Part shown: piece by piece, positions 1-64,000 of the stretch
How positions within the stretch are numbered: the first letter of the stretch is position 1
How the letters are laid out: every line of letters starts with the position of its first letter
DNA from: a bacterium
Lineage (GTDB): Bacteria; Electryoneota; JAOADG01
Assembly: GCA_963681965.1 (NCBI GenBank)
Contig: OY820579.1
Location: 1,568,001 to 1,632,000, forward strand
Reading direction: 5' to 3'
Length of the DNA stretch: 64,000 bases
The notes under the pieces: generated by a model
What the model was told of the DNA's origin: nothing
The model's database searches: none
The model's input: only the letters and a program-made list of their open reading frames with translations
Made by a program: the position numbers and the translations under genes

Positions 1-2
1 GT

Positions 3-110
3 GAAATGAGATTGCTGGTAGATTACCTGATTAAAGGATTTGCTAATGTCGAGCGAACACGAATCGAAACCGAACCATCGCGAAAACCAAACCGGAAAAC
101 CCATGGATAA
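3..110 (+). CDS. 3' end of an upstream gene (possibly a TetR-like regulator), truncated by window edge
   Basis: Open frame EMRLLVDYLIKGFANVERTRIETEPSRKPNRKTHG* ends at TAA 108-110, overlapping ATG 103 of the next gene; regulator identity is only a guess from position and helical character. Confidence 0.4.
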   Translation, partial: EMRLLVDYLIKGFANVERTRIETEPSRKPNRKTHG

Positions 111-1059
111 TCCTGTCAATACTCCAAATCAAGGTAATAGCGATTTGGTCGAAACCACGCTCCCACGTAAGAAATTAGGATGGATCATCGCACTGATCGT
201 TCTCATCGTTGCCGGTATTGTCGGTTGGATGATCTATCGCAATTCGCTCGGTTTTATCTCAACCGATAATGCATTTATCGATGCCAATCGCATGACCGTG
301 AGTGCGAAAATTCTCGGTCGGATTGCAGAATTATCGATGAAAGAAGGGGATCCGGTTTCCTATGGACAAATTCTTGTCAAATTGGATGACAGCGATCTGA
401 AAGCGCAACTGGAGCAAGCGAAGACTGCGATTGTTTTGGCATCGGAGAATATCAAGCTAGCCAAGGTTAGCGAGGCGCGTGCCGAAGAGGATTTATTGCG
501 CTCGGAAAAATTGAGCAAGGACAACGCGATCACTCGCGAGCAACTCGATCATGCGAATAAAGAGTTGGAAGCAGCGCATGCCCGCAATGCAATCGCCATC
601 GCGCAGGAGAATTCTGCCAAATCGCAATTGAACGTTGTGGAAACACAATTGAAAAATACTACTGTCGTATCGCAAATGTCGGGTATTGTCGCGAAACGAT
701 GGTTGCTGCCCGGCGATGTAGTGCAACCCGGTCAAGCGATTTATTCACTCTACGATCTGGAAAATGTCTGGGTTACGGCGAATTTCGAAGAAACGAAATT
801 GCATTCGATCAAGTTGGACGTAACTGCTGAGATGATGTTAGACGCCTTTCCCGGGATTGTCTGGCACGGAAAAGTATATCAATTGGGATCGAATACTGCA
901 TCGCAGTTTTCCCTCATTCCGCCAAACAACGCTTCCGGTAATTTTACTAAAGTGACACAACGAGTGCCGGTAAAGATATCGATCGAGCATGAAAACAATA
1001 GTACTGATCGCAGATTATTACCCGGAATGTCGGTCGAAGTGAAATTGAAGGTCGGATAA
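103..1059 (+). CDS. emrA: EmrA/HlyD-family membrane fusion protein
   Basis: N-terminal TM, STDNAF motif, coiled coil, FSLIPPNNASGNFTKVTQRVPVKI signature; start 103 preferred (46 possible). Confidence 0.9.
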   Translation: MDNPVNTPNQGNSDLVETTLPRKKLGWIIALIVLIVAGIVGWMIYRNSLGFISTDNAFIDANRMTVSAKILGRIAELSMKEGDPVSYGQILVKLDDSDLKAQLEQAKTAIVLASENIKLAKVSEARAEEDLLRSEKLSKDNAITREQLDHANKELEAAHARNAIAIAQENSAKSQLNVVETQLKNTTVVSQMSGIVAKRWLLPGDVVQPGQAIYSLYDLENVWVTANFEETKLHSIKLDVTAEMMLDAFPGIVWHGKVYQLGSNTASQFSLIPPNNASGNFTKVTQRVPVKISIEHENNSTDRRLLPGMSVEVKLKVG

Positions 1060-1062
1060 GCA

Positions 1063-2682
1063 ATGCCGATTTCACCGCATCACGCCCTGAAACGGCATAT
1101 GCACGGTCGATTTGAATCGTTGCATCACGAGCACTCCAACTATAAATGGTGGGTGCTTTTCAATGTGATGATCGGGACCTTTATGGCGGTGCTCGATGCT
1201 ACGATTGTCAATGTGGCATTGCCAAAAATCATGGCGACATTCGGCGTTTCCGTCGATAAAGTTGAATGGGTAGTAACTGCCTATATGCTGGTGTTCGCTG
1301 TGATGCTTCCGACTTCGGGTTGGATTGCCGATCATTACGGATACAAGCGAACCTATTTTGGTGCGCTATTTTTATTCACTTTCGGATCGTTTCTGTGCGG
1401 TATGGCATGGAACGAAGATGCACTAATTGTTTTTCGAATCGTCCAGGGTGCCGGTGCCGGTCTTCTTATGCCGGTCGGAATGGCAATTGTTACCCGTATC
1501 TTTCCAGTCGAGGAACGGGGGATGGCACTCGGTTTCTGGTCAATATCGGCGGCTGCATCAGTCTCATTGGGACCACTCGTGGGTGGATATCTGGTCGATA
1601 ACTTCAATTGGAGTTCGATCTTCGATGTCAATATCCCTGTCGGGATGTTCGGAATGTTGGCAACACTGATTATTCAACGAGAATTCAAAACATCGATCAC
1701 GAGACGCTTCGACTTTGTTGGATTTACGTCGATGGCTGTGTTTCTTAGTTTCCTGTTGATTGCGCTTTCGGACGGCAATGCTGCCTGGAATACCGGTGGC
1801 TGGACTTCACCCTTTATTCTAACCTGTTTCAGTATTTCATTTGTCAGTTTTGTCATATTTATTACAACTGAACTGACCATCTTACATCCGTTAATCGAGT
1901 TGAATCTACTGAAGAACTTTAATTACTCTGTTACGAATGGCATTTTATTCGTCTTCGGGCTGGGCATGTTCGGCAGCACTTTTTTGATGCCGCTCTATTT
2001 GCAGAATTCGCTCGGTTACACTGCACTACAAGCAGGAGCAGTGTTTCTTCCTGTCGGTATTGCGCAAACACTTGTCTCGCCGATTGCAGGAATCGTTTCC
2101 GACCGTTATTCCCCGAAAATACCTTCGGCGATCGGAATCGTGCTGCTCGCGTATAGTCTCTGGCTCAGTAGTCAGTTGTCTTTATACACGGAATCGGGTT
2201 TCATTCTGTATATGATGGTGTTGCGCGGTTTTGCGATGGGATTGCTCTTTACGCCGCTTAGTGCGTTAGCATTGACAGGAATTCCACGACAGAAAATGGC
2301 ACAGGCGTCTGGATTGTTCAATGTAATAAGGCAGCTCGGTGGAAGCTTCGGAGTTGCGATTATGGGAGCGATGCTGACACAGAGGATGAATTTTCACCTC
2401 ACTACCTATGGACAAGCAGTCGATCAACAATCGCCGGTATTCATTCAAATCTCCTCACGATTGCAATTATTTGCTAAAACAGCTTTGGGAAGTAATACGA
2501 CCGATGCCGTTTCTCGGGCAAAAGCAATGATGATGAGTCATTTGTCGGCGCAATCGTTTGTCGATGCTATCAATGACGATTTCCTCATCGCTGCTGCAAT
2601 AACTATTGTTGGCTTATTTCCAATATTCATTCTCCGGAGTGTCGCGAAAAATCGGAGCATTAAACCGAAGAAAGTTAACTAG
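1063..2682 (+). CDS. emrB: DHA2 (EmrB/QacA) MFS efflux transporter
   Basis: GTFMAVLDATIVNVALP, FRIVQGAGAG, GPLVGGYL, RQLGGSFG motifs; many TM segments; follows emrA. Confidence 0.92.
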   Translation: MPISPHHALKRHMHGRFESLHHEHSNYKWWVLFNVMIGTFMAVLDATIVNVALPKIMATFGVSVDKVEWVVTAYMLVFAVMLPTSGWIADHYGYKRTYFGALFLFTFGSFLCGMAWNEDALIVFRIVQGAGAGLLMPVGMAIVTRIFPVEERGMALGFWSISAAASVSLGPLVGGYLVDNFNWSSIFDVNIPVGMFGMLATLIIQREFKTSITRRFDFVGFTSMAVFLSFLLIALSDGNAAWNTGGWTSPFILTCFSISFVSFVIFITTELTILHPLIELNLLKNFNYSVTNGILFVFGLGMFGSTFLMPLYLQNSLGYTALQAGAVFLPVGIAQTLVSPIAGIVSDRYSPKIPSAIGIVLLAYSLWLSSQLSLYTESGFILYMMVLRGFAMGLLFTPLSALALTGIPRQKMAQASGLFNVIRQLGGSFGVAIMGAMLTQRMNFHLTTYGQAVDQQSPVFIQISSRLQLFAKTALGSNTTDAVSRAKAMMMSHLSAQSFVDAINDDFLIAAAITIVGLFPIFILRSVAKNRSIKPKKVN

Positions 2683-2719
2683 TTTCTTATAATCGATCGA
2701 TTAAGTATCGGGTGCAAGT

Positions 2720-4039
2720 ATGAAGATCATTAGGGTTTGGTTATTCTTTACAATATTGATGTGTTCTAGCGTATTAGCCGAACCTCGCCAGACGGATTCG
2801 TTGACTTTATCCGAAGCTTTGCGTATTGCGGTAGCCAACTATCCGACTGTCGAACAATCGTTCGAGAATTGGCAGTCCGCGCGTTCCCGCGCCGACCAAA
2901 GTAGCACTAGTCTGCAACCGGTTATCGATCTGGAGGCTGGTTATACTTGGTTGAATCCGATCTCAGCAATCGAGATTCCACATTCTCCGCCAATGAAGGT
3001 CTATCCGGAGGACAACTATGACATTCATTTGGTCGGTCGATATTTAATCACCGATTTTGGTAAAACGACTTCAGCCATCGAATGGAATCGCAAGCGCGCA
3101 GCCACTTCCAAATTCAATATCGATATTGCCAAAGCCAACATCGCCTTTTGGACCGCGCAATCGTATTTATCGATAATTTTCTACCGGAACTCTATTGCGA
3201 CTCAGACACAATTAATCGAAAACCTTGAGCAACATTTATCACTCACTGAAAAACTGATTGCGGGAGGTGTGGCAATCGATCTCGATCGCCTTTCGACATC
3301 GGTACGAATCGATCTAGCAAAGAACCAGCGATCCGATCTGGAGAATAACATGCGAAAGCAGGAAATCCAGTTGAATCGCTTATTGATGAATGTTCAGGAT
3401 TCGTATGTCAATCTTGTCAATTCGTTTCAAGCAGTCGATACGCTACCGGACGAAGCGCAAGCTGTCGCGATGGCATTGCGATTACGACCGGAACTGATTG
3501 CTGCCCGTGAAGAAGAAGCGAATACTTTGCTTCAAATTCGATCGATTTCCTTGGGAAATAATCCGAGTGTTGGTGCGTATGCTCAATGGGGCATGAAGAA
3601 TGGTATGGAACCGAATATCTATGCGATCCGCGGAAATTCAATTGTAGGATTGAAATTTCAACTTCCAGTGTTCAATGCTGGAATTGTGAATCACAAAATA
3701 GCCGAAGCGAAAGCGATACAAAGAAGCGCATCGGCAAGAACGCGAGAGCTAGAGCGTCAGATTGCTGCGGAAGTGCGTCAATCGATCTCCGATCTCAAAG
3801 CAGCAATTGTGAAACTTCAAACAGTAGATCGTCAAATCAGATTGTCGCAATCCGAAGTTGAAACTGCTACAGCACGATATCGCGCTGGAACAATTCGAAA
3901 TCTCGATCTGCTGGATGCTGAAACGACTTTTGCCCAAGTCAAATTGTTAAAAACTCAAGCTGAGTTTGCTTATACCATGACCCAGTACGCGCTAGCCAAA
4001 GCAGTTGGTACCGAGTATTGGAACAATCAATCCAAATAG
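2720..4039 (+). CDS. TolC-family outer membrane efflux protein
   Basis: Signal peptide, LTLSEAL..A..N.P start, two OEP helical repeats, LPVFNAG and RYRAG..LDLLDAE motifs. Confidence 0.88.
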   Translation: MKIIRVWLFFTILMCSSVLAEPRQTDSLTLSEALRIAVANYPTVEQSFENWQSARSRADQSSTSLQPVIDLEAGYTWLNPISAIEIPHSPPMKVYPEDNYDIHLVGRYLITDFGKTTSAIEWNRKRAATSKFNIDIAKANIAFWTAQSYLSIIFYRNSIATQTQLIENLEQHLSLTEKLIAGGVAIDLDRLSTSVRIDLAKNQRSDLENNMRKQEIQLNRLLMNVQDSYVNLVNSFQAVDTLPDEAQAVAMALRLRPELIAAREEEANTLLQIRSISLGNNPSVGAYAQWGMKNGMEPNIYAIRGNSIVGLKFQLPVFNAGIVNHKIAEAKAIQRSASARTRELERQIAAEVRQSISDLKAAIVKLQTVDRQIRLSQSEVETATARYRAGTIRNLDLLDAETTFAQVKLLKTQAEFAYTMTQYALAKAVGTEYWNNQSK

Positions 4040-4072
4040 CGTTTGCGATCATTTTCGGTCGATCGAGGACTC

Positions 4073-5125
4073 ATGAAAAGCAAAATGAAATACGTCTGGT
4101 TGTTAATAGTGCTGATCATATTAGGTTCGGTGATTTTTTGGCGAATTAAATCGCGAACCGATCCAGTCGATGCGAAGCGACAAAACTCAGTACAAGTAAA
4201 AGCAGATTTGCCAAAGTCTGACACCATTGTCTATACGCTGAATTATACCGGCGATGTTGCATCGATGCAACAGGCGAACATTTATGCGAAAGTCACCGGT
4301 AACATCGAAAAGATATTTGTAAATATCGGTGAATCGGTCAAAGAGGGACAACTGTTGGCGCTGATCGATACGACCGAACTATCGCAATCTTATATGCAAT
4401 CGCTGGCAACTTTCGAAAATGCGCGGTTGACTTACAACCGGGTTAGCGGTCTCTTCGATCAGAAATTAGCTTCGAAACAGGATTTCGATAACAGTAAAAC
4501 TGCATTCGATATCGCGAAAGCAAATTTTGAATCGACGAAGTTACGGCTCAGTTATGCTTGGATTTGTGCGCCGTTTTCGGGAGTGATCACAAAACGGTAT
4601 TTCGATCAAGGTGCGATGGTGACTTCGACAAACACGATCCTATTCAATTTGATGGATGCAAATTCGATGAAGTTGACAATCGAATTGTTGGAGAAAGATA
4701 TCGCGCTGGTAAAAAGTGGAATGCCCGTCACAATATCGGTCGACGCATTTCCGGGTAAAAAGTATTCCGGTATTGTGAGCCGGTTCAGCGAGGCGATTGA
4801 TCCTGCAACCCGAACGATGGATACCGAAATTAGAGTTCCCAATGTTGGAAGAGAGTTGAAACCGGGCATGTTCGCTCGTGCCGCGATTGTCGTCGATCGT
4901 CATGAGAATGCCTTAACTATCCCGACACAGGCGATTGCGAAAAATGAATCGGGAGCGACAATCTTTACAGTATCGAATGGCATCGCGAAACGAGTTAAGA
5001 TTGAAGTCGGAAAAGAGCAAGGCACAATTTCCGAAGTGACCAAAGGAATCGATGCTGAGGATAGTGTCATTACCGTTGGGATGCAATCCGTCCGGGATGG
5101 TGGTAAGGTTAACGTTCAGAAATAG
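4073..5125 (+). CDS. RND efflux periplasmic adaptor subunit
   Basis: N-terminal TM, lipoyl-like IFVNIGESVKEGQLL, APFSGVI, LKPGMFAR; GAGGA RBS before ATG 4073. Confidence 0.9.
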   Translation: MKSKMKYVWLLIVLIILGSVIFWRIKSRTDPVDAKRQNSVQVKADLPKSDTIVYTLNYTGDVASMQQANIYAKVTGNIEKIFVNIGESVKEGQLLALIDTTELSQSYMQSLATFENARLTYNRVSGLFDQKLASKQDFDNSKTAFDIAKANFESTKLRLSYAWICAPFSGVITKRYFDQGAMVTSTNTILFNLMDANSMKLTIELLEKDIALVKSGMPVTISVDAFPGKKYSGIVSRFSEAIDPATRTMDTEIRVPNVGRELKPGMFARAAIVVDRHENALTIPTQAIAKNESGATIFTVSNGIAKRVKIEVGKEQGTISEVTKGIDAEDSVITVGMQSVRDGGKVNVQK

Positions 5126-5139
5126 AAAGCAGTCGCATT

Positions 5140-8100
5140 ATGTGGCTTACTAGATTAGCGCTTCGTTATCCGATTTCAACCTTTTTGTTCGCTGTGACGC
5201 TTGTCGTACTGGGACTCGTCTCGTTCGGACAGTTACAAGTCGATTTGTTACCGGATATCTCGATTCCAGTTGTTAGTACGGTGACTTATTATTCCGGTGC
5301 CGGTCCATTGGATATGGAGCAATCGGTAACGGTGATTACCGAACGAGCCGTGAGTTCGGTGAATGACGTCGATTATATCCAATCTACCACCCGGGAAGGG
5401 GTTTCGCGGGTTCGCATCAATTTCAACTGGGATGCCAATGTCGATGTCGGGGTTGTCGACATTGTGCAACGCGTAAACCGAATTATCAATCAACTTCCAA
5501 CCGGTGTATCGCAACCCACCGTTCAACGCTTCGATATCACTTCGCAACCGGTCTGTACGATTGCACTATCCGGCGAAATGGATGAGCGAGATTTGTATGA
5601 TCTTGCCTACAATATCATCGAACCGCAAATCGAACATTTATCAGGTGTGGCATCAGCCAACGTTTCCGGTGGTCGAATTCGCGAAATTCATATTGTACTG
5701 GATCGAAATCGACTTCAAGCGTTACAAATACCCGTTCAATCGGTGTTAAATGCAATCGCAAATTCGAATTTAATTATCCCATCTGGCGACTTGAAGGTTG
5801 GAAAATACGACTATTCATTGAAAACCGAGAGTCGTTTCAATATGGTCAAACCGATTGAATCGATCGTCGTTAAGAATATGAATAGTGTTCCAATTCGGTT
5901 AAGCGATGTCGCTAAAGTCGAAGACAGTTATATTGAGCAGACGCAATTGATTCGGGTCGATGGAAAACCCGGGATCATGTTCGAAGTACAAAAACTTTCC
6001 AAAGCGAATACGATCGATGTCGTCGACCGTGTCATGCGTGCAATTCCCAAATTGAATGGCATCCCGCCGACAGTTCGGATGTCGATCACCTTCGATCAAT
6101 CGGTATACATTCGCCAGACGATGACCGGTCTTCAGCACGAAGCCTTGATCGGTGCGCTACTGGCAATGGCAATCATCTTCTTTTTCTTGCGCAATATCAA
6201 GGGAACTACAATTATTCTGGTAGCAATTCCGCTATCGATCTTGTTTACCTTCATCTTTTTCCGGTTTGCCGGCATTACATTGAATATCATGACTTTTGGC
6301 GGATTGGCACTCGCGATCGGGCGGTTGGTTGACGATTCGATTGTCGAGCTGGAAGCAATATCGCGCCACTACAATACCCGGCAAAAGGGGCAATCGAAGC
6401 TTCAAGCCACACTCGATGCTGCGAAAGAAGTGGCAGCGCCGATTTTTATCTCGACACTTAGTACGATTATTGTTTTCCTACCGATTATTTTCTTAACCGG
6501 TATCGCCAAATTGTTGTTTATCCCATTAACGATAACCATCGCTATCGCCTTGATGGGATCATTCCTAGTCTCGCGAACCGTTACACCGTTACTCTGTTTG
6601 AAATTTCTCCCACCCGAGAAACATCTCAACCGTGAATCGAAGCAGTTCTGGGATCGCATGCAAGTATGGTCATTCGAATTGATCGAAACACTCGATCGCA
6701 TCTATGAAAACCGTTTGCGATGGGCTTTGGCGAATCGAAAATTGATGGTGTTTTCAATTGTACTACTAGGGATTATATCTGCTTGCCTATTTAATTTCAT
6801 CGGGTCGGAATTCTTCCCCGATCAGGATGAAAGTCAATTTACCGTCAATGTGAAATTGCCAGTTGGTACGCGCGTGGACGAAACGGACAAGTTCATGCGC
6901 ATCGTCGAAAAAATTGTTCGCGATAATGTACCGGAATTGAATACGATTATTACAAATATCGGAGTGGCATCGTCGCGTGGCGGTGGGGGAGGTGGTCGTG
7001 GTAATTCGGGGTCGCATGCCGGAAATGTCCAAGTATCTTTGAAACCAGTGAAGGATCGCGATCGATCGGTATTTGAAATCGTGAAAGCGCTCCGACCGAA
7101 ACTGAATCGCGTTGCCGGTGCATCGATCATGGTCAATACCGGTGGTATGATGAAATTCCTGATGAATTTTGGATCATCGGCACCGATCGACGTGGAAATT
7201 CGCGGTTACGATCTCGAAACTGGAACTAAACTAGCTAAAAAAATCCTGGGGATTGTCAATGAAACTCGCGGTGCAACCGACGCCCAAATAACTCGCGAAG
7301 ATAATTTACCGGAATTGCGGGTAAAAATCGATCGCGAAAAGGCAGGTGTACTCGGGGTAAACGTTGCCCAAATTGCAAATACGATCAATACTTGCATCAA
7401 CGGTTCGGTTGCTTCGTTATACACCGATCCGGTATCGGGAAATCAGTATAATATTCTGGTACGGTTGAGTGAAGATTATCGCAATGAACTTGACGATCTT
7501 GGCAACATCGTGCTAGCTAATAGCGACGGTCAATCGATATTATTGCGCAATATCGCAACGATTGAACGAACGAATTCGCCGGTTCAGATCGATCGAAAAT
7601 ATCAGCAACGATTGGTCGAAGTCACAGCCAATGTTTCCGGACGTGATTTAGGAAGTGTCGCGAAGGATATCAAAGCGCGGTTGGATAGTCTGGTCGTACC
7701 ACCCGGATTTGAACTCAAGTTGAGTGGCAATGTCGAGAAGCAGAAGCAAACCTTTTCGGATCTACTGTTAGCATTTGGTCTAGCTATTTTATTGGTGTAT
7801 GTGGTGATGTCTTCGCAATTCCAATCGTTGCTAGACCCCTTCATCATTATGTTTACCGTACCATTAGGTTTAATTGGGGTACTGTGGACGCTTTTCCTCA
7901 CGAATACGACACTTTCAGTTACATCCTTTCAGGGGATTATCGTGATGGTAGGTATTGTCGTCAGTAATGGAATTTTGTTAGTCGATTTTACTAATCATAT
8001 CCGACGTACCGGCGTACCGCTTGTCGATGCAGTGGTCAAAGCAGGTGTAACCCGGCTCAAGCCGATTATCATGACTTCGCTTGTTACCGTTCTCGGACTA

Positions 8101-8277
8101 TTACCCATGGCACTGAGTATCGGCGGTGAATCAACTCAGGCACCGCTTGCACTAGCTGTGATTGGTGGATTATCTGTTTCGACCTTACTTACCCTATTCT
8201 TCGTACCAGTGATGTATACGATCTTTGAAGAACGGGTAAAGAGTAAAAAAGTAGTTGAAGAACAGGATGAAGACTGA
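5140..8277 (+). CDS. RND efflux permease (AcrB/AcrD/AcrF family)
   Basis: 1045 aa; LALAIGRLVDDSIV, GIVVSNGILLVD, RLKPIIMTS, PLALAVIGGL motifs. Confidence 0.95.
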   Translation: MWLTRLALRYPISTFLFAVTLVVLGLVSFGQLQVDLLPDISIPVVSTVTYYSGAGPLDMEQSVTVITERAVSSVNDVDYIQSTTREGVSRVRINFNWDANVDVGVVDIVQRVNRIINQLPTGVSQPTVQRFDITSQPVCTIALSGEMDERDLYDLAYNIIEPQIEHLSGVASANVSGGRIREIHIVLDRNRLQALQIPVQSVLNAIANSNLIIPSGDLKVGKYDYSLKTESRFNMVKPIESIVVKNMNSVPIRLSDVAKVEDSYIEQTQLIRVDGKPGIMFEVQKLSKANTIDVVDRVMRAIPKLNGIPPTVRMSITFDQSVYIRQTMTGLQHEALIGALLAMAIIFFFLRNIKGTTIILVAIPLSILFTFIFFRFAGITLNIMTFGGLALAIGRLVDDSIVELEAISRHYNTRQKGQSKLQATLDAAKEVAAPIFISTLSTIIVFLPIIFLTGIAKLLFIPLTITIAIALMGSFLVSRTVTPLLCLKFLPPEKHLNRESKQFWDRMQVWSFELIETLDRIYENRLRWALANRKLMVFSIVLLGIISACLFNFIGSEFFPDQDESQFTVNVKLPVGTRVDETDKFMRIVEKIVRDNVPELNTIITNIGVASSRGGGGGGRGNSGSHAGNVQVSLKPVKDRDRSVFEIVKALRPKLNRVAGASIMVNTGGMMKFLMNFGSSAPIDVEIRGYDLETGTKLAKKILGIVNETRGATDAQITREDNLPELRVKIDREKAGVLGVNVAQIANTINTCINGSVASLYTDPVSGNQYNILVRLSEDYRNELDDLGNIVLANSDGQSILLRNIATIERTNSPVQIDRKYQQRLVEVTANVSGRDLGSVAKDIKARLDSLVVPPGFELKLSGNVEKQKQTFSDLLLAFGLAILLVYVVMSSQFQSLLDPFIIMFTVPLGLIGVLWTLFLTNTTLSVTSFQGIIVMVGIVVSNGILLVDFTNHIRRTGVPLVDAVVKAGVTRLKPIIMTSLVTVLGLLPMALSIGGESTQAPLALAVIGGLSVSTLLTLFFVPVMYTIFEERVKSKKVVEEQDED

Positions 8278-8316
8278 GAAGTATTTATTCAAGTTAATTG
8301 ATAGTAGGCGATTACT

Positions 8317-9096
8317 ATGACTCGATATCCGTTACTTTTCCTTGCCCACGGTTCACCGATGAATGCCATCGAGTTGAATGAGTGGAGTCGCGGTTATCGC
8401 AGTATTGCCGAAGCGCTCCCGCGACCGAAAGCTATTTTGGTGGTGTCGGCACATTGGTTTGTTCCGGGATGTTATGTTACCGATAATGATCATCCCCGCA
8501 CTATCCATGATTTTAGCGGTTTTCCGCGAGAGTTGTTTGACGTTCAGTATCCAGCACCGGGCGATCCAAGATTGGCGAAACGAATAGTCGAATTAATCGG
8601 TTCGGAAAATGCGAGTCTTCGATCCGATTGGGGTCTCGATCATGGTAGTTGGAGTATCTTAAAACACCTTTTTCCTGCCGCCGATATTCCCGTAGTTCAA
8701 CTCAGTATCGATCGACGATTGCTGCCTCATGCACATCTGGAATTGGGACGTAAATTGAAACCGCTGCGCGAAGAAGATGTTCTCATTATTGGAAGCGGAA
8801 ATATTACTCACAATCTCCCCGTCGTTTTTAACGATCTGCAGCAGGGCAATCATACTACTCCCGATTGGGCAAAAGAATTCGATGACCAAGTCGCAACGGC
8901 GCTCGGTAAATTCGATACCGATTTCTTGTTGAAATGTATTTCAGGCTCATTAGGAAAGATGTCGCATCCGACGGTTGACCACTATTTACCGCTATTATAT
9001 GTCGTGGGTGCAGCCGAAAGAGACGAGCGAATTCAATTCCCAATCGTTGGTTTCGATCTTGGATCGTTATCGATGCGCTCGGTACGGATTGGCTAG
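8317..9096 (+). CDS. ygiD: 4,5-DOPA extradiol dioxygenase (LigB family, YgiD-like)
   Basis: FLAHGSPMN, VSAHW, TIHDFSGFP, WGLDHGSW, GSGNITHNL, HPTVDHYLPL. Confidence 0.88.
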   Translation: MTRYPLLFLAHGSPMNAIELNEWSRGYRSIAEALPRPKAILVVSAHWFVPGCYVTDNDHPRTIHDFSGFPRELFDVQYPAPGDPRLAKRIVELIGSENASLRSDWGLDHGSWSILKHLFPAADIPVVQLSIDRRLLPHAHLELGRKLKPLREEDVLIIGSGNITHNLPVVFNDLQQGNHTTPDWAKEFDDQVATALGKFDTDFLLKCISGSLGKMSHPTVDHYLPLLYVVGAAERDERIQFPIVGFDLGSLSMRSVRIG

Positions 9097-9106
9097 ATAA
9101 AAAAAA

Positions 9107-12100
9107 TCAGCTTTCCCGAGTTCTCGATAATTCGTGTTTGACTGCCATACCGATTCGATCCAGCAAATACGGTTTCCGAACATATGCACCGGCACCAAGT
9201 TGTTGGGCTCTTTTCACACGCTCGGTTTCGGAAAAACCACTGACTAAAATCGCTTTTTGATCTGGGTTGTGTTTCAGAATTTGGATATAGGTTTCGAGCC
9301 CGTCGATCCCGGGATCCATAATCATATCCATCACCAATAAATCGAATTTCTTCGCTTTCACCAATTCAATCGCCTTCTCGCCGGATTCTGCCGTTACTAC
9401 TTCATAACCTAGATTTGTTAACAATTGTGCCGCCAAATTACGTTGACCTTCGACATCGTCGATCACCAATATCGCTTCACCCTTGCCCTGCATCTCTTCG
9501 ATCGAATGTGGAAGATCGGTTTCAGTAACTTGTTCACGGCTCATCGGGAAGTACAAAGAGAACGTACTGCCGATCCCCGGTTCGCTGGTTACATCGATAT
9601 ATCCATCGTGATCTTTGACTGTTCCCCAAACGACGGCAAGACCGAGACCGGTACCACTGCGACCCATTACCTTTTTAGTATAGAACGGCTCGAAAATCCG
9701 ATTTAAGTCGTTTTGAGAAATTCCGGTGCCATTGTCTGTTACAGTGAGTAGAACGTATTCGCCTTCTTTCGTGTGGTCGTATCCGCGGATCGGACGATCC
9801 ACGTAAATGTTCTCGGTTTTAATTGTAACCAGACCTTTGTCGGGGATTGCTTCCATCGCATTATTCAATAAATTCATCACCGATTTACTAAGATGAACCG
9901 GAGATCCTTTCGTATTGCACAAGTGCTTGTCCAAATCCGTTTTTACCTGTACATCGGGATGTAATGACTGAATTGATTCAAATTCCGGTGATTCGATGAA
10001 TTCCGAGATTATCGAATTTAAATTTATAATTTGCGAGACCGCAACGCCTCGTCTGGCAAGCGTCAAAAGGTCCTGAATAATAGCCGCGGCACGTTGTCCA
10101 CCGCGCAATATTTGATGTGCATGGTCGCGCATCGGGTTGTTTTCGGGAAGTCCCATAATCAGTAGCTCGGAATATCCCACGAGAATTCCTAAAACGTTGT
10201 TCAAGTCATGTGCAACGCCACCGGCGAGTGTCCCCAACGCCTCCATCTTCTGTGATCTTTGCAATCGCTCTTCAAGGTTTTTGCGTTCTTCCTCGGTATG
10301 TTTTCGAGCAGTGATGTCGAGATGCGTCCCAGTCATGCGGGTTGGAATTCCGTGTTGATCCCATTCGGTTATTTTACCACGGTCAAGAACCCAAATCCAC
10401 TTTCCACTCTTGTGAAGAAGCCGTATTTCACATTCGTAATTTGGCGTTTCACCCGCAAAGTGTTTCTTTAATGCCGATTCCGAAAGTAACAGATCGTCGG
10501 GATGGCAGAGTTGATGCCAAATCTTGGATCGTAAATTAGATATTTCTGACAACTGGTATCCAACAATCTCTGCCCAACGTTCATTGTAAATCGTTTCGTC
10601 GGTGGCAATATTCCAATCCCATAAACCGACCCCCGAACCCTCAATGGCTAGTGTTAAACGCTCTTCTGAGACCTGACGTTTGTGATCAGCTACAACCCGT
10701 TCAGTTATGTCGCGAGCGACGGCATAAATTAGTTCACCTTGCGGATAGGAACGCCATTCAATCCAGCGATATTCGCCGTTCTTGGCACGGTATCGATTTG
10801 TAAAGCTTAGAACCACTTGTTGATTGGATAGCTGGCTGATCGCATGTACTGTCGACTCAAGATCGTCGGGATGAATGAAATCGAGAAACAACTGACCTTC
10901 GAGTTCCGATAACGAGTAACCCAGTGTCTTTTCCCATTCGGGATTTAATCGACGAAAATGACCTCCAGTATCGGCGATACAGAGCAGATCGAGACTGGAA
11001 GAGAAATACCGATCCAGCTCTACGGTTTTGGCGCGAAGTGCGTCTTCGGCTTCTTTGCGTTGCGAAATATCTTTCGCAATACAAAGAACACTAAGTACTT
11101 CACCGGAATCATTCTTGATCGGTGTGATCGTCGTGAGATAGAACGAAGAACCGTTCGTCGTGGGTACTTTACCTTCAATGAATGACGTTACGCCACTTTC
11201 AAATACTTGTCTAACTGCTTCAAATCTTCGATTTGCCTCTTCAAACGAAAATATATCCCAAATTTTCTTGCCGGTTATCTGTTCTGGTTTGGCGCCGAAG
11301 GCTGATGCAAAGGCATTGTTCACGTAACGGTAGGATCCGTCGCGGTTGAAGCTGAAGATAGGATCGGTTGATTCCTCTAGTAGAATCCGATATTTTTCTT
11401 CGCTTTCGCGAAGTGCATTTTCGATGTGTTTTCGCTGAGTGATATCGCGACCGATAATTACAATCCCTTTGCGAGATCCATCCGGGAAAAACATCGGGAC
11501 TTTGATGATGTCGAAGATCAAATCCCAACCATTGGGAAAAGGAATGATCGCATCGAACCGGATTGGCGATCCTGAAATGAAACATTGTTCGTCGGTAATG
11601 GTTGCACGAAGGAACGTCGAGCGGTGAGTTGGAATAAGGTCGGCAAATTCGGTGTCGGTATGATATCGATAGCTCGATGGATCGATTCCGTATAGCGATA
11701 GAACGAAGTTATTCGCTTCGATCCATCGACATTCAGCGTCTTTAAAAATTACAATATCAGGTAACGAATTGATCAAAGTACGTAATTGTTCTTCGCTCTC
11801 ACGCAATGCTTCCGATTGTTGGTTGCTTTGAACTAAAATTCGTTTCAATTCAGCCGTGCGCTGTTCGACCGTTCGACGGAGCGTTCGATTCCAGATAATC
11901 AGAATCACAACCAATAGACCGACAATCGAAACAATAAATGCAAAGTATTTCAAGTATTCTTTGTATTTTGTTTCGGTGCCATACCATTTTCGTTCGATTG
12001 CACGATATTCCGCGGGATCGATTAACGAAAACCCATTTTCGATTTTCTGCAGAAGAGCGCTATTGCCTTTTTTAACAGCGCGATGAAACTCGCCAATATA

Positions 12101-12730
12101 TAACGGATTGGTGTATCGAAATTGACTCTGAAGACCCATCTTATAGAGATAATACAACGCCGGGGGCTTATCGATACAGAAAACGACAACTTTTTGTGCT
12201 TTCACTGCCTCGATAATCGCTTCGTAACTATTGTACTCAACCAATTGCTCGACACCGTGGCTTCGTAAATAGCTGATAGCAGCATCTCCGGATTTGACGG
12301 CAACAACAAACCCTTTCAATGACTCAACTCCGGTTATACCGGAAATGTTCTGATTAAAGAAAATTGGTACTTCGATTTGGGCATATGGTTTCGAAAAATC
12401 GTAGATCAGGTTTCGTTCGTCGTTTTGAAAAATGGTTTCGATGATGTCGTATTCACCCGCACTCATCAACCGGAGGGCTTCACTCCAATCCATCCCTTCG
12501 ATGATAATAGGCGTTCCAGTGCGATTTTCCCAAAGATGCCAATAGTCGATCGATATCCCTTGTAGTTTACCGTTGGGATCGCGAAAAGTAAATGGTGGGT
12601 AGTTGTCGTCAATGACAATTCGTAGTGGTTTTGTGGTCAGTGAATCGGCATGAGAAACCGAGCAGAGAAAGCAAAGTATCCAGCATAACCAGAATAAGCT
12701 TTCAGAAATACGAGGACGGAATATTCTCAT
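9107..12730 (-). CDS. Hybrid sensor histidine kinase (periplasmic SBP_bac_3 domain, 4 PAS, HisKA, HATPase, REC)
   Basis: DDNYPPFTF binding domain, TM, repeated PAS/PAC ending DIT.RK, H-box GGVAHDLNN, FEPFYTKK..GTGLGL, receiver MDMIMDPGIDG; start at ATG 12730 inferred. Confidence 0.92.
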   Translation of the reverse strand: MRIFRPRISESLFWLCWILCFLCSVSHADSLTTKPLRIVIDDNYPPFTFRDPNGKLQGISIDYWHLWENRTGTPIIIEGMDWSEALRLMSAGEYDIIETIFQNDERNLIYDFSKPYAQIEVPIFFNQNISGITGVESLKGFVVAVKSGDAAISYLRSHGVEQLVEYNSYEAIIEAVKAQKVVVFCIDKPPALYYLYKMGLQSQFRYTNPLYIGEFHRAVKKGNSALLQKIENGFSLIDPAEYRAIERKWYGTETKYKEYLKYFAFIVSIVGLLVVILIIWNRTLRRTVEQRTAELKRILVQSNQQSEALRESEEQLRTLINSLPDIVIFKDAECRWIEANNFVLSLYGIDPSSYRYHTDTEFADLIPTHRSTFLRATITDEQCFISGSPIRFDAIIPFPNGWDLIFDIIKVPMFFPDGSRKGIVIIGRDITQRKHIENALRESEEKYRILLEESTDPIFSFNRDGSYRYVNNAFASAFGAKPEQITGKKIWDIFSFEEANRRFEAVRQVFESGVTSFIEGKVPTTNGSSFYLTTITPIKNDSGEVLSVLCIAKDISQRKEAEDALRAKTVELDRYFSSSLDLLCIADTGGHFRRLNPEWEKTLGYSLSELEGQLFLDFIHPDDLESTVHAISQLSNQQVVLSFTNRYRAKNGEYRWIEWRSYPQGELIYAVARDITERVVADHKRQVSEERLTLAIEGSGVGLWDWNIATDETIYNERWAEIVGYQLSEISNLRSKIWHQLCHPDDLLLSESALKKHFAGETPNYECEIRLLHKSGKWIWVLDRGKITEWDQHGIPTRMTGTHLDITARKHTEEERKNLEERLQRSQKMEALGTLAGGVAHDLNNVLGILVGYSELLIMGLPENNPMRDHAHQILRGGQRAAAIIQDLLTLARRGVAVSQIINLNSIISEFIESPEFESIQSLHPDVQVKTDLDKHLCNTKGSPVHLSKSVMNLLNNAMEAIPDKGLVTIKTENIYVDRPIRGYDHTKEGEYVLLTVTDNGTGISQNDLNRIFEPFYTKKVMGRSGTGLGLAVVWGTVKDHDGYIDVTSEPGIGSTFSLYFPMSREQVTETDLPHSIEEMQGKGEAILVIDDVEGQRNLAAQLLTNLGYEVVTAESGEKAIELVKAKKFDLLVMDMIMDPGIDGLETYIQILKHNPDQKAILVSGFSETERVKRAQQLGAGAYVRKPYLLDRIGMAVKHELSRTRES

Positions 12731-12991
12731 GGAATAACTCCGGGTAGAGAGAGTACAACTAAAACACTGATTCGATATGTCACCTAATATGGTTATATCG
12801 AAAAAAATCGGTTCCAAGTTGAATGAATCTGCAATAATTAATCATTTTAACCGATGAGTTCGCGGAATACAAGGAGTAGTGATGAAATATATGGTTTGCT
12901 ATATAATGTATATTAATATTAAATATAACAATTTTACACCAATCAAGACCAGTATAGGCGTGGAAACAGAAATTGATCTTCTTAAATATCA

Positions 12992-13789
12992 CTATGTTAA
13001 AATTAAATGCTTGAGGAGTAATTGGTAAAAATGTTCCGCTGCCTGTTTTTCACGCCAAGGTGTATGACCGCACTTGCCTAGTAGGATAAATTCAAAGTTA
13101 TTTAAGATCCGTCGTAACGGCTGCTCAACTCCTTCGAAAGGTGTTGGGTCGTAGTCTCCATGGATTGCTACGACTGGACATTGAAGAAGTTGAACTGCAG
13201 TTAACAGTCGTCCATCGCTTCGCATTGCTGCTGCTTCATTCCATACCGATTGAAACAGTGCTCCATTAATTTCAAGGTCTTCAGCTTCAGATTTCACATC
13301 TAGTAAATCGTATGAATCGGTCTTTTCACTCAGTTCACCTAGCCGAGATAATTTCTCATCAGTATTTGGATTTGGAGCTGTTGAATGTAACACAGTCAGG
13401 AGTTCTTCAAATTCCCGACGTTCTGCGGATGTCAGCCGGTTCATGCGATTAGAATGTAATGCTGCGACATATTTTGTCTCGAATGCTCCGGAAGAAACCA
13501 GAATCAGCTTTGATACGAGCTCTGGATACTGCGCTGCGACAAAAATCGATAACCAGGCACCCCAAGAGTAGCCAATTAATTGGATTGGAATGGATCCTGC
13601 AGATCGTAACGTATTGCTAAGTTCTTCGATTTGTCCGGTGACAGTGATAGCTGTTTGGAGTGGTTCAAGTACACCGAACTGGCTGGAAAGCCGATGTGCG
13701 ACCGGTGACATTTCACCGGCGGCACCCGGACCACCATGAATTACTGCAATTGTATATGGCGGTTCACCGTAGCGCCGAAGATTGACCAT
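12992..13789 (-). CDS. Alpha/beta fold hydrolase
   Basis: IHGGPG, GYSWG nucleophile elbow, HGDYDP, CGHTPW. Confidence 0.85.
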   Translation of the reverse strand: MVNLRRYGEPPYTIAVIHGGPGAAGEMSPVAHRLSSQFGVLEPLQTAITVTGQIEELSNTLRSAGSIPIQLIGYSWGAWLSIFVAAQYPELVSKLILVSSGAFETKYVAALHSNRMNRLTSAERREFEELLTVLHSTAPNPNTDEKLSRLGELSEKTDSYDLLDVKSEAEDLEINGALFQSVWNEAAAMRSDGRLLTAVQLLQCPVVAIHGDYDPTPFEGVEQPLRRILNNFEFILLGKCGHTPWREKQAAEHFYQLLLKHLILT

Positions 13790-13806
13790 GAATTCAAGAT
13801 CCTTTA

Positions 13807-14790
13807 TTAGAAGTCCAGGACCATTCCACCCCAGGTCAGACCAGCGCCGAAACTGGCAAGAATTATCGAATCACCACGGTGCAATTTTCCGTCGCCGATA
13901 GCGTCGACCATTGCGATTGGAATCGTGGCGGAAGATGTATTCGCGCGACGGTCGATATTCAAATAAAATTTTTCGAATGGAATTTTGGCTTTGTCGCAGG
14001 CATATTCGACGATCCGACGATTCGCTTGGTGAGGAATAATCAGGTCGATATCGTCGATCGATTGATTAGTACTTTCAAGCGATTTCCGAATAATATCGAT
14101 CAGAATGTCCGACCCGAATCGAAAAATCGCTTTGCCGTTCATCGTGATGTAATCCAGTCCAGCGGTACCGACCGTTAACAGTGGTCGTACCGAACCACTT
14201 CCGACCAGCATTAACCACTCCTTGGGTGGTTGCCCGTTGGCGCCGAGATGAAAGTGATGAATCGATTTTGTCTCGGAGCGCGATAAAATCGCTGCTCCGG
14301 CACCGTCACCGAACAAAACGCAGCAAGTGCGATCCGACCAGTCGAGGAAGCGAGACATTGTTTCAGTACCAATGACCAGAATGTGTTTCATCGATCCGCT
14401 ATGGATGAACTGATCGGCGATCGATAATCCATACAAAAATCCCGAACAGGCAGCTCCGAGATCGACAGCGGCGGCATTCGAAGCCCCAATCTTTCCTTGT
14501 ACTTGACACGCGGTAGAAGGCATCATCATATCGGGAGTTAATGTCGCCAATAGAATCATATCCAATTCATCGGCATTTAAATGCGCATCTGCCAGTGCTT
14601 GAATTGCTGCATTGGCAGCTAAATCGGAGGTCGATTCTTCCGGAGCAATGATATGGCGTTGTTTAATCCCGGTTCGACTGACAATCCATTCGTCCGAAGT
14701 ATCGATTTTTTTCGCTAGATCGTCATTCGTGACGATCTGCTGAGGTAAGTATGCTCCTAATCCGGAGATACGGGAATAGTACTCTGACAT
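13807..14790 (-). CDS. fabH: Beta-ketoacyl-ACP synthase III
   Basis: DTSDEWIVSRTGI, AACSGF, LFGDGAGA, PHQANRRI, NTSSATIP, FGAGLTWG; start at ATG 14790. Confidence 0.93.
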   Translation of the reverse strand: MSEYYSRISGLGAYLPQQIVTNDDLAKKIDTSDEWIVSRTGIKQRHIIAPEESTSDLAANAAIQALADAHLNADELDMILLATLTPDMMMPSTACQVQGKIGASNAAAVDLGAACSGFLYGLSIADQFIHSGSMKHILVIGTETMSRFLDWSDRTCCVLFGDGAGAAILSRSETKSIHHFHLGANGQPPKEWLMLVGSGSVRPLLTVGTAGLDYITMNGKAIFRFGSDILIDIIRKSLESTNQSIDDIDLIIPHQANRRIVEYACDKAKIPFEKFYLNIDRRANTSSATIPIAMVDAIGDGKLHRGDSIILASFGAGLTWGGMVLDF

Positions 14791-15222
14791 TCGAAAAACC
14801 AATGATTTATAGTAAGAAAGATTAGTACGTATTGAGATGGGAGTCGGTAACAGCCAGAGACAGGAAAATGTGCATAATTTTTTCATCGGAAAAAAATCCG
14901 TTTGCAACATCACATGCTTTGATCGCACGCCTGACCGGTTCGATTTGTTCGACGATCCAGAATTGTTCTACAATCTTTCGTAATGAAGCTGAACCAATGC
15001 AATTCGTACCGGTATCGGTGACAATTGTGAATTGACTTCGGTCAGCAATTAATAGTAATTCGAACGGCGGATTGCCGGTTCGTAAAGCAGAATTTATTAT
15101 CTTGAGCAGAACTCAATATAAATGATTTATTCGTATGCTGCTAATCGATCTGAATGAGGTTCATACAACACATGCGAGACAAAAAAAATCACCATGAATT
15201 CTAGTCAGTTAGAGATCGACAT

Positions 15223-16365
15223 TTAACCTTCGATTAAATGCGGTACAAACCGACTTGTGTTGGTCGTGATAAGCGTGTTTGATTCGCGAATCCCAATCCC
15301 AGCCGCTTCACCACCGATGACCCATGACCCGATAACGGGATAGTTTTGATTGAAATTGGGTAATTCGCAAAGCTGCTGCACAATAAATCCTTCTTCACCG
15401 TATTCACCACCCGATCCCGCGAGTAATTTATTTTGCTTAATCAAATCGATATTGGCACCTTCGCGAGAAAAAATCGGTTTGCGGGCATAATCGGATAGAC
15501 TATGTGATTCGCTATCGAAATATGCAGGAAGTAGATATGGACAGCTTTTATGCATCCGATAGAGAATCGGTAAAAATCCTTTATTACTAACGATCATTTT
15601 CCAAGCTGGTTCGATCCAATATGCCTTATTGATATCCTTCAAGAGGTTTTGACCGAATTCCTCATGGATCAACCATTCCCACGGATACAATTTGAAAATA
15701 TTCTTGATCGAATCTTCGTTCAGGTCGGTAAATTCGTTGCTCGATCCATTCCAACCGATATCTTCGACCGCGATATATTCAGTCAACAAACCCGCTTGGA
15801 TCGCAGTATCCCGCATGTATTCAGTGGTGATAATATCTTCGGTGTTGTCTGATACCGAAGCGAAATAGACTCTTCGAACGCCAAAGTACGGTTTCAGTTC
15901 AGTCCAGTATGCGATCAATTTCTCGTGAATCGAGTTAAATTGGTCGGCATGTTGATTGAAATCTTGCAACCAGTGCCATTGAACAACCGACGATTCCAGT
16001 AGTGATGTCGGAGTATCGGCATTGTACTCCAACATTTTGGGTACGCCATTGCCATCAAAACGAAAATCGAACCGACCGTAGATCGAGGGTTCGTCTTCAT
16101 TCCATGATCGCAAAATAATAGGTATAAATTCGTCCGGGATGCATAATTGGCTATACAAATTGTGATCGATAATCTGTTGAACAGTATCCAAACACAACTC
16201 ATGCAGCTCGTTAGTCGCCTTTTCCAAGGTGAGAATTTCATTCATCGTAAAGCTGTAATAAGCCGACTCGTCCCAATACACATCGCCAAGAGTGTGAAAT
16301 GAAAACCCGAGTGCTTCGACCTTGGACTGCCAATCTTTTCGCGGAGTAATTTCAACACGTTTCAT
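15223..16365 (-). CDS. Glutathionylspermidine synthase-like ATP-grasp ligase (YgiC/YjfC family, no amidase domain)
   Basis: YWDESAYY, YGRFDF, EYNADTPTSLLE, FKLYPWEW, KPIFSREGAN, SRFVPH. Confidence 0.9.
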   Translation of the reverse strand: MKRVEITPRKDWQSKVEALGFSFHTLGDVYWDESAYYSFTMNEILTLEKATNELHELCLDTVQQIIDHNLYSQLCIPDEFIPIILRSWNEDEPSIYGRFDFRFDGNGVPKMLEYNADTPTSLLESSVVQWHWLQDFNQHADQFNSIHEKLIAYWTELKPYFGVRRVYFASVSDNTEDIITTEYMRDTAIQAGLLTEYIAVEDIGWNGSSNEFTDLNEDSIKNIFKLYPWEWLIHEEFGQNLLKDINKAYWIEPAWKMIVSNKGFLPILYRMHKSCPYLLPAYFDSESHSLSDYARKPIFSREGANIDLIKQNKLLAGSGGEYGEEGFIVQQLCELPNFNQNYPVIGSWVIGGEAAGIGIRESNTLITTNTSRFVPHLIEG

Positions 16366-16718
16366 GAACCAATTCCTCGACTTGACCCGCCAAAACCGCC
16401 ACGGCTACTGATCGCTGATGTTCGACTCGATGTGTGTCCTCCCGAAAATGCGTGCGAAGAACTCCGGAAACGGGATACTTCGGGTCCGTAATAACCACCA
16501 CTCCGGTAGGGGGAAGCAAACGAATTGTGAAAAATGAAAAATGGCAGATAACCCATTCCATAATGATAGTAAGGGCGATAAACCGTCGAAATCGTATCCT
16601 GAGAATTTGTCCACCCGTGAACGGTCAAATCGCGAGTTGTCTCGTCCTGCTTTTTCGAACAGGCTGCAAGCGAGACAGTGGTGATCAAAACCAGTGCGAC
16701 TTGTCGAGACTTTTTCAT
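16362..16718 (-). CDS. YgiB-like lipoprotein with Gly/Ser-rich tail
   Basis: Lipobox SLAAC; C-terminal SSRGGFGG; 4-nt overlap with the ATP-grasp gene. Confidence 0.75.
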   Translation of the reverse strand: MKKSRQVALVLITTVSLAACSKKQDETTRDLTVHGWTNSQDTISTVYRPYYHYGMGYLPFFIFHNSFASPYRSGGYYGPEVSRFRSSSHAFSGGHTSSRTSAISSRGGFGGSSRGIGS

Positions 16719-17092
16719 CGATGAATCCCCTTCATTTGGAAGTAGATATCGAATTCTTTGTTGACAATCGTATCGCGTTCACCGTCCGGTGTTTGCGTTT
16801 TTTCTGTCCCTAAATTGGGAAGCGTATCGCTAAAGACGAACTCTTTGAGTGTCAAATGCTGGGAGTAGATTCTTTGTGTCGTCGTTAATAACGTTCGACC
16901 GTCGGGAAGTCGATAGGAATCAGTGTAATATTCGACACTATTTTCATGTGAAATCGAAGGTGGAATCGCTGTCTCTTCAGTATTGGTCGAAACGAAAATT
17001 GCAACAATGATAATAATCACTGCGATTGATATAAACCCGATTATCAGCAATTTGCGGTTAGTAAATTGCCTGTTTTCACCCATTCTTCCCAT
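16715..17092 (-). CDS. Hypothetical protein with N-terminal membrane anchor
   Basis: Single hydrophobic segment, 4-nt overlap with downstream lipoprotein gene. Confidence 0.7.
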   Translation of the reverse strand: MGRMGENRQFTNRKLLIIGFISIAVIIIIVAIFVSTNTEETAIPPSISHENSVEYYTDSYRLPDGRTLLTTTQRIYSQHLTLKEFVFSDTLPNLGTEKTQTPDGERDTIVNKEFDIYFQMKGIHR

Positions 17093-17110
17093 GGTTCCCT
17101 CGTCGTTTCG

Positions 17111-17455
17111 TTATTTCTTGATGGATACCCAGCGCTGTTCGGACATATATTGGGTAAATGCGGTTTGACCTTGTTCTTTAATCCGATCGATACACGCTTT
17201 TCGACTGGTATGCGAGAGCCATTCGCCCAATCGGATGATCATCGGATTAAACGGTGTACAGTCGGCAACATTGGGAAACTTCGTGCACTCGAAACAGCCG
17301 TTGTACCCGTGTTCGCTGTTGCAAGGTTTGACTTTGCACCAGTTCGATCCGGTAGTAGTATGACAGCCGGGGCATTTTCCCTTCAGATGCCTAGGACATG
17401 CTCCGCAATATAAGCCACAATAAGCAATTAACTTTTCGCTGCATTCGATTGTCAT
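17111..17455 (-). CDS. Cys-rich DUF3795-like protein
   Basis: IAYCGLYCGAC..CPGC..C.VK.C..C.EC pattern. Confidence 0.75.
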   Translation of the reverse strand: MTIECSEKLIAYCGLYCGACPRHLKGKCPGCHTTTGSNWCKVKPCNSEHGYNGCFECTKFPNVADCTPFNPMIIRLGEWLSHTSRKACIDRIKEQGQTAFTQYMSEQRWVSIKK

Positions 17456-17563
17456 CGATTCATCCTGTCTCTAGTTAGATACACACGGAACAGAAGCGGT
17501 TGCATTCTAAAACACTGAGTAAAAAGTATTGCAATGAATCGATTGGATCAATACCTGAACCAT

Positions 17564-17597
17564 AAAAAAGGGTTATACCATTGGTATAACCCTTTTT
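17564..17597. terminator. Intrinsic terminator (bidirectional form)
   Basis: AAAAAAGGGTTATACC-ATT-GGTATAACCCTTTTT perfect hairpin downstream of 17616-18344. Confidence 0.85.
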
Positions 17598-17615
17598 ATG
17601 AAATCGATTTCAAGC

Positions 17616-18344
17616 CTATTCAAACACCTTCTCTAGCCCCAGATAGGCTGTGTGCATTGTTTCAACAGCCTCTTTGATCTTCTTTTCGTCTTTACTGGGT
17701 ATTGTCTTCGCCAGCTCCTCTACCGATGTTGAAAGCGTCGCGCGGGCAGCGATAAAACTGTCGTTTCGTTTCTTCATTCGCTCGGGCAACACTACTTTAT
17801 TCAATAAATCCATCTGTTTCTGGAGTTCAGCTACATCGGATTGGACTTTCAATTGATCGAATTTTACAATGTGATAGTGGTATAGCGGGTATAGCGCTTC
17901 GTGAAATGACTCCATCTCTTTCAAGACGGGAGTGACAATTCGAACCAGCATTTCGTAATTGCGATGTAATTTTTCGGCAGCGTCGAGGATGGCTTGATCG
18001 GTTTTGGAATTCAAGGCTTTCTTGTATTCGATAACCGTCTCTTGCATAGCCTGAACACCTTTTTCCCATTTGACTTTTTTGTCCCGGAGAATTCCGGGAA
18101 GTTCGGATTTTGCTACGGCATCGGCGTTTTTTTCGATATCCGGGAGCAATTTCCCGAACATCTCCATATCCTTATTTGCCCATGCGACATGCCACATTGG
18201 ATAAATCACTTCATGCATTTTTTCCAGTGCCGGTACTTCAGCTTTGACTTCTGTCGCTAATTCGTGTGCTTTCTCTTCCGCGTATGAAAATCCGCAAGCC
18301 AATAATACGAGCATTCCGATGAATACTTTTTCAATCGATTTCAT
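17616..18344 (-). CDS. Exported helical protein with two internal His-containing repeats
   Basis: Signal peptide MKSIEK..GFSYA; repeats MHEVIYPMWH/FHEALYPLYH and EKLHRNYE/ETMHTAYL. Confidence 0.75.
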   Translation of the reverse strand: MKSIEKVFIGMLVLLACGFSYAEEKAHELATEVKAEVPALEKMHEVIYPMWHVAWANKDMEMFGKLLPDIEKNADAVAKSELPGILRDKKVKWEKGVQAMQETVIEYKKALNSKTDQAILDAAEKLHRNYEMLVRIVTPVLKEMESFHEALYPLYHYHIVKFDQLKVQSDVAELQKQMDLLNKVVLPERMKKRNDSFIAARATLSTSVEELAKTIPSKDEKKIKEAVETMHTAYLGLEKVFE

Positions 18345-18545
18345 ATTTGAAAATCCTCGGTTGATGATTAAAGAGCTGCCATCGACAAACAGTCGTATCT
18401 GCAAGAAATGGCAGGGTATACAATTACAATACCGCTTTTTCGCAAATAAAAAAAGGAAGCGGTCAGTTGATTGAACTAATTTCCAAAGTAAGACACTTCA
18501 ATTACCGACTTGTTTAATCGCTTCGTAATACGGAAAATAGCGCCA

Positions 18546-19496
18546 TTAAGAGTGCAGTAGCTCTTGTTTCTGGCAGCCACATACTTCCGGCATGAGCGTA
18601 CAATGATCGATTTTCCAATGATGATTCAAGTGTTCTTGCATCGTATTCAACGTGCATTCCGCTTGTGTTAGCGATTGATCGTCCATTTTTACGTGTGCTG
18701 TCAAGAGTCTTCCACCGGATCCGATCTCCCAAATATGGATATGATGAATACTTTGGATCGGAAACTCCCGCTCGATTTCGGATTGTATCTGTTCAAGATC
18801 GATGTCGTGAGGTGTTCCCTCCATCAGGATATGGAGAGCATCGCGAACGATGTGCCAACCGCTGAATAGCACCATTATCGCCACTACCAGCGAGGCGATT
18901 GGATCAAAGTATTGCCCATAGGGTAAACTGACAAGGAGTGCCGAACCAATAACCACTAGCGAGGAGATCGTATCCTGTAATAAATGTAGAAATGCGCCCT
19001 TCATGTTCAAGTCATCGTGAGCATGAGTTCGGAGCAAAAACATCGCTGCCGCATTGGCGAGTAGACCAATTGATGCGACGATTAGTACGATTCCAGAGGC
19101 GATCGGTTGTGGATGGAGAATCCGTTCAATCGCCTCACGAACAATAAGGGTTACTACAATCAGTAGGGTTGCGCCGTTGAGCAGTGCCGCCAGCACTTCT
19201 GCGCGTTTCATGCCATAGGTATACTTCACTGTCGCCGGTCGCTGCGATAGCCGAATCGCAAATAGTGCGATCCCAAGTGCCGCTACATCGCTCAAATTGT
19301 GCATCGAGTCGGATAACAACGCTAAACTACCAGAATAGATTCCACCCAGGATTTGTGCAATGACAATTACAGCGTTTAACCAGATACTGAGTGATAGCCG
19401 TTTTTGCAGCGACATTCCTCCATGAGGATTATTTTCAACATGATTGTGATGATCATGGTGATGATGACCTTCGTGCTCGTGATGGGTATGCGACAT
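18546..19496 (-). CDS. Cation diffusion facilitator (CzcD/ZitB-like)
   Basis: His-rich N-terminus, SLALLSDSMHNLSD, TYGMKRAEVLAA, NMKGAFLHLLQD, HHIHIW; start ATG 19496. Confidence 0.9.
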   Translation of the reverse strand: MSHTHHEHEGHHHHDHHNHVENNPHGGMSLQKRLSLSIWLNAVIVIAQILGGIYSGSLALLSDSMHNLSDVAALGIALFAIRLSQRPATVKYTYGMKRAEVLAALLNGATLLIVVTLIVREAIERILHPQPIASGIVLIVASIGLLANAAAMFLLRTHAHDDLNMKGAFLHLLQDTISSLVVIGSALLVSLPYGQYFDPIASLVVAIMVLFSGWHIVRDALHILMEGTPHDIDLEQIQSEIEREFPIQSIHHIHIWEIGSGGRLLTAHVKMDDQSLTQAECTLNTMQEHLNHHWKIDHCTLMPEVCGCQKQELLHS

Positions 19497-19657
19497 AGAG
19501 TTTTCCGATTGGAGTTTATACAAAACCTTCGGTGTAATATACAAACATCGTGATATTGGTTGAAACACCGAAAAATTCGAACGGAAGACACACAAAAACG
19601 AGTAACGCCCACTAATTGCAAGTGGGCGTATTCGAACAATATCGGTTGTGAAGATTC

Positions 19658-20791
19658 TTATCGATGTCTACGATCGTCGTCTCGACGTCTGCGATCGTTA
19701 TCGTGCGAGCCTGCGCGTCCGCGATCATTGTCGTGTCGCTCAGGTCGATCCCGGTGTGAATTAAATACGAACGGTGCAGGATGATGTGGGTGGCGGTCCC
19801 CAAGAACGATTCGAAACAATGGGAAGGAAATCGATGCCGGACGCCATGGGTGACGAAAATGGTGAAAAGGTGGATAACACGGACGATCGATAATCCGTAC
19901 GACTCGCTCCTCGACAATCGGTCGTTCGGTGTGAACAATCACCGTTTTGTTACTTGCAACAGTTGAGCGATTTTGGTCATACGTATCCAAGTAGATCGAT
20001 CCGGATCTTGTTTCGACCAGGATTGTTCCATCGCCATTTCCTAACCGACCAGATGCATAAGTCTGACGGGGATTGATGGAAAGCGACGAACCGAAATATC
20101 CACTGGAAACGGTACCGTAATCGGTACGAGCCGAAACCATCGACGAGACATTGTCGGGGAGTTGTAGATGAATGGACCCATTTTCAGTCTTTGCTTTGAT
20201 ACGCCCGTTATCATCTAGCGCTAGATACAAATTCAATTCGCCATTGGTTGTTCGAATGGTTGCATCGCTGGTAGCACCGTCAATGGTGATATTGCCGTTC
20301 ATCGTTGTCGTCGTTAATTTGCCGAAACAATTCGCCAGTTCGATATCGCCATTGGTCGTCTGAAATTGAATGTCGGCTTTCCGATCGCGACATACAATAT
20401 TACCCGAAACCGATGTGACTTTTAGTTGTACTTCGTCGGGTACAGTGATCGAGTATTCGATCGAACCATCGTAATCGGACCGATTGAATTGCGATGATTT
20501 GATATCGATTCCGCTTGCGGAATTGACAACGTGGATTTGCAGTTCATTCAAATAATTATCGCAAAGATCGCTTACCGGACCGATGATTTTTTTAGTAGCA
20601 TGAATTGTGATCCGGTTGTCGGAGCTAGGGAGAATCTCCACATCTCCATTCGAATTCGTCAAGGTAAAGTATCGGATATTGCCGACAGATAACTCCTTGT
20701 CGAATGTCGTCTGAGCTTCGGCGGCGAACGCTAGTGAAGACAGACTGATCGTCAGAGCGACGATTGACAGAGTTAAAGTTGTCTTAAACAT
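19658..20791 (-). CDS. DUF4097 beta-repeat exported protein with low-complexity C-tail
   Basis: Signal peptide; repeated T.NG.I units; His/Pro then Arg/Asp-rich tail. Confidence 0.8.
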   Translation of the reverse strand: MFKTTLTLSIVALTISLSSLAFAAEAQTTFDKELSVGNIRYFTLTNSNGDVEILPSSDNRITIHATKKIIGPVSDLCDNYLNELQIHVVNSASGIDIKSSQFNRSDYDGSIEYSITVPDEVQLKVTSVSGNIVCRDRKADIQFQTTNGDIELANCFGKLTTTTMNGNITIDGATSDATIRTTNGELNLYLALDDNGRIKAKTENGSIHLQLPDNVSSMVSARTDYGTVSSGYFGSSLSINPRQTYASGRLGNGDGTILVETRSGSIYLDTYDQNRSTVASNKTVIVHTERPIVEERVVRIIDRPCYPPFHHFRHPWRPASISFPLFRIVLGDRHPHHPAPFVFNSHRDRPERHDNDRGRAGSHDNDRRRRDDDRRHR

Positions 20792-21141
20792 GATTCCCTC
20801 TTCGTGAGTTACTCATTATACGCATAGGTTCCAAAAAAAGTCGACACTGTTTCCATGAGGTACAAAGTATCGAGTATTCAAAGGTGCTGGAAGCGGAGTG
20901 GTAAAGTCGACGGTAATTTGCGAATAGGGAGAGCGCAACCATCGACGAATAGTTAGTGTGAGTGGATCGAAAGAAAGTTGCTCTTACTAGTGAGATGAGA
21001 GGAATTTCCAATTCGTTTAATCTCGCTAAACGAAAATTGACGCGATCTCCCAAAAAAACAAATTGCACATTCGGTACTGGAAAATCGCGTCAAAAATTTA
21101 TTGAAAGAACAGTCTAGTATGATTCGAACGAGAAATAGAAA

Positions 21142-21474
21142 TTAAAAAACCGGTAGTAACTCTCGTTTAATTGCACGGGACCGACCGATGGTTTTGGAGA
21201 TTGCTCTGGCGGCACGATCGATTGCCAGATCGACTGATTTCAACAGTTCGCTGCTGATGTTTTCAACAAAAACATTGCTGTTGGATTTTAATCGTACTTC
21301 CATCCGACAACTTTTGTCTTCACCCCCCCGGGTACCGTTGAAATTGATCAGTTGGATTGTAACTCGGAGTATGTGTCCGGCATATTTCTTTAGTTTGTTC
21401 TGGATCATCGTTTCGATCCGAATTCGGGTCGAATCATCCATATTGATGTGCAAGTTACGAATGTAGATCTGCAT
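21142..21474 (-). CDS. HPF/RaiA-family ribosome-associated protein
   Basis: MQI..RN, NGTRGGEDKSC, VDLAIDRAAR pattern; GAGGAG RBS. Confidence 0.75.
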   Translation of the reverse strand: MQIYIRNLHINMDDSTRIRIETMIQNKLKKYAGHILRVTIQLINFNGTRGGEDKSCRMEVRLKSNSNVFVENISSELLKSVDLAIDRAARAISKTIGRSRAIKRELLPVF

Positions 21475-22201
21475 ATCTTTCTCCTCTGAAAATCGCGCTA
21501 GTTTTGTTTGAACGCAGATAACAACACTAGGTTCCCAAGAAAATTTTGAACTCTACGGAAACAGAAAACCGCTTTCAATGATTAGATGTTATCGTCGATA
21601 AAATCGTTGCGTTTGTTGAATAACTCTTTCTAAAGGTGTGAACTGCAACACATGATTTCATCGGTTGTATCTTGTCAATTCATTAGTTCGATTTTGATCC
21701 TGATGAATATTTGTACCTATCCATATACCAGTTCTTCGCCGCGTAAAGCGAAAACATCAGGTTACATTCGATGGTCTTGAATACTGAAAATTCTCTAAAA
21801 AAATTCAATTAGTGCTGATCGGCTTGATTCGAAAGCTTTCGCTCGATGTGAATGATCGAGCTGTAAGTTTTTTCAATGAACTCGCTTAAATGGAATTAAA
21901 ACCGATAGATAGAGTGAATCAGTCACTCGTCACTAAAAGTACGGAAACCAGCATGCACTTTTGCTAGGATTATTGAAAATTTGTATTTTTTTTCTCATTC
22001 TAATTAAGTGTATGATTGGTATGAATTAAGATTGAATTTCGAAATTATGTATAGAATAAGGCAATGTGTTGCTATTCACATAATTTGCTCATAGATCGAA
22101 AAACGATTTTTATTTTTGCTTGTTTACAAATTGAGACACTTGTCAAAAATCGTTACATTATGCCGTCTAGTATTAGTTTGTTCAATCCTACGGAGATCAT
22201 T

Positions 22202-24388
22202 ATGAAGCAAAATGTTATCGTTGGCTTGGTGATGCTTCTTACAGTAGTATTGGCCGGATTAGGTTTTGCCTATCCGCGCACAGTACTAATGGAAGACTAC
22301 ACCAACTACTCTTGACCTTACTGCGCGACGGGTCATAATTGGCTCGTTCCATACCTTGCGGGGCAAGGTAGTGTCCAATACATCCAATATCACGAAAATT
22401 ATCCGGGTCCCAATGATCCGTGGTATCTCGCCAATACTCCTCAAGCCGATTCATTGCGTTCCACTTATGGCGTAACCGGTTACCCGACTTATGCGATTGA
22501 TGGTACGACGATTGTCGGATTCGGTCTCTCATCGACTCCCAACACGATCACAACCCGAGTTAATACCCGGTTGGCGATTGCGTCACCAGTGTGGTTGAAG
22601 GTATCGATGGATCCGACCACGAACGATACGATTATCGTGACAGTAAAGGCTGTGGCGAGTTCAGCGATTACGAACAGCTCGCTGAAGATTTACTTGACCG
22701 AAACCCTGGAAACATGGGCAACCCCGGCACCGAATGGTGTGAACCGTTGGGAATTCCCGTTCGTATCGGCTTCACCCTCGGTAGCCGGAATTGCATTTAC
22801 CCATACCGGTACTACGACCGATACACTGACCTTTACCGCCCGGTTTGCACCACGAAGAACTGGTACGGAACCTTATAACAAGGATAGTTGCAGCGTGATT
22901 GCATTCGTGCAGAATAATACTTCACACGAAGTATACCAGTCTGCCCGATGCCACACCATCGTGTCACCGACCAATAACCGAACCTATTTGATCGGTACTG
23001 CACTCCCGATTATCTGGAATCCATACTATACTACCGACATCATGAACATTCTGATCAATCGGAGTTATCCGTCTGGCACTTGGGACACCATCGCTGCCAA
23101 TATTCCGAACTCAGGATATTTCGATTGGACTGCTACCGGACCGATCACCTACAACGCGCGTCTACTGGTGAAATCGACAACGCATCCGCTCAATGTCGAT
23201 ACTTCGATCATCACGATAACCAGTAATACTACTTTGCAAGTGTCACCGAATCCTATTTCGATGACTGTCGCTGCTGGCGATACAGTGCGTACTAACGTAC
23301 TGATCTCGAACAATGGGAGCGCGCCGTTTACCGGTACGCTTGCCGCGACTACTGGATCACTAGGTTATACTTCACTCTCTTCATCACAAGCGTATGGTCC
23401 TGAAGTAGGCTGGTACGACACGGAAGCCGGGGATCCGGGAGCGCACGGCGACGATTCATTATCGGGACCTTATGTGCTGCCATTCAGATTCCCGTTCTAC
23501 GGTACGAATTATACCAACGTCTATATGTGCACCAACGGATATCTCTGCTTCTCAACGGCAGTTGGAGCGTTGTATACAAATGCATCGCTTCCATCCGGTT
23601 ATCCGATGATTTGCCCGTACTGGGACGACTTTGTCGTTAGCGGTACGGCTGTTACCCAAGTCTATGTAGATGCCGATAGTGGTTATGCCATTTTCTCTTG
23701 GCAGAATGTGCCGCGATACGTGACAAGTGGTTCAGGTGGTAACTTCAATTTTGAAGCGATCCTTCGTTCCGACGGTACAGTTGAATTCCAGTATGATGTG
23801 TTAACTGGAACCCTCAACTCGGCTACAATCGGTATTTCGAATGGTACCATTGCCACGCAGGTGATTTACAATCAGACTGCCACGCAGTACTTCGCATACA
23901 AATTCACTCCCGGTGTGATTTGGTCGTCACCAAGTACTACGGTGTTGAGCATTCCGGTCGGTCAGAGCCAAACGATCAGCACACTGTTTGACGCGCGGCG
24001 GTTGACTGCCGGTCAGACATTGAATGGTACATGGGTGATCACAGGTAACATGGCAGCTTCGATTACCGTGCCAGTTTCTATTATCACTACCGCGACTGGC
24101 GTTGCTGAAAACGGAGCAATGGTTCATCGTTACAATCTTGAAAATGCATATCCCAATCCGTTTAACCCGACAACATCGATTCGCTACGAGATTCCGCGTG
24201 CCGATCGAGTTGTGCTGAAACTATACGACAGTAACGGTCGATTGGTCGAAACACTGTTTGATGGAACCAGCATTGCGGGGAAACATACTCAAATGATCGA
24301 TGCAACCAAGCTTGCATCGGGTATGTATTTTGTCAAGATGAATTCTGGCAATTTTAACGCTACTAAGAAAATTATGTTAGTGAAGTAA
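22202..24388 (+). CDS. Secreted Omp28/thioredoxin-fold protein with T9SS type A-like C-terminal domain; probable selenoprotein (in-frame TGA 22313-22315, codon 38)
   Basis: GGAG RBS, signal peptide, VLMEDYTNYS-TGA-PYC, then an unbroken frame (YH..DPW..YGVTGYPTYAIDG) joining the 22454 ORF; C-terminal YPNPFNPTT..LASGMYF..TKKIMLVK. Confidence 0.85.
22327..22370 (+). promoter_or_regulatory. Candidate SECIS hairpins downstream of the in-frame UGA
   Basis: GACGGGTCA-TAAT-TGGCTCGTT (22327-22348, with G-U pairs) and TACCTTGC-GGG-GCAAGGTA (22352-22370). Confidence 0.45.
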
Positions 24389-24405
24389 GCTTAGTAGTAT
24401 CACAT

Positions 24406-24441
24406 AAAAAAACGGAACCTCAGTGAGGTTCCGTTTTTTTT
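24406..24441. terminator. Bidirectional intrinsic terminator
   Basis: A-run-CGGAACCTCA-G-TGAGGTTCCG-T-run between convergent genes. Confidence 0.9.
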
Positions 24442-24526
24442 CTATCAATTTCTTTGGTCGGGGCGTTCTTAGCGTCTGCTCGTTCAGTGGTCGAAACGTA
24501 TTCCGCTTCCCTCTTGTATCTTGATT

Positions 24527-24633
24527 TGTCGTTGCGAGGAACGAAGTGTAGTAACATGCGAAGCATTTACGAAACGTAGAGACGATGCAATCTCCGCTTG
24601 TATCTAGTATCCTGATATGTTATTGCGAGTGAC
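24527..24633 (+). repeat. Degenerate palindromic intergenic repeat (TGTCRTTGCG...GCAATC type)
   Basis: TGTCGTTGCGAGGAACGAAGTG...GACGATGCAATCTC plus partial TGTTATTGCGAG; similar to 32602-32630. Confidence 0.45.
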
Positions 24634-24665
24634 GACAGCTTATAGTTGACAGGAACAGATTCCAG

Positions 24666-25328
24666 TCAGCACCCTTCCTTTTTCTTCTTGCCGCCACTTG
24701 CTGCTGGTGCGGATGAACCACCACCACTTGGCATCGGCTTCGGAGGTTCCATTTTCGGAGTTGTGGCTGGATTGCTTCCGGTTTGTGGAGTTCCACCGAA
24801 GAACTTACTCACTTCGCTCATTTTAGTGAATTCTGATTGTTGTTGTGTCGTTGCATTCACCGCAATCTTTGGAAATAAGATACGGTCATTCCACTCTTCC
24901 AGACCTCCGAAAAGAATATAGACCGCTTTATATCCTTTCGACCGCAGTAGGAACCATGCTTGTGCCGAATGGATCCCCCCTTCGGAATAAAGTACGAGCT
25001 TCTCAGTATGCGAGAAATTAGCGTCGGTAATTTTCGCCGTCGGAATATTCTCGGAAGTCGGAATGTGATAGTCACGGTATTCTTGTTCCGATCGCAGATC
25101 GATCAATCGGTAGTCTGCACTCCTCTTCATTATCCAATCGGTGAGTTCGGTTACATCGATATGATCGACTTTGTTGTCTACTATCATTGCCAGTTCTTTT
25201 GCATCGATTGTTACCGAAGTACCGTGATAAGGATTTCCCGCAAATACCGCCAATAATCCCAAAGTAAAAGCTAATAGCGCGAGTTTACGGTTGCGTGAAA
25301 GCGATTTCCAGAAAGTCATTTTGACCAT
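24666..25328 (-). CDS. Membrane-anchored rhodanese-like protein with C-terminal EGC tail
   Basis: LIDLRSEQEY..YHIP, LVLYSEGG, ILFGGLEEW; Pro/Gly linker ending KKKKEGC. Confidence 0.82.
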   Translation of the reverse strand: MVKMTFWKSLSRNRKLALLAFTLGLLAVFAGNPYHGTSVTIDAKELAMIVDNKVDHIDVTELTDWIMKRSADYRLIDLRSEQEYRDYHIPTSENIPTAKITDANFSHTEKLVLYSEGGIHSAQAWFLLRSKGYKAVYILFGGLEEWNDRILFPKIAVNATTQQQSEFTKMSEVSKFFGGTPQTGSNPATTPKMEPPKPMPSGGGSSAPAASGGKKKKEGC

Positions 25329-25346
25329 CCTTGTAGCTATCGAAGA

Positions 25347-25937
25347 TTATTTCGCAAATTTATTTTCGACCCATTCCGCACCGGCAAAACCACCAATCGC
25401 CATGAGGACTACAGCGAATACTAGTACTCCGTAAGGGATATTGAGTAGCTGCGATAAGGTGATTTGTCCCATCGAAGTCGAATTGTAGAACGATTCCAAC
25501 ATCGGGAACATTTCACCGAAAACGAATATTCCGAAGAATATTCCCAGCAGATAAATCATCCCATCGATTTTTCCCGTTGCTGCTGCAACGCATGATGTAC
25601 CTGGACAATATCCACCAATCACGAATCCAATACCGAGTATCAATCCACCGATCGTCTGAGGAAGGATGTATGTAGGTGTCAAATACACTTGCGATAAATC
25701 CATGAAGCCGATCCACGAGAGCCAGAAAATGCCCAGCATCGCAGTAATGATTGCGGTAAACATTACTTTGAATACGGTCAAGTCGGTAAAGTAGAATTGA
25801 GCAGCTAACTTACGACCACTGCCGAATCCGGCGCGTTCCAGAAAGAAACCGAAACCAATTCCGATAGCAAATGCGAGAATTAAACTAACTTCATCGTTGA
25901 ACATTCCGAATTTGTAAAAGGGTGCGTTCATTTCCAC
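25347..25937 (-). CDS. YeeE/YedE sulfur-compound transporter family (half protein)
   Basis: GIGFGFFLERAGFG, GGYCPGTS. Confidence 0.85.
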   Translation of the reverse strand: MEMNAPFYKFGMFNDEVSLILAFAIGIGFGFFLERAGFGSGRKLAAQFYFTDLTVFKVMFTAIITAMLGIFWLSWIGFMDLSQVYLTPTYILPQTIGGLILGIGFVIGGYCPGTSCVAAATGKIDGMIYLLGIFFGIFVFGEMFPMLESFYNSTSMGQITLSQLLNIPYGVLVFAVVLMAIGGFAGAEWVENKFAK

Positions 25938-26494
25938 TGTCTCCTCATGAAGTATGCCATCGCATAAGCACCGGTAAATACCATCATCATAAACGACCAG
26001 CTCCCGACATTCAGTACCGATCCGCCGGTGAGTGCTTGTCCGCTAGTACATCCCCGTGCCAACTTGGCTCCGAATCCCATCAGCGAACCGCCGATGAACG
26101 CAAAAATCAATCGTCCGGCAATCGAGATATGCGGTCCTTTCTCGACTCCTTTCCGTACCCGATTGGCTAATACACCCGAGAAAAATCCTCCGACAAACAC
26201 GCCCAACACCTCGAATACCAACCAATCTTTGAATGGGCTTTTCGATCCGTCACCGAGGTACTCGGAATAGAATCCATTACCGGAAGCATGAGCAGGCGCT
26301 AGTTTACTGATCGTTACCGAGGTGGCGGTCGAGAATGCACCGGAGGCTCCCAAGCCGCGACCCATGATGACATAGGAAAGCAATAGCACTAACCCCAAAC
26401 CGATTCCGGCGAGATAAGGATTCCAATACGGTTGAGCGACTCGTTCGACAGTCGTCTTAATAGTACTGGTAGTAGTTGTCGTTGATGAAGCCAT
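25928..26494 (-). CDS. YeeE/YedE sulfur-compound transporter family (half protein)
   Basis: YWNPYLAG, GLGASG, GAKLARGCTSGQALTG. Confidence 0.85.
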   Translation of the reverse strand: MASSTTTTTSTIKTTVERVAQPYWNPYLAGIGLGLVLLLSYVIMGRGLGASGAFSTATSVTISKLAPAHASGNGFYSEYLGDGSKSPFKDWLVFEVLGVFVGGFFSGVLANRVRKGVEKGPHISIAGRLIFAFIGGSLMGFGAKLARGCTSGQALTGGSVLNVGSWSFMMMVFTGAYAMAYFMRRQWK

Positions 26495-26536
26495 ATCATT
26501 GCTCCCGCGATGTATCGCGATAGATGATTCCTGATA

Positions 26537-27511
26537 TTAATGAAATAAATTTACATGATTGTGTATTGTGTTGATCCAGCTACTCTGCTGCCCGGCAGAT
26601 ACAATAATGAATCGTAAAAATAGACCGCCTAATATTACCGTGACCGGTGCAATTGCTGTATGATTCACTTTGTGATTGACTGCAAGCAACTGAATAATGA
26701 GTGGAATGACAATACCTATTCCCACCACGAGCACCCAAAATGGTGCAGCAAACGAACCATTCAACAATAAATGTGCTGCGGCTTGATGAGCCTGTGTCGA
26801 ACTGAGCAATCCTATCAGATAAAGACCCAATACAATCAATTCGAAAATTAAAAAACCATTGTCGGCTTTCGCCAGTAACTCCCGTTCGGATTTCAAACTG
26901 GCAATCATGTGTACAAGTGCTGCTGCCGACGAAAGTCCGGATACGAGGAACAACACCCAGAGCATGGCGCTGTTCCATAACGGGCGCGCTCCGAACGCAC
27001 TTAATAAAATCCCGGTATAAATACCCAATGCTGCCCCGATCAGCATATTTCCGACTGCCAGCCACCGGATCGAAGCCGGAGAAGATAGTTTCGCTGAAAG
27101 CGTATCGAGAATTGGAAACAGTTTGCGAATTGATTTTGGAAAATGGTCATGGACGTTCATGAGTACTGTTCCAATCAGAATTGGATACACCAGTAGCAGA
27201 ATCCATGCACCCCACGACATCGGCGATGTGGGTTGAAAGGTGGTATACAGTTGCCAGACATACCATTTGTGTTCGAGATCCAGAAACAATGCAAACATAC
27301 CGACACTTATCAACGCCAGTGATAGTAATGGTAAATGAAAACAGCTTGTCTTGCTTGCCTTGTCGCGACCGCTGAGTAAAAAATATCCGGAGATGATCAT
27401 AATTCCGGCAACCAATCCACCTAGAAATAGGTAGACCGGTATCTGCCAATCCCAGATCCCAAGCATCGGATCGATATGAGGATTATGACGGGTGAATGTC
27501 AATTCGTGCAT
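26537..27511 (-). CDS. psrC: NrfD/PsrC-family membrane anchor
   Basis: WQIPVYLFLGGLVAG, SPMSWGAW, YTGILL..RPLWNS, GGLFLRFII. Confidence 0.88.
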   Translation of the reverse strand: MHELTFTRHNPHIDPMLGIWDWQIPVYLFLGGLVAGIMIISGYFLLSGRDKASKTSCFHLPLLSLALISVGMFALFLDLEHKWYVWQLYTTFQPTSPMSWGAWILLLVYPILIGTVLMNVHDHFPKSIRKLFPILDTLSAKLSSPASIRWLAVGNMLIGAALGIYTGILLSAFGARPLWNSAMLWVLFLVSGLSSAAALVHMIASLKSERELLAKADNGFLIFELIVLGLYLIGLLSSTQAHQAAAHLLLNGSFAAPFWVLVVGIGIVIPLIIQLLAVNHKVNHTAIAPVTVILGGLFLRFIIVSAGQQSSWINTIHNHVNLFH

Positions 27512-27521
27512 CGATTTCTCC

Positions 27522-28061
27522 TCACATCAGGTAGAATATTTGTGGTTGCGTTCCCGCTTCCGGAAGCACCGTGTGGTTCTTATGTGCCGCGATCAAACGG
27601 CTAACTTCGCTATGCGGATCCTCGAAATCTCCGAACGTCATACAATGTGTCGGACAAACCGAAACACACGCAGGATCTTTCGCATCCTCGATCCGGTGCA
27701 CACAGAACGTACATTTATCGGCATACCCGTCGGGGTGAATAAACCGGGCATCGTATGGACAAGCTGCCATACATGCTTTACAACCGATACACTGTTCATG
27801 TGTGACCAAAACGATGCCGCCACGTTCGTGGACATGACTCGCGCCAGTCGGACAGCAATACACACACGGAGGATTGTCGCAGTGATTGCAGCGCTCACTC
27901 CGTAATTCCATCGATAACGTCGGAAATTTTCCAGTAACATCTTGTGTCAGCCAATCCCGATCGTATCCTTCGGGAACCCGGTTTTCGGTTTTGCAGGCTG
28001 CCACGCAATCCATACAACTGACGCATTTACGGGTGTCGATCACCATTCCCAGACGGCTCAT
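27522..28061 (-). CDS. psrB: 4Fe-4S dicluster subunit of polysulfide/thiosulfate reductase
   Basis: CVSCMDCVAAC, CNHCDNPPCVYCCP, CIGCKACMAACP, KCTFC..CVSVCP. Confidence 0.9.
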   Translation of the reverse strand: MSRLGMVIDTRKCVSCMDCVAACKTENRVPEGYDRDWLTQDVTGKFPTLSMELRSERCNHCDNPPCVYCCPTGASHVHERGGIVLVTHEQCIGCKACMAACPYDARFIHPDGYADKCTFCVHRIEDAKDPACVSVCPTHCMTFGDFEDPHSEVSRLIAAHKNHTVLPEAGTQPQIFYLM

Positions 28062-28062
28062 C

Positions 28063-30270
28063 TTATACCCCCGATTCGATCGTTACAAAGTTGACGTTCA
28101 TCCCGGTTCCACCCATCAGTGGGTCAGTCGCGTACCGTGTAATCAATTGCGAATCGCTGGCTCCCTTTCCGAATGCATGACGCAATCGTCTGGAAGTGTG
28201 TCCGAATCCGTGAACCATGTACACGCAGTCCGGTCGAATCCGCTCGGTTGCTTTCACGCGAATCTTATTTGACAGCACACCATCTTGATTCTTCAGTTTC
28301 ACGTAATCGCCGCTTTTCAAATCCAATCGATTCGCTACATCATTATTGATCCAGATCTCATTTTCCGGCATCATATCGGAGAGAATTCGATTCGTTTGCG
28401 TCCGACCAAACGAGTGCATCGGCGCACGTCCATACAATAATCGGAATGAACCCGGTGGTGGTTCGACTGGGCGTTTATATTTCGGAACCGGATCGAATCC
28501 CGCTTGTTGCAACTGAACGGAATAGAACTCGATCTTTCCGGATGGTGTGTCGAATATCGGTGGAACCCCTTCTTCGTAATAATTCGGTTGCTTAGCACCG
28601 CGGATAATTCCGCTTTCTTTCAATGCCGCAAGCGAATAACCACCTTTTTTCAGACGGGAATCGAGATATTCCTCGATATCCTGCCACGGGAAATAATTAC
28701 CCAACCCCAATCGATTTGCCAACTGCTTGGCGATCCACCAATTCGGTTTTTGGTCGTCAGGCGACTTTACTACTGGTTGTCGTAGGGCGATAAATGGATC
28801 GCGGAACCATTCCACATTCAGATCGTCGTACCGTTCGAGATAGACCGATTCTGGCAATACGACATCGGCCCAACCTGCGATCTCACTCGGAACCACGTCG
28901 ATCACGACCAGCAAATCAAGTTGCTTGATCGCTTCGATCGTTGCTTTCTCATTGGGTAATGCACTCATCAAATTGGTGGCATAAACCATCCACCCCTTGA
29001 TCGGATAAGGTTTGCCGCTGATTGTCGCTTCGCGAATTCCAGTCGTTATCGATTCGTGTGCAAAGGGGTATTTGTTTCCCGGATTGTCAACTTTTGCCTT
29101 TTCTGAATGAGGGTAGGGAGGGTAGGGATAACCGGGCAATTCCATACTTACCGGTGTAAAGAAGCTCCCTTTGCGTCCCCAGCTTCCGAGCAGTGCATTG
29201 AGCAGTGCAATTGCCCGACTCCGTTGCGCATCGTCGCCGTACCATGTCGCATGTCGACCCGGATGAACTAGTGTTGCCGGCTTGTGTTGCGCCATTGCCC
29301 GCGCGGTTTCACGAATCGTTTCCGGATCGATATTTGTTTCGGGGTATGCCCATTCTGGCGTGTAAGGGGCAATTTCCGCAGCGAAATTCTCAAAGCCGAA
29401 ACCGTACTTCTTCACATATTCTTCATCGTACAGTTTCTCACGCACTATTGTGTTCATCCAAGCCAATAGCAGTGCGAGATCGGTTCCCGGTTTGATGGGA
29501 AGATACCACTTCGCCTTGCTCGCTGCGATAGAAAAACGGGGATCGGCAACAATGATTGTCGCGCCATTATCGATTGCCTCGGCGAATTCTTGTACCTGAC
29601 TATTGTGCATATTTTCGCCGAGATGAGAACCGAGCAGGACAATGCACTTTGAATATTTGATATCGGTGCGTTCCGGTGATCCGACATCTTCGCCGAATGT
29701 CAAGCGGAATCCGACATCCCGAGGTCCCCGGCACTGAGCAAACGATGGAGCGGTGATATTGGGTGAACCGTACGCCTTGATGAGGTGTTTTAGAAAATTT
29801 CCACCGATACCGTGACTGAATAGCGCAACCGATTCTGGTCCAAAGCTAGACTTGATCGTTTTCATTTTATCGGCGATGAAGTTCAGTGCTTCATCCCAAG
29901 TTACTTCCACCCACTCTTCGTTTCCGCGAACACTTTTCCGCAATAGCGGTGCTTTCAATCGGTCTGGATCGCTTTGCGCACCGACTCCGCCAGTACCACG
30001 AGGACATAGCCTTCCATTACTCAGTGGATCTAAAGGATTACCTTCCAGTTTCCACAATTTTCCATTTTCTACGGATGCAATGGCACCACATTTCCAGAAA
30101 CAGATATCGCAGAATGTGGGAATTCGCTGAATGCGGTCGGAAGGTTTTCCTTCAAGGGCGAAGGCTAGATCACCGAAAAGGCGGGTGGGCTGCATTACTT
30201 TTGCTGCAGCAGCTACCCCGATCGCGGTCGATGAAATTTGTAGGAATCTTCGTCGAGAAATTGAATCCAT
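28063..30270 (-). CDS. psrA: Tat-exported molybdopterin oxidoreductase, PsrA/PhsA family
   Basis: SRRRFLQ Tat motif, CDICFWKC..LCPRG FS0 cluster, SFAQCRGPR Cys ligand region, ADVVLPESVYLER, HGFGH. Confidence 0.88.
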   Translation of the reverse strand: MDSISRRRFLQISSTAIGVAAAAKVMQPTRLFGDLAFALEGKPSDRIQRIPTFCDICFWKCGAIASVENGKLWKLEGNPLDPLSNGRLCPRGTGGVGAQSDPDRLKAPLLRKSVRGNEEWVEVTWDEALNFIADKMKTIKSSFGPESVALFSHGIGGNFLKHLIKAYGSPNITAPSFAQCRGPRDVGFRLTFGEDVGSPERTDIKYSKCIVLLGSHLGENMHNSQVQEFAEAIDNGATIIVADPRFSIAASKAKWYLPIKPGTDLALLLAWMNTIVREKLYDEEYVKKYGFGFENFAAEIAPYTPEWAYPETNIDPETIRETARAMAQHKPATLVHPGRHATWYGDDAQRSRAIALLNALLGSWGRKGSFFTPVSMELPGYPYPPYPHSEKAKVDNPGNKYPFAHESITTGIREATISGKPYPIKGWMVYATNLMSALPNEKATIEAIKQLDLLVVIDVVPSEIAGWADVVLPESVYLERYDDLNVEWFRDPFIALRQPVVKSPDDQKPNWWIAKQLANRLGLGNYFPWQDIEEYLDSRLKKGGYSLAALKESGIIRGAKQPNYYEEGVPPIFDTPSGKIEFYSVQLQQAGFDPVPKYKRPVEPPPGSFRLLYGRAPMHSFGRTQTNRILSDMMPENEIWINNDVANRLDLKSGDYVKLKNQDGVLSNKIRVKATERIRPDCVYMVHGFGHTSRRLRHAFGKGASDSQLITRYATDPLMGGTGMNVNFVTIESGV

Positions 30271-30548
30271 AGTTCCTCGTCAAGAGTATGAGTAGGAAAG
30301 AATCTGGCGAACTAATCTACAAGATACAACCAAAATATCGGGAATCGGGACTGGTATTGAGTGTTTTGAAAAAATGCAAATAATGTTTTGAATTATAAAG
30401 TGATAGAACTGATTATTGAGAATATAAGTGATAGAATCATAACCAAAAAGTCTTTTAGGATAAGGCGATGATAAAATTGTCTAATTGCGGGTATTATATT
30501 AATCACGGGATGTAACATCGATCATAAGAAATTTATGACTTGCTGTTA

Positions 30549-30662
30549 TAGTATTTCTTGATAATAAGTTGTTATCGGTAGTAGGGGCGGACCCCCGCGT
30601 CCGCCCGCAGGTCAGGCGATCCTTGACACCGAATCATGACAACTTATTTTCAAGAAACACTA
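30549..30662. mobile_element. MITE-like element with terminal inverted repeats and an internal REP hairpin
   Basis: 28-bp IR 30548-30575 / 30636-30663 with 3 mismatches; internal GTAG-GGGCGGAC-CCCCGC-GTCCGCCC. Confidence 0.6.
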
Positions 30663-30728
30663 TTGTGATATTCCGCTAGTTTTGCGCATTATGTTCTACG
30701 ACGAATACGAATTGATCAGGAAATCCGA

Positions 30729-31316
30729 ATGAAAATTGCAGGTGTAATCTTAGCAGGTGGTGAAAGCAGTCGGATGGGGATGAATAAATCCCAAATTGTA
30801 TTGCGCAATGGTCGAACAATGCTCGAGCAGATGATTGCACAACTACAACCCATCGTCGATGAAATCATTGTCGCGGGAGGCACAGAAATCAATTGTTCAC
30901 TTGGAGGAGTAAAATCACTTAGTGATCTGCACCCGCATTGCGGACCGATATCGGGTATCGAAACTGCCCTTACGAGTAATTACACCGATGCATACTTGAT
31001 CGTCGCCTGCGACCAACCATTACTGACAACATCACTTCTCGCGAAATTGATATCTGAAGTAAAAAAAACTGCATTGGTATATTTCAAAGATGAATCGGGA
31101 AATTGTTTAGACCCATTCCCCGGTCTATATCCTTCGATATTCTCTATTAATTATTCGACTGCGATTGCCGACCAGAATTTCTCGATTCGAAGAATAGCTG
31201 CATCGCTGCCAACCGAATGGATTGAAATATCAAATGAAGAAGCCGCACAGTTGAAAAGTTTCAATACCCCCCAAGATCTAGCAGATTACTCCGATCTCTT
31301 TTTAATTAATAAATAA
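30729..31316 (+). CDS. mobA: Molybdenum cofactor guanylyltransferase
   Basis: GVILAGGESSRMG.NK, GPISGI, VACDQP, FNTPQD; divergent from psrA. Confidence 0.88.
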   Translation: MKIAGVILAGGESSRMGMNKSQIVLRNGRTMLEQMIAQLQPIVDEIIVAGGTEINCSLGGVKSLSDLHPHCGPISGIETALTSNYTDAYLIVACDQPLLTTSLLAKLISEVKKTALVYFKDESGNCLDPFPGLYPSIFSINYSTAIADQNFSIRRIAASLPTEWIEISNEEAAQLKSFNTPQDLADYSDLFLINK

Positions 31317-31319
31317 CTG

Positions 31320-31934
31320 TTATTGAGAATCGGAATCGTAAGCTTTCTTCAAGTAATCGACAACTTCCGTATCAATTTCTTGGATTGAAGAAATCCCAAT
31401 CCGATGAGTGATCCGATCCCCTTTGTTCGCGCCTCCGGTATCGATTAGTCGTGTGGTTGATGGTGTATTATGCAATGATAATCCAAGATCAAGTCGGGTA
31501 CGGGTACTCGGTTTGAGCTGAGCAAATACATGTGTCCGGTATAATGGAACAATCGTTTTACACGGACAAGCTTTCACATCGGATCCCAATGAAAATGCCA
31601 TCTCAAGCAACCTATCGTAAATCGGCAGTAATCCCGATTTCGCACCTGAAAACATGGTATCTACATAGCGTTCGGCATCAGTGAGATAACTCTCGGGATG
31701 AGCGCCGAATTGATCCTTGCCTAATGCATAATCGACAATCCATCCCGCGCTATTATTGCCTAAGCCGAATTCAACTTTCAATTGGTCCCGGTATTCTTGT
31801 TCACTCAATATTGGTTGAGATTGGATGATAGCGATCCATTCCGGAAGTGTCTTACCGGTCTTCGCTTTGATTTCCGATATCCATTTTTCCACAATTGCGA
31901 TCGATGGATGGATACTATATCCGTGTTTCTGCAT
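31320..31934 (-). CDS. DUF4287/DUF5655-like protein
   Basis: KTGKTLPEW N-domain; PCKTIVPLYR..FAQ..RLDLGL..RITHRI C-domain. Confidence 0.7.
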   Translation of the reverse strand: MQKHGYSIHPSIAIVEKWISEIKAKTGKTLPEWIAIIQSQPILSEQEYRDQLKVEFGLGNNSAGWIVDYALGKDQFGAHPESYLTDAERYVDTMFSGAKSGLLPIYDRLLEMAFSLGSDVKACPCKTIVPLYRTHVFAQLKPSTRTRLDLGLSLHNTPSTTRLIDTGGANKGDRITHRIGISSIQEIDTEVVDYLKKAYDSDSQ

Positions 31935-31962
31935 ACTGTTTGTTCGCTAACTTCTAGATCAG

Positions 31963-32406
31963 TTAATTCGAAAACTGTCGGAAATGGTGATCCAGATGTT
32001 TGAAAATTAGTCGTCCCCATTCCTCTCCGGTTAGCGATCCAAATGCCGGGTGAGGATACCATTTTCCAATTGATCCGCGTGCTTTCATTTCCTGAAGGAC
32101 ATTCAACAGTCTCATTTTCTCCGAATCGAATGTTTCCAAGCTAATCTCGACGTTGGGTTGCGAAGATTTGATATTGCGTTTGATCGGGATACTGCTCAAG
32201 GCGATCGGTTTGATGATCCACCGGGTAATAAAATTACTCCTGTCTTGAATCGTAATTTTTCCAAGTGCCATTTCGATACCGGAGGTTACATGAGCCATCA
32301 TCTGCGCGACATTCATGGTGCCCCATTGTCGAATTGAGTCGCGCTGAATTGTTTCTACTCGCTGTAAGATTTTCAAAAAATCATTTTTGTCGAAGATTGA
32401 GTTCAC
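31963..32406 (-). CDS. DUF1569 (DinB-like) protein
   Basis: WGTMNVAQMMAH, HPAFGSLTGEEWG, KHLDHHFRQF; GTG start with GAGG RBS. Confidence 0.82.
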   Translation of the reverse strand: MNSIFDKNDFLKILQRVETIQRDSIRQWGTMNVAQMMAHVTSGIEMALGKITIQDRSNFITRWIIKPIALSSIPIKRNIKSSQPNVEISLETFDSEKMRLLNVLQEMKARGSIGKWYPHPAFGSLTGEEWGRLIFKHLDHHFRQFSN

Positions 32407-32601
32407 GGTAACCTCGAGGTTAATCGGTGTTGAGAAAGTGTAATAATTCTGTTTTATTTTATTGAATAGGAGATGAAGAGAATATAAGCGTCTAGAATAG
32501 GATATTGAAACCAATTCAGGCTTTTGATTCGGATCTGAGCGTATTCTGTTTCTTGCAGTATTGCCCAATTTCGATCCGGCTTATTTTTTAATCTTTTTAT
32601 C

Positions 32602-32630
32602 TGTCATTGCGGGGAACGCAGAGCGCAATC
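32602..32630 (+). repeat. Palindromic intergenic repeat
   Basis: TGTCATTGCG-GGGAACGCAGAG-CGCAATC; shares ends with 24527-24594. Confidence 0.4.
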
Positions 32631-32738
32631 GTGAGCGCTCGAACTACCGATTAAACCTTTTTTCAAGAACCAATAACATCATTTATTTTGCTAATCATCG
32701 TTGCGTATAATCGATATGAATTGTCACCTTTATGAAAC

Positions 32739-32770
32739 AAAAAAAAGGCGAGCCTCGCAGCTCGCCTTTT
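32739..32770 (-). terminator. rpsA intrinsic terminator
   Basis: AAAAGGCGAGC-loop-GCTCGCCTTTT followed by long U-run on minus strand. Confidence 0.88.
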
Positions 32771-32792
32771 CAATACTCTATCGGAAGAAAAA

Positions 32793-34631
32793 TTACTCCG
32801 CTGCTGGTTCTTCGCCAACAGTTTCATCCTTCTCTTCTTCCTTGTCTTCGTCTTTCTGTTCCTTCACCATGTCGCCGATGGTCGGTGCACCAGTCGGTAG
32901 CGGCATGGGCATTTCGTCGTCGGACGGCATCGTCAAATCTTTGGCAAATTCGACCGCAGTCAAAATCACCTTACGATTGTCCTTATCGAATTCTGTCACT
33001 TCCACGACCAATAGATCGTCGGATTTGAGCGATCGTCGTTTTGGACCTTCCGGCGAGCGCGACAGCAACGAATTCGGAATGAATCCTTCGATACCGTACG
33101 GCAATTCGACGATGATTCCCTTTTCAACCAACCGGACAACTTTCGCTACCGTGCGGGAATGAATTGGGAACGTATCGGCAAACACATCCCACGGATTCGA
33201 TTCAAGACGCTTCAGCGACAACCCGATGCGGCGTTCGTCTTTGTCGAGCGACACAACCATCACTTCGATAGTATCGCCTTTCTTCAACACGTCGCTGGGG
33301 TGACGAATTTTCTTCGTCCACGACAAGTCGCTAATGTGAATCAAACCGTCGATTTCCGGTTCCAATTCGACAAATGCGCCGAACGGTACGAGATCGCGAA
33401 CCACACCCTTGTGCTTGCTGTTGATCGGATATTTCTCTTCGATCGTCAACCACGGATCCGGGGAAACCTGCTTCATACCGAGCGAAATCTTGCGATTTTC
33501 GCGATCGATCTTGAGCACTGCGACTTCCACTTCGTCGCCGACCTGAACCAACTGCGACGGGTGTTTCACGTGCTGCGTCCAGCTCATTTCACTGACGTGA
33601 ACCAAACCTTCGACACCATTTTCCAATTCTACAAACGCGCCGTAGCGAGCCAACGAGACCACGCGACCCTTGACCTTGGTGCCACTCGGGTAACGGGTTT
33701 CGATATCGTCCCAGTAATTTTCTTGCAATTGCTTGAGACCAAGCGAAATGCGGCGTTTATCGGGATCGTAGGAAAGTACTTTGACAGTAATGCGCTGATC
33801 GAGTTGAACCACTTGCGACGGGTGTTCGACGCGGCTCCAAGACAAATCGGTAATGTGGAGCAAACCGTCGACGCCACCAAGGTCGACGAAGACACCGAAG
33901 TCGGTAATATTCTTGACCGTACCTTCGATCACGACATCGCGGCGACCTTCTTCGATGATCAACTTGTGCAATGTATCCAGAATTTCCGTGCGGCGTTCGC
34001 TCAGACCTTCTTCCACCAAAACCTTGCGCGAAACCACGACGTTGCGGCGTTGGTCGTTCACCTTGATGATCCGGAAGTCCATCGTGCGACCAAGCAACTG
34101 ATCGAAATCGCGAACCGGATGAACGTCGACTTGCGAGCCGGGGAGAAATGCGTCGATACCCATCAGGTCGATCACCAGACCGCCCTTGATGCGCTTAACG
34201 ATTCTGCCTTGGACTGTTTCGCCCTTGTCGTGGAGATCTTTCACTCGTTCCCAAACACGGAAATGATCGGCCTTGCGCTTGGAAAGAACGGGGTGACCTT
34301 CGTTGTTCATCGCATCGAAAAACACTTCGATTTCGGAGCCGACTTTTAAATCGACCAAGTCGGAGAATTCATCTACCGGAATTACGCCATCGGATTTGTA
34401 ATTCAACGAAATCGTGACTTCTTTTTCGCTGATCGATGTCACTTGACCTTTAACAATCGTACCCGGTTCGATATCGGATGCGGTCATGTTGATCAGGTCG
34501 GAATAATGCTTCATCTGTTCGATACTATGCTCGTCGGACTCGTCCGGCAGCACAAGCTTGGCTTTCTTGCCCTTGCGAAAGATGACTGGTTCTGGAGTGT
34601 TAGTAGTGCTGGTGGTTTCCTCGAACGCCAT
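32793..34631 (-). CDS. rpsA: 30S ribosomal protein S1
   Basis: Six S1 domains; AFLPGSQVD, FGVFVDLGGVDGLLHITDLSW, RISLGLKQL. Confidence 0.97.
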   Translation of the reverse strand: MAFEETTSTTNTPEPVIFRKGKKAKLVLPDESDEHSIEQMKHYSDLINMTASDIEPGTIVKGQVTSISEKEVTISLNYKSDGVIPVDEFSDLVDLKVGSEIEVFFDAMNNEGHPVLSKRKADHFRVWERVKDLHDKGETVQGRIVKRIKGGLVIDLMGIDAFLPGSQVDVHPVRDFDQLLGRTMDFRIIKVNDQRRNVVVSRKVLVEEGLSERRTEILDTLHKLIIEEGRRDVVIEGTVKNITDFGVFVDLGGVDGLLHITDLSWSRVEHPSQVVQLDQRITVKVLSYDPDKRRISLGLKQLQENYWDDIETRYPSGTKVKGRVVSLARYGAFVELENGVEGLVHVSEMSWTQHVKHPSQLVQVGDEVEVAVLKIDRENRKISLGMKQVSPDPWLTIEEKYPINSKHKGVVRDLVPFGAFVELEPEIDGLIHISDLSWTKKIRHPSDVLKKGDTIEVMVVSLDKDERRIGLSLKRLESNPWDVFADTFPIHSRTVAKVVRLVEKGIIVELPYGIEGFIPNSLLSRSPEGPKRRSLKSDDLLVVEVTEFDKDNRKVILTAVEFAKDLTMPSDDEMPMPLPTGAPTIGDMVKEQKDEDKEEEKDETVGEEPAAE

Positions 34632-35008
34632 TACAAATTTCCTATAAGCCTCCCCGCGTTGAACGCGCTCTTCTGGTTCCAGTAGGAACGTTAGTCGGCG
34701 ATACCTTATCGATAATTAACCAATCTTCATAAATCCCGGTATGATGTCCTCCGAGAAAATTTCCGATTACAGCATATCAAATTGTCGCGTCGACAAATAA
34801 AGAGTTAAATCAAAAGCGAGAGAGTAAAGGGACCGACTAGGTTACAGTGTTTGAACGGCGGTCCAATCCGAACAAAACAATACAAGTTATAACTATTCTG
34901 TGAGAAAATGCAATCTTTCTAGATTGAAAATTGACACACTCTCTGAGTACCAATAAACAGTATGTTCTTAATTTACTAGAACTTCGCGTTTGAAAGACAA
35001 TAAAATGC

Positions 35009-35878
35009 TTAGTTATTAATATTCAATGAATTAATAAATTCACTCGGAATTGGCACTTTGTTACCCGAGAAGTCGGTTGCCACGTGGACGCTACTTGCCG
35101 TCGCACAAACCTCGCTTTGTTCGTCAAGAATACGATAGCCGTAGGTCATTGAACTTGCTCCAATCCGGATAATTTCCAGCTCGATTGTTACCGATTGACT
35201 GGTTTGGAGCGGTCTCAAAAAGTCCCCTTCCCAATGGACGACGGGAAGTCCCCATTTGCGTTCTTGCAGCATTTTTCCAATTGAAAATTGTATACTCGAG
35301 AGCCACTCTTCATTCACCCGATGGCAGATTCGAAATAGGTTCGCGTTGAAAATAATTCCCGCAGCATCGGTATCATCCAGATGAATCGTCTCGTTCTTTC
35401 GAAAGACTACCCGCGAGTTGGTTTTGGGTTCCGGTCGAATGCCATTGATCCAATTTTTCAAGAACCGTAAACCCTTACTGTAACTTGCAATACCATTGCC
35501 TTTAAAGGTTGCCACACAGACATCGGTTAGATATGAAGTGCGTCGAAAGAAATCGCGATTGGAAGGATCGGTCAGGTGAACTTCAACGACCGGATAGGAT
35601 ACTGCTTTAATCGTATCGTGCAGCGACACGCTGGTGTGAGTTAGACCACCAGCGTTGAGCAAGACACCGTCAGTTTCGGAGCGGATTGCTTGGAGTTGAT
35701 CGATTAGTTGACCTTCATGATTCGATTGAAAATGTTTCAACCGGAGATCGAGTGATTTTGCTTCTTCGTCCAACTGATTTTGCAGTTCGGTAAGCGACAT
35801 CGTACCGTACAGCTCGGGTTCGCGTTCTCCTAATAAATTCAGATTGGGACCTTGAATAATCCAAATTGTCGCAACCAT
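35009..35878 (-). CDS. aroQ: Type II 3-dehydroquinase fused to hotdog thioesterase (putative DHNA-CoA hydrolase)
   Basis: GPNLNLLGEREPELYG, FQSNHEGQLID, THTSVSLHD, EVHL; C-terminal DDTDAAGIIF 4HBT-like motif. Confidence 0.88.
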   Translation of the reverse strand: MVATIWIIQGPNLNLLGEREPELYGTMSLTELQNQLDEEAKSLDLRLKHFQSNHEGQLIDQLQAIRSETDGVLLNAGGLTHTSVSLHDTIKAVSYPVVEVHLTDPSNRDFFRRTSYLTDVCVATFKGNGIASYSKGLRFLKNWINGIRPEPKTNSRVVFRKNETIHLDDTDAAGIIFNANLFRICHRVNEEWLSSIQFSIGKMLQERKWGLPVVHWEGDFLRPLQTSQSVTIELEIIRIGASSMTYGYRILDEQSEVCATASSVHVATDFSGNKVPIPSEFINSLNINN

Positions 35879-36972
35879 CAGGCAACCCTCCCTTTGTGAA
35901 GATGGGTAATGCGGCTAGTGATAACTTCAGTTATTATCTCGCTTCCAATATCCTGTTGGATAATGGGTTTTCCAATTCCTTCAAGCATAATCCAGCGATT
36001 GGATCCTGCACTACGTTTTTTATCGTGACTCAAATATGAAATAATCGTCTCAGGATTGACAATCGCCTTCGGTACCGGGATCTTTCTAATTGCTTCGTTG
36101 ATCGTTTTCCAGGTTGGTTCTGGTAAAAGGTTCAGTTTCAGTGAGAGATCGATTGCGACACCCAATCCCCAAAGAACAGCTTCGCCATGACGGAAGTAAT
36201 TATACCCGGTGGCAGCCTCCAAAGCGTGTCCGGAAGTGTGACCGAGATTCAAGTATAGCCGTTCGCCACGGTCGTACGGATCTGAATTTACTACCGCAAT
36301 TTTTTTGGATATACATTCATGAACAATGTCGATGGTTGGAGGTACAGAAATGTCTGATTCAATCACCTTGGTCCACATCGCATCGCCGATTAATAAACTG
36401 TATTTGTAAATTTCACCCCAGCCGCAATACAATTCCCGATTGGGTAAGGTTCGAATATAACCGGCATCGACGATAACATGTTCCGGAGGATGAAATGCAC
36501 CGATTAAGTTTTTTCCAGCACTGAGATTTACTCCTGTTTTTCCACCGATCGCTGCATCTACCGATCCGATTATGGTTGTTGGTACTGCGATCCAGTGGAT
36601 TCCACGAAAAACGATCGCCGCAAGAAATCCTACGATGTCGCTGATTACACCACCACCTAACGCAATGAGACACGAATTTCGATCAATCCCTTTGTGAATG
36701 CACTGCTCGGCGACACGTTCGATCGTTTGAAGGCTTTTTTGTTCTTCACCTGCAGGAAGTACAATCACTGCGGATATCTCTGACCTGACTTCGTTCCAGA
36801 TCGCTTCGTAATGACTCCAGACGTTGGAATCGGTGATGATAATCGATCGTTGAGCGGAATCTATCAGCGAACAGACAGAGCTGGGAAAATTTCCATCGGC
36901 AAAATGGATTTCAGTGGAGTGAGTTCCGAAAGTGAACGTTTGAGTTAAGGTTTGTAACATCGTATACGTCAC
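35878..36972 (-). CDS. aroB: 3-dehydroquinate synthase
   Basis: GEEQKS, ALGGGVISD, VPTT..DAAIGGKTGVN, KNLIGAFH, LNLGHT.GHALE. Confidence 0.93.
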   Translation of the reverse strand: MTYTMLQTLTQTFTFGTHSTEIHFADGNFPSSVCSLIDSAQRSIIITDSNVWSHYEAIWNEVRSEISAVIVLPAGEEQKSLQTIERVAEQCIHKGIDRNSCLIALGGGVISDIVGFLAAIVFRGIHWIAVPTTIIGSVDAAIGGKTGVNLSAGKNLIGAFHPPEHVIVDAGYIRTLPNRELYCGWGEIYKYSLLIGDAMWTKVIESDISVPPTIDIVHECISKKIAVVNSDPYDRGERLYLNLGHTSGHALEAATGYNYFRHGEAVLWGLGVAIDLSLKLNLLPEPTWKTINEAIRKIPVPKAIVNPETIISYLSHDKKRSAGSNRWIMLEGIGKPIIQQDIGSEIITEVITSRITHLHKGRVA

Positions 36973-37529
36973 TGTTGAGTTTTGGCGGTATTGATTAATG
37001 CAATGAGACGCTCGGTGGTAATCGTTACCGGTTCGTCTTCATCGATGAATATGATCGCATCGCAACCTTGATAAACACGGTCGCGTTCTTCACGAAGCTT
37101 GCGAATTAGAGATTCGACTTCTGCCGGCGAATTACAGCCAGCGATCAAGGGGCGTTTGGGATTGTTGCCGACTCGTTTACATAAAACTGGAATAGATACA
37201 TCGAGGAAGATGGAGAATCCGGCTCGATGAATCTCCGTTAATGCCCCTTTGATCGTTAATGTTCCCCCACCCAGTGCGACGACTCCTTTTGGTTCTCTAC
37301 ACACTAATTGAAGTTCTTCCCACTCTCGCTGGCGAAAACCTATCCAGCCCTGTTCTTGGACTTGTTGTGCGATAGGTATCCCGTACTTCGTCTCCAATCG
37401 TTGGTCAAGATCGTACACCGGAAGCCGGAAGGCGTAGCCGATCCGACGAGCCAGTGACGATTTTCCACATCCCATTAATCCCGCGAGGAAAATGTGTCCC
37501 AACGATTCCCCCAAGCAGCAAAATGACAT
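36969..37529 (-). CDS. aroK: Shikimate kinase
   Basis: GLMGCGKS P-loop, DLD, ALGGG, RPL. Confidence 0.88.
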   Translation of the reverse strand: MSFCCLGESLGHIFLAGLMGCGKSSLARRIGYAFRLPVYDLDQRLETKYGIPIAQQVQEQGWIGFRQREWEELQLVCREPKGVVALGGGTLTIKGALTEIHRAGFSIFLDVSIPVLCKRVGNNPKRPLIAGCNSPAEVESLIRKLREERDRVYQGCDAIIFIDEDEPVTITTERLIALINTAKTQQ

Positions 37530-38641
37530 TTCATCTCGGCGATACTATCGCCACCGATTTTCGCAAGGAGTTCTTTAGCTAGAACAAATGCTACTACATG
37601 CTCGCCGACAATGCTGGCTGCAGGAACGGCACAAACATCTGACCGTTCTTTCAACGCTTGAGTTGGTTCATTGGTCGCTAAATCGATCGATCGTAACGAT
37701 TGACGCAGCGATGCCAATGGTTTCATCATTGCGCGGATGATAATCAGTTCACCGTTACTAATACCCCCCTCGATGCCACCGGAGTGATTGCTGGTTCGGT
37801 GAATTGAACCAGTTTCAGTCAAATTAAGTTGATCGTGGAATTGCGCACCGGACAGACACCCATCTTCAATATCGCCGATTGAAACCGATTTAATTGCCGG
37901 AATCGACATCACTGCTTGAGCCAATTGCCCGTCAAGACGGCGATCAGCCTGAACATAGGATCCCAAACCGATTGGAACATTAATGGAGATCACCTCAAAT
38001 TCACCACCTAATGTATCGCCTTCTAGTTTGCATTTATCGATTTCTTGAATCATCTGGTGCTCGGCATTCGGGTCGATGCATCGCACTAATGAACCGTCGG
38101 CAATGGAGTTTATCACATCGTAGTTTGTCAATTTAGTTGTAGCAGATACTTTACCAATTCTCCGAACATGCGATGCGATTCTAATATCGAATTGCGACAA
38201 TAATTCCCGGCAAATCGCTCCAATTGCCACTCGCATTGCTGTTTCGCGAGCACTTGCTCGCTCAATCACAGTCCGAATGTCGGTTAAATGATATTTAAGA
38301 ACTCCGGCGTAATCAGCATGACCCGGACGCGGCATGGTTAATGGTTCGCTTGGGTTTGATACCGGTGTGATTGATGTTTTCTCGATCCAATTTTCCCAAT
38401 CAAGATTCTTAATCAACAGACTGATCGGTGCACCTGTTGTGATACCATATCGAATGCCACTCAGTATTTCAACTTGATCGTGTTCGATTTTCATTCGATC
38501 GCCGCGACCATATCCCATTTGTCTTCGTTGAAGTTGCCGATCGATCAATTCAGAACTGAGTTCAAGACCTGCAGGAATACCATCGAGAATTCCTGTAAGA
38601 GCCTGACCATGCGACTCGCCGGCTGTCAGATAGCGCAGCAT
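37475..38641 (-). CDS. aroC: Chorismate synthase
   Basis: TAGESHG, PRPGHAD, ERASARETA, GGIEGGISNG, ERSDVCAVPAA. Confidence 0.95.
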   Translation of the reverse strand: MLRYLTAGESHGQALTGILDGIPAGLELSSELIDRQLQRRQMGYGRGDRMKIEHDQVEILSGIRYGITTGAPISLLIKNLDWENWIEKTSITPVSNPSEPLTMPRPGHADYAGVLKYHLTDIRTVIERASARETAMRVAIGAICRELLSQFDIRIASHVRRIGKVSATTKLTNYDVINSIADGSLVRCIDPNAEHQMIQEIDKCKLEGDTLGGEFEVISINVPIGLGSYVQADRRLDGQLAQAVMSIPAIKSVSIGDIEDGCLSGAQFHDQLNLTETGSIHRTSNHSGGIEGGISNGELIIIRAMMKPLASLRQSLRSIDLATNEPTQALKERSDVCAVPAASIVGEHVVAFVLAKELLAKIGGDSIAEMKCHFAAWGNRWDTFSSRD

Positions 38642-39444
38642 AGTTCGATCTCCAATTGTCTTAAACTTTCCTCAGGGAATGCCCGATCTGTCCAAATGGA
38701 GAAGGATGACATTGCCTGACCCAATAAAATTCGCAATCCGTTTTGTACGGTCGATCCCGATTCAATCAATAGTTTCATGACCGACGTCATTATCGGTGAA
38801 TAAATTGATTCAAGATAATAACTTCCCGGTAGTGGAAGTAGATTGAATGGGAATGGAGATGATACTCCATCAGAGCCAATCGGTGTTGCATTAACAACTA
38901 ACGAAGAATTTTGCCCGAGTGCAACGCGATCGACCCAAGAATGAATAGACAAGAGGTCTGGATATCTCGCGCAGAGACCTTTCCACTCCGGTAGAAAATG
39001 TCTCATCGATACGGCAACATGCCAATTATTTTGCAACAATTCCAATGTCGAGGCACGCGCAAATCCTCCACCACCAAGAATCAATGCATTGCGATCAATG
39101 GTTGATAAATTCCATGGTTTAAGTGCAAATTGAAGTCCGAAACCATCTGTCGAATCAGCGATCCAACCTTTCTCGCCTCGAATGAGTGTATTGGCAGATT
39201 GAATTATTTTTACCGTCGAACTGATATTTTCGCAATATTGAATTACCGCATATTTGAATGGATTCGTTATATTCAATCCTTGAAAACCATCGCGGAAGAG
39301 TTGATCAAGCGTTTCATGCAAATCTTCACTTCGGGTTGGAAGTAATTGATAACTTCCTTCCATCCGAAGTTCATCGAGTGCTGCTAGATGTATCTTTGGA
39401 GAAAGCGAGTAGTCAATCTGCCCACCGATGAGTCCCAGTTTCAT
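38626..39444 (-). CDS. aroE: Shikimate dehydrogenase
   Basis: SLSP.IH, GLNITNPFK, SANT, TDG.G, GGGGFARA, VNATPIG. Confidence 0.88.
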   Translation of the reverse strand: MKLGLIGGQIDYSLSPKIHLAALDELRMEGSYQLLPTRSEDLHETLDQLFRDGFQGLNITNPFKYAVIQYCENISSTVKIIQSANTLIRGEKGWIADSTDGFGLQFALKPWNLSTIDRNALILGGGGFARASTLELLQNNWHVAVSMRHFLPEWKGLCARYPDLLSIHSWVDRVALGQNSSLVVNATPIGSDGVSSPFPFNLLPLPGSYYLESIYSPIMTSVMKLLIESGSTVQNGLRILLGQAMSSFSIWTDRAFPEESLRQLEIELCCAI

Positions 39445-40733
39445 GAAACAACTCCCAGCTTTTCGGAAAGCTCTTCGAAAAATCCGGGATAGGACACATC
39501 AACCGCTGTCGCATTAACAAGTGTGGTTTCACCTTTTGCGACTAAGCTGGCAACAGCAAAACTCATGGCTATTCGGTGATCATTCATGCAATCGATTTTT
39601 GAACCATGTAACCGTTTCGTAGCTTCGAAGGCGAATCCGTCGTTGTACTCTTCACACGAAACCCCCATTGCACGCAACCCAGCTACTAATGCCAGAATCC
39701 GATCGCACTCTTTTAATCGCAATTCCTGTGCATCTCGTAATTGAAATCGTCCTCCCGATCCGGCGGCAACGATTGCCAAGATCGGCAATTCGTCAATCAA
39801 ATACGGTACGGATCCGCCGTTGATATCAAAAGAAAAGTGTCCACCGGAGGTAACAGAGATTATTCCGATCGGTTCACCATTACTTGTTGATTGTTGTTCG
39901 ATCGTGATCTTTGCGCCGGCAAGCATTAGTTGTCGATAAAATTCTATTCGACTGGGATTGATCCCGACCGATTCTAGAACAAGTGCCGAGCCCGGCACCA
40001 AGAGCGCGATCGTTGTCCAAAATGCACCACTGGAAGGATCACCCGGAATAATCCCGTCGGGTATTGGAATTGTTGTATCGCGAGACACACGCCACGAAGT
40101 GACATTATCAACTTGAGTCGGAGTTAGTTGTAATAACCGCTCAGTGTGATCGCGTGAGGGAACGGGTTCAATGATCTCGGTATAACCATCTGCATGCAAT
40201 CCGGCAAATAGCAATGCGGATTTTAATTGGGCACTGGCAATCGGCATCCGGTAACGGATCCCATGCAAAAGTGATGGATGAATATTGACTGGTAGTTTCC
40301 CATCCGTGGTCGTAATTTGCGCCCCCATTAGACGTAATGGGTCCGCGATCCGGTCCATTGGACGATTACTCAATGATTGGTCGCCAGTCAATTCAGCAGT
40401 AACCGATTTACCAGCTAGAACACCCATCAACAGACGACAAGTCGTACCGGAATTAGCACAATTAATTGGGACTGTCGGTTGGTGTTTACCTATCGGACCA
40501 ATGATTCTGAAAGTAGAATGATATTGATCGATCTGAATGCAATCTGTCGATACACTTAATCTTTCCAAAGCAAACAAGGTTGAATAGAGATCGGCACCAC
40601 AGCGATAGATGGTTAGGTCGATAGGTTGAGAAAATAAACTCGCTAAGAGCAGGCGACGGTGTGCAATGGATTTATCGGAGGGGAGTTCGATCGAACAGAG
40701 AAGTGGGTGTTTCGCTGCCGATATTTTGATCAT
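39441..40733 (-). CDS. aroA: EPSP synthase
   Basis: [44 protein letters not shown]. Confidence 0.93.
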
Positions 40734-41602
40734 GTGCTGGGAAACGCTCGATCAATCGCAGTTGCAATCCGCGACAGATCGTAGCTTAAAGACTTCAATT
40801 GAGTAGGATAGAGTGACTGATCGCCGTCGGAAAGTGCACAATCGGGATTGGTATGGACCTCAATCATCACGCCATCGGCACCAGCAGCAATTGCAGCACG
40901 TGCCATCGGTGAAACCAATTCGCGATCGCCGGTTGCATGACTCGGATCGGCTATGATTGGAAATGAGCAGATTTGTTTCAATTTGGGAATGATTGTTAAA
41001 TCGAACGTACTCCGCGAGTAATCGACAAATGTGCGAATTCCGCGCTCACAAACCACAATCTGATCGTTCCCTTCGCCAGTGATGTATTCGATCGCACCTA
41101 ATAATTCGGTTAAAGTCGCTGCCATGCCACGTTTGAGTAACACCGGTTTGCGAGATCTACCTACCCGCCTTAGTAAGCTAAAATTCTGCATGTTACGCGA
41201 TCCGATTTGCAACATGTCAACGACAGGTTCCAACTCGTTGACTTGGGCAATATCCATGACTTCGGTTACCATCGGCAGATTTTCGTGATCCGCCGCTTCC
41301 CGTAGCCATTTGATCGCTTCAATACCAATCCCCTGAAACGCTGCTGGTGAAGTACGTGGTTTAAAGGCACCGCCGCGTAAAATCGTACCGCCCGATGCCC
41401 TGACAAGTTTTGCAACCGCTCTAATCTGATCGAATGATTCAACTGCACAGGGACCGGCAATCATTACTAGCCGATTGCCCCCAATTAACACATTTCCCAC
41501 AGGAATGGGTTTGGTCGCGATGCACTGGTTAGACGTGTCGGTATATCCCGACTCTAATGGCGGGACAACAGAATTGCTGGGAAGTTTATTCGATTCAGGC
41601 AT
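40730..41602 (-). CDS. aroF: DAHP synthase, type I-beta
   Basis: [53 protein letters not shown]. Confidence 0.92.
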
Positions 41603-41733
41603 AGTATGATAGATTGATAATGATAATAAATTCTCGAGTTTCGGATTATTACCGAAACCTTACAATTTCGCTATGGATTGATACGAATGCAAGGAGGTAC
41701 CGTTGGAGATTATATCTTGTTTCCGACGGACAA

Positions 41734-43185
41734 TTACAGCTGACTTCGAGTAAATATCTCGAACAGGCGTTCTCGATTCGGTTTTCCGTTGGGTAAGGTA
41801 GGTATCTCATCAAGTAATAACCAATATTTCGGGATTTTAAAGCCGGATAATTTTCCATGTAAGAATTGCTTGAGATCGTCGATTGATTGGGTTTGAGTCA
41901 GTTCAATTGCAGCTACGACAGCTTCTCCCCAATCTTTGTCCGGAACTCCGAAAACGACTGCTAAGCGAATTAGACGATTGGTCATTAAGATTTGTTCAAT
42001 TTCACTAGGGCTGATGTTTTCACCACCACTAACTATCCGGTCAACTTGTCGTCCAGCAACGATGAGTGTGCCTTGGGGAGTTAAATATCCCAGATCACCG
42101 GTTCTGATCCAACCATCCTTGAAGGTTTTTTTCGATTCTAGCTCATTGCCTTCGTATCCTATCGCAGCAGCAGGGCTCTTGACATAGATTTCGCCCGAAA
42201 ATCCGGGTTGCAATACTTCGTCAGATTCATTCCGAATTTCTACAGTAACACCAGGAAGAGGTAGACCGGCACTTCTCCGGATCGATAATTCCGAATTTGG
42301 TGGTACAGTGGTAATCTGTGACCCTGCCTCACTCATTCCATAACTAGCCACAAATCTTGGATCTCGCTCTAGCAATTCAGTTGGGATTGATCCTCCTCCA
42401 ATCAATACAAGCTGTACACAATCAGGTAGCGGCTGATTATTTCTGAAAGCTAGCAATCGTTGAAGTGTGGTTGGAACCAAAGACAGATGACTGATTGTGC
42501 CACTTTCAATTACATCGTTGACTTCAGTCGCCTCGAATTTATCCAATAGATGAAGCGATAAACCGGTCATCATCGATTTCATAAAACTACTAATTCCACC
42601 AATGTGGAATAATGGTAAAGTGATAAGCCATCGGTTAGTATTACTGAATAATAGGTGTTGCTCCGACATTTTCGCATGTGCCTCTAACGCTTGCCATGGA
42701 AGTACAACACGTTTCGGAATTCCGCTCGAACCGGAAGTGAAAATCACTAATGAAGAAGCTAGATATTGATTATTATACAAGGTTTTCTGACACTGTTCCC
42801 AGAACGCATCGAAAATGAATTCATCGATCTTAAATCGATACTCACATTCTAATTCTGTAAATTGTAGGTTATTATGTTCATCGAATAATATCAAATCGAA
42901 TGGACAATCACCTAATGCCCTTGCTTGCTCTTCGGTCGTCCAGTATGTTGGAAGTAGGATCGTAGTACAACCACTCTTGAGTGCTGCCCCAACAGCGATT
43001 AAATATAAATCCGATGAACTGGAAAGAATCCCAACACGAAACGAATGACCCTGAGAAAACGCTAGAATTCGTTGTGAGACATTGTCAATAATTTCTGCAA
43101 TCTCGAAGAAATCATATTGACGATCATGCCACAATAGGGAGGGTGAATTAGGTTGATTTGACTGATGAAGATCAAGCGGAAACAT
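41734..43185 (-). CDS. menE: O-succinylbenzoate-CoA ligase
   Basis: FTSGSSG.PK, LPLFHIGG, SLVPT.L.R, YGMSE, TGDLG, SGGENI; men cluster context. Confidence 0.88.
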   Translation of the reverse strand: MFPLDLHQSNQPNSPSLLWHDRQYDFFEIAEIIDNVSQRILAFSQGHSFRVGILSSSSDLYLIAVGAALKSGCTTILLPTYWTTEEQARALGDCPFDLILFDEHNNLQFTELECEYRFKIDEFIFDAFWEQCQKTLYNNQYLASSLVIFTSGSSGIPKRVVLPWQALEAHAKMSEQHLLFSNTNRWLITLPLFHIGGISSFMKSMMTGLSLHLLDKFEATEVNDVIESGTISHLSLVPTTLQRLLAFRNNQPLPDCVQLVLIGGGSIPTELLERDPRFVASYGMSEAGSQITTVPPNSELSIRRSAGLPLPGVTVEIRNESDEVLQPGFSGEIYVKSPAAAIGYEGNELESKKTFKDGWIRTGDLGYLTPQGTLIVAGRQVDRIVSGGENISPSEIEQILMTNRLIRLAVVFGVPDKDWGEAVVAAIELTQTQSIDDLKQFLHGKLSGFKIPKYWLLLDEIPTLPNGKPNRERLFEIFTRSQL

Positions 43186-44287
43186 CGTTGATTCGCTTCC
43201 AGGAAAAGTCGATCGACGATTTCATCTGAAAGCCCATCCCATTGGAAATAGGATCGAAAACAATGACACCTCGTTGAACATGATGATCCGCAATTGTATC
43301 CGATTCGAGTAGGCGATTTGTCGATATTCCATGTGCAAAATGGTTGTTCGGAAGCGATGCTGCTAGATGGAAATAAGCTGCGGCTGCAATTCCGGAATCC
43401 ATTGATGATGAGAATACTGCTTTGATTTCATTCTGTTCGGCTAGGAGGGCAAGATCGCGTGACCGCAATATGCCACCTAGAGTCATTGGTTTGAGAACAA
43501 ATGAAACGTTTGGATGAATTGTAATCCATTTTCGACATTGAGTTTCGCTCGATACCGATTCATCGAGTGCAATTGAAACTGGAACATCGCGTATTCGATT
43601 TAAAAAGAGTTCAATATCGTAATCTGCAACTGGTTGTTCGATGTATTCAATTCGCAAATCGGCGAGTCTAATTGTTCGATCGATCGCATCTTCGAGTGTC
43701 CAGCTTCCGTTGATATCGAAGCGGAATTGAGTATCTGGAAAAGACTTAATTAACTCGGTAAGTTTCTTGTAATCGGATAGAAAATCGGTACTGGTTTTTA
43801 ATTTGAATGTGCGATAACCAAGGTGTCGATAGGAATCGACAGTCTCCAACACGTTCTGATCGGTGTTCGATAACAATTGTGTAACAGGTATGATCGTATT
43901 GAGTTCACTGTTGAGGAGCATTCCGACTGGCAACTTTAAAAAATTACCAATTCGGTCGAGAACTGCGCTTTCTAGCGCAAACCGAAGTGCAGGGCGAAAA
44001 TCCAAAACCGTATCAAGTGCCGACATGAATTCCGGTACCGATTCAAGTTCGTCGGGAAACGGAATTTCTTTGATAAAAGGTTGTAGATCATTCACTCCTT
44101 TTACAGTTTCGGCGAGTGTTTCAGTACCCCAATCTGGTAACGGTGCCGCTTCGCCAATTCCGAAAGTCCCATTGTTATCACTGACTCGAAGCAAAACAAT
44201 ATTGCGTTCGATCCATGCCGATCGAATAGCATCAACGCGATGTTGAAATCGGAGTACGATAGGTTGCCACTGAAGCCGAGTTATCAT
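43172..44287 (-). CDS. menC: O-succinylbenzoate synthase
   Basis: GEAAPLP..TETL, FKLK, RFDINGSW, YIEQP, IALDES, LKPMTLGG. Confidence 0.88.
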   Translation of the reverse strand: MITRLQWQPIVLRFQHRVDAIRSAWIERNIVLLRVSDNNGTFGIGEAAPLPDWGTETLAETVKGVNDLQPFIKEIPFPDELESVPEFMSALDTVLDFRPALRFALESAVLDRIGNFLKLPVGMLLNSELNTIIPVTQLLSNTDQNVLETVDSYRHLGYRTFKLKTSTDFLSDYKKLTELIKSFPDTQFRFDINGSWTLEDAIDRTIRLADLRIEYIEQPVADYDIELFLNRIRDVPVSIALDESVSSETQCRKWITIHPNVSFVLKPMTLGGILRSRDLALLAEQNEIKAVFSSSMDSGIAAAAYFHLAASLPNNHFAHGISTNRLLESDTIADHHVQRGVIVFDPISNGMGFQMKSSIDFSWKRINDVSA

Positions 44288-45162
44288 AGCGCGATCGCAA
44301 GTCCCAGCGATAATCCGAAGATGAGTTGCAATCGAGCAGTGAGGATGAGTGCTTGAATCAAGTCTTCGGGAATTGTTGTTCGAAAAACAATACTGATCGG
44401 TTTAACTGAAAAATAAAGTACCGGAAGAAGCCAATAGATCCGGTGCAACTGGTTAACTTGGTGCAATATAAGTATAGCAATAAAGAAACTGAATACAATG
44501 CTCAAAAAAAACTCAATTCGTCCAAATCGATATCCAAATCTTGCCGGAAGAGTTAATTTATTGGCTTCTCGATCAGTTGGGATGTCGCGAATGTTATTCA
44601 CACAAATTAAACTGATTGACAATAATCCCGGTGCAACTCCTGCAAGCATTGCCAGTTGTGACCACTCCAGGGTGAGTAAATAACTGGTTCCCGATACAGC
44701 AATGATACCGAAAAATCCGATCAGAAAGAATTCACTTAGCCCTTTGTAGGCGATTGGAAAAGGTCCTGCTGTATAAAATACGCCACATAAAATTGATGTA
44801 GATCCGATAATAACAATACTCCAACCTCCTCGAAGTGCGAGGGGGATTCCCAATAACAGAGCAAGCGCAAAAACCAAAAGAAATCCATTTCGAACAGTTC
44901 TTGGTGGTATCAGACCCGATTGCGTTACTCGCATCGGACCAGAGCGCTTCACATCGGCACCTTTGCGATAATCGTAGTAGTCGTTTGCGATATTCGTTCC
45001 GACTTGGATCAAAACTGCCGCAAATAAAATCGGAATCACCCACCAACCGTTGAAATTGGGGTGTCGAAGTGAAATTGCAAATCCAATCCACACCGGAAGA
45101 ATCGAAGCGATTAACGTTTTCGGACGGGCAGCAAGCAACCAATTGTGAATATTAGTTGTCAC
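44284..45162 (-). CDS. menA: DHNA polyprenyltransferase
   Basis: W..AARPKTL, NIANDYYDY.KGAD, YTAGP, NNIRDIPTD. Confidence 0.93.
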   Translation of the reverse strand: MTTNIHNWLLAARPKTLIASILPVWIGFAISLRHPNFNGWWVIPILFAAVLIQVGTNIANDYYDYRKGADVKRSGPMRVTQSGLIPPRTVRNGFLLVFALALLLGIPLALRGGWSIVIIGSTSILCGVFYTAGPFPIAYKGLSEFFLIGFFGIIAVSGTSYLLTLEWSQLAMLAGVAPGLLSISLICVNNIRDIPTDREANKLTLPARFGYRFGRIEFFLSIVFSFFIAILILHQVNQLHRIYWLLPVLYFSVKPISIVFRTTIPEDLIQALILTARLQLIFGLSLGLAIAL

Positions 45163-45989
45163 TACGGTAACCGCGGGTACTTGCCGAAATCGGGTTTACG
45201 TTTTTCTAGATAAGCTTTTTTACCTTCTTGACCTTCTTCGCTCATGTAATACAACAGCGTTGTATTACCCGCGAGTTCCTGGATCCCGGCTTCGCCATCA
45301 GTTTCGGCATTGAATGCGGCTTTCAGGCAACGCAATGCCATAGGTGAATGCGCAAGCATTTCCCGACACCACTCAATGGTGGTCGTTTCAAGTTGATCCA
45401 AGGGCACGACCGTATTCACTAGTCCCATATCCAATGCTTCTTGAGCAGTATATTGACGACAGAGGAACCAGATCTCTTTCGCTTTTTTATGACCCACTAT
45501 TCGAGCCAAGTAGCCGGCACCGAAACCGCCATCGAAACTCCCGACTTTCGGACCAGTCTGACCAAATCGCGCATTGTCGGCTGCAATCGTAAGATCGCAT
45601 ACGATATGTAAAACATGACCGCCACCGATCGCGTAACCTGCGACCATCGCTACCACTGGCTTTGGTAGGCTGCGAATCTGTTTTTGCAAGTCGAGTACAT
45701 TCAAACGAGGTACTCCGCTGGCATCGACATACCCTTTATCGCCGCGAATACGTTGATCCCCACCACTACAAAACGCCAAATCGCCTGCGCCGGTTAAGAT
45801 GGCAACGCCAATTTCGGGATCCTCGCGTACATCCAGAAAGGCAATTTGTAGCTCTGCCAACGTTTGTGGACGAAACGCATTGCGAACTTCGGGACGATTA
45901 ATGGTGATTTTGGCAATACCATCCAGCTTTTCATAAATGATATCGGTAAAAGTCCCGGCTGATTTCCAAGGATATTTAGATTGTGTCAT
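45162..45989 (-). CDS. menB: DHNA-CoA synthase
   Basis: [41 protein letters not shown]. Confidence 0.96.
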
Positions 45990-46819
45990 TTCGAACCTAT
46001 TTGAGTATTCGTTAAAAATGTGAACATGATCTGCATCAATGCATCAGGTTGTTCCGTCGGTGCATCATGACCGCAATTAGGGATCAGTTCCAATCTCGAA
46101 TTCGGTATATATTGTACGTAATTTTTTATCGCATTGGCATATTTCAAATCATCTTTTCCAGCGATAAATAGCATGGGCGTGTCTAATTTTGACAAATGAT
46201 CCAGCAAATACTCCTGTTTTCCAACCGAAAGTGTTCGTAGGCTCTTTGCCAACTGCTTGGGATTCTGAGCCATCCAGCTATCGCGAAGAGTGGATAATTG
46301 ATCTATCGGCAGGCTCTGTCGGTGTTTAAAAATAGGTAAGTTCTCCCAATACTCTGAAAACCATTCCATTCCTCGATTTTCAATCCATTTTGCCAACTGC
46401 TCATCAGATTGGTCTCGTTCTAATCGGTCGTCTAGGTCTGAAATTCCTGCTGATCCGCTGATTAAAATTGCAGATTGGATCGGGAGATGAGAGTGCGCTA
46501 ATAAATGCATTGCAAAACGAGCACCGAGTGAATATCCAACTAACTCTATTGGTTGATCGACAAGATCCCGAAGCTGATTGGAAAGATCGTCGACAACCTG
46601 ATCCCAAGTCAAATTACATTTTTCTGGTAATACCGACTTACCGTGACCGGGCAGATCTGGTGTAAGACAATAGAACGTTTGCGAAAGTAACTCCAGAAAT
46701 GGCGACCAGTACCGATGAGTTCCAGCAAAACCGTGGAGTAGAAGTAGCGGGGGATTTTTTTTCTCACCGCAATCGACTAGAAACCAATCGATACCAGTTT
46801 TTGTGGAATGAAGGATCAT
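45986..46819 (-). CDS. menH: SHCHC synthase
   Basis: LHGFAG, DLPGHG, GYSLGAR, D..LA..IE, GH..P.EQP; context. Confidence 0.85.
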
Positions 46820-48582
46820 CGGTTGACAGTTTTTCGCAATTTCTGAAGGAAAGCTGTTACTTCGCTTTCAGTTTCAGATCGGTCGGAGTATATCTCAAAC
46901 ACTCGGGGAAAAGGAATCTCAACCAGATCATCAAGCACTTCCATCAGATTGGTATAGGATTTAATTCGATAAAAATAGACTCCTAAACCGTGACAAACAT
47001 GTTTAAAATCGATCTGTTGTTGAATTCCCTGTATTGTTTCGAAACTGTCAACATCGGTTGACGATTCGATATCGGATGTTTTCAATGACTTTCGAGCAGG
47101 TAAATAGTGGAAAATTCCTCCGCCACCATTGTGACTAAGGAGGATTGTGATTGGTAACTTTAATCGAGAAATTAACTCAAGCGCATTGAGATTGTGGAAG
47201 AAAGCCAAATCACCGATCACGATGTATGTTGGCATATCCGAAGCGATTGCGATTCCAGTTGCAGTTGAGAGGATTCCGTCAATACCGTTAGCGCCTTTGT
47301 TCGCAAAGAAGTGCGTAATGGGGTTGCCTTGCGAAAACCAGTCAGCATACCGAATGGACATCGAATTCGACAGAAAACAGTTGCTATCGCGAGTAGCATA
47401 ATCAATCATCGTTGGTGCGATAAATGCTTCCAGTGGTATATTCTCATCGATACTTTCTCGGTATACGATATCTTCTTGTATTGCGTCGATTCGTTCCCAC
47501 TCTCTAGTAGCGTCATGCTTGTATTCTTGTTGAGTCCGACCAATCAACTCGTCGATCACAGATCCGATAGGTCTATGAATCGTTAATGTCACAATTCGGT
47601 CGGGATCGATTGTCTGCGAATGAGACTGTATTCGAAAGCACGGACATTTCTGTGAAGCCATCCAATGGAACATCGGATTGGAAGTAGGATAATTGCCAAA
47701 CCAGAGGATGCAGTCGCTGTGAAGTGTCTCACTCGCTGCTCGAATAGCTAATACAGGATACTTCAACGATTTTGGTTTTCCTCGTAATCCCGAAACGATG
47801 TCAGCCAGAATTGGAGCATCGAATTTTTCAGCGAGCGAATTGATAAGAGTTCCATCAATATCCGTTTCGCAAGCATCGGGACCAGCGACGATTACGGGTT
47901 TTTCCGCTGATGTCAAGGCGTGAAGTAGTTGATCAATTGCCGATTCATCGATTTTTTCGGCAATCAATTGAACCGGGGCTAAATTCAAGATCGCTTTTTC
48001 AGCTTGATGCCACAGATTGACAATTTGCTCTGATTCAATACCAATCGGCTGTAACGGCTCTTCGAATGGACAATTGATATGAACCGGTGCGCGATTCAAA
48101 CCCATCGCACTCGAATAGCTTCTAATCGCAAGATCAATGATTTCTGTTACGGATTGTTGATCGGAAATTTCCGGTAAACTAGTCTCCAGTGACACGTAAC
48201 TACCGAAAATACCTGTTTGTTGAATCGTTTGCGGTGAGCCGCATTGTTGCATCGATTCCGGACGATCTGCCGTTAAGACGATCAAAGGTGTTCGACTGTA
48301 ATATGCCTCAACGATCCCCGGTAAATAATTGGCGACAGCAGTCCCGGAAGTGCAAATGAGAATCGCAGGTTTTCGCGAAGATTTTCCCATACCCACTGCC
48401 AGAAACGCCGCATTTCGCTCGTCGACTTCCACAATTGATTGCAATCCGGAAGTATGAATTGCACAGTGAGAAAGGGGAGTATTGCGGGAACCGGGAGAAA
48501 TGACTACAAATTCGCAACCAAGTTTCACCAAAGCTGAGAGTATCGTCTGAGCGCGTAGCCAGTTACGGTTCATTGGAATCAT
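46816..48582 (-). CDS. menD: SEPHCHC synthase
   Basis: SPGSRNTPL, DERNAAF, CTSGTAVAN, TADRP, NKGANGIDG, GDLAFFH, NGGGGIF; ATGA overlap with menF. Confidence 0.93.
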   Translation of the reverse strand: MIPMNRNWLRAQTILSALVKLGCEFVVISPGSRNTPLSHCAIHTSGLQSIVEVDERNAAFLAVGMGKSSRKPAILICTSGTAVANYLPGIVEAYYSRTPLIVLTADRPESMQQCGSPQTIQQTGIFGSYVSLETSLPEISDQQSVTEIIDLAIRSYSSAMGLNRAPVHINCPFEEPLQPIGIESEQIVNLWHQAEKAILNLAPVQLIAEKIDESAIDQLLHALTSAEKPVIVAGPDACETDIDGTLINSLAEKFDAPILADIVSGLRGKPKSLKYPVLAIRAASETLHSDCILWFGNYPTSNPMFHWMASQKCPCFRIQSHSQTIDPDRIVTLTIHRPIGSVIDELIGRTQQEYKHDATREWERIDAIQEDIVYRESIDENIPLEAFIAPTMIDYATRDSNCFLSNSMSIRYADWFSQGNPITHFFANKGANGIDGILSTATGIAIASDMPTYIVIGDLAFFHNLNALELISRLKLPITILLSHNGGGGIFHYLPARKSLKTSDIESSTDVDSFETIQGIQQQIDFKHVCHGLGVYFYRIKSYTNLMEVLDDLVEIPFPRVFEIYSDRSETESEVTAFLQKLRKTVNR

Positions 48583-49844
48583 GATTCGTTCCCTTGGATT
48601 GCACGTTTCATCGTCTGCATTTTCCAGTTGGTTTCTTCCCACTCATTATCAGGATTCGATTTATCGACAATTCCAACACCAGCATAAATTCTTGCCTGAT
48701 CGCCAGTAATCATTGCCGATCGAATTCCGACAGCAAATTCCGCTTCTTCATGACTAACCCATCCGACGACACCACTATAATACCCACGATCTTGTTTCTC
48801 CAGCACTGATATTTGATCAAGTGCTATCGATCGAGGATCGCCTCCGATAGCTGGTGTTGGGTGGAGCGCAGCAAGAATTTGCTCTAGTCCCGTATCGGAT
48901 CGCAAATATCCTTGAATCTGGCTGTAGAGATGTTGAACTGTGGCGAATTTCCGTATCGAAGGTTCGGGTTTCGGTGCAACATTGCTACACAACCCGCGAA
49001 ATGAACTTATCAACCAATCAACGACAACTTCGTGTTCCCAGCGGTCTTTATTCGAATGAAATAAAAGATCGGCAAATTTCCGATCTTCTTCGCCGTTGTT
49101 TCCTCGCGGTCTAGTTCCAGCGAGTGCATCGGCTGAGAGGAGATTGTTCGATACCCGACAAAGTTGTTCGGGAGATGCCCCAATAAAGCTGCCTTCTTCG
49201 GTAGGAAATTGAAATCGAAAACTGCTGGAATTCTCAGCTACCATATTCGAATAGATTTGCGAAAGATCCGAATCAGATGGAGAAGGAATCTCATCGAAAC
49301 GCGCTAACACCATTTTCCGGATTTTTCCGGCGGTGATCCATGTTTGGATAGTATTGATGCACTGACGCCAAGTGGTTTGATCCATCGGTGTTACTGCTGG
49401 AGCAGTCGTAGTCCGGGAGTGAGATATTTGAGAGATGCTTGCGATGTCGCTCAACAGCATTGCATTCGGATCATGCAGGCAAAATTGTCGTGAACCGGTT
49501 AATATCGCTTCAAATTGGTTCTGTTTGTGCAAAATAGTCCATTTCGGGAGCAGCCACCGGTTTCGATGCTTCCACGTTTCGGTTCGGAAAGGCAATGCGG
49601 CAAAACACCGCAGGTCGCTGATCGGTTCAATAGAATTTGACTGCAGAGTTCGTAAATAGGATTGCGCATCGTCCGCTGACCGAAAGCTGTTCGCTTCATC
49701 ATATCCGATCCATTCGGTATCAGAATCGCGGCCGATCCAGCGGGTGAGTTCAGCCGTTTTCGTATTCAGCAACGAATCGATTAACTTGGCATTCGGAATA
49801 AACCGAACGGTCGTGAGCGGGTGGGTTTCGGATTCGGCAAACAT
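48579..49844 (-). CDS. menF: Isochorismate synthase
   Basis: KMVLAR, GASPE.L, ALAGT, K...EH..V, LHPTPAIGG.P, RG.YSG, AVGIRS, YAGVGIV..S..EW.ET..K. Confidence 0.88.
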   Translation of the reverse strand: MFAESETHPLTTVRFIPNAKLIDSLLNTKTAELTRWIGRDSDTEWIGYDEANSFRSADDAQSYLRTLQSNSIEPISDLRCFAALPFRTETWKHRNRWLLPKWTILHKQNQFEAILTGSRQFCLHDPNAMLLSDIASISQISHSRTTTAPAVTPMDQTTWRQCINTIQTWITAGKIRKMVLARFDEIPSPSDSDLSQIYSNMVAENSSSFRFQFPTEEGSFIGASPEQLCRVSNNLLSADALAGTRPRGNNGEEDRKFADLLFHSNKDRWEHEVVVDWLISSFRGLCSNVAPKPEPSIRKFATVQHLYSQIQGYLRSDTGLEQILAALHPTPAIGGDPRSIALDQISVLEKQDRGYYSGVVGWVSHEEAEFAVGIRSAMITGDQARIYAGVGIVDKSNPDNEWEETNWKMQTMKRAIQGNES

Positions 49845-49845
49845 T

Positions 49846-49854
49846 TGCTATAAT
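49846..49854 (+). promoter_or_regulatory. Extended -10 promoter element (TGnTATAAT) probably driving menG
   Basis: TGCTATAAT exact consensus in the short menF/menG divergent gap. Confidence 0.55.
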
Positions 49855-49896
49855 TTGGATTGGAAACGAGCCAGAAACAAACGGAAAGGTCGAAAA

Positions 49897-50601
49897 GTGG
49901 CAAAAGTCGCCGAAGGCAGGGAACAGGAAGCAGTTGGACAGATGTTCGATCGGATTTCTCGCCGCTACGACCTTGCCAACCGGTTTCTTTCGATTGGAAT
50001 TGACCAGCTCTGGCGCAGAAAAACCCTCAAGAGCCTAGGGGATTGGTCGGGAAAAATCCATTTGGATGTCGCTTCCGGTACAGGAGATCTTGTACTGATG
50101 AGTGGTCGGTTGAAACATCCCCCCGCGCATCGGATAGCTTTAGATTACTCGCGGAATATGATGCTTTATGGTCAAACCCGCTATCCCGGCGAGCCGATCG
50201 AGTGGGTCCAAGCTTCTGCCGATGCACTTCCCTTACAGGATCGATCCGTCGATATCGTCACAATTGCATTTGGCATCCGGAATGTCGCCAAATATCCCGA
50301 AGCGCTACGTGAATTTCACCGGGTACTCCGTCCAGACGGAAAAGTCGCAGTGCTCGAATTCAGTATGCCGCAAAATCCGATTTGGCATGCGATTTACAGC
50401 TGGTATTTCCGAAATATTCTCCCTCGGATAGGGGGAATGCTCAGCGGTAATTTCGACGCCTATCGTTATCTGCCCGCATCGGTATCGCGGTTCCCTTACG
50501 GCGAAAGCTTTGCAAACTTGCTTACGGAAGCTGGTTTTGGCAAGGTGACTTTTGAACCGCTGACGGGTGGTATCGCTACACTCTATTTGGCTGAAAAGTA
50601 A
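49897..50601 (+). CDS. menG: Demethylmenaquinone methyltransferase (MenG/UbiE)
   Basis: MFDRISRRYDLAN..LS.G.D..WR, LDVASGTGD, AFGIRNV, LEFS, AY.YLP.S; GTG start inferred. Confidence 0.92.
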   Translation: MAKVAEGREQEAVGQMFDRISRRYDLANRFLSIGIDQLWRRKTLKSLGDWSGKIHLDVASGTGDLVLMSGRLKHPPAHRIALDYSRNMMLYGQTRYPGEPIEWVQASADALPLQDRSVDIVTIAFGIRNVAKYPEALREFHRVLRPDGKVAVLEFSMPQNPIWHAIYSWYFRNILPRIGGMLSGNFDAYRYLPASVSRFPYGESFANLLTEAGFGKVTFEPLTGGIATLYLAEK

Positions 50602-50748
50602 TTTGTACTCCTCAAACTGCCACAAAACATCGTTCCCTAGCCCGGAAAATCTCCGTATATTGTGCCATTACAAATCAATTCATATCGGCGATTCATTGCG
50701 GTCGCTTGGCGAACCGACTCCAATCGTTTAACTCAAACAGGTCTACCC

Positions 50749-51705
50749 ATGAAGAATATCCTTATTACCGGCGTTTGCGGTCAAATCGGCACCGAACTGA
50801 TCCGGAAATTGCGTATGGAAATTCCTAACGCGCTGATTCTAGCCACTGACATCAAAGATCCCCCGAAGTCAGTCCATTCGTTTGCCACATTCAAGACCTT
50901 GGATGTGACCAATCCGACCGAAATCGGGCAGATGGTGCGTGACAATCAGATCGACACGGTGTTCCATCTGGCGGCGCTACTGTCAGCGACCGGCGAACGG
51001 AATCCGGCGCTGGCATGGCAAGTCAATATGACGTCATTCTTCGAATTGCTGGAATTGTCACGGAACAATGGCGTGAAAATGGTGATCATGCCATCTTCGA
51101 TCGGTGCCTTCGGACCGACTACTCCGCGCGACATGACGCCGAATCTGACAATCATGCGCCCGACCACGATGTACGGTATCACCAAGGTCACCGGCGAATT
51201 ATTGATGGAATACTATTCCCAGAAGTTCGGATTGGATTGTCGCTCGATGCGATTCCCCGGCATTATCAGCAATGAAACCGAACCGGGTGGCGGGACGACG
51301 GACTACGCGGTTGATTTCTATTACAAAGCGGTGGAAGGAAAGCCGGCAACCTGCTTCGTGAAGGAAGATACGGTTCTGCCATTCATGTATATGCCGGATG
51401 CAATCGATGTATTGTGGCAACTGGCGAATGCGGAAGCGGCACATCTGACGACCCGGACGTACAACGTGACGGCATTCAGCGCATCGGCGAAAGAGTTCGA
51501 GAATGCGATCAAGAAAGTTGTGCTCAGCTTTGCCGTGGAATATGTTCCGGACTACCGTCAGGCAATCGCGGACAGTTGGCCGCGCTCACTCGACGACTCG
51601 CAGGCGAAGAAGGACTGGGGCTGGAACCCGAAATTCGACTTGCACAAGATGTCGGTGGATATGATCAAGCATCTCCGGTTGCGGCTGGCATCGCACCACG
51701 AATAG
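50749..51705 (+). CDS. SDR-type L-threonine 3-dehydrogenase (NAD-dependent epimerase family)
   Basis: GVCGQIGTEL, HLAALLSATGE, PSSIGAFG, YGITK, GGGTTDYA, RQAIADSWP. Confidence 0.88.
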   Translation: MKNILITGVCGQIGTELIRKLRMEIPNALILATDIKDPPKSVHSFATFKTLDVTNPTEIGQMVRDNQIDTVFHLAALLSATGERNPALAWQVNMTSFFELLELSRNNGVKMVIMPSSIGAFGPTTPRDMTPNLTIMRPTTMYGITKVTGELLMEYYSQKFGLDCRSMRFPGIISNETEPGGGTTDYAVDFYYKAVEGKPATCFVKEDTVLPFMYMPDAIDVLWQLANAEAAHLTTRTYNVTAFSASAKEFENAIKKVVLSFAVEYVPDYRQAIADSWPRSLDDSQAKKDWGWNPKFDLHKMSVDMIKHLRLRLASHHE

Positions 51706-51727
51706 ATCGGTGGGACAGGTTAGTAAG

Positions 51728-51761
51728 AATGGCGGATTCGCAAGGATCCGTCATTTTTTTT
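51728..51761 (+). terminator. Intrinsic terminator
   Basis: AATGGCGGATTC-GCAA-GGATCCGTCATT followed by T-run. Confidence 0.85.
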
Positions 51762-52173
51762 AGTGGTGGTTAGGCTATGAAGTTTTGTAATTGCATCATT
51801 GCTTCGGTCATGTTCGGGTTAGTGCTGTGCCGCAATCAAAGAGCTACTGGAGGAAATGGAATATAATGCTAGGTTCTTGATATATAATTAATAAAAAGAT
51901 TGATCTTGCAGAAGATGAAATATAATTATCTCAGTCATCATTGAATGACTGTCGGTAATGAAATACCGTAAGTATTGCGCAGATCACATCTTCTTTTTTG
52001 AATTTGTATCTTATTGTATTGCAATAGCTTTTCGAATTTTGTACCGTGTGGAGTGTTTTCATCCCGTCAAATTATCCAACTTAGAAGCTATGTTTTAAGC
52101 CATTTATACTTTTCTAGATCCACTGATTCACATAAAGATTTAGAATTTTACAATCGAACTCGCCGGAGGTTGT

Positions 52174-55100
52174 ATGAAATTTGTGCCTATTTTTCGATCC
52201 AGCTATGTGTTAATTTTCTCAATATTTCTTCCTATTTTTTCCTTTGCTACAGCCGTTCCACCCACCAGTAATTCATCCAGTGTTCGAGTAAGCATTTCCC
52301 AAACATTAGGGAATCAGCCACTCAGTTTTACTGAGAACAAAGGGCAGTGGGATGATCGGGTCTTATATCAAGGAAAAGCTGGCAATGGCATGACCTACTT
52401 TTTCGAACGGGACGGTTTTACACTGTTAACTGTTGCTCCCGATAAGACCAAACCTCCGATCCTCGATCCGCGCGAAGCCAGTTTACCCGAGGAGATGCGT
52501 AACCCGCTTGCCGCCAAACACTATCCCTTGAAGGGTCATGCTCTGAATCTGCGCTTTGTACGCGATCCGAATCAAGCGAGTCCACAAATTACTGCAACCG
52601 ACTTTTTCGAATGGAACAACAATTACTTCCTCGGTAACGACGAGAAAAAGTGGGCACCCGATTGTAAAAATGCTGGTAAACTCGAATACAAGAATGTCTG
52701 GAATGGAATCGATGTAGTTTATCGCAACAACAACCGGCAGTTGGAGTACGATATCGTCGTTCAACCCGGAGCCAACCCTGCCAGCATGAAGTTTCGCTAT
52801 GATGGTTTGTCGGGTGCAATAGAAACTGTTGATAACGGCAAAGCGATTCAACTTCCTACTTCGCTAGGCAATCTGCGTGAAGAAATTCCCGGTTGTTTCC
52901 AGATCGTGAATGGCATGAAGCGGGATGTTCGAGCAACATTCACCGTATTCTCAAACAGTGAATTCGGATTTGCATTCCCTGATGGGTACGACTCAAATTA
53001 TCCGCTCACGATCGATCCACTAGTGTATAGCACTTATTTGGGCGGAAGTAATTCCGATGAACTCGAAGATATCGCATCCGATGGATCGGGGGGAGTTTAT
53101 GTCGTTGGATTGACTCTTAGCTCCGATTTTCCGACAACTGCAGGCGCTTTAGATCCTACTTTTAATACATACAACGATGTCTTTATATCTCACTTGAACA
53201 GTACCGGTTCAGCGTTATTGTTCAGTACTTATCTCGGTGGCGTATGGAACGATTGTGGTTATGGAATTACGGTTAGTGCTGCCAACAATATTTATATTAC
53301 CGGTACGACTGAAAGCAATTTATTCCCCACAACTACCGGTGCATACGATCAAACCTATAACGGAACTGGCGATATTTTTGTGTCGAAATTAAACTCTACT
53401 GGAAATGCTTTGCTGTTTAGTACTTTTGTAGGTGGTAATAGCTCGGAAACCCCAACCGACATCTACTGTAGCCCAGCGGAAGCTATCACCGTTTCGGGGT
53501 ATTCCTCAAGTTCCAATTTCCCCATGATGAATTCCTATGACGATACCTTCAACGGCGGTGGATCGGATGGGATTCTGTTTCGTTTGATCAACAATGGCGC
53601 AACACTCATTAACAGTACGTATATCGGTGGTTCGGGCTTCGATGCCATCGATGGGATCGATAATAAAAATGAAACGACTTTTGGCGGATCCATGTTTGCG
53701 TGCGGTCGTACCACCAGTACCGATTTTCCAACGACTACCGATGGCTACGACCGAAGCTACAATGGCGGTACATCGGATGGATTTGCCTTTCAATTTAACA
53801 ACAACTATAATTTGGTCTACGGCACCTATATCGGCGGAAGCTCGCTCGATTACTGTTCAGCAATTTCTGCCGACGGTACTGGTGGGGCTTACTTGACCGG
53901 ATCGACCACTAGTAGCAACTTCCCAACTACTATGTTTTCCACTGATCGAACCTACAACGGCGATTACGATTCCTACTTGATCTCCCTTGGGATGGGGAAT
54001 GGAGTTGGATTACAATATGGCACTTATCTCGGTGGTTCGAATTTAGACATGGGTGAAGAATTATATTCCGATCATCATTATGGTGTAACTGTAGTGGGAT
54101 CAACCAGTAGTACTGATTTTCCGACAACTGAAAATGCCTATGATCGTTCTCAGAATGGCGGTTCGGATATCTTCGTCACCAGAATTGGTAATGTCTCAGG
54201 AAATTTCACGTATAGCTACAGCTCATTTCTAGGCGGAAGTGCCGACGATCAAGCCCGAGCGATCGCTTACGATGGAACTGGAGGCATTATCGTTGCCGGC
54301 AAAACGAACGGTGCTTTGTTTCCAACCTCGACGGGTGCACTCGATCCAAGTTGGAATGGAAATTACGATGGAGTTGTTGCACGCATCGATCATCTTATCC
54401 CGCCCAATGCACCGACCGCGCTGAATGCAAGTTCGATCACATCGACATCCATTAGCGGTACTTTTACCGACAATTCTACCTATGAAACCGGATTCAAAGT
54501 TTATTATAGTACTTACAATTCCGCTTATTATTTATATGGAACTATACCGGCACACCCCGGCACCGGCATTGTATCCTATTCACTGAATCTATTACCCTCA
54601 TTGCGATACGACATTCACATCTATGCGATGGATGGTGATGTGTATTCCAATTCGAGTGACTTGTACATGCTATATACTCTTCCTGCCGTTCCGGCAGCAC
54701 CGACTTTGGGAATACCGGGTAACAATTCGATACCGGTTACTGTGAACAACAATGCCACGACCCCTAACACCGATGGGGCAATTTATGCGATTCGAGTGAA
54801 TGGATCGCAATGGGTTCAAGCCGATGGTTCTTTGGGTTCCGAACAGGTTTTTAGTTGGCAGTTACCGTACCAGACTCAAGTCAATGTCATCGGGTTAACA
54901 CCATTCACTCAATATACTTTTGAAGTGGTCGCCAACAATGGATACGGTAGTACCTCTGGATTTAGTCCACCGGCTACCTGTTGGACGACGGGTATCTGGA
55001 CACCTCACACTGATATTTTTACTCCATCTACCGGTGTCCTTCCTGCTACGATTACCGACAACAGTACTGTGAATATTCCGATCTATATCAGTGATACTCG

Positions 55101-58017
55101 AGAAATCACCGATTTAGACATTCGGATCTCGGCGACTCACAATTACGTTAGCGATGTGAGTTTTGTCTTAGTTCACCCGAATGGAACGACTATTGCGACA
55201 CTGATTCAGAACCGTGGTGCAACTGGTCGTAACTTCAATTATATGGCTTTCGACGATGGTGCCGGTTCCAGTATTTCGGGAGCTACAGCGCCATTCACCG
55301 GGGTTTGGCAACCGGAATCTCCGCTATTTGTCTTCAATGGATTACCCGCCAATGGAACGTGGTTGTTACGTTGCATCGATCGCGCATCCCCCGATGCCGG
55401 AACGGTTACATCGATCGAAATGGCATTTGCGAGCAACACACCGCGTGTACCATCCAATCCGTATCCGACGATTGGACAAACGAATATTGGCGCTACTCCG
55501 ACATTAATGTGGGACTGTGAAAACGGAACTTCGTACAATGTCTACTTTGGTACGGACAATCCTCCGACGAATATTGTTTCGTTCGAACAATCTCCGAACT
55601 CATATACCATCACGACACCTTTGACGGACTTGACGACGTATTTCTGGAAGATCGTTGCTTTTAACAGTTACGGTAGCACCGAAGGACCGGTCTGGAGTTT
55701 TACGACGACACCGACACCCGACTACCGGTTATTGGTCGAAAGCACTGGTGCCACCGGCTGTCTGGGTGGTTCGGCGATGCATTTGATTGTGATTACCAAT
55801 ACCGGAACGCTACGAGATTCGATTACCGATATTTTTGCAACATCTCCGCTATACGCCTGCGTAACCGACTCGTTCAATCCGGTGTTGCTGCCGGGTGAAT
55901 CGGTGACGATTCCATTCCGGGTGGATTTGCGCACCGATGCGACAGTTGGTGATTTTGTTACAACAACTGTTTCGGTAACTACCGCAGGTCATTCAGAACC
56001 GTTTACTGGAACGGTTACTACCCAAGTAACACCGGCAAATACACTACCACTGATCGAGAATTTCAGTAGTGATCAGTTTCCACCGCAAGGATGGTCCTAT
56101 ATTAATTTGGATAATTCGATGCGTTGGGTTCGTTTCACTGGGTATCACGGAAACGATGGCGCGGCAATGATGGATTGTTATCATTACAACGTTCTTGAAA
56201 CCGGGGATGCACTGGTACCTCCTCCAGTAACGACGATGGGTATCAGTACCGCTTTTATCGAATTCGACTGGAGCTATACACCTTTGACCGGTTATTCCGA
56301 TACATTGACCCTTCTATACAGCAATTTTACGCTCAGCGAATCGATGGTTTTATGGAGTCGACCACTGGATGGACAATCGTTGGCAGCAGGAACCAACGGT
56401 AGCACTTCCTATCCGGGTGAGGATGGAACGTGGGGTCACGCATTGGTACAAGTGCCTTCTTATCTATTGAACCGACCGACTGTACAATTCCAATTCGTAG
56501 TAACCAACGGTCATGGATCGGCAGTCTTCCTCGATAATGTTAAGATCACTGAACCTTCGATGCTGGTCGAAGCCGATACGGCAAATGGTTATTTGGGCGG
56601 CTCGGCAATGCATACACTTCGTATAACGAATACGGGAACGCAACCGGATTCGATTGTGGACCTTTTCGCGACATCGCCGTTGTATGCCGTTGCTACCGAA
56701 GCTTACAATCGGGTCGTATTACCCAATCAAACTGTGACCGTCCGGTTCCGAGTCGATATCCTCGATACGGCTATTGTCGGAGATTATGTTCTGACCGAAG
56801 TTCATGTCGCTACCCGTGACCATCCGAATCCCTACATTGGTCAAGTGGTTTCGCTTGTTCAACCAGCTTTCCAATTACCATTATTCGAGGATTTCAGCTC
56901 GACGCAATTTCCTCCGGAAGGTTGGTCGTATATCAATCTTGACAACAATTTATCATGGAGTCGATACTCTGGTTATCATGGCAACAATGGTGTGGCGATG
57001 ATGGATTGTTATCATTACAATATTTCCGATCAATCCGATCATCTGGCGTTGCCGCCGATTTCCACAATCGGTGTAAGTTCGGCACAGATCGAGTTCGATT
57101 GGAGCTATTCTCCCTACAGCAGTTTTTCGGATACTTTGATTTTAACCTATCACAACATGACATTGAATGAATCGTTCGAACTTTGGGTGCGTCCGGAAGC
57201 AGGATCTTCGCTGGCTGCCGGAAGCAATGGCAGCACCTCCTATCCAGCAGAGGACGGTACTTGGGGTCACGCGGTTGTGCAAATCCCATCCTTTTTACTA
57301 AATCGTCCTACGGTACATTTCAAATTTGTCGCAGTCAACGGTAACGGATCGTCGATTTTTATCGATAACGTTAAGATATCTGCTCCGATGATTTCCGTTA
57401 CACCCGATCCGCTTGATTTCGGAACCAGTTCGATAGGGCATCTAGTGTCTCGAAACTTGACCATCTCCAATTCCGGAATCGGATCGCTGATCATCAGTCG
57501 AATCGATATTACCGGGGATGGATTTGGCGGAAGTACTGTTTCGAATGTATCGATACCATTTGGATCCTCTTTCGAATACCCGATCAACTGGACTCCGAAT
57601 TCGATCGGTGTTAGTAACGGTACCGCAGTGATCACGCACAATGGACTAAGCTCGCCGACCACTGTGAATTTGGTGGGTGTTGCAATCTCGCCACCAACTG
57701 CACCGCAGAATTTATCAGTCACGTACACTTCTGCCACGCAGACGGCATTTTTGTCGTGGACGCAATCGAGTGGATCGGTCAGTGGGTACAATGTCTATCG
57801 ATATCCGACAGGTTATTTTCTACCACCGACCGTTGGAACTCTTGTCGGGACGACGAATCCGGATTCACCGTGGTTCTACGACAATAATGTAACTGTGAAA
57901 GGATTTTATCGCGTGACGGCATTCTACACATCGTCAGGATCGAGCGAAATTCTATCGATCCCCGCGACGACAGTACGCAACCCAATCGGTGTTCGAAATC
58001 GTGAAATAATGAAGTAG
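52174..58017 (+). CDS. Large secreted multidomain protein: SBBP beta-propeller repeats, FN3, proprotein convertase P domain, duplicated 277-aa module, Ig-like and FN3-like C-terminus
   Basis: Signal peptide, FTENKGQW, IDPLVYSTYLGGS and T.S.DFPTT repeats, ITDLDIRI..HNYVSD..NGTWLL P-domain; GGAGG RBS. Confidence 0.88.
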   Translation: MKFVPIFRSSYVLIFSIFLPIFSFATAVPPTSNSSSVRVSISQTLGNQPLSFTENKGQWDDRVLYQGKAGNGMTYFFERDGFTLLTVAPDKTKPPILDPREASLPEEMRNPLAAKHYPLKGHALNLRFVRDPNQASPQITATDFFEWNNNYFLGNDEKKWAPDCKNAGKLEYKNVWNGIDVVYRNNNRQLEYDIVVQPGANPASMKFRYDGLSGAIETVDNGKAIQLPTSLGNLREEIPGCFQIVNGMKRDVRATFTVFSNSEFGFAFPDGYDSNYPLTIDPLVYSTYLGGSNSDELEDIASDGSGGVYVVGLTLSSDFPTTAGALDPTFNTYNDVFISHLNSTGSALLFSTYLGGVWNDCGYGITVSAANNIYITGTTESNLFPTTTGAYDQTYNGTGDIFVSKLNSTGNALLFSTFVGGNSSETPTDIYCSPAEAITVSGYSSSSNFPMMNSYDDTFNGGGSDGILFRLINNGATLINSTYIGGSGFDAIDGIDNKNETTFGGSMFACGRTTSTDFPTTTDGYDRSYNGGTSDGFAFQFNNNYNLVYGTYIGGSSLDYCSAISADGTGGAYLTGSTTSSNFPTTMFSTDRTYNGDYDSYLISLGMGNGVGLQYGTYLGGSNLDMGEELYSDHHYGVTVVGSTSSTDFPTTENAYDRSQNGGSDIFVTRIGNVSGNFTYSYSSFLGGSADDQARAIAYDGTGGIIVAGKTNGALFPTSTGALDPSWNGNYDGVVARIDHLIPPNAPTALNASSITSTSISGTFTDNSTYETGFKVYYSTYNSAYYLYGTIPAHPGTGIVSYSLNLLPSLRYDIHIYAMDGDVYSNSSDLYMLYTLPAVPAAPTLGIPGNNSIPVTVNNNATTPNTDGAIYAIRVNGSQWVQADGSLGSEQVFSWQLPYQTQVNVIGLTPFTQYTFEVVANNGYGSTSGFSPPATCWTTGIWTPHTDIFTPSTGVLPATITDNSTVNIPIYISDTREITDLDIRISATHNYVSDVSFVLVHPNGTTIATLIQNRGATGRNFNYMAFDDGAGSSISGATAPFTGVWQPESPLFVFNGLPANGTWLLRCIDRASPDAGTVTSIEMAFASNTPRVPSNPYPTIGQTNIGATPTLMWDCENGTSYNVYFGTDNPPTNIVSFEQSPNSYTITTPLTDLTTYFWKIVAFNSYGSTEGPVWSFTTTPTPDYRLLVESTGATGCLGGSAMHLIVITNTGTLRDSITDIFATSPLYACVTDSFNPVLLPGESVTIPFRVDLRTDATVGDFVTTTVSVTTAGHSEPFTGTVTTQVTPANTLPLIENFSSDQFPPQGWSYINLDNSMRWVRFTGYHGNDGAAMMDCYHYNVLETGDALVPPPVTTMGISTAFIEFDWSYTPLTGYSDTLTLLYSNFTLSESMVLWSRPLDGQSLAAGTNGSTSYPGEDGTWGHALVQVPSYLLNRPTVQFQFVVTNGHGSAVFLDNVKITEPSMLVEADTANGYLGGSAMHTLRITNTGTQPDSIVDLFATSPLYAVATEAYNRVVLPNQTVTVRFRVDILDTAIVGDYVLTEVHVATRDHPNPYIGQVVSLVQPAFQLPLFEDFSSTQFPPEGWSYINLDNNLSWSRYSGYHGNNGVAMMDCYHYNISDQSDHLALPPISTIGVSSAQIEFDWSYSPYSSFSDTLILTYHNMTLNESFELWVRPEAGSSLAAGSNGSTSYPAEDGTWGHAVVQIPSFLLNRPTVHFKFVAVNGNGSSIFIDNVKISAPMISVTPDPLDFGTSSIGHLVSRNLTISNSGIGSLIISRIDITGDGFGGSTVSNVSIPFGSSFEYPINWTPNSIGVSNGTAVITHNGLSSPTTVNLVGVAISPPTAPQNLSVTYTSATQTAFLSWTQSSGSVSGYNVYRYPTGYFLPPTVGTLVGTTNPDSPWFYDNNVTVKGFYRVTAFYTSSGSSEILSIPATTVRNPIGVRNREIMK

Positions 58018-58037
58018 TCAACATCATTTAAGTAAGG

Positions 58038-58074
58038 AAAAATCCCCTGCACCATCGATGCAGGGGATTTTCTT
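58038..58074. terminator. Bidirectional terminator between convergent genes
   Basis: AAAATCCCCTGCA-loop-TGCAGGGGATTTT. Confidence 0.85.
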
Positions 58075-59134
58075 ATTTCATTAATTGAGAATTGCGGAGA
58101 GTGTCCAGAATTTTCTGCAACCCATCGGGTAACGGAGCAATAAGATTTAGCGGAGCATGGGTTTCGGGGTGGGGGACGGTCAGTTCGTGGGCATGAAGGA
58201 ACTGTCCAGCACAATGCGCGAGTCCGATCGCGGCAAGGTTACGCTGCGCGGCGGAGAGCCGTCCCAATTGACGGTTGCGACCGCCGTAGAGTGGATCGCC
58301 GAAGACCGGATGTCCGAGATGCGCCAGATGGACGCGGATCTGATGCGTGCGTCCAGTTTCGGGAAAACATTTGATCAAGGTCCATAATCCAAACCGCTCG
58401 ACGACTTCCCAGCGTGTGATGGCGGCTTTTCCATCGGGTACGATCGCGAACATCGCACGTTCGTACGGGTGTCGTCCGATGGGAGCGTCGATTCGTCCGG
58501 TAGGTTTGTTGAGATCGCCCCAGACGAGTGCGAGATAGGTCTTGTGAACAGTGCGGTCTTTGAATGCTTGTGCCAATTTCTGTTGACTGTGGAGGGTCTT
58601 GGCAGCGAGCAGAATACCGCTGGTGTCTTTGTCCAAGCGATGAATAATACCGGGGCGGAGCCCTTCAGTGTCGCCCCCTTCGAGTCCGGGCGAGAGGTCC
58701 TCGCCGGTCTGTGCGACATGCCAGAGCAGCGCATTGACAATCGTGCCGCTTCGGAACGACTGTGCCGGGTGCACGACGATGCCCGCCGGTTTGTTGATCG
58801 CGATGATCACATCGTCTTCGAACAAGATATCGAGTGGGATATTTTCCGGGATCAACTCGGGTGCGGGAGGGAGAAACGGTACATAGAAGATTTGATCGCC
58901 CGGTCGCACCTGATACGAGGCGCGTGCCGGCTGATTGTTGACGATGACATTGGCAAGATCAATCCACGCCTTGACGCGAGAGCGGCTCATGCCGGTACGC
59001 ATCGCGAGATAGATGTCCAAGCGCGTTGGCATCTGACCCGGATCGACGGTGATCGAGTGCGACAATTCGCCGGTGGATGCATCCGCCAGTTTCTTCGCCG
59101 ATGGGTTTTGATGAATGTATTTTTTCTGAGTCAA
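58073..59134 (-). CDS. rluD: RluA-family 23S rRNA pseudouridine synthase (RluD-like)
   Basis: S4 domain RLD.YL..SRSR, NKPAGIVVHP, GIIHRLDKDTSG, ETGRTHQIRVH, GDPLYG, LHA. Confidence 0.9.
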   Translation of the reverse strand: MTQKKYIHQNPSAKKLADASTGELSHSITVDPGQMPTRLDIYLAMRTGMSRSRVKAWIDLANVIVNNQPARASYQVRPGDQIFYVPFLPPAPELIPENIPLDILFEDDVIIAINKPAGIVVHPAQSFRSGTIVNALLWHVAQTGEDLSPGLEGGDTEGLRPGIIHRLDKDTSGILLAAKTLHSQQKLAQAFKDRTVHKTYLALVWGDLNKPTGRIDAPIGRHPYERAMFAIVPDGKAAITRWEVVERFGLWTLIKCFPETGRTHQIRVHLAHLGHPVFGDPLYGGRNRQLGRLSAAQRNLAAIGLAHCAGQFLHAHELTVPHPETHAPLNLIAPLPDGLQKILDTLRNSQLMK

Positions 59135-59283
59135 GTGTCTTCCATGAGATTTCGTGATAGTAATGTAGTGAATCCGGTGGGGAAGAGCGAGTTGGTGCCT
59201 GGGAAAGGATGGGTGTTGGGGAGTAGGAGGTAGGGAATGGGAAAAGAAGAAATGATACGTGAATGGGTGGACACAAGAGGATT

Positions 59284-59620
59284 GCCGATACGGAGATCGG
59301 CAGTACTGCCCAACTCCGATTGGGCATCTTGTAATCTATTTCCATCTTTACCTATTGAAAAGAGAAAAGGATTAAAATACACAAGAGCCGATGCGGAGAT
59401 CGGCAGTACTGCCCAACTCCGATTAGGCATCTTGTAATCTTTTTCCATCTTTACCGATTGAAAAGAGAAAAGGATTAAAATACACAAGAGCCGATTCGGA
59501 GATCGGCAGTACTACCCAACTCAGATTGGGCATCTTGTAATCTTTTTCCATCTTTACCGATTGAAAAGAGAAAGGGATTAAAATACAAAAGAGCCGATTC
59601 GGAGATCGGCAGTACTACCT
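59284..59620. repeat. Tandem array of 103-bp REP-like units (3 full + 1 partial)
   Basis: Units start 59284, 59387, 59490, 59593; near-identical; each with paired hairpins around AGTACT. Confidence 0.93.
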
Positions 59621-59653
59621 CCGGTAATCCACAAAAATAGAGTCACAAAAGGC

Positions 59654-59676
59654 GGTCAGAATAAATTCTGACCTAC
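59654..59676 (-). repeat. Single REP-like palindrome
   Basis: Minus strand GTA-GGTCAGAAT-TT-ATTCTGACC (starts GTAG). Confidence 0.55.
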
Positions 59677-59723
59677 AGCAATAACATTTGGCAGCAACGG
59701 GGAATCGCCGTATAGAGAAATAA

Positions 59724-60455
59724 TTATTTCGATAGCACGATGTTGACGATTTCGGCGGAAATCTTTTTCGACCACTCGGCGGAGACGTGCATCGGTTTGA
59801 AACCGAATTTGCGCGTAGCGCCCGGCTTCAGCATCAGCGCCGGGTCGGGCTGTCCGACGACGCTGGTGGCGGCGACCGGAGAATAGGTGTCGGATGCAAT
59901 CGGATGTCCGGCGGCATTGAGGAAATTGATTTTGATTTCGACTTTCGCGAGCGCCTGTTTGCCGGTATTGCGAATTTCACCATAGACGCTCGGTTCGTCG
60001 TATCTCGATTGCTGTGCGCGGAGATTCAGAATCTTGATTTTGGGGACATAGGCTTTTTCGTCGGGTGTCATCTCGAGGCGCACGGAATCGACCTTTGCCG
60101 TGACGCCGTTCATGTTCATGGTCGAGAGATTTTTGATCATCGTGTTGGCTTTGGCGACCATCTTCTGGTCGATGTTGTACATGTAGTAACACGCGGCGAT
60201 GAGGCTCGGGACGAGGATCACGAAGCTGATTTTTTTGATCCGGACGATCGCCTCGATGAGTGCGGAGACAAGTGTCAGGATACCGATGGTGGCAGTGATT
60301 GCCATCAGGTAGATGAAGAATTTCGCGATGCCGGAGATCTCGCCGAAGTTCTGCGTAAAGGTCGAGCCGAAGCCGGACAGCAGGAACAGGATTAACTCGC
60401 CAGCGGTGGCGAGGATACAAATGATAAAAATCGTGACGCCGATGGATAGTTTCAT
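59724..60455 (-). CDS. Membrane protein with C-terminal FxLYD-like Ig domain
   Basis: Three N-terminal TM segments; VYGEIRNTG..VEIKINFLNAAG..I..LKPGAT..F. Confidence 0.65.
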   Translation of the reverse strand: MKLSIGVTIFIICILATAGELILFLLSGFGSTFTQNFGEISGIAKFFIYLMAITATIGILTLVSALIEAIVRIKKISFVILVPSLIAACYYMYNIDQKMVAKANTMIKNLSTMNMNGVTAKVDSVRLEMTPDEKAYVPKIKILNLRAQQSRYDEPSVYGEIRNTGKQALAKVEIKINFLNAAGHPIASDTYSPVAATSVVGQPDPALMLKPGATRKFGFKPMHVSAEWSKKISAEIVNIVLSK

Positions 60456-60568
60456 GGTGATCTCACGATGGTTGAGAAACGATAGGAAAGATATAAAATT
60501 GTTTAGAATTTTCTATGGAGGATCTAGAAAATAGCAAACAAAAAATAAGATCATTGAATTTTTGAAAA

Positions 60569-61288
60569 TTAGATTTCAATTTTACATTCAATTCCTAAAC
60601 TTGCAATACCTAAACCATTTAAAGCCCAAATACCCATCTGTTTTGCATAGTCACTTGCAGAAGGCTCAAAACTGGTTGTAATCCAGTATGCAAAAACAAC
60701 TGGCTTTAAAATGCTATCTTTGTAGAGAGGGTCTGATGGATTATTAATCCTGAAAATTGAACCGCCGACGAAAGTTCTTAATTCATTTAAACATACTTTA
60801 TTATCACTTCTTTTATTTTTTGCTTGACCGATTACAGAAATACTACACCAATCAGGCATAAATCTTGAAAGTTTAAATTTCTTTGCAGAGAAATCAACTC
60901 CTCCATCATTTTTGCCACCCACTGTAACAGCTTCGCCACCTAATTCCTGTAATATTTTTGTACAGAAAATTTCAAACTCTGTTGATGAAAGTTGATTAAT
61001 TTTGTTTAAATATTTACTTTCATTAGTATTATGTTTTGTGTAATATCCATCCTCATCTATGGAAAAGTCAGGATTTATTCCACTTTCCATACATTCGTCT
61101 CTCATTTCTTGTAATCGATTAATTATTTTTGGTAAAATTTTCTCAATATGTTCTAAACGCTCTTCGATTGAGCAATTGCAGGTTCTGGAAGATAGTTCAG
61201 CTTCAATGACAGAGGAGATTTTGTGAACACCGACATGCTCGATGTTACGAACCCACAGGGCAAATGTGTTTTCATTAGGAAGTGGCAT
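60569..61288 (-). CDS. Mrr-like restriction endonuclease (Mrr_cat, D..QxK)
   Basis: LSSTEFEIFC..IL, DGGVDF, IGQAK, ELRTFVG, ITTSFEPSA..YA. Confidence 0.85.
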   Translation of the reverse strand: MPLPNENTFALWVRNIEHVGVHKISSVIEAELSSRTCNCSIEERLEHIEKILPKIINRLQEMRDECMESGINPDFSIDEDGYYTKHNTNESKYLNKINQLSSTEFEIFCTKILQELGGEAVTVGGKNDGGVDFSAKKFKLSRFMPDWCSISVIGQAKNKRSDNKVCLNELRTFVGGSIFRINNPSDPLYKDSILKPVVFAYWITTSFEPSASDYAKQMGIWALNGLGIASLGIECKIEI

Positions 61289-61289
61289 T

Positions 61290-62393
61290 TTAATAATGAA
61301 GTTTGATGTTTGATTCTTCTATGGCAAGAATTCTTGATTTTAATTTTTCTAATACATCTTTCTGCTCTTCATTTAAATCCTTTACTATATCTACACTTAA
61401 TGTTGACAATATTTTCTCAGTACGAATTACTTCCATTAACCAGTCAGTTTTATGGAAAAGCTCTAGCATTGTTAAAGCGTTAGAAAGTGAACCATCTTTA
61501 CTTCTAAATTTGCTTAAGGCAGTTGGTTCACCAATTATTTTTGATAGTTCGCGGATGCTATGTGCAGTTGGTAATTTTTTCTCTTCTGAAAGTTGTCCAT
61601 TATCTTGTATCTCACCTAGAATCCAAGTAAAAAACTCATGTAATTTGTCTTTCTGTTTAAATTCTCGGGTTTCATCATCCCATTCAAGCCAATTTTTTAC
61701 TGAAGGTTGTTTAAAAACTTCTTCAAAATAACTGTAATGACTCGGTTCAACGAATTCTCCAAATTCTTCATCCTGTTTCATTTGTTCTAGGGCGTTGAAT
61801 GATCGCCATAAAAGATTCGCCGCCCGAGTTGATAACCCTAGACTTTGGGCAGCGATCTGTGGACTTTCTCCACGCTTTCTAAGTTCTGCAATAGTTCTAG
61901 CTTTTTGATAAGCACCCCATTCTCTTATACCTGAAACATGTCGTAATCCAGGAAGAATCCACCTAGAGTTCTCAGGTGCATCGTCTACTAATAGAAGTGC
62001 TTCAAAATTTGTATAATTACGGATTTGTTCATCACTAAGATCAGATCGACCTGTTTCATGCAATTCCATTAGCCATTTCAAAGCAGTAATTCTTCTATTT
62101 CCCTCAACAACTACATATTTATCTGTTGGATTTTTTCCCGCCCATTTTCTTACTACTAACCTATCCATTGGAAGAAACCCGAGATTATATATTGTATCTC
62201 GTAATTCTGCCACTTCAAACCGTTTGTCTTTCATTCGCTCAAATGTACTTGATTGAACTTTATCCTCTTCAAATCGACGCTCAGGTATTAAATCAAATTC
62301 TTGTCCTAATTCAGCGAATCGGGGATTATTAGGATCTAATAGTAATTTTTCTAAAGATAAATTGATTGGTTTTAAAAAACTCGTTAATAGCAT
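61290..62393 (-). CDS. ParB/Srx-like N-terminal domain protein with HTH
   Basis: LLLDPNNPRF, L.DTI...GF, YVVVEGNRRITALK, then SPQIAAQSLGLSTRAA helix-turn-helix; AAGGAG RBS. Confidence 0.82.
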   Translation of the reverse strand: MLLTSFLKPINLSLEKLLLDPNNPRFAELGQEFDLIPERRFEEDKVQSSTFERMKDKRFEVAELRDTIYNLGFLPMDRLVVRKWAGKNPTDKYVVVEGNRRITALKWLMELHETGRSDLSDEQIRNYTNFEALLLVDDAPENSRWILPGLRHVSGIREWGAYQKARTIAELRKRGESPQIAAQSLGLSTRAANLLWRSFNALEQMKQDEEFGEFVEPSHYSYFEEVFKQPSVKNWLEWDDETREFKQKDKLHEFFTWILGEIQDNGQLSEEKKLPTAHSIRELSKIIGEPTALSKFRSKDGSLSNALTMLELFHKTDWLMEVIRTEKILSTLSVDIVKDLNEEQKDVLEKLKSRILAIEESNIKLHY

Positions 62394-62629
62394 AACACAT
62401 CTCCTTAATAAATATTTACTAATATTGATTTAGTGTGAACTAATGAAAATATATACTTTATTGTTGTCAATCCAACTTAAAGTATAACTGGTTAAAAAAA
62501 TACTTTGTGAATATAGAAGTTTAATGTTGATTTAATATATTGCGATTAACATTCAAAGTCAACTTTTATTCAGATTACAGGCGCCCCTTTCGGAGCGCCT
62601 GTGGTTTGTGTACTGCCTGTCGGAAAAGA

Positions 62630-64000
62630 TTATTTCGGTGTGACGGTCACGTAAGTCTTGGTGTCGCCCCGCTGGATGCGGAACAGGATCGCTTCGGACT
62701 GATTCTTCAGTTCGCCGGTCACCTTCCGCCAGTCGGCAAGATTCTCGATCTTCTTGCGGTCGACTTCAATAATGACATCCCCTTCGCGCAAGCGATTGTC
62801 CGCCGGTGAATCGTCTTCAATGCGCGTGATGACCACGCCGTTATCGGCAGTGATGCGGAGCTGACGCGCGCGAGTCGATCCGGCTTCGGTCACTTCGATG
62901 CCGAGCCAATTCTTCTCATTGTCGCGGTCCTTCACCGTTCCTTTGCCCGACGCGGCAATGTACTCGCTACGGTCGCCAAGGATAATCTCATACTTCTTGG
63001 TGTCGCCGTCACGCCAAATATCGACCTTCAACTTGTCGCCGGGGAAATGATCGGCTACAAAGAGGCGGAACTGTGTCGGATCGGTAAAGGTCTTCCCTTC
63101 GATCCTGGTAATGACGTCGCCGCTGTGCAGCCCGGCTTTGTCGGCAGGGGTGTTTTCCTGCACGTTGTCAAGGAAGATACCGGTGACGCTCTTGGGCGCT
63201 TTCATCGCGGCGCGTTTCTCATCGTCGAATGCGGTCGGCACGAGTCCAAGATATCCGCGCTCAACTTTCCCCTTAGCGTGAAGTTGCGCCATCACACGCT
63301 GTGCAAGATTCGACGGGATGGCAAAGCCGATGCCCTGCCCCTGCGTATTGACGGCGGAATTGATGCCGACGACTTCGCCGTGGATGTTACAGAGTGGTCC
63401 GCCGGAATTGCCGAAATTGATCGATGCATCGGTCTGAATGAAGTCCTGAAACGACGGACCACCGCCGGCAATCGGGAGATTCGAACGTCCTTTCGCACTG
63501 ATGACGCCGACAGTGACTGTCCAATCGAGACCGAACGGGTTGCCGATCGCAATTGCCCACTCGCCGACGCGCAATTTCTCGCTGTCTGCCCACTTCGCCA
63601 CGCGGTCTTCCGGAAATGTCTCTTTCACTTTGATCAATGCGAGATCGGTTTCAGGATCGCGCCCGACAATTTCCGCCGATAGTTCGGTGTCGTCGGTGAA
63701 TTTAACGGTGATTTTATCTGCCTTCTCGACGACGTGATTGTTGGTCATGATCAAGCCGTCGGTACCGACGATGAAGCCGCTGCCGCCCGACTGTGTCTTC
63801 GGGGCTTTGCGCTTCTGCTTGTTCTGCGGGGTCTGCTCGTCGTCAAACGGGTTGAACGGATCGAATAAATTAAAGGGGTGGAAGTCCATCAACGGTTCTT
63901 CGGAGCCTTTTTTCTCGACCTGAATATTGACGACAATTGGTTTCATTTTTTCGGCAATCGCGACAAACGGCGATTCGCCATTGGCAATTATGTTCGACGC
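62630..64000 (-). CDS. htrA: HtrA/DegP serine protease with two PDZ domains (5' end outside window)
   Basis: GSGFIV..TNNHVV, DLAL, IQTDASINFGNSGGPL, two PDZ domains; frame stays open to 64000 (ASNIIANGESPFVAIAEK). Confidence 0.93.
   Translation of the reverse strand, partial: ASNIIANGESPFVAIAEKMKPIVVNIQVEKKGSEEPLMDFHPFNLFDPFNPFDDEQTPQNKQKRKAPKTQSGGSGFIVGTDGLIMTNNHVVEKADKITVKFTDDTELSAEIVGRDPETDLALIKVKETFPEDRVAKWADSEKLRVGEWAIAIGNPFGLDWTVTVGVISAKGRSNLPIAGGGPSFQDFIQTDASINFGNSGGPLCNIHGEVVGINSAVNTQGQGIGFAIPSNLAQRVMAQLHAKGKVERGYLGLVPTAFDDEKRAAMKAPKSVTGIFLDNVQENTPADKAGLHSGDVITRIEGKTFTDPTQFRLFVADHFPGDKLKVDIWRDGDTKKYEIILGDRSEYIAASGKGTVKDRDNEKNWLGIEVTEAGSTRARQLRITADNGVVITRIEDDSPADNRLREGDVIIEVDRKKIENLADWRKVTGELKNQSEAILFRIQRGDTKTYVTVTPK

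Follow-up and report, generated by a model that had tools for sequence, protein, structure and literature searches.

An in-frame TGA predicted to encode selenocysteine in a multidomain, T9SS-tailed thioredoxin/Omp28-type protein of Electryoneota

The 64,000-nucleotide stretch of contig OY820579.1 analyzed here, referred to below as the window, carries a gene with a TGA inside its coding frame. The locus raises the question of whether this codon ends translation or is read as selenocysteine (Sec), and of what the resulting protein would do. The gene runs in a single frame from ATG 22202 to TAA 24388 (728 codons), and its sole in-frame stop is TGA 22313-22315, codon 38, which falls inside the motif E-x-Y-T-x-x-x-U-x-x-C. 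A preliminary description of this DNA had stated that the ORF list cuts the gene in two; indeed, the listed ORFs 22064..22315 and 22454..24388 share one frame, and the joined reading VLMEDYTNYS-U-PYC...YH...DPW...YGVTGYPTYAIDG gives the 728 aa it had proposed. The GGAG ribosome-binding site claimed for ATG 22202 was located at 22192-22195, and the gene has its own terminator, as also claimed: a strong hairpin with a T-run lies 3' of the TAA (~24406-24441; region MFE, -21.3 kcal/mol), although a scan for consensus promoters and terminators did not flag it. The features of the locus are the following.

22192-22195, + strand: Shine-Dalgarno-like GGAG, 6 nt 5' of the ATG, from the sequence alone.
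22202-22270, + strand: start codon and putative signal peptide, MKQNVIVGLVMLLTVVLAGLGFA followed by YPR, with no lipobox Cys.
22277-22576, + strand: thioredoxin-fold subdomain, residues 26-125 (AF2, profile matches, Foldseek, and invariant columns).
22313-22315, + strand: TGA, U38, predicted selenocysteine (column conservation and Sec machinery).
22327-22348, + strand: SECIS candidate, a 9-bp hairpin GACGGGUCA / UAAU / UGGCUCGUU (folds and stem-pairing counts).
22354-22368, + strand: second hairpin, CCUUGC-GGG-GCAAGG, read off the folds without a formal count.
22589-22954, + strand: Omp28-like beta-sandwich subdomain, residues ~130-251 (Pfam match below cutoff, Foldseek match to 2r2c, and AF2).
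22979-24091, + strand: string of all-beta passenger domains, residues ~260-630 (Pfam NIDO and moderate-confidence AF2).
24149-24376, + strand: T9SS type A C-terminal sorting domain, residues 650-725 (PF18962 and TIGR04183).
24386-24388, + strand: stop codon TAA (sequence).
24406-24441, + strand: intrinsic terminator consisting of an A-run, CGGAACCUC-AGU-GAGGUUCCG, and an 8-U run (sequence and fold).

The most direct evidence on the TGA comes from the relatives of the source genome in Electryoneota (Ca. Electryonea, AABM5-125-24), where 73 of 79 genomes carry the N-terminal module. By hand count, one TGA was present in 35/90 match rows from 41 genomes of the phylum and in 49/150 of the rows listed for all 79, the latter spread over 27 genomes and 6/9 families; 10 further match rows, unlisted, are outside this second count. 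The TGA occupied the column of the first Cys in 49/49 TGA-bearing copies checked, which were examined as three sets (32 + 1 + 16) that leave aside 15/55 rows lacking a TGA and two short TGA rows of the 41-genome count (G021:C46 and C22). Among the aligned copies without TGA, the same column holds Cys in 38 and Ser in 1, while the second Cys of the UxxC motif is invariant (72/72 aligned copies). Both kinds of homolog that had been proposed as a check, those with Cys at this position and those retaining TGA in independent genomes, were found. The source genome alone has three TGA paralogs, together with one paralog that lacks the first Cys (SxxC), and in one relative a C-U dipeptide occurs without any Cys further on. 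At least 12 Sec/Cys state changes are required on the family tree. Of 83 copies in 301 sampled Bacteroidota genomes, none had a TGA. A search for related loci with an 11-sequence alignment returned 80 loci, 79 C versus 1 U, a split that is biased because one of the two search patterns hard-codes Cys and that was not used for the distribution; the same type of search with the single 728-aa protein as query had no match. Judging from the copies compared, selection, and the contigs described below, the motif conserved across the TGA is more than chance would be expected to give.

The source genome has the means to decode such a codon. The check for selA, selB, selC, and selD proposed earlier recovered all four: aragorn found a tRNA-SeC with anticodon tca, and the matches to selA (481 bits), selB (364 bits), and selD (336.7 bits) were all above curated cutoffs, the selD gene carrying its own TGA. 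Across Electryoneota, selA is present in 26/27 genomes with TGA forms, a co-occurrence that discriminates weakly since 74/79 genomes have selA. The TGA-bearing genome G001, a 720-contig draft, gave no selA match and has selB as two contig-edge pieces. The tRNA-Sec gene lies ~1.4 kb from a Sec paralog, with two genes between them, one of the SDR type and one of the glyoxalase family; this closeness is treated as incidental.

Selection and independent sequence data point in the same direction. The proposed comparison of dN/dS on the two sides of the TGA revealed purifying selection on both, with omega versus the paralog of 0.25 on the 5' side (37 codons, dS 0.75) and 0.14 on the 3' side (222 codons). 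Furthermore, contigs from four public runs (two studies), two of which are possibly the assembly's own source, span the codon with zero differing letters, and no further stop or frameshift occurs across the 728 codons. The search of public runs for this locus listed no RNA run. Every check proposed beforehand that requires no wet-lab work supports the central claim of the preliminary description, that of a Sec-decoded, UxxC-containing, exported protein of the thioredoxin/Omp28 type.

A structured element that may guide decoding lies directly 3' of the codon. The hairpin of this gene begins 14 nt past the U of the UGA and spans +14 to +35; across the Sec copies a hairpin is found 12-15 nt 3' of the UGA, and it is absent from Cys copies of the same clade. 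The mean fold of the 36 nt from +10 was -11.2 kcal/mol in 32 Sec copies versus -7.1 in 39 Cys/Ser copies, a comparison whose p-values overstate, since related sequences are not independent. Stem pairing, clade by clade, was 46/56 in Sec versus 18/35 in Cys copies, 56/77 versus 3/28, and 72/80 versus 12/24, figures that lean toward structure because the stem positions were defined from the same sequences. Compensatory switches were observed in the stem, one pair being TA five times, AT twice, GC twice, and CG once. Most Sec copies in clades a and b have the second hairpin as well. In the gene under study, the UAAU loop is without the G of the clade b and c loops, and the register of the hairpin differs from that of its closest relatives (6/7 canonical pairs in the clade register), so that, of all the SECIS candidates compared, it departs furthest from the canonical form. 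Even so, the hairpin at 22327..22348 is probably a bacterial-type SECIS that guides UGA decoding, as these folds and pairings suggest.

As the preliminary description had anticipated, standard annotation missed this protein: the gene and its paralog stand in the protein collection only as N-truncated calls of 593 aa and 622 aa. Gene callers systematically drop the signal peptide and active site of the family. Among the best 150 of 16,946 profile matches, 11 begin directly past the active-site column, which is a hint, not proof, of the same annotation error elsewhere. Because N-termini are lost from gene calls, counts of surface proteins and selenoproteins come out too low for these organisms.

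These truncated calls are what would be expected if TGA 22313 were a true stop, with an internal start yielding the downstream ORF only, the 5' piece serving as a leader or small peptide, and the product being a surface protein devoid of the thioredoxin active site. A sigma-70-like sequence (TTGACC, 16 nt, CATAAT; 10/12) that overlaps the TGA at 22312-22339 also fits such a reading. In principle, a transcript of the downstream part alone could start from this match; it comes from a promoter scan with 13 promoter-like sites versus 6.6 +/- 2.5 expected, on whose calls no weight is placed beyond counting this one for the true-stop reading. However, the paralog does not retain these hexamers, the motif straddles the TGA in all 49 copies while the Cys copies read straight through, and the segment 5' of the TGA is under purifying selection. 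Moreover, the truncated product would be left with no signal peptide and with only half of its thioredoxin fold, and a complete Sec machinery and a SECIS-like hairpin are in place. We consider a true stop very improbable, and a surface product without the active site equally so. It is more improbable still that the TGA arose from a Cys codon by decay of a pseudogene or by sequencing error. Such a change takes a single base (TGC or TGT to TGA), and the SxxC paralog of the source genome has indeed lost its first Cys, but the same TGA column recurs in 49 copies from 27 genomes, three TGA paralogs coexist in the source genome, the 728 codons hold no other stop or frameshift, omega lies at 0.14-0.25, and the contigs from several runs agree. 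The pseudogene or error reading is effectively refuted by these comparative data. On the strength of the sequence comparisons, then, the gene is very probably a genuine Sec-decoded one.

The part of the protein that contains U38 is well defined structurally. The AF2 model of the N-terminal module has a pLDDT of 91.6 and a pTM of 0.89, with elements E3-9, H14-28, E33-39, E71-74, E78-80, and H88-99 in module numbering. Both the AF2 model and the profile matches place the CxxC-type redox motif U38-P-Y-C41 (module U13 and C16) where helix 1 of a thioredoxin-like, beta-alpha-beta...beta-beta-alpha fold begins. Three alignment positions, C16, H39, and P70, do not vary among 71 sequences; P70 corresponds to Pro95, just ahead of strand 3, and is a candidate for the cis-Pro that faces the active site in thioredoxins. 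The top Foldseek match of the module was the 35-kDa hemin-binding protein HBP35 of Porphyromonas gingivalis (5y1a; E 1.1e-11, TMq 0.77), and the profile matches were likewise to HBP35 (E 2.3e-6, positions 2-208) and to thioredoxin 1fo5 (E 3.5e-6). For the sandwich only, Foldseek matched Omp28 2r2c (E 1.6e-5, TMq 0.38). The Pfam Omp28 model PF11551 matched residues 83-252 at 31.1 bits, below its cutoff of 34.9, and reached E <= 1e-4 in 46/62 homologs; the NCBIfam Omp28 model NF033782 scored 32.4-36.1 bits, below its cutoff of 150. The dipeptides of UPYC and UGPC (PY and GP) are closer to reducing-type Grx/Trx motifs than to the DsbA type.

Downstream of the module, the protein appears built for the cell surface, and the beta domains and T9SS tail described beforehand were both recovered, as all-beta passengers and as sorting-domain matches to PF18962 and TIGR04183, which score 48.5 and 48.4 bits over cutoffs of 27 and 23, respectively. 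Residues 439-492, encoded by 23516-23677 of the window, are NIDO-like, with a Pfam NIDO score of 28.4-32.2 bits over a cutoff of 25. A Pfam search of residues 260-433 gave no family. The full-length AF2 run, made with an 8-sequence alignment, reached a pLDDT of 66 and a pTM of 0.39, its thioredoxin part falling below 35, and Foldseek on this model matched generic multi-Ig-domain proteins at TM ~0.1, which is uninformative on the passengers. The sorting domain is present in 57/62 complete homologs, and genomes carry several paralogs, each with differing passenger domains. The N-terminus is hydrophobic with a GFA|YPR junction, by inspection, and a 75%-identical paralog has the same junction and an equivalent start. 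In the source genome, SprA_N (96 bits) and the PorU sortase (619.5 bits, cutoff 420) were matched, and ~50 ORFs have sorting-domain-like tails; a search of this genome with the GldM/PorM model GldM_1st gave no match, so the T9SS set is incomplete as tested. With the putative signal peptide, tail, and secretion genes taken together, the 728-aa protein is likely exported by the T9SS.

From the comparative support at hand, namely coding continuity, Sec/Cys homology, the machinery, the SECIS-like structure, the fold, and the sorting domain, we infer Sec insertion, export, redox activity, and substrate along the following lines. SelA, SelB, SelD, and tRNA-Sec of the source genome would insert selenocysteine at UGA codon 38, guided by the hairpin 14 nt 3' of the UGA acting as a bacterial-type SECIS. 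The Sec-type signal peptide would then take the unfolded protein across the inner membrane; after folding in the periplasm, the T9SS would carry it across the outer membrane, and PorU would either anchor it on the surface or release it. Inner-membrane crossing followed by T9SS export is what the layout of signal peptide, module, and sorting domain leads one to expect. The mature protein would consist of an HBP35-like module, in which a thioredoxin fold packs on an Omp28-like beta-sandwich, then a chain of beta-sandwich passengers, one of them NIDO-like, and finally the type A T9SS sorting domain. The Sec of U-P-Y-C would take the position of the exposed attacking residue of a thioredoxin CxxC. 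The most likely activity would be thiol/selenol-disulfide exchange at the cell surface. The protein may be a selenoenzyme, as the preliminary description called it; that it is a redox catalyst of the Trx/Grx type in particular seems somewhat better than an even prospect. The whole account, of a surface-displayed, T9SS-exported selenoprotein with a selenol/thiol oxidoreductase role, strikes us as quite likely.

Other roles for the same selenoprotein were considered. The module could bind or capture a surface ligand through its selenol/thiol pair and the invariant His, with no turnover catalysis, the candidate ligands being heme, metals or metalloids, and species of sulfur or selenium. PMC2907840 describes HBP35 as a hemin binder that sustains growth under hemin limitation, and the invariant His (alignment H39) is common to HBP35 in the profile alignment. 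No source of electrons outside the cell is apparent for a surface reductase, and the C-U relative without a downstream Cys has a motif that Haft and Gwadz (10.1101/2022.07.06.499078) link to heavy-metal chemistry. The gene also adjoins a rhodanese, a PmpAB/YeeE-type sulfur transporter, and a Psr/Phs-like gene set. These neighbors are on the opposite strand, beyond a terminator. As convergent genes that are not co-transcribed, they say little for ligand capture, and the invariant second Cys (72/72) in a canonical thioredoxin geometry is something that a redox couple needs and that goes beyond the needs of a ligand site; moreover, HBP35 itself has thioredoxin activity, as described in PMC2907840. 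We hold capture without catalysis to be unlikely. Still less likely is a DsbA/DsbC-like oxidase or isomerase acting in the periplasm or on the surface, and the same improbability attaches to its folding other T9SS cargo or its own passengers before or after export. In its favor, plasmid-borne hbp35 made up for dsbA defects in E. coli (noted in PMC2907840, citing earlier work). The protein transits the periplasm, and the ~50 ORFs with sorting-domain-like tails would need folding. Against this, the PY and GP dipeptides resemble the reducing and not the DsbA type, several paralogs per genome with varied passengers are more what one expects of surface enzymes directed at particular substrates than of a housekeeping foldase, and it is not obvious why a foldase should carry a T9SS anchor. 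Surface thiol/selenol exchange remains the reading that we prefer.

A broader proposal is that the phylum displays a family of Sec enzymes on its cell surface via the T9SS, doing extracellular selenol chemistry; this we put forward tentatively, as a possibility on the doubtful side. If it is true, up to three Sec paralogs per genome would act here, with passenger domains differing between members, for instance in the reductive opening of disulfides in environmental proteins before proteolysis, or in the handling of polysulfide, selenium, or metal species, and their decoding would go through at least three lineage-specific types of SECIS hairpin. So far as the literature searched extends, no T9SS-secreted selenoprotein would have been described before them, and they would be an unusual bacterial use of Sec outside the cell envelope. 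Selenocysteine is costly, and bacterial use of it is mostly intracellular or in periplasmic respiratory enzymes. A large T9SS-tailed Sec family would mean that Sec is spent on surface or extracellular chemistry. Additionally, the at least 12 state changes and three hairpin types offer material for the study of SelB-SECIS recognition and of Sec retention versus replacement.

Among known systems, HBP35 (PDB 5y1a) is the best structural and profile match to the module. The two proteins have a common layout of signal peptide, thioredoxin fold with xxC, Omp28-like sandwich, and T9SS C-terminal domain, and in our protein 5y1a was the top match over the whole module with the sorting domain present. 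They differ in that HBP35 has Cys instead of Sec, is 344 aa long, and has no passengers between module and sorting domain; sequence identity to the module is ~16%. As PMC2907840 reports, HBP35 has a DTT-dependent insulin-reducing activity that is lost in C48S/C51S, and its C-terminal domain attaches it to the surface and aids its export. In the literature searched, no paper tied HBP35 to selenocysteine. P. gingivalis HBP35 is an experimentally tractable Cys analogue and offers a route to function.

A curated selenoprotein model with the same kind of module already exists, NCBIfam NF045500 'Omp28-related selenoprotein' (Omp28_seleno, equivalog_domain), and the 728-aa protein falls outside it. 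Membership was rejected: the cutoff is 200 bits, and the scores were 18.0 for the whole protein and 21.2 for its module. Among the N-terminal modules of the phylum, 62/71 match the model weakly, at model positions ~40-266, the best with an E of 4.3e-17 and none near the cutoff. A search of the source genome with NF045500 gave no match, and 0/301 Bacteroidota genomes exceeded its cutoff; no true member was found in this sample, and the comparison is by model alone. No paper in the literature searched held both 'Omp28' and 'selenoprotein'. With the Omp28 outer-membrane lipoprotein family (PF11551, NF033782, PDB 2r2c), the protein shares the beta-sandwich half of its module; it is not assigned to that family, its scores being below the cutoffs of 34.9 and 150 and its signal peptide lacking a Cys.

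The remaining parallels are with selenoproteins already on record. SaoT, SaoB, and SaoC of the SAO system are UxxC thioredoxin-fold or exported bacterial selenoproteins, as the 728-aa protein is predicted to be. The study 10.1101/2022.07.06.499078 describes a UXXC in a thioredoxin-like protein with Cys homologs and UGA-truncated entries on record, and likewise selenoproteins of which some are exposed to the extracellular milieu. The preliminary description had called extracellular multidomain selenoproteins unusual; rarity stands, but they are not unprecedented, since the exported bacterial selenoproteins SaoB and SaoC are on record in that same study. Those UxxC and SAO selenoproteins are small or are Firmicutes transporter components with no T9SS, whereas the protein described here is a 728-aa multidomain protein, predicted to be T9SS cargo, from a phylum of the FCB group.

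Translated with TGA as selenocysteine (U), positions 22202-24388 (+) form a single frame of 728 codons ending at TAA 24386-24388, whose sole internal stop is the TGA at 22313-22315, codon 38 (U38). The mechanical ORF list cuts this frame into 22064..22315 and 22454..24388. Further in-frame ATGs lie upstream, at 22064 and 22160; ATG 22202 is the best start because the start of the 75%-identical paralog aligns with it and both share a putative signal peptide (ending GFA, then YPR). The features around the gene are as follows.

22192-22195, plus strand: GGAG, 6 nt before ATG 22202
22327-22348, plus strand: candidate SECIS hairpin, 9 bp, loop UAAU, beginning 14 nt past the U of UGA
22354-22368, plus strand: second hairpin, CCUUGC-GGG-GCAAGG, 3' of the SECIS candidate
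About 24406-24441, plus strand: strong hairpin with a run of 8 T (terminator), 3' of the target stop
24666-30270, minus strand: Psr/Phs-like sulfur cluster, downstream of the target

Direct reading of the sequence thus bears out the preliminary description on the split ORF, shared frame, start, ribosome-binding site, single TGA, 728-residue product and terminator, the last unflagged by the consensus promoter/terminator scan. The consensus scan also marked a sigma-70-like match at 22312-22339 (+; TTGACC, 16 nt, CATAAT; 10/12) overlapping the Sec codon; these hexamers show no conservation in the paralog.

The position of the TGA across homologs carries the main argument. When the first 260 residues, stops read through, were searched against 41 same-phylum genomes, 39 matched, and 35 of the 90 match rows contained exactly one TGA by hand count (33 full length and 2 short). 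In the 73 rows taken into the alignment, the U38 column reads U in 33 (from 32 distinct loci), C in 38 and S in one, the remaining row being truncated, with a Cys three residues later in 72/72 aligned rows; an additional TGA row (L068) has U in this column as well. Furthermore, a profile search found the N-terminal module in 73 of 79 phylum genomes, and among the 150 matches listed (10 further ones stand outside the counts) 49 carry one TGA by hand count; these come from 27 genomes in 6 of the 9 families. All 16 additional TGA rows from this search have it in the U38 column, within 14 UxxC sites, one U-G-P-N-C and one C-U dipeptide without a downstream Cys. The two variants belong to L197 (G378:C227), with one extra residue, and L200 (G355:C17), where GGS follows C-U. 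A nonsense mutation or sequencing error at codon 38 was considered and is ruled out, since 49 of 49 TGA copies checked share the column. Contigs of four public runs (two studies) span codon 38 with no differing letters, two of these runs being possible sources of the assembly. Against the closest Sec paralog (G000:C1:2412435-2413208, in the window's genome, G000), dN/dS is 0.25 over codons 1-37 (dS 0.75) and 0.14 over codons 39-260 (dS 1.32); the former value therefore identifies the 5' piece as constrained coding sequence.

The window's genome is one 4.24-Mb contig with a tRNA-Sec gene, and selA (481.4 bits), selB (363.6 bits) and selD (336.7 bits) were all found in it. Because selD (L001, G000:C1:4177383-4178309, minus strand) contains one in-frame TGA, SelD is itself probably a selenoprotein. 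Across the phylum, selA occurs in 74/79 genomes and in 26/27 of those with TGA forms; the one selA-negative genome among the latter (G001) is a 720-contig draft with selB in two contig-edge pieces, and the remaining four selA-negative genomes have only Cys forms. About 1.4 kb separate the tRNA-Sec gene (G000:C1:2414708-2414803, minus strand) from the closest Sec paralog, L015, which lies downstream of it on the same strand; the interval contains an SDR gene and a glyoxalase-family gene, and the closeness is probably incidental. The kinds of support to which the preliminary description had looked (Cys homologs beside other genomes keeping the TGA, the TGA in sequencing data, constraint on both sides of the codon and Sec machinery) are thus all present, and we regard the target as almost certainly a genuine Sec-decoded gene.

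The position and size of the candidate SECIS hairpin agree with those of bacterial SECIS elements. On folding, the 36 nt from +10 average -11.2 kcal/mol in 32 Sec copies versus -7.1 kcal/mol in 39 Cys/Ser copies. Three hairpin types were distinguished, each specific to one clade; canonical stem pairs number 46/56 in Sec versus 18/35 in same-clade Cys copies for clade a (which includes the target), 56/77 versus 3/28 for clade b and 72/80 versus 12/24 for clade c, the stems having been defined from the same related, hence non-independent, sequences that were counted. Compensatory switches occur at one pair in clade c (TA x5, AT x2, GC x2, CG x1), one in clade b (GC x7, CG x2) and one in clade a (AT x2, TA x2). 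The target's own hairpin has a shifted register and a loop without the G that clades b and c carry. As read from the folds, equivalents of the second hairpin, differing in sequence, occur in most Sec copies of clades a and b and in the Cys copy L018, and are absent from clade c.

The target has three module paralogs in its genome (contig G000:C1), in ORFs of about 750-830 aa each.

2412435-2413208, minus strand: module paralog L015
316059-316781, minus strand: module paralog L016
201720-202463, plus strand: module paralog L017

Two of them carry the same TGA (75% and 45% identical to the target) and one has Ser for Sec/Cys (SxxC), giving three Sec members and one SxxC paralog. A tree of 71 modules, built with the Sec/Cys column masked, contains three mostly-Sec clades (Sec rows 8/13, 11/15 and 9/10) and implies at least 12 Sec/Cys state changes, of which well-supported branches alone require at least 7.

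The module was modelled with confidence (pLDDT 91.6, pTM 0.89; 71-sequence alignment) as a thioredoxin fold followed by a beta-sandwich, with U and C at the start of helix 1 and an invariant Pro before strand 3. In structure it comes closest to P. gingivalis HBP35 (5y1a, E 1.1e-11, TMq 0.77), which also leads the sequence-profile matches (2.3e-6, then thioredoxin 1fo5 at 3.5e-6). The similarity to the Omp28 domain 2r2c is confined to the sandwich, and the Omp28 match at residues 83-252 scores 31.1 bits, below the 34.9 cutoff. The thioredoxin/Omp28-type module with UxxC proposed previously is therefore upheld, with Omp28 itself below cutoff, as is the T9SS-type tail, a type A sorting domain above cutoff at residues 650-725 (Pfam, NCBIfam). 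A NIDO-like stretch at residues 439-492 is also above cutoff (Pfam/NCBIfam), within a middle part whose model, of moderate confidence (pLDDT 66), shows a series of beta-sandwiches. The T9SS domain closes 57 of the 62 complete homologs; 46 of the 62 match Omp28 at E <= 1e-4, and the middle domains vary (LVIVD, CarboxypepD_reg, NIDO or none). Most non-NIDO members (L023, L026 and L052, for example) have in common some 300 conserved residues in the middle of the protein, an uncharacterised passenger domain without a Pfam match at E <= 1e-4.

Of the T9SS machinery, the window's genome has SprA, at 96 bits, and a PorU-type sortase, at 619.5 bits versus a cutoff of 420; the GldM model had no match there. 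Sorting-domain-like tails, recognised by the C-terminal part of the PorU model, occur in about 50 other ORFs, which suggests a large T9SS secretome. T9SS export of the target is likely, and this genuine selenoprotein is probably surface-exported. It would leave the cytoplasm through the Sec translocon, fold in the periplasm, cross the outer membrane via T9SS and be attached to the surface or released by PorU.

Function can be proposed by analogy. We lean towards a Trx/Grx-type redox catalyst, whose U-x-x-C centre, with Sec in the attacking position, would perform thiol/selenol-disulfide exchange with an extracellular substrate. The dipeptide between U and C is PY in the target and GP in close relatives; these resemble glutaredoxin and thioredoxin motifs more than DsbA, and we therefore favour a reductase over an oxidase. 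Alternatively, the module may capture a ligand (heme as in HBP35, metals, sulfur or selenium species) or act as a foldase. HBP35, the closest structural relative, reduces insulin disulfides in a manner dependent on C48 and C51, and its surface attachment requires its C-terminal domain (PMC2907840). No other gene stands with the target between its 5' region and its own terminator. Its upstream neighbours, all on the minus strand, are a cation-efflux gene, a DUF4097 gene and a ribosome-hibernation-factor-like gene; the downstream sulfur cluster comprises rhodanese, two half-length Sulf_transp (YeeE/YedE/PmpAB-type) ORFs, NrfD, a 4Fe-4S protein and a molybdopterin oxidoreductase. Since it is convergent with the target, no co-function is inferred. 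The Ca. Electryoneota naming paper reports a similar Phs, PmpAB and sulfurtransferase cluster in Ca. Electryonea (PMC9324843).

The module family is large: a threshold of E <= 0.001 gives 16,946 cluster representatives, and one of E <= 1e-30 gives 2,118. Cys forms are found under the record titles Prevotella, Bacteroidales, Marinilabiliales, Lentimicrobium, Ignavibacterium, Chlorobiota and Kapabacteria. In the phylum of a Bacteroidales MAG, 53 of 301 genomes have the module, and none of the 83 matches in those 301 genomes contains a TGA. In the genomes sampled, the Sec form is enriched in one lineage, the window's phylum, which is an FCB-group candidate phylum. As the preliminary description held, standard annotation misses these genes: the family is systematically mis-called in databases. 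Eleven of the best 150 of the 16,946 profile matches (P0025, P0029, P0050, P0052, P0055, P0075, P0093, P0096, P0119, P0138 and P0151) align from their residue 1-3 onwards, yet enter the profile only at position 15-42, just past the active-site column, and may be further Sec forms shortened by gene callers, or contig-edge fragments.

Among selenoproteins, the commonest kind has a thioredoxin fold with UxxC and has Cys homologs. UGA truncation in databases and extracellularly exposed bacterial selenoproteins are treated in the Haft and Gwadz preprint (10.1101/2022.07.06.499078). In the full-text literature searched, neither Omp28 together with selenoprotein nor selenocysteine together with HBP35 gave a match; searches pairing selenoprotein with 'type IX secretion' or selenocysteine with T9SS gave nothing on T9SS-secreted selenoproteins, judged by titles, abstracts and listings, and selenocysteine, selenoprotein and T9SS are absent from the main text of PMC9324843. 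The target and all 71 modules score far below the cutoff of NCBIfam NF045500 ('Omp28-related selenoprotein'), of which no true member was found in the window's genome or the 301 genomes. The family is no new kind of system; it offers a solid, useful annotation correction and is well suited as a model for Sec/Cys exchange and for the diversity of SECIS elements. HBP35 is an already known T9SS-secreted thioredoxin, from which the target differs by Sec, and given these precedents we class the target as an HBP35/Omp28-type surface thioredoxin that uses Sec and is expanded in one candidate phylum.

Follow-up and report, generated by a model that had tools for sequence, protein, structure and literature searches.

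A two-gene operon of a ParB-fold protein and an Mrr-type nuclease as a candidate restriction-like defense module found across bacterial phyla

Several type IV restriction systems, i.e., GmrS/GmrD, GmrSD, BrxU, and SspE, combine a ParB-superfamily NTPase of the DUF262 type with an HNH nuclease of the DUF1524 type, and GmrS and GmrD were originally described as two polypeptides. In Mrr, MspJI, AspBHI, and FokI, the cleavage domain depends on a separate DNA-recognition module. For GmrSD and SspE, passages of PMC12065111 describe how modified DNA is sensed by the ParB-superfamily NTPase domain, whose NTPase activity then serves to activate the attached nuclease. Orphan proteins with the ParB-CTPase fold are common and tied to mobile elements, and the GxxR sequence of this fold is known as its Box II or P-motif (both according to parts of PMC12704722). 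The same parts of that paper state that the nucleotide specificity of these proteins can be predicted neither from sequence nor with AlphaFold3.

Here, we describe a two-gene operon in which a ParB-fold protein is coupled to an Mrr-type nuclease, located in a 64,000-nucleotide stretch of DNA that was analyzed as a whole and is called the window below. Both genes and all sites described within or upstream of them lie on the minus strand. Gene 1 (62393..61290) is an open reading frame (ORF) of 367 aa and gene 2 (61288..60569) one of 239 aa, with the same coordinates as in a first-pass annotation of the window. A single base separates the TAA stop codon of gene 1 at 61292-61290 from the ATG of gene 2, so that the reported start of gene 2 just 1 nt past the stop of gene 1 can be read directly from the sequence, as can a ribosome-binding site (AAGGAG, 62401..62406) located 7 nt ahead of the gene 1 ATG. 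The pair occupies a low-G+C islet of ca. 2.1 kb (60500..62600, no strand) that extends from a hairpin after htrA to the start of a membrane-protein gene. G+C content is 0.30-0.39 over 60400-62600 compared to 0.52-0.58 in htrA and the downstream genes, and 0.341 for the gene pair itself compared to 0.502 for its flanks, which bears out the earlier description of an AT-rich two-gene operon between these neighbors. One flank encodes an HtrA/DegP-type protease with a Trypsin_2 and two PDZ domains, the other a membrane protein with weak FxLYD/DUF2393 matches, and the islet stands solitary amid housekeeping genes.

The absence of parA, DNA methyltransferase, integrase, and transposase genes, also part of the first-pass annotation, holds for all 50 ORFs of at least 100 aa in the window. 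No tRNA was found in 50000-64000, no convincing insertion marks (flanking direct repeats or a tRNA) at the islet, and no Rfam match in 58900-62800. A candidate sigma-70-like promoter upstream of gene 1 (TTGACT-17-TATATT, 62534..62562; 10/12 matches) is weak because the number of promoter-like sites in the region, 12 versus 8.3 +/- 2.8 in shuffles, shows no excess, and the promoter and terminator scan of the region returned nothing exceeding shuffles. The 12-mer TAAATATTTACT is present twice in the islet, with shuffles made from the whole window and not from the AT-rich islet.

The product of gene 1 (61290..62393) is an orphan ParB/KorB/Noc-like protein composed of a ParB-CTPase-fold domain, an HTH, and a helical C-terminal domain. 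When its AF2 model (pLDDT 84.6) was searched against the PDB with Foldseek, the best matches were KorB (8qa9/8qa8), Noc (7ol9/7nfu), and ParB-CDP (6sdk/7bnk) with E-values of 3e-6 to 1e-4 and prob 1.00 over ca. 250 aligned columns. This likeness to ParB is by fold only: searches against Pfam ParBc and PDB sequences gave no significant match, no curated Pfam or NCBIfam family matched gene 1, and neither the profile from alignment A1 nor residues 1-190 provided a sequence-level link to solved ParB structures. In the Atlas clusters nearest to gene 1, PF02195 is found in 12-63% of members. The family is large, with 1041 homologs at E<=1e-3, and its mean column identity of 69% across phyla is unusually high for an immune gene.

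The N-terminal ParB-CTPase-fold domain (approximately residues 1-140, 61974..62393) is delimited by secondary structure and fold matches and contains both motifs that had been highlighted from the beginning, LDPNNPR at residues 19-25 and EGNRR at residues 97-101, each invariant in 20/20 aligned homologs. Within them, DPNNPR (residues 20-25, 62319..62336) lies at what we take to be the site of the ParB Box I-type motif, placed from general knowledge and not by structural alignment, and GNRR (residues 98-101, 62091..62102) constitutes the phosphate-binding GxxR P-motif (Box II). Conservation within the family is highest in LPGLRHVSGIREWGAYQKA (residues 147-165, 61899..61955), a stretch that joins the N-terminal domain to the HTH and is predicted to be flexible, with pLDDT <50 at residues 148-156. 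Its invariant residues are P148, G149, L150, R151, H152, V153, S154, G155, E158, W159, G160, Y162, Q163, K164, and A165, and the stretch is retained even in gp98 of phage Wphi. The HTH DNA-binding region that had been annotated alongside the ParB fold (approximately residues 161-206, 61776..61913; predicted helices 161-173, 178-184, and 189-206) shows an HTH-like sequence match at residues 169-196 and aligns with the HTH of ParB, KorB, and Noc in the fold matches to constructs comprising the N-terminal domain and HTH. The remainder of the protein is an all-helical C-terminal domain in the AF2 model (residues 207-367, 61293..61775) of no recognized family, for which Pfam, NCBIfam, and PDB sequences gave no match. 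It is conserved within the family and in the PDC-M38A fusions discussed below and may serve in dimerization or partner docking. The Box III region of gene 1 is divergent and modeled with low confidence, so that clamp closure or the hydrolysis of NTP may be lacking.

Gene 2 (60569..61288) encodes an Mrr_cat PD-(D/E)xK nuclease subunit. Pfam Mrr_cat matches residues 98-175 (E 1.6e-7; 31.9 bits compared to a cut-off of 21), and the catalytic set E106...D128-G-G-V-D132...Q155-A-K157 (60818..60973) is invariant in 43/43 aligned homologs, i.e., the motif set is intact as annotated. Foldseek matched the AF2 model (pLDDT 92.5) to MspJI (4f0p, E 1e-6), FokI (2fok, 1.6e-4), and AspBHI (4oc8, 3e-4) over only 155-166 columns, and a search of PDB sequences with the gene 2 profile likewise returned MspJI (1e-4). 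The preceding N-terminal region of ca. 97 aa (60998..61288) is formed by a long helix and small strands and belongs to no recognized family, in agreement with the earlier description of an unrecognized domain: residues 1-97 matched neither Pfam nor known folds, and the Mrr_N winged helix is absent. We consider this region a candidate adaptor to gene 1. Prediction of a complex of both proteins with alignments A1 and A2 gave a score of 0.27 (mark 0.32), which we count neither for nor against their binding. An exhaustive representative search yielded 120 members of the gene 2 family at E<=1e-3 with lengths of 65-316 aa, and homologs were also found by BLASTP and HMM searches of related loci; a word-indexed search returned the query alone, which reflects a limit of the word index and not orphan status. 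None of the 120 representatives is a fused ParB-Mrr protein, and a search for longer forms of gene 1 found just two, each fused to an ATPase, although in such a search a small number of finds counts as weak evidence.

The fold of gene 2 also distantly resembles EndoMS/NucS and Holliday-junction resolvases (Foldseek ranks 10-40), as might be expected if the two genes were a housekeeping pair for DNA repair or processing. Restriction enzymes are its best fold matches, however, and the sporadic distribution across phyla, the foreign composition, and the broken copies of the pair described in the following make such a role extremely improbable.

A gene 1 homolog followed by a gene 2 homolog is found in 56 of 61 related loci, and the five loci without the pair include two contig ends and two gene 1 fragments. 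The conservation of the pair elsewhere, which had been named as a point to check, is thus evident, with an intergenic gap of -158 to +17 nt in 50/56 paired loci (1 nt in the window). No third conserved family accompanies the two genes, the commonest other neighbor family being present in eight loci, and it is for this reason that the pair is not the remnant of a larger R-M locus. A Dam-like methylase family (8 loci) was considered as cognate methylase and rejected given that, in the loci examined, its own type II restriction gene adjoins it (L019, L038, and L040) or it belongs to one close clade (L038/L040/L041). Gene 1 and gene 2 co-diverge (Mantel r 0.89 over 45 pairs with 0/2000 permutations as high; r 0.80 inside a close clade of 33), with mean p-distances of 0.53 and 0.71, respectively. 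The two genes are one tightly coupled operon.

This module behaves as foreign DNA. Its G+C content is below that of the flanks in 45/46 loci (mean -8.7 points, Wilcoxon p 5e-9), its distribution is sporadic with phyla mixed, and a quick tree joined Ignavibacteriota with Flavobacterium (98) and Syntrophaceae with Sideroxydans (99) as supported cross-phylum sister pairs, while the pairing of both genes is kept over at least 10 phyla. Among its cultured carriers are Aeromonas taiwanensis LMG 24683 (L023), Flavobacterium sp. RHBU_24 (L005), Sphingobium terrigena EO9 (L011), and Lamprocystis purpurea DSM 4197 (L014). In three loci, an intact gene 2 is found next to an apparently damaged gene 1, which has a frameshift in L037, lacks the last ~50 residues in L015, and is split in L033. 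These damaged copies could be assembly errors.

Low G+C content, together with integrase, resolvase, or IS genes close to a few loci (L020, L007, and L029), would also suit a module for the maintenance or regulation of mobile elements without any immune role, in which gene 1 acts as a KorB- or ParB-like partitioner or silencer and gene 2 as the nuclease of the element, e.g., in entry exclusion or processing. The closest solved folds of gene 1 are indeed the plasmid regulator KorB and ParB, and orphan ParBs often reside on mobile elements (see the parts of PMC12704722 cited above). Yet just two genes are conserved, without parA or genes for replication, integration, or transfer, a search of 72,556 plasmid records found only three weak matches (23-27% identity), and the related loci are mostly chromosomal and lie amid housekeeping genes. 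We therefore regard this explanation as very unlikely.

A toxin-antitoxin or addiction system would equally be expected to spread horizontally as a small, translationally coupled two-gene operon with an HTH protein ahead of a nuclease, and TA genes adjoin the pair in some loci (RelE in L011, HicB in L012, and AbiE in L028). Gene 2 would then be a DNA-cutting toxin and gene 1 its antitoxin and autorepressor, loss of the pair would kill the cell, and abortive infection would be optional. However, the usual antitoxin is small and fast-evolving, whereas gene 1 is a large protein of 367 aa whose conservation far exceeds that of gene 2 and whose invariant residues appear from sequence to be those of an NTP pocket. 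A conserved upstream operator was not found either, given that a search of 49 gene 1 loci for shared words of 7-10 nt (operator or parS-like) returned only AT-rich words at shuffle level, and L037, L015, and L033 retain gene 2 intact despite the apparent damage to gene 1. Altogether, addiction seems an unlikely function of the pair.

The genomic context instead suggests defense. PADLOC matched 46/218 neighbor proteins (two per side) compared to 1/48 other genes of the window (Fisher p 6e-4), and this sole match is spurious, caused by the protease domain of HtrA; the control is crude in that it comprises 48 genes of one genome and uses different E-value limits (1e-10 and 1e-20), and the loci are partly non-independent with L038/L040/L041 and L014/L039 as close kin. 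Defense genes are thus far commoner next to the pair than among the window's own genes, as the proposed enrichment near such genes had implied. Credible defense genes are located no more than two genes away in 21/58 loci and include type I, II, IIG, III, and IV R-M systems, AbiE, AbiP2/DRT, Ptu-like, HEC-01, pAgo, Wadjet JetAB, Dnd/Pbe, and Mokosh-like genes; the other 37/58 loci are without a PADLOC-recognized neighbor within two genes. Generic PADLOC matches were left uncounted, i.e., mad2 (a SAM methyltransferase, L001), mad3/mad8 (UvrA, L009 and L016), PDC-S12 (UPF0149/SEC-C, L013), pVip (radical SAM-HD, L019), and DndA/SspA (cysteine desulfurase, L033). PADLOC matches of uncertain status are a PD-T4-6-like kinase and PDC-M21C in L034 as well as PDC-S48/DEDDh in L044.

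Since the pair occurs in many phyla and often beside anti-phage genes, it is probably an undescribed defense module. We call it undescribed because PADLOC-DB 2.0.0 holds no full-system match to it, with partial matches to PDC-M38A and PD-Lambda-5_A only, and because our full-text literature searches returned no description of a ParB-like and Mrr-like pair; the initial impression that no known system is matched thus stands. We somewhat favor the explanation that the two genes make up a nuclease module that is self-contained and horizontally mobile and that, likeliest, represents an unnamed restriction-like defense against phages or plasmids. In such a system, a dimer of gene 1 would contact DNA via its HTH and would switch state through NTP binding and hydrolysis, i.e., by closing, sliding, or oligomerizing. 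In the "on" state, gene 1 may recruit or activate gene 2, probably by contact of its helical C-terminal domain with the N-terminal ~95 residues of gene 2, which, once recruited, would cut DNA. The pair travels without a methyltransferase, and self DNA would therefore have to be spared some other way. One option is a response restricted to foreign DNA that is modified or carries some other mark, analogous to the type IV logic of GmrS/GmrD and SspE, and another is that the system could be held off until infection.

Parts of the pair recur in other contexts. The PADLOC candidate PDC-M38A matches gene 1 through model PDLC04607 (E 2.2e-49, positions 10-358 of 715), and its full-length members P0122 and P0123 (708 aa) begin with a complete gene-1-like module. 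However, PDC-M38A is defined by an AbiL-like AAA_15/AAA_21 ATPase and its other four models cover the ATPase only, whereas an ATPase of this type is absent from the window and gene 2 is matched by none of the PDC-M38 models. The PD-Lambda-5_A models cover only the N-terminal ParB domain of gene 1 (best E 2e-13, only profile positions ~5-170 of 428-592). In passages of PMC9519451, the authors of PD-Lambda-5 (Vassallo et al. 2022) call it a compacted RM+Abi system with the label "methyltransferase". In contrast, a DNA methyltransferase is absent from the window, and none of the PD-Lambda-5 models matched gene 2.

More distant relatives are found in the gp98/gp96/mth cassette of P2-like phages (Wphi, vB_EcoM-12474III, L-413C, and P2). 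Over 257 columns including RH..G.KEW, gp98 is homologous to gene 1 (hhalign prob 98.7, E 4.7e-16), with 24-26% identity between gp98-type proteins and gene 1. It adjoins the portal gene Q, a position in P2-like phages that we take to be a known hotspot for phage-borne defense genes, and a partner gene in the same orientation comes after it. For this partner, gp96 (330-369 aa), Pfam and PADLOC gave no match, and its likeness to gene 2 is limited to a weak GDGGLD resemblance (hhalign prob 10.9). Unlike the pair, the phage cassette is accompanied by a divergent C5 cytosine methylase. Finally, a distant Bacteroidota subclade of the pair is encoded directly behind a long pAgo gene (L042 and L051) that ends 21 nt ahead of gene 1 in L042, with L051 alike, and L059 combines pAgo with a gene 1 fragment.

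The pAgo gene directly ahead of this subclade, the AbiL-like ATPase joined to a gene-1-like module in PDC-M38A, and the C5 methylase beside the phage relatives would all be in line with an accessory effector cassette, i.e., a pair that acts only alongside other immunity (pAgo, R-M, or an AbiL-like ATPase) and not on its own. Most loci, including the window, lack such a partner, though, and without a third conserved family we find an obligate accessory role quite unlikely.

Beyond the favored explanation as a self-contained defense module, gene 1 may specifically be a canonical-type ParB NTP switch, of the class of CTP-gated sliding clamps such as ParB, KorB, and Noc, that an immune nuclease uses as its sensor. 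Such a clamp would load on foreign DNA, slide or accumulate there, and license the FokI/MspJI-like subunit in trans. We put this idea forward tentatively and regard it as possible but rather doubtful. If true, this would be the first case of immunity driven by a ParB-type clamp, widespread with more than 1000 homologs in more than ten phyla, and its sensor module would serve other effectors as well, namely an AbiL-like ATPase, a pAgo operon, and the cassettes of P2-like phages. Recognition would also be coupled to cleavage in a new way, with a clamp-type NTP switch handing a nuclease to DNA in trans. If the pair is a defense system of whichever kind, a compact (1.8 kb), very widespread, and unannotated module would join the bacterial immune repertoire, with a gene 1 that is without a Pfam or NCBIfam family despite its more than 1000 relatives. 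It would also connect two active fields by tying the recently recognized ParB-CTPase switch fold, whose orphans are mostly of no known function, to restriction-like immunity. The recurrence of gene-1-like modules with other effectors points to a portable sensor, which could help in the search for further systems.

Compared to ParB, KorB, and Noc, gene 1 shares the fold of the N-terminal domain and HTH as well as the invariant GxxR P-motif. As an orphan that lacks parA, it resembles Noc and KorB (for these two, see the cited parts of PMC12704722), and a ParABS arrangement does not apply given that parA is absent from the window and not conserved in related loci. It differs from them in the lack of a sequence-level match, in its C-terminal domain, and in the family-specific LPGLRHVSG..W.YQKA in place of Box III. 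Its constant partner is a nuclease, and no parS-like site was found upstream in the 49 loci.

Compared to the GmrSD group, the pair likewise combines a ParB-superfamily domain and a DNA-binding part with a coupled nuclease and without a methyltransferase. However, gene 1 matched none of Pfam DUF262 or the PADLOC GmrSD, BrxU, SspE, and NsnA models at E<=0.1, and "GmrSD N-terminal domain" proteins appeared only at ranks 31 and 50 of a viral fold search with gene 1. Its motif is EGNRR where the DUF262 class has a DGQQR-type motif, and its nearest folds are, unlike for the GmrSD group, those of canonical ParB, KorB, and Noc with an HTH. As nuclease, the pair has PD-(D/E)xK Mrr_cat and the GmrSD group DUF1524 His-Me (HNH), and the nuclease of the pair is a separate polypeptide in all cases that we have seen. 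With Mrr, MspJI, AspBHI, and the cleavage domain of FokI, gene 2 shares the catalytic fold and the D...D...QxK residues. Unlike these enzymes, it carries no Mrr_N, SRA-like, or FokI recognition domain, and recognition would therefore have to come from gene 1.

Both genes lie on the minus strand and form a coupled operon in which the ORF of the ParB-like protein (gene 1; 62393..61290, 367 aa), with an AAGGAG 7 nt 5' of its ATG, is followed by the ORF of the Mrr-like nuclease (gene 2; 61288..60569, 239 aa) after a one-base spacer between TAA and ATG that we read directly from the sequence. They occupy an islet of low G+C (ca. 60400–62600; 0.30–0.39 against 0.52–0.58 either side), with a G+C content of 0.341 for the pair compared to 0.502 for its flanks and 0.455 for the entire window. 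Upstream is the gene of an HtrA/DegP-type protease (62630–63946) with a G+C-rich hairpin at its end, while a membrane-protein gene (59724–60455; weak FxLYD/DUF2393 matches) and then an RluD-like pseudouridine synthase gene lie downstream. Between these latter two, a 103-nt unit is repeated four times in tandem (59253–59619; cores 93–100% alike); each copy holds an imperfect palindrome (GCCGAT.CGGAGATCGGCAGTACTGCC...), spurious ORFs cross the array, and no Rfam family matched it. The remaining genes of the window are housekeeping genes, e.g., for efflux pumps, the shikimate and menaquinone pathways, polysulfide reductase, or ribosomal protein S1, with no DNA methyltransferase, integrase, transposase, or parA among them, and their sole PADLOC match (the HtrA protease domain) was judged spurious. 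The window also encodes a secreted protein of 1947 aa with DUF7948, SBBP beta-propeller repeats, and fibronectin type III domains (52174–58017) and another protein with a type IX secretion sorting domain (22454–24388), the latter a hint that the host belongs to the Fibrobacterota-Chlorobiota-Bacteroidota group. As for marks of insertion, we found no tRNA and no convincing flanking repeat at the islet. The islet holds two copies of the 12-mer TAAATATTTACT, itself containing the palindrome TAAATATTTA: one just 5' of the gene 1 ribosome-binding site (62409–62420), the other within gene 2 (61007–61018), though our chance estimate ignored the local AT richness.

Gene 1 is without a curated family, and no Pfam or NCBIfam model matched it significantly. 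Its family comprises 1041 proteins at E≤1e-3 (searched among proteins of 201–643 aa), a few of which carry the NCBI name "ParB N-terminal domain-containing protein", and the closest non-self relatives share 52–60% identity and come from many phyla. An alignment of 20 members from different phyla has a mean column identity of 69% and invariant blocks at LLDPNNPRFAELG, EGNRR..AL.WL, PGLRHVSG..EWG.YQKA, and the HTH-like QS.GLS...N..R; we take DPNNPR to be the equivalent of ParB Box I. In the AlphaFold2 model (pLDDT 84.6), an alpha/beta N-domain leads via a helical middle to a C-terminal domain that is long and helical, with residues 148–156 invariant yet modeled at low confidence. Its top Foldseek matches in the PDB are KorB (8qa9, 8qa8), Noc (7ol9, 7nfu), nucleotide-bound ParB (6sdk, 7bnk, 7bnr, 7bm8), and Spo0J, all at probability 1.00 over ca. 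250 columns that cover the N-domain and HTH, and a viral fold library likewise returned ParB/Spo0J-HTH proteins. The predicted structure thus has the fold of an NTP switch joined to an HTH, a relationship at fold level because sequence searches of PDB chains found no ParB.

In gene 2, Pfam Mrr_cat matches residues 98–175 (E 1.6e-7), while residues 1–97, a long helix with short strands, match nothing. PADLOC matches are weak and limited to the nuclease domain (PDC-S02, 1.3e-7; mREase_IV, 2.9e-4). The confident AlphaFold2 model (pLDDT 92.5) has its best solved relatives in MspJI (E 1e-6), the FokI cleavage domain (1.6e-4), and AspBHI (3e-4), of which MspJI and AspBHI are modification-dependent enzymes, and the family profile reaches MspJI by sequence, too (E 1e-4). 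Residues E106, D128, D132, Q155, and K157 are invariant in 43/43 aligned homologues, so the nuclease is under selection to remain active. Gene 2 encodes a nuclease that is intact and of a type dependent on a separate recognition module. An exhaustive search turned up no fused forms, since the 120 cluster representatives at E≤1e-3, of which 86 reach E≤1e-10, all have 65–316 aa. The first-pass annotation had described an AT-rich operon between GC-rich htrA and a membrane-protein gene, a ParB fold with HTH and EGNRR motif, an intact Mrr_cat motif set behind an unrecognized N-terminal domain, and the lack of parA, methyltransferase, integrase, and transposase; all of these details were correct when checked.

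A scan of species-representative genomes yielded 64 loci (L001–L064) that were then searched with profiles of both families. A gene-1-like ORF is present in 61; in 56/61 it is followed, in the same orientation, by a gene-2-like ORF, and the intergenic gap is −158 to +17 nt in 50 of these 56. Of the five loci without gene 2, L017 and L035 run into a contig edge, L059 and L062 retain no more than fragments of gene 1, and L064 is a distant relative. In Lamprocystis (L014, L039), the genes are 277–401 nt apart instead of abutting. Clustering of all neighboring ORFs revealed no third conserved family, which speaks against a remnant of a larger R-M locus. Where examined, the next commonest neighbor, a Dam-like methylase (8 loci), is adjoined by a type II restriction gene of its own (L019, L038, L040) or belongs to the close clade L038/L040/L041. 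Pairwise distances of gene 1 and gene 2 are strongly correlated (Mantel r 0.89, 0/2000 permutations equally high, omitting four loci with broken genes; r 0.80 inside the close clade), with gene 2 evolving faster (mean p-distance 0.71 vs. 0.53). The pair is lower in G+C than its flanks in 45 of the 46 loci whose flanks were long enough (difference −8.7 points on average), and in a quick maximum-likelihood gene 1 tree, supported sister pairs span phyla, with Verrucomicrobiota and Acidobacteriota within a mainly proteobacterial clade; the two genes are therefore transferred horizontally together, as one module. They form a conserved, co-evolving, and mobile pair. Some copies look decayed: gene 1 is frameshifted (L037 3971–5013), truncated (L015 3116–4027), or split (L033 6001–7056) beside an intact gene 2, whereas in others gene 1 is intact and gene 2 split (L012 2506–3302; L054 downstream of 7074), which could be assembly errors of metagenome bins.

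Defense genes are frequent neighbors of the pair and a cognate methylase is absent. We scanned 218/226 nearest neighbors (two genes of ≥120 aa each side) with PADLOC and obtained matches for 19/112 at E≤1e-10 (L001–L030) and 27/106 at E≤1e-20 (L031–L058). Only 1/48 other window genes matched at E≤1e-10 (Fisher p 6e-4), a crude control because it rests on one genome, the thresholds differ, and some of the loci are related, so that the excess is suggestive rather than proof. With generic matches set aside, a credible defense gene lies at most two genes away in 21/58 loci: AbiP2/DRT (L006), type IIG R-M (L007, L047), Ptu-like (L018, L031), type II R-M (L019, L025, L038, L040, L041), HEC-01A (L026), type III methylase with AbiE (L028), type I R-M (L032), a type IV methyl-directed restriction enzyme of 980 aa encoded after the pair on the opposite strand (L039), pAgo (L042, L051), SoFic-like (L049), Wadjet JetAB (L053), Dnd/Pbe (L055), Mokosh-like (L057), and candidate PDC-S05 with a RiboL-PSP HEPN gene (L001). 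In the other 37/58 loci, as in the window, the pair sits among ordinary genes, e.g., thrS-infC, parE-parC, uvrA, gatB, nrd, or feoB.

In L001, the RiboL-PSP-type HEPN gene (5129–5827) immediately precedes the pair in the same orientation and itself comes after the ORF6N/PDC-S05 gene; a table entry of a 2013 survey reads "RiboL-PSP-HEPN ... operon with ParB" (PMC3710099). In a distant Bacteroidota subclade (33–38% identity to gene 1), the pair directly follows a long pAgo gene (L042 3886–7817, with 21 nt to gene 1; L051 3888–7817; PADLOC E-values 7.6e-234 and 3.7e-274), and the three genes may form one operon. L059 (2806–6474) has the same neighbor family by clustering alone, plus only a gene 1 fragment.

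Relatives of gene 1 also occur in other architectures. Gene 1 matches PADLOC candidate PDC-M38A (E 2.2e-49) only at positions 10–358 of 715. The full-length form of PDC-M38A (P0122 and P0123, 708 aa each; E 1e-294) fuses a whole gene-1-like module to an AbiL-like AAA_15/AAA_21 ATPase, and the other four models are the ATPase alone; we therefore rejected PDC-M38 as an identity for the pair. In these fusions, the sensor-like module recurs with another effector. Matches to PD-Lambda-5_A models are confined to the ParB N-domain; PD-Lambda-5 is, according to its authors, a compacted RM+Abi system, and they label it "methyltransferase" (PMC9519451). Among phage records, 15 mostly P2-like genomes encode a gene 1 homologue (24–26% identity), and plasmid records gave three weak matches. 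In Wphi (gp98, gp96, mth; L065 96–3266) and vB_EcoM-12474III (equivalent cassette; L066 3980–7016), the gene-1-like gene adjoins portal gene Q, has the gene of an unannotated partner (gp96) after it, and points toward that of a divergent C5 cytosine methylase. The alignment of the Wphi protein gp98 with the gene 1 family covers 257 columns (probability 98.7). For gp96, the only resemblance to gene 2 is a weak one at GDGGLD (probability 10.9), and neither Pfam nor PADLOC matches it.

No system in PADLOC-DB 2.0.0 fits the pair, we found no description of a ParB-like plus Mrr-like pairing in the full-text literature, and Mrr goes unmentioned in the main text of a 2025 survey on the ParB-CTPase fold (PMC12704722). 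The first-pass annotation had proposed a ParB sensor or clamp coupled to a nuclease effector; all computational tests that were run, i.e., gene-pair conservation (56/61 loci), defense-gene neighborhood, lack of a larger R-M locus, lack of a named system, and the ParB/KorB/Noc-type fold of gene 1, came out in its favor and support this interpretation in part. In the likeliest reading, gene 1 would be a DNA-binding, NTP-switched sensor that recruits or activates gene 2 as the cutter. With no methylase accompanying the pair, such a system would have to be either directed at foreign DNA that is marked (modified) or activated upon infection. Less likely readings are a toxin-antitoxin pair, an accessory effector cassette serving other systems, a mobile-element regulator, and, least of all, a repair function. 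This restriction-like combination of a putative ParB-superfamily NTPase sensor and a nuclease has a precedent: in GmrSD/SspE, DUF262 of the ParB superfamily is described as sensing modified DNA and activating a nuclease via its NTPase activity (PMC12065111). Unlike there, the ParB domain of the pair falls into the canonical clamp class, and its nuclease has another fold and is supplied in trans.
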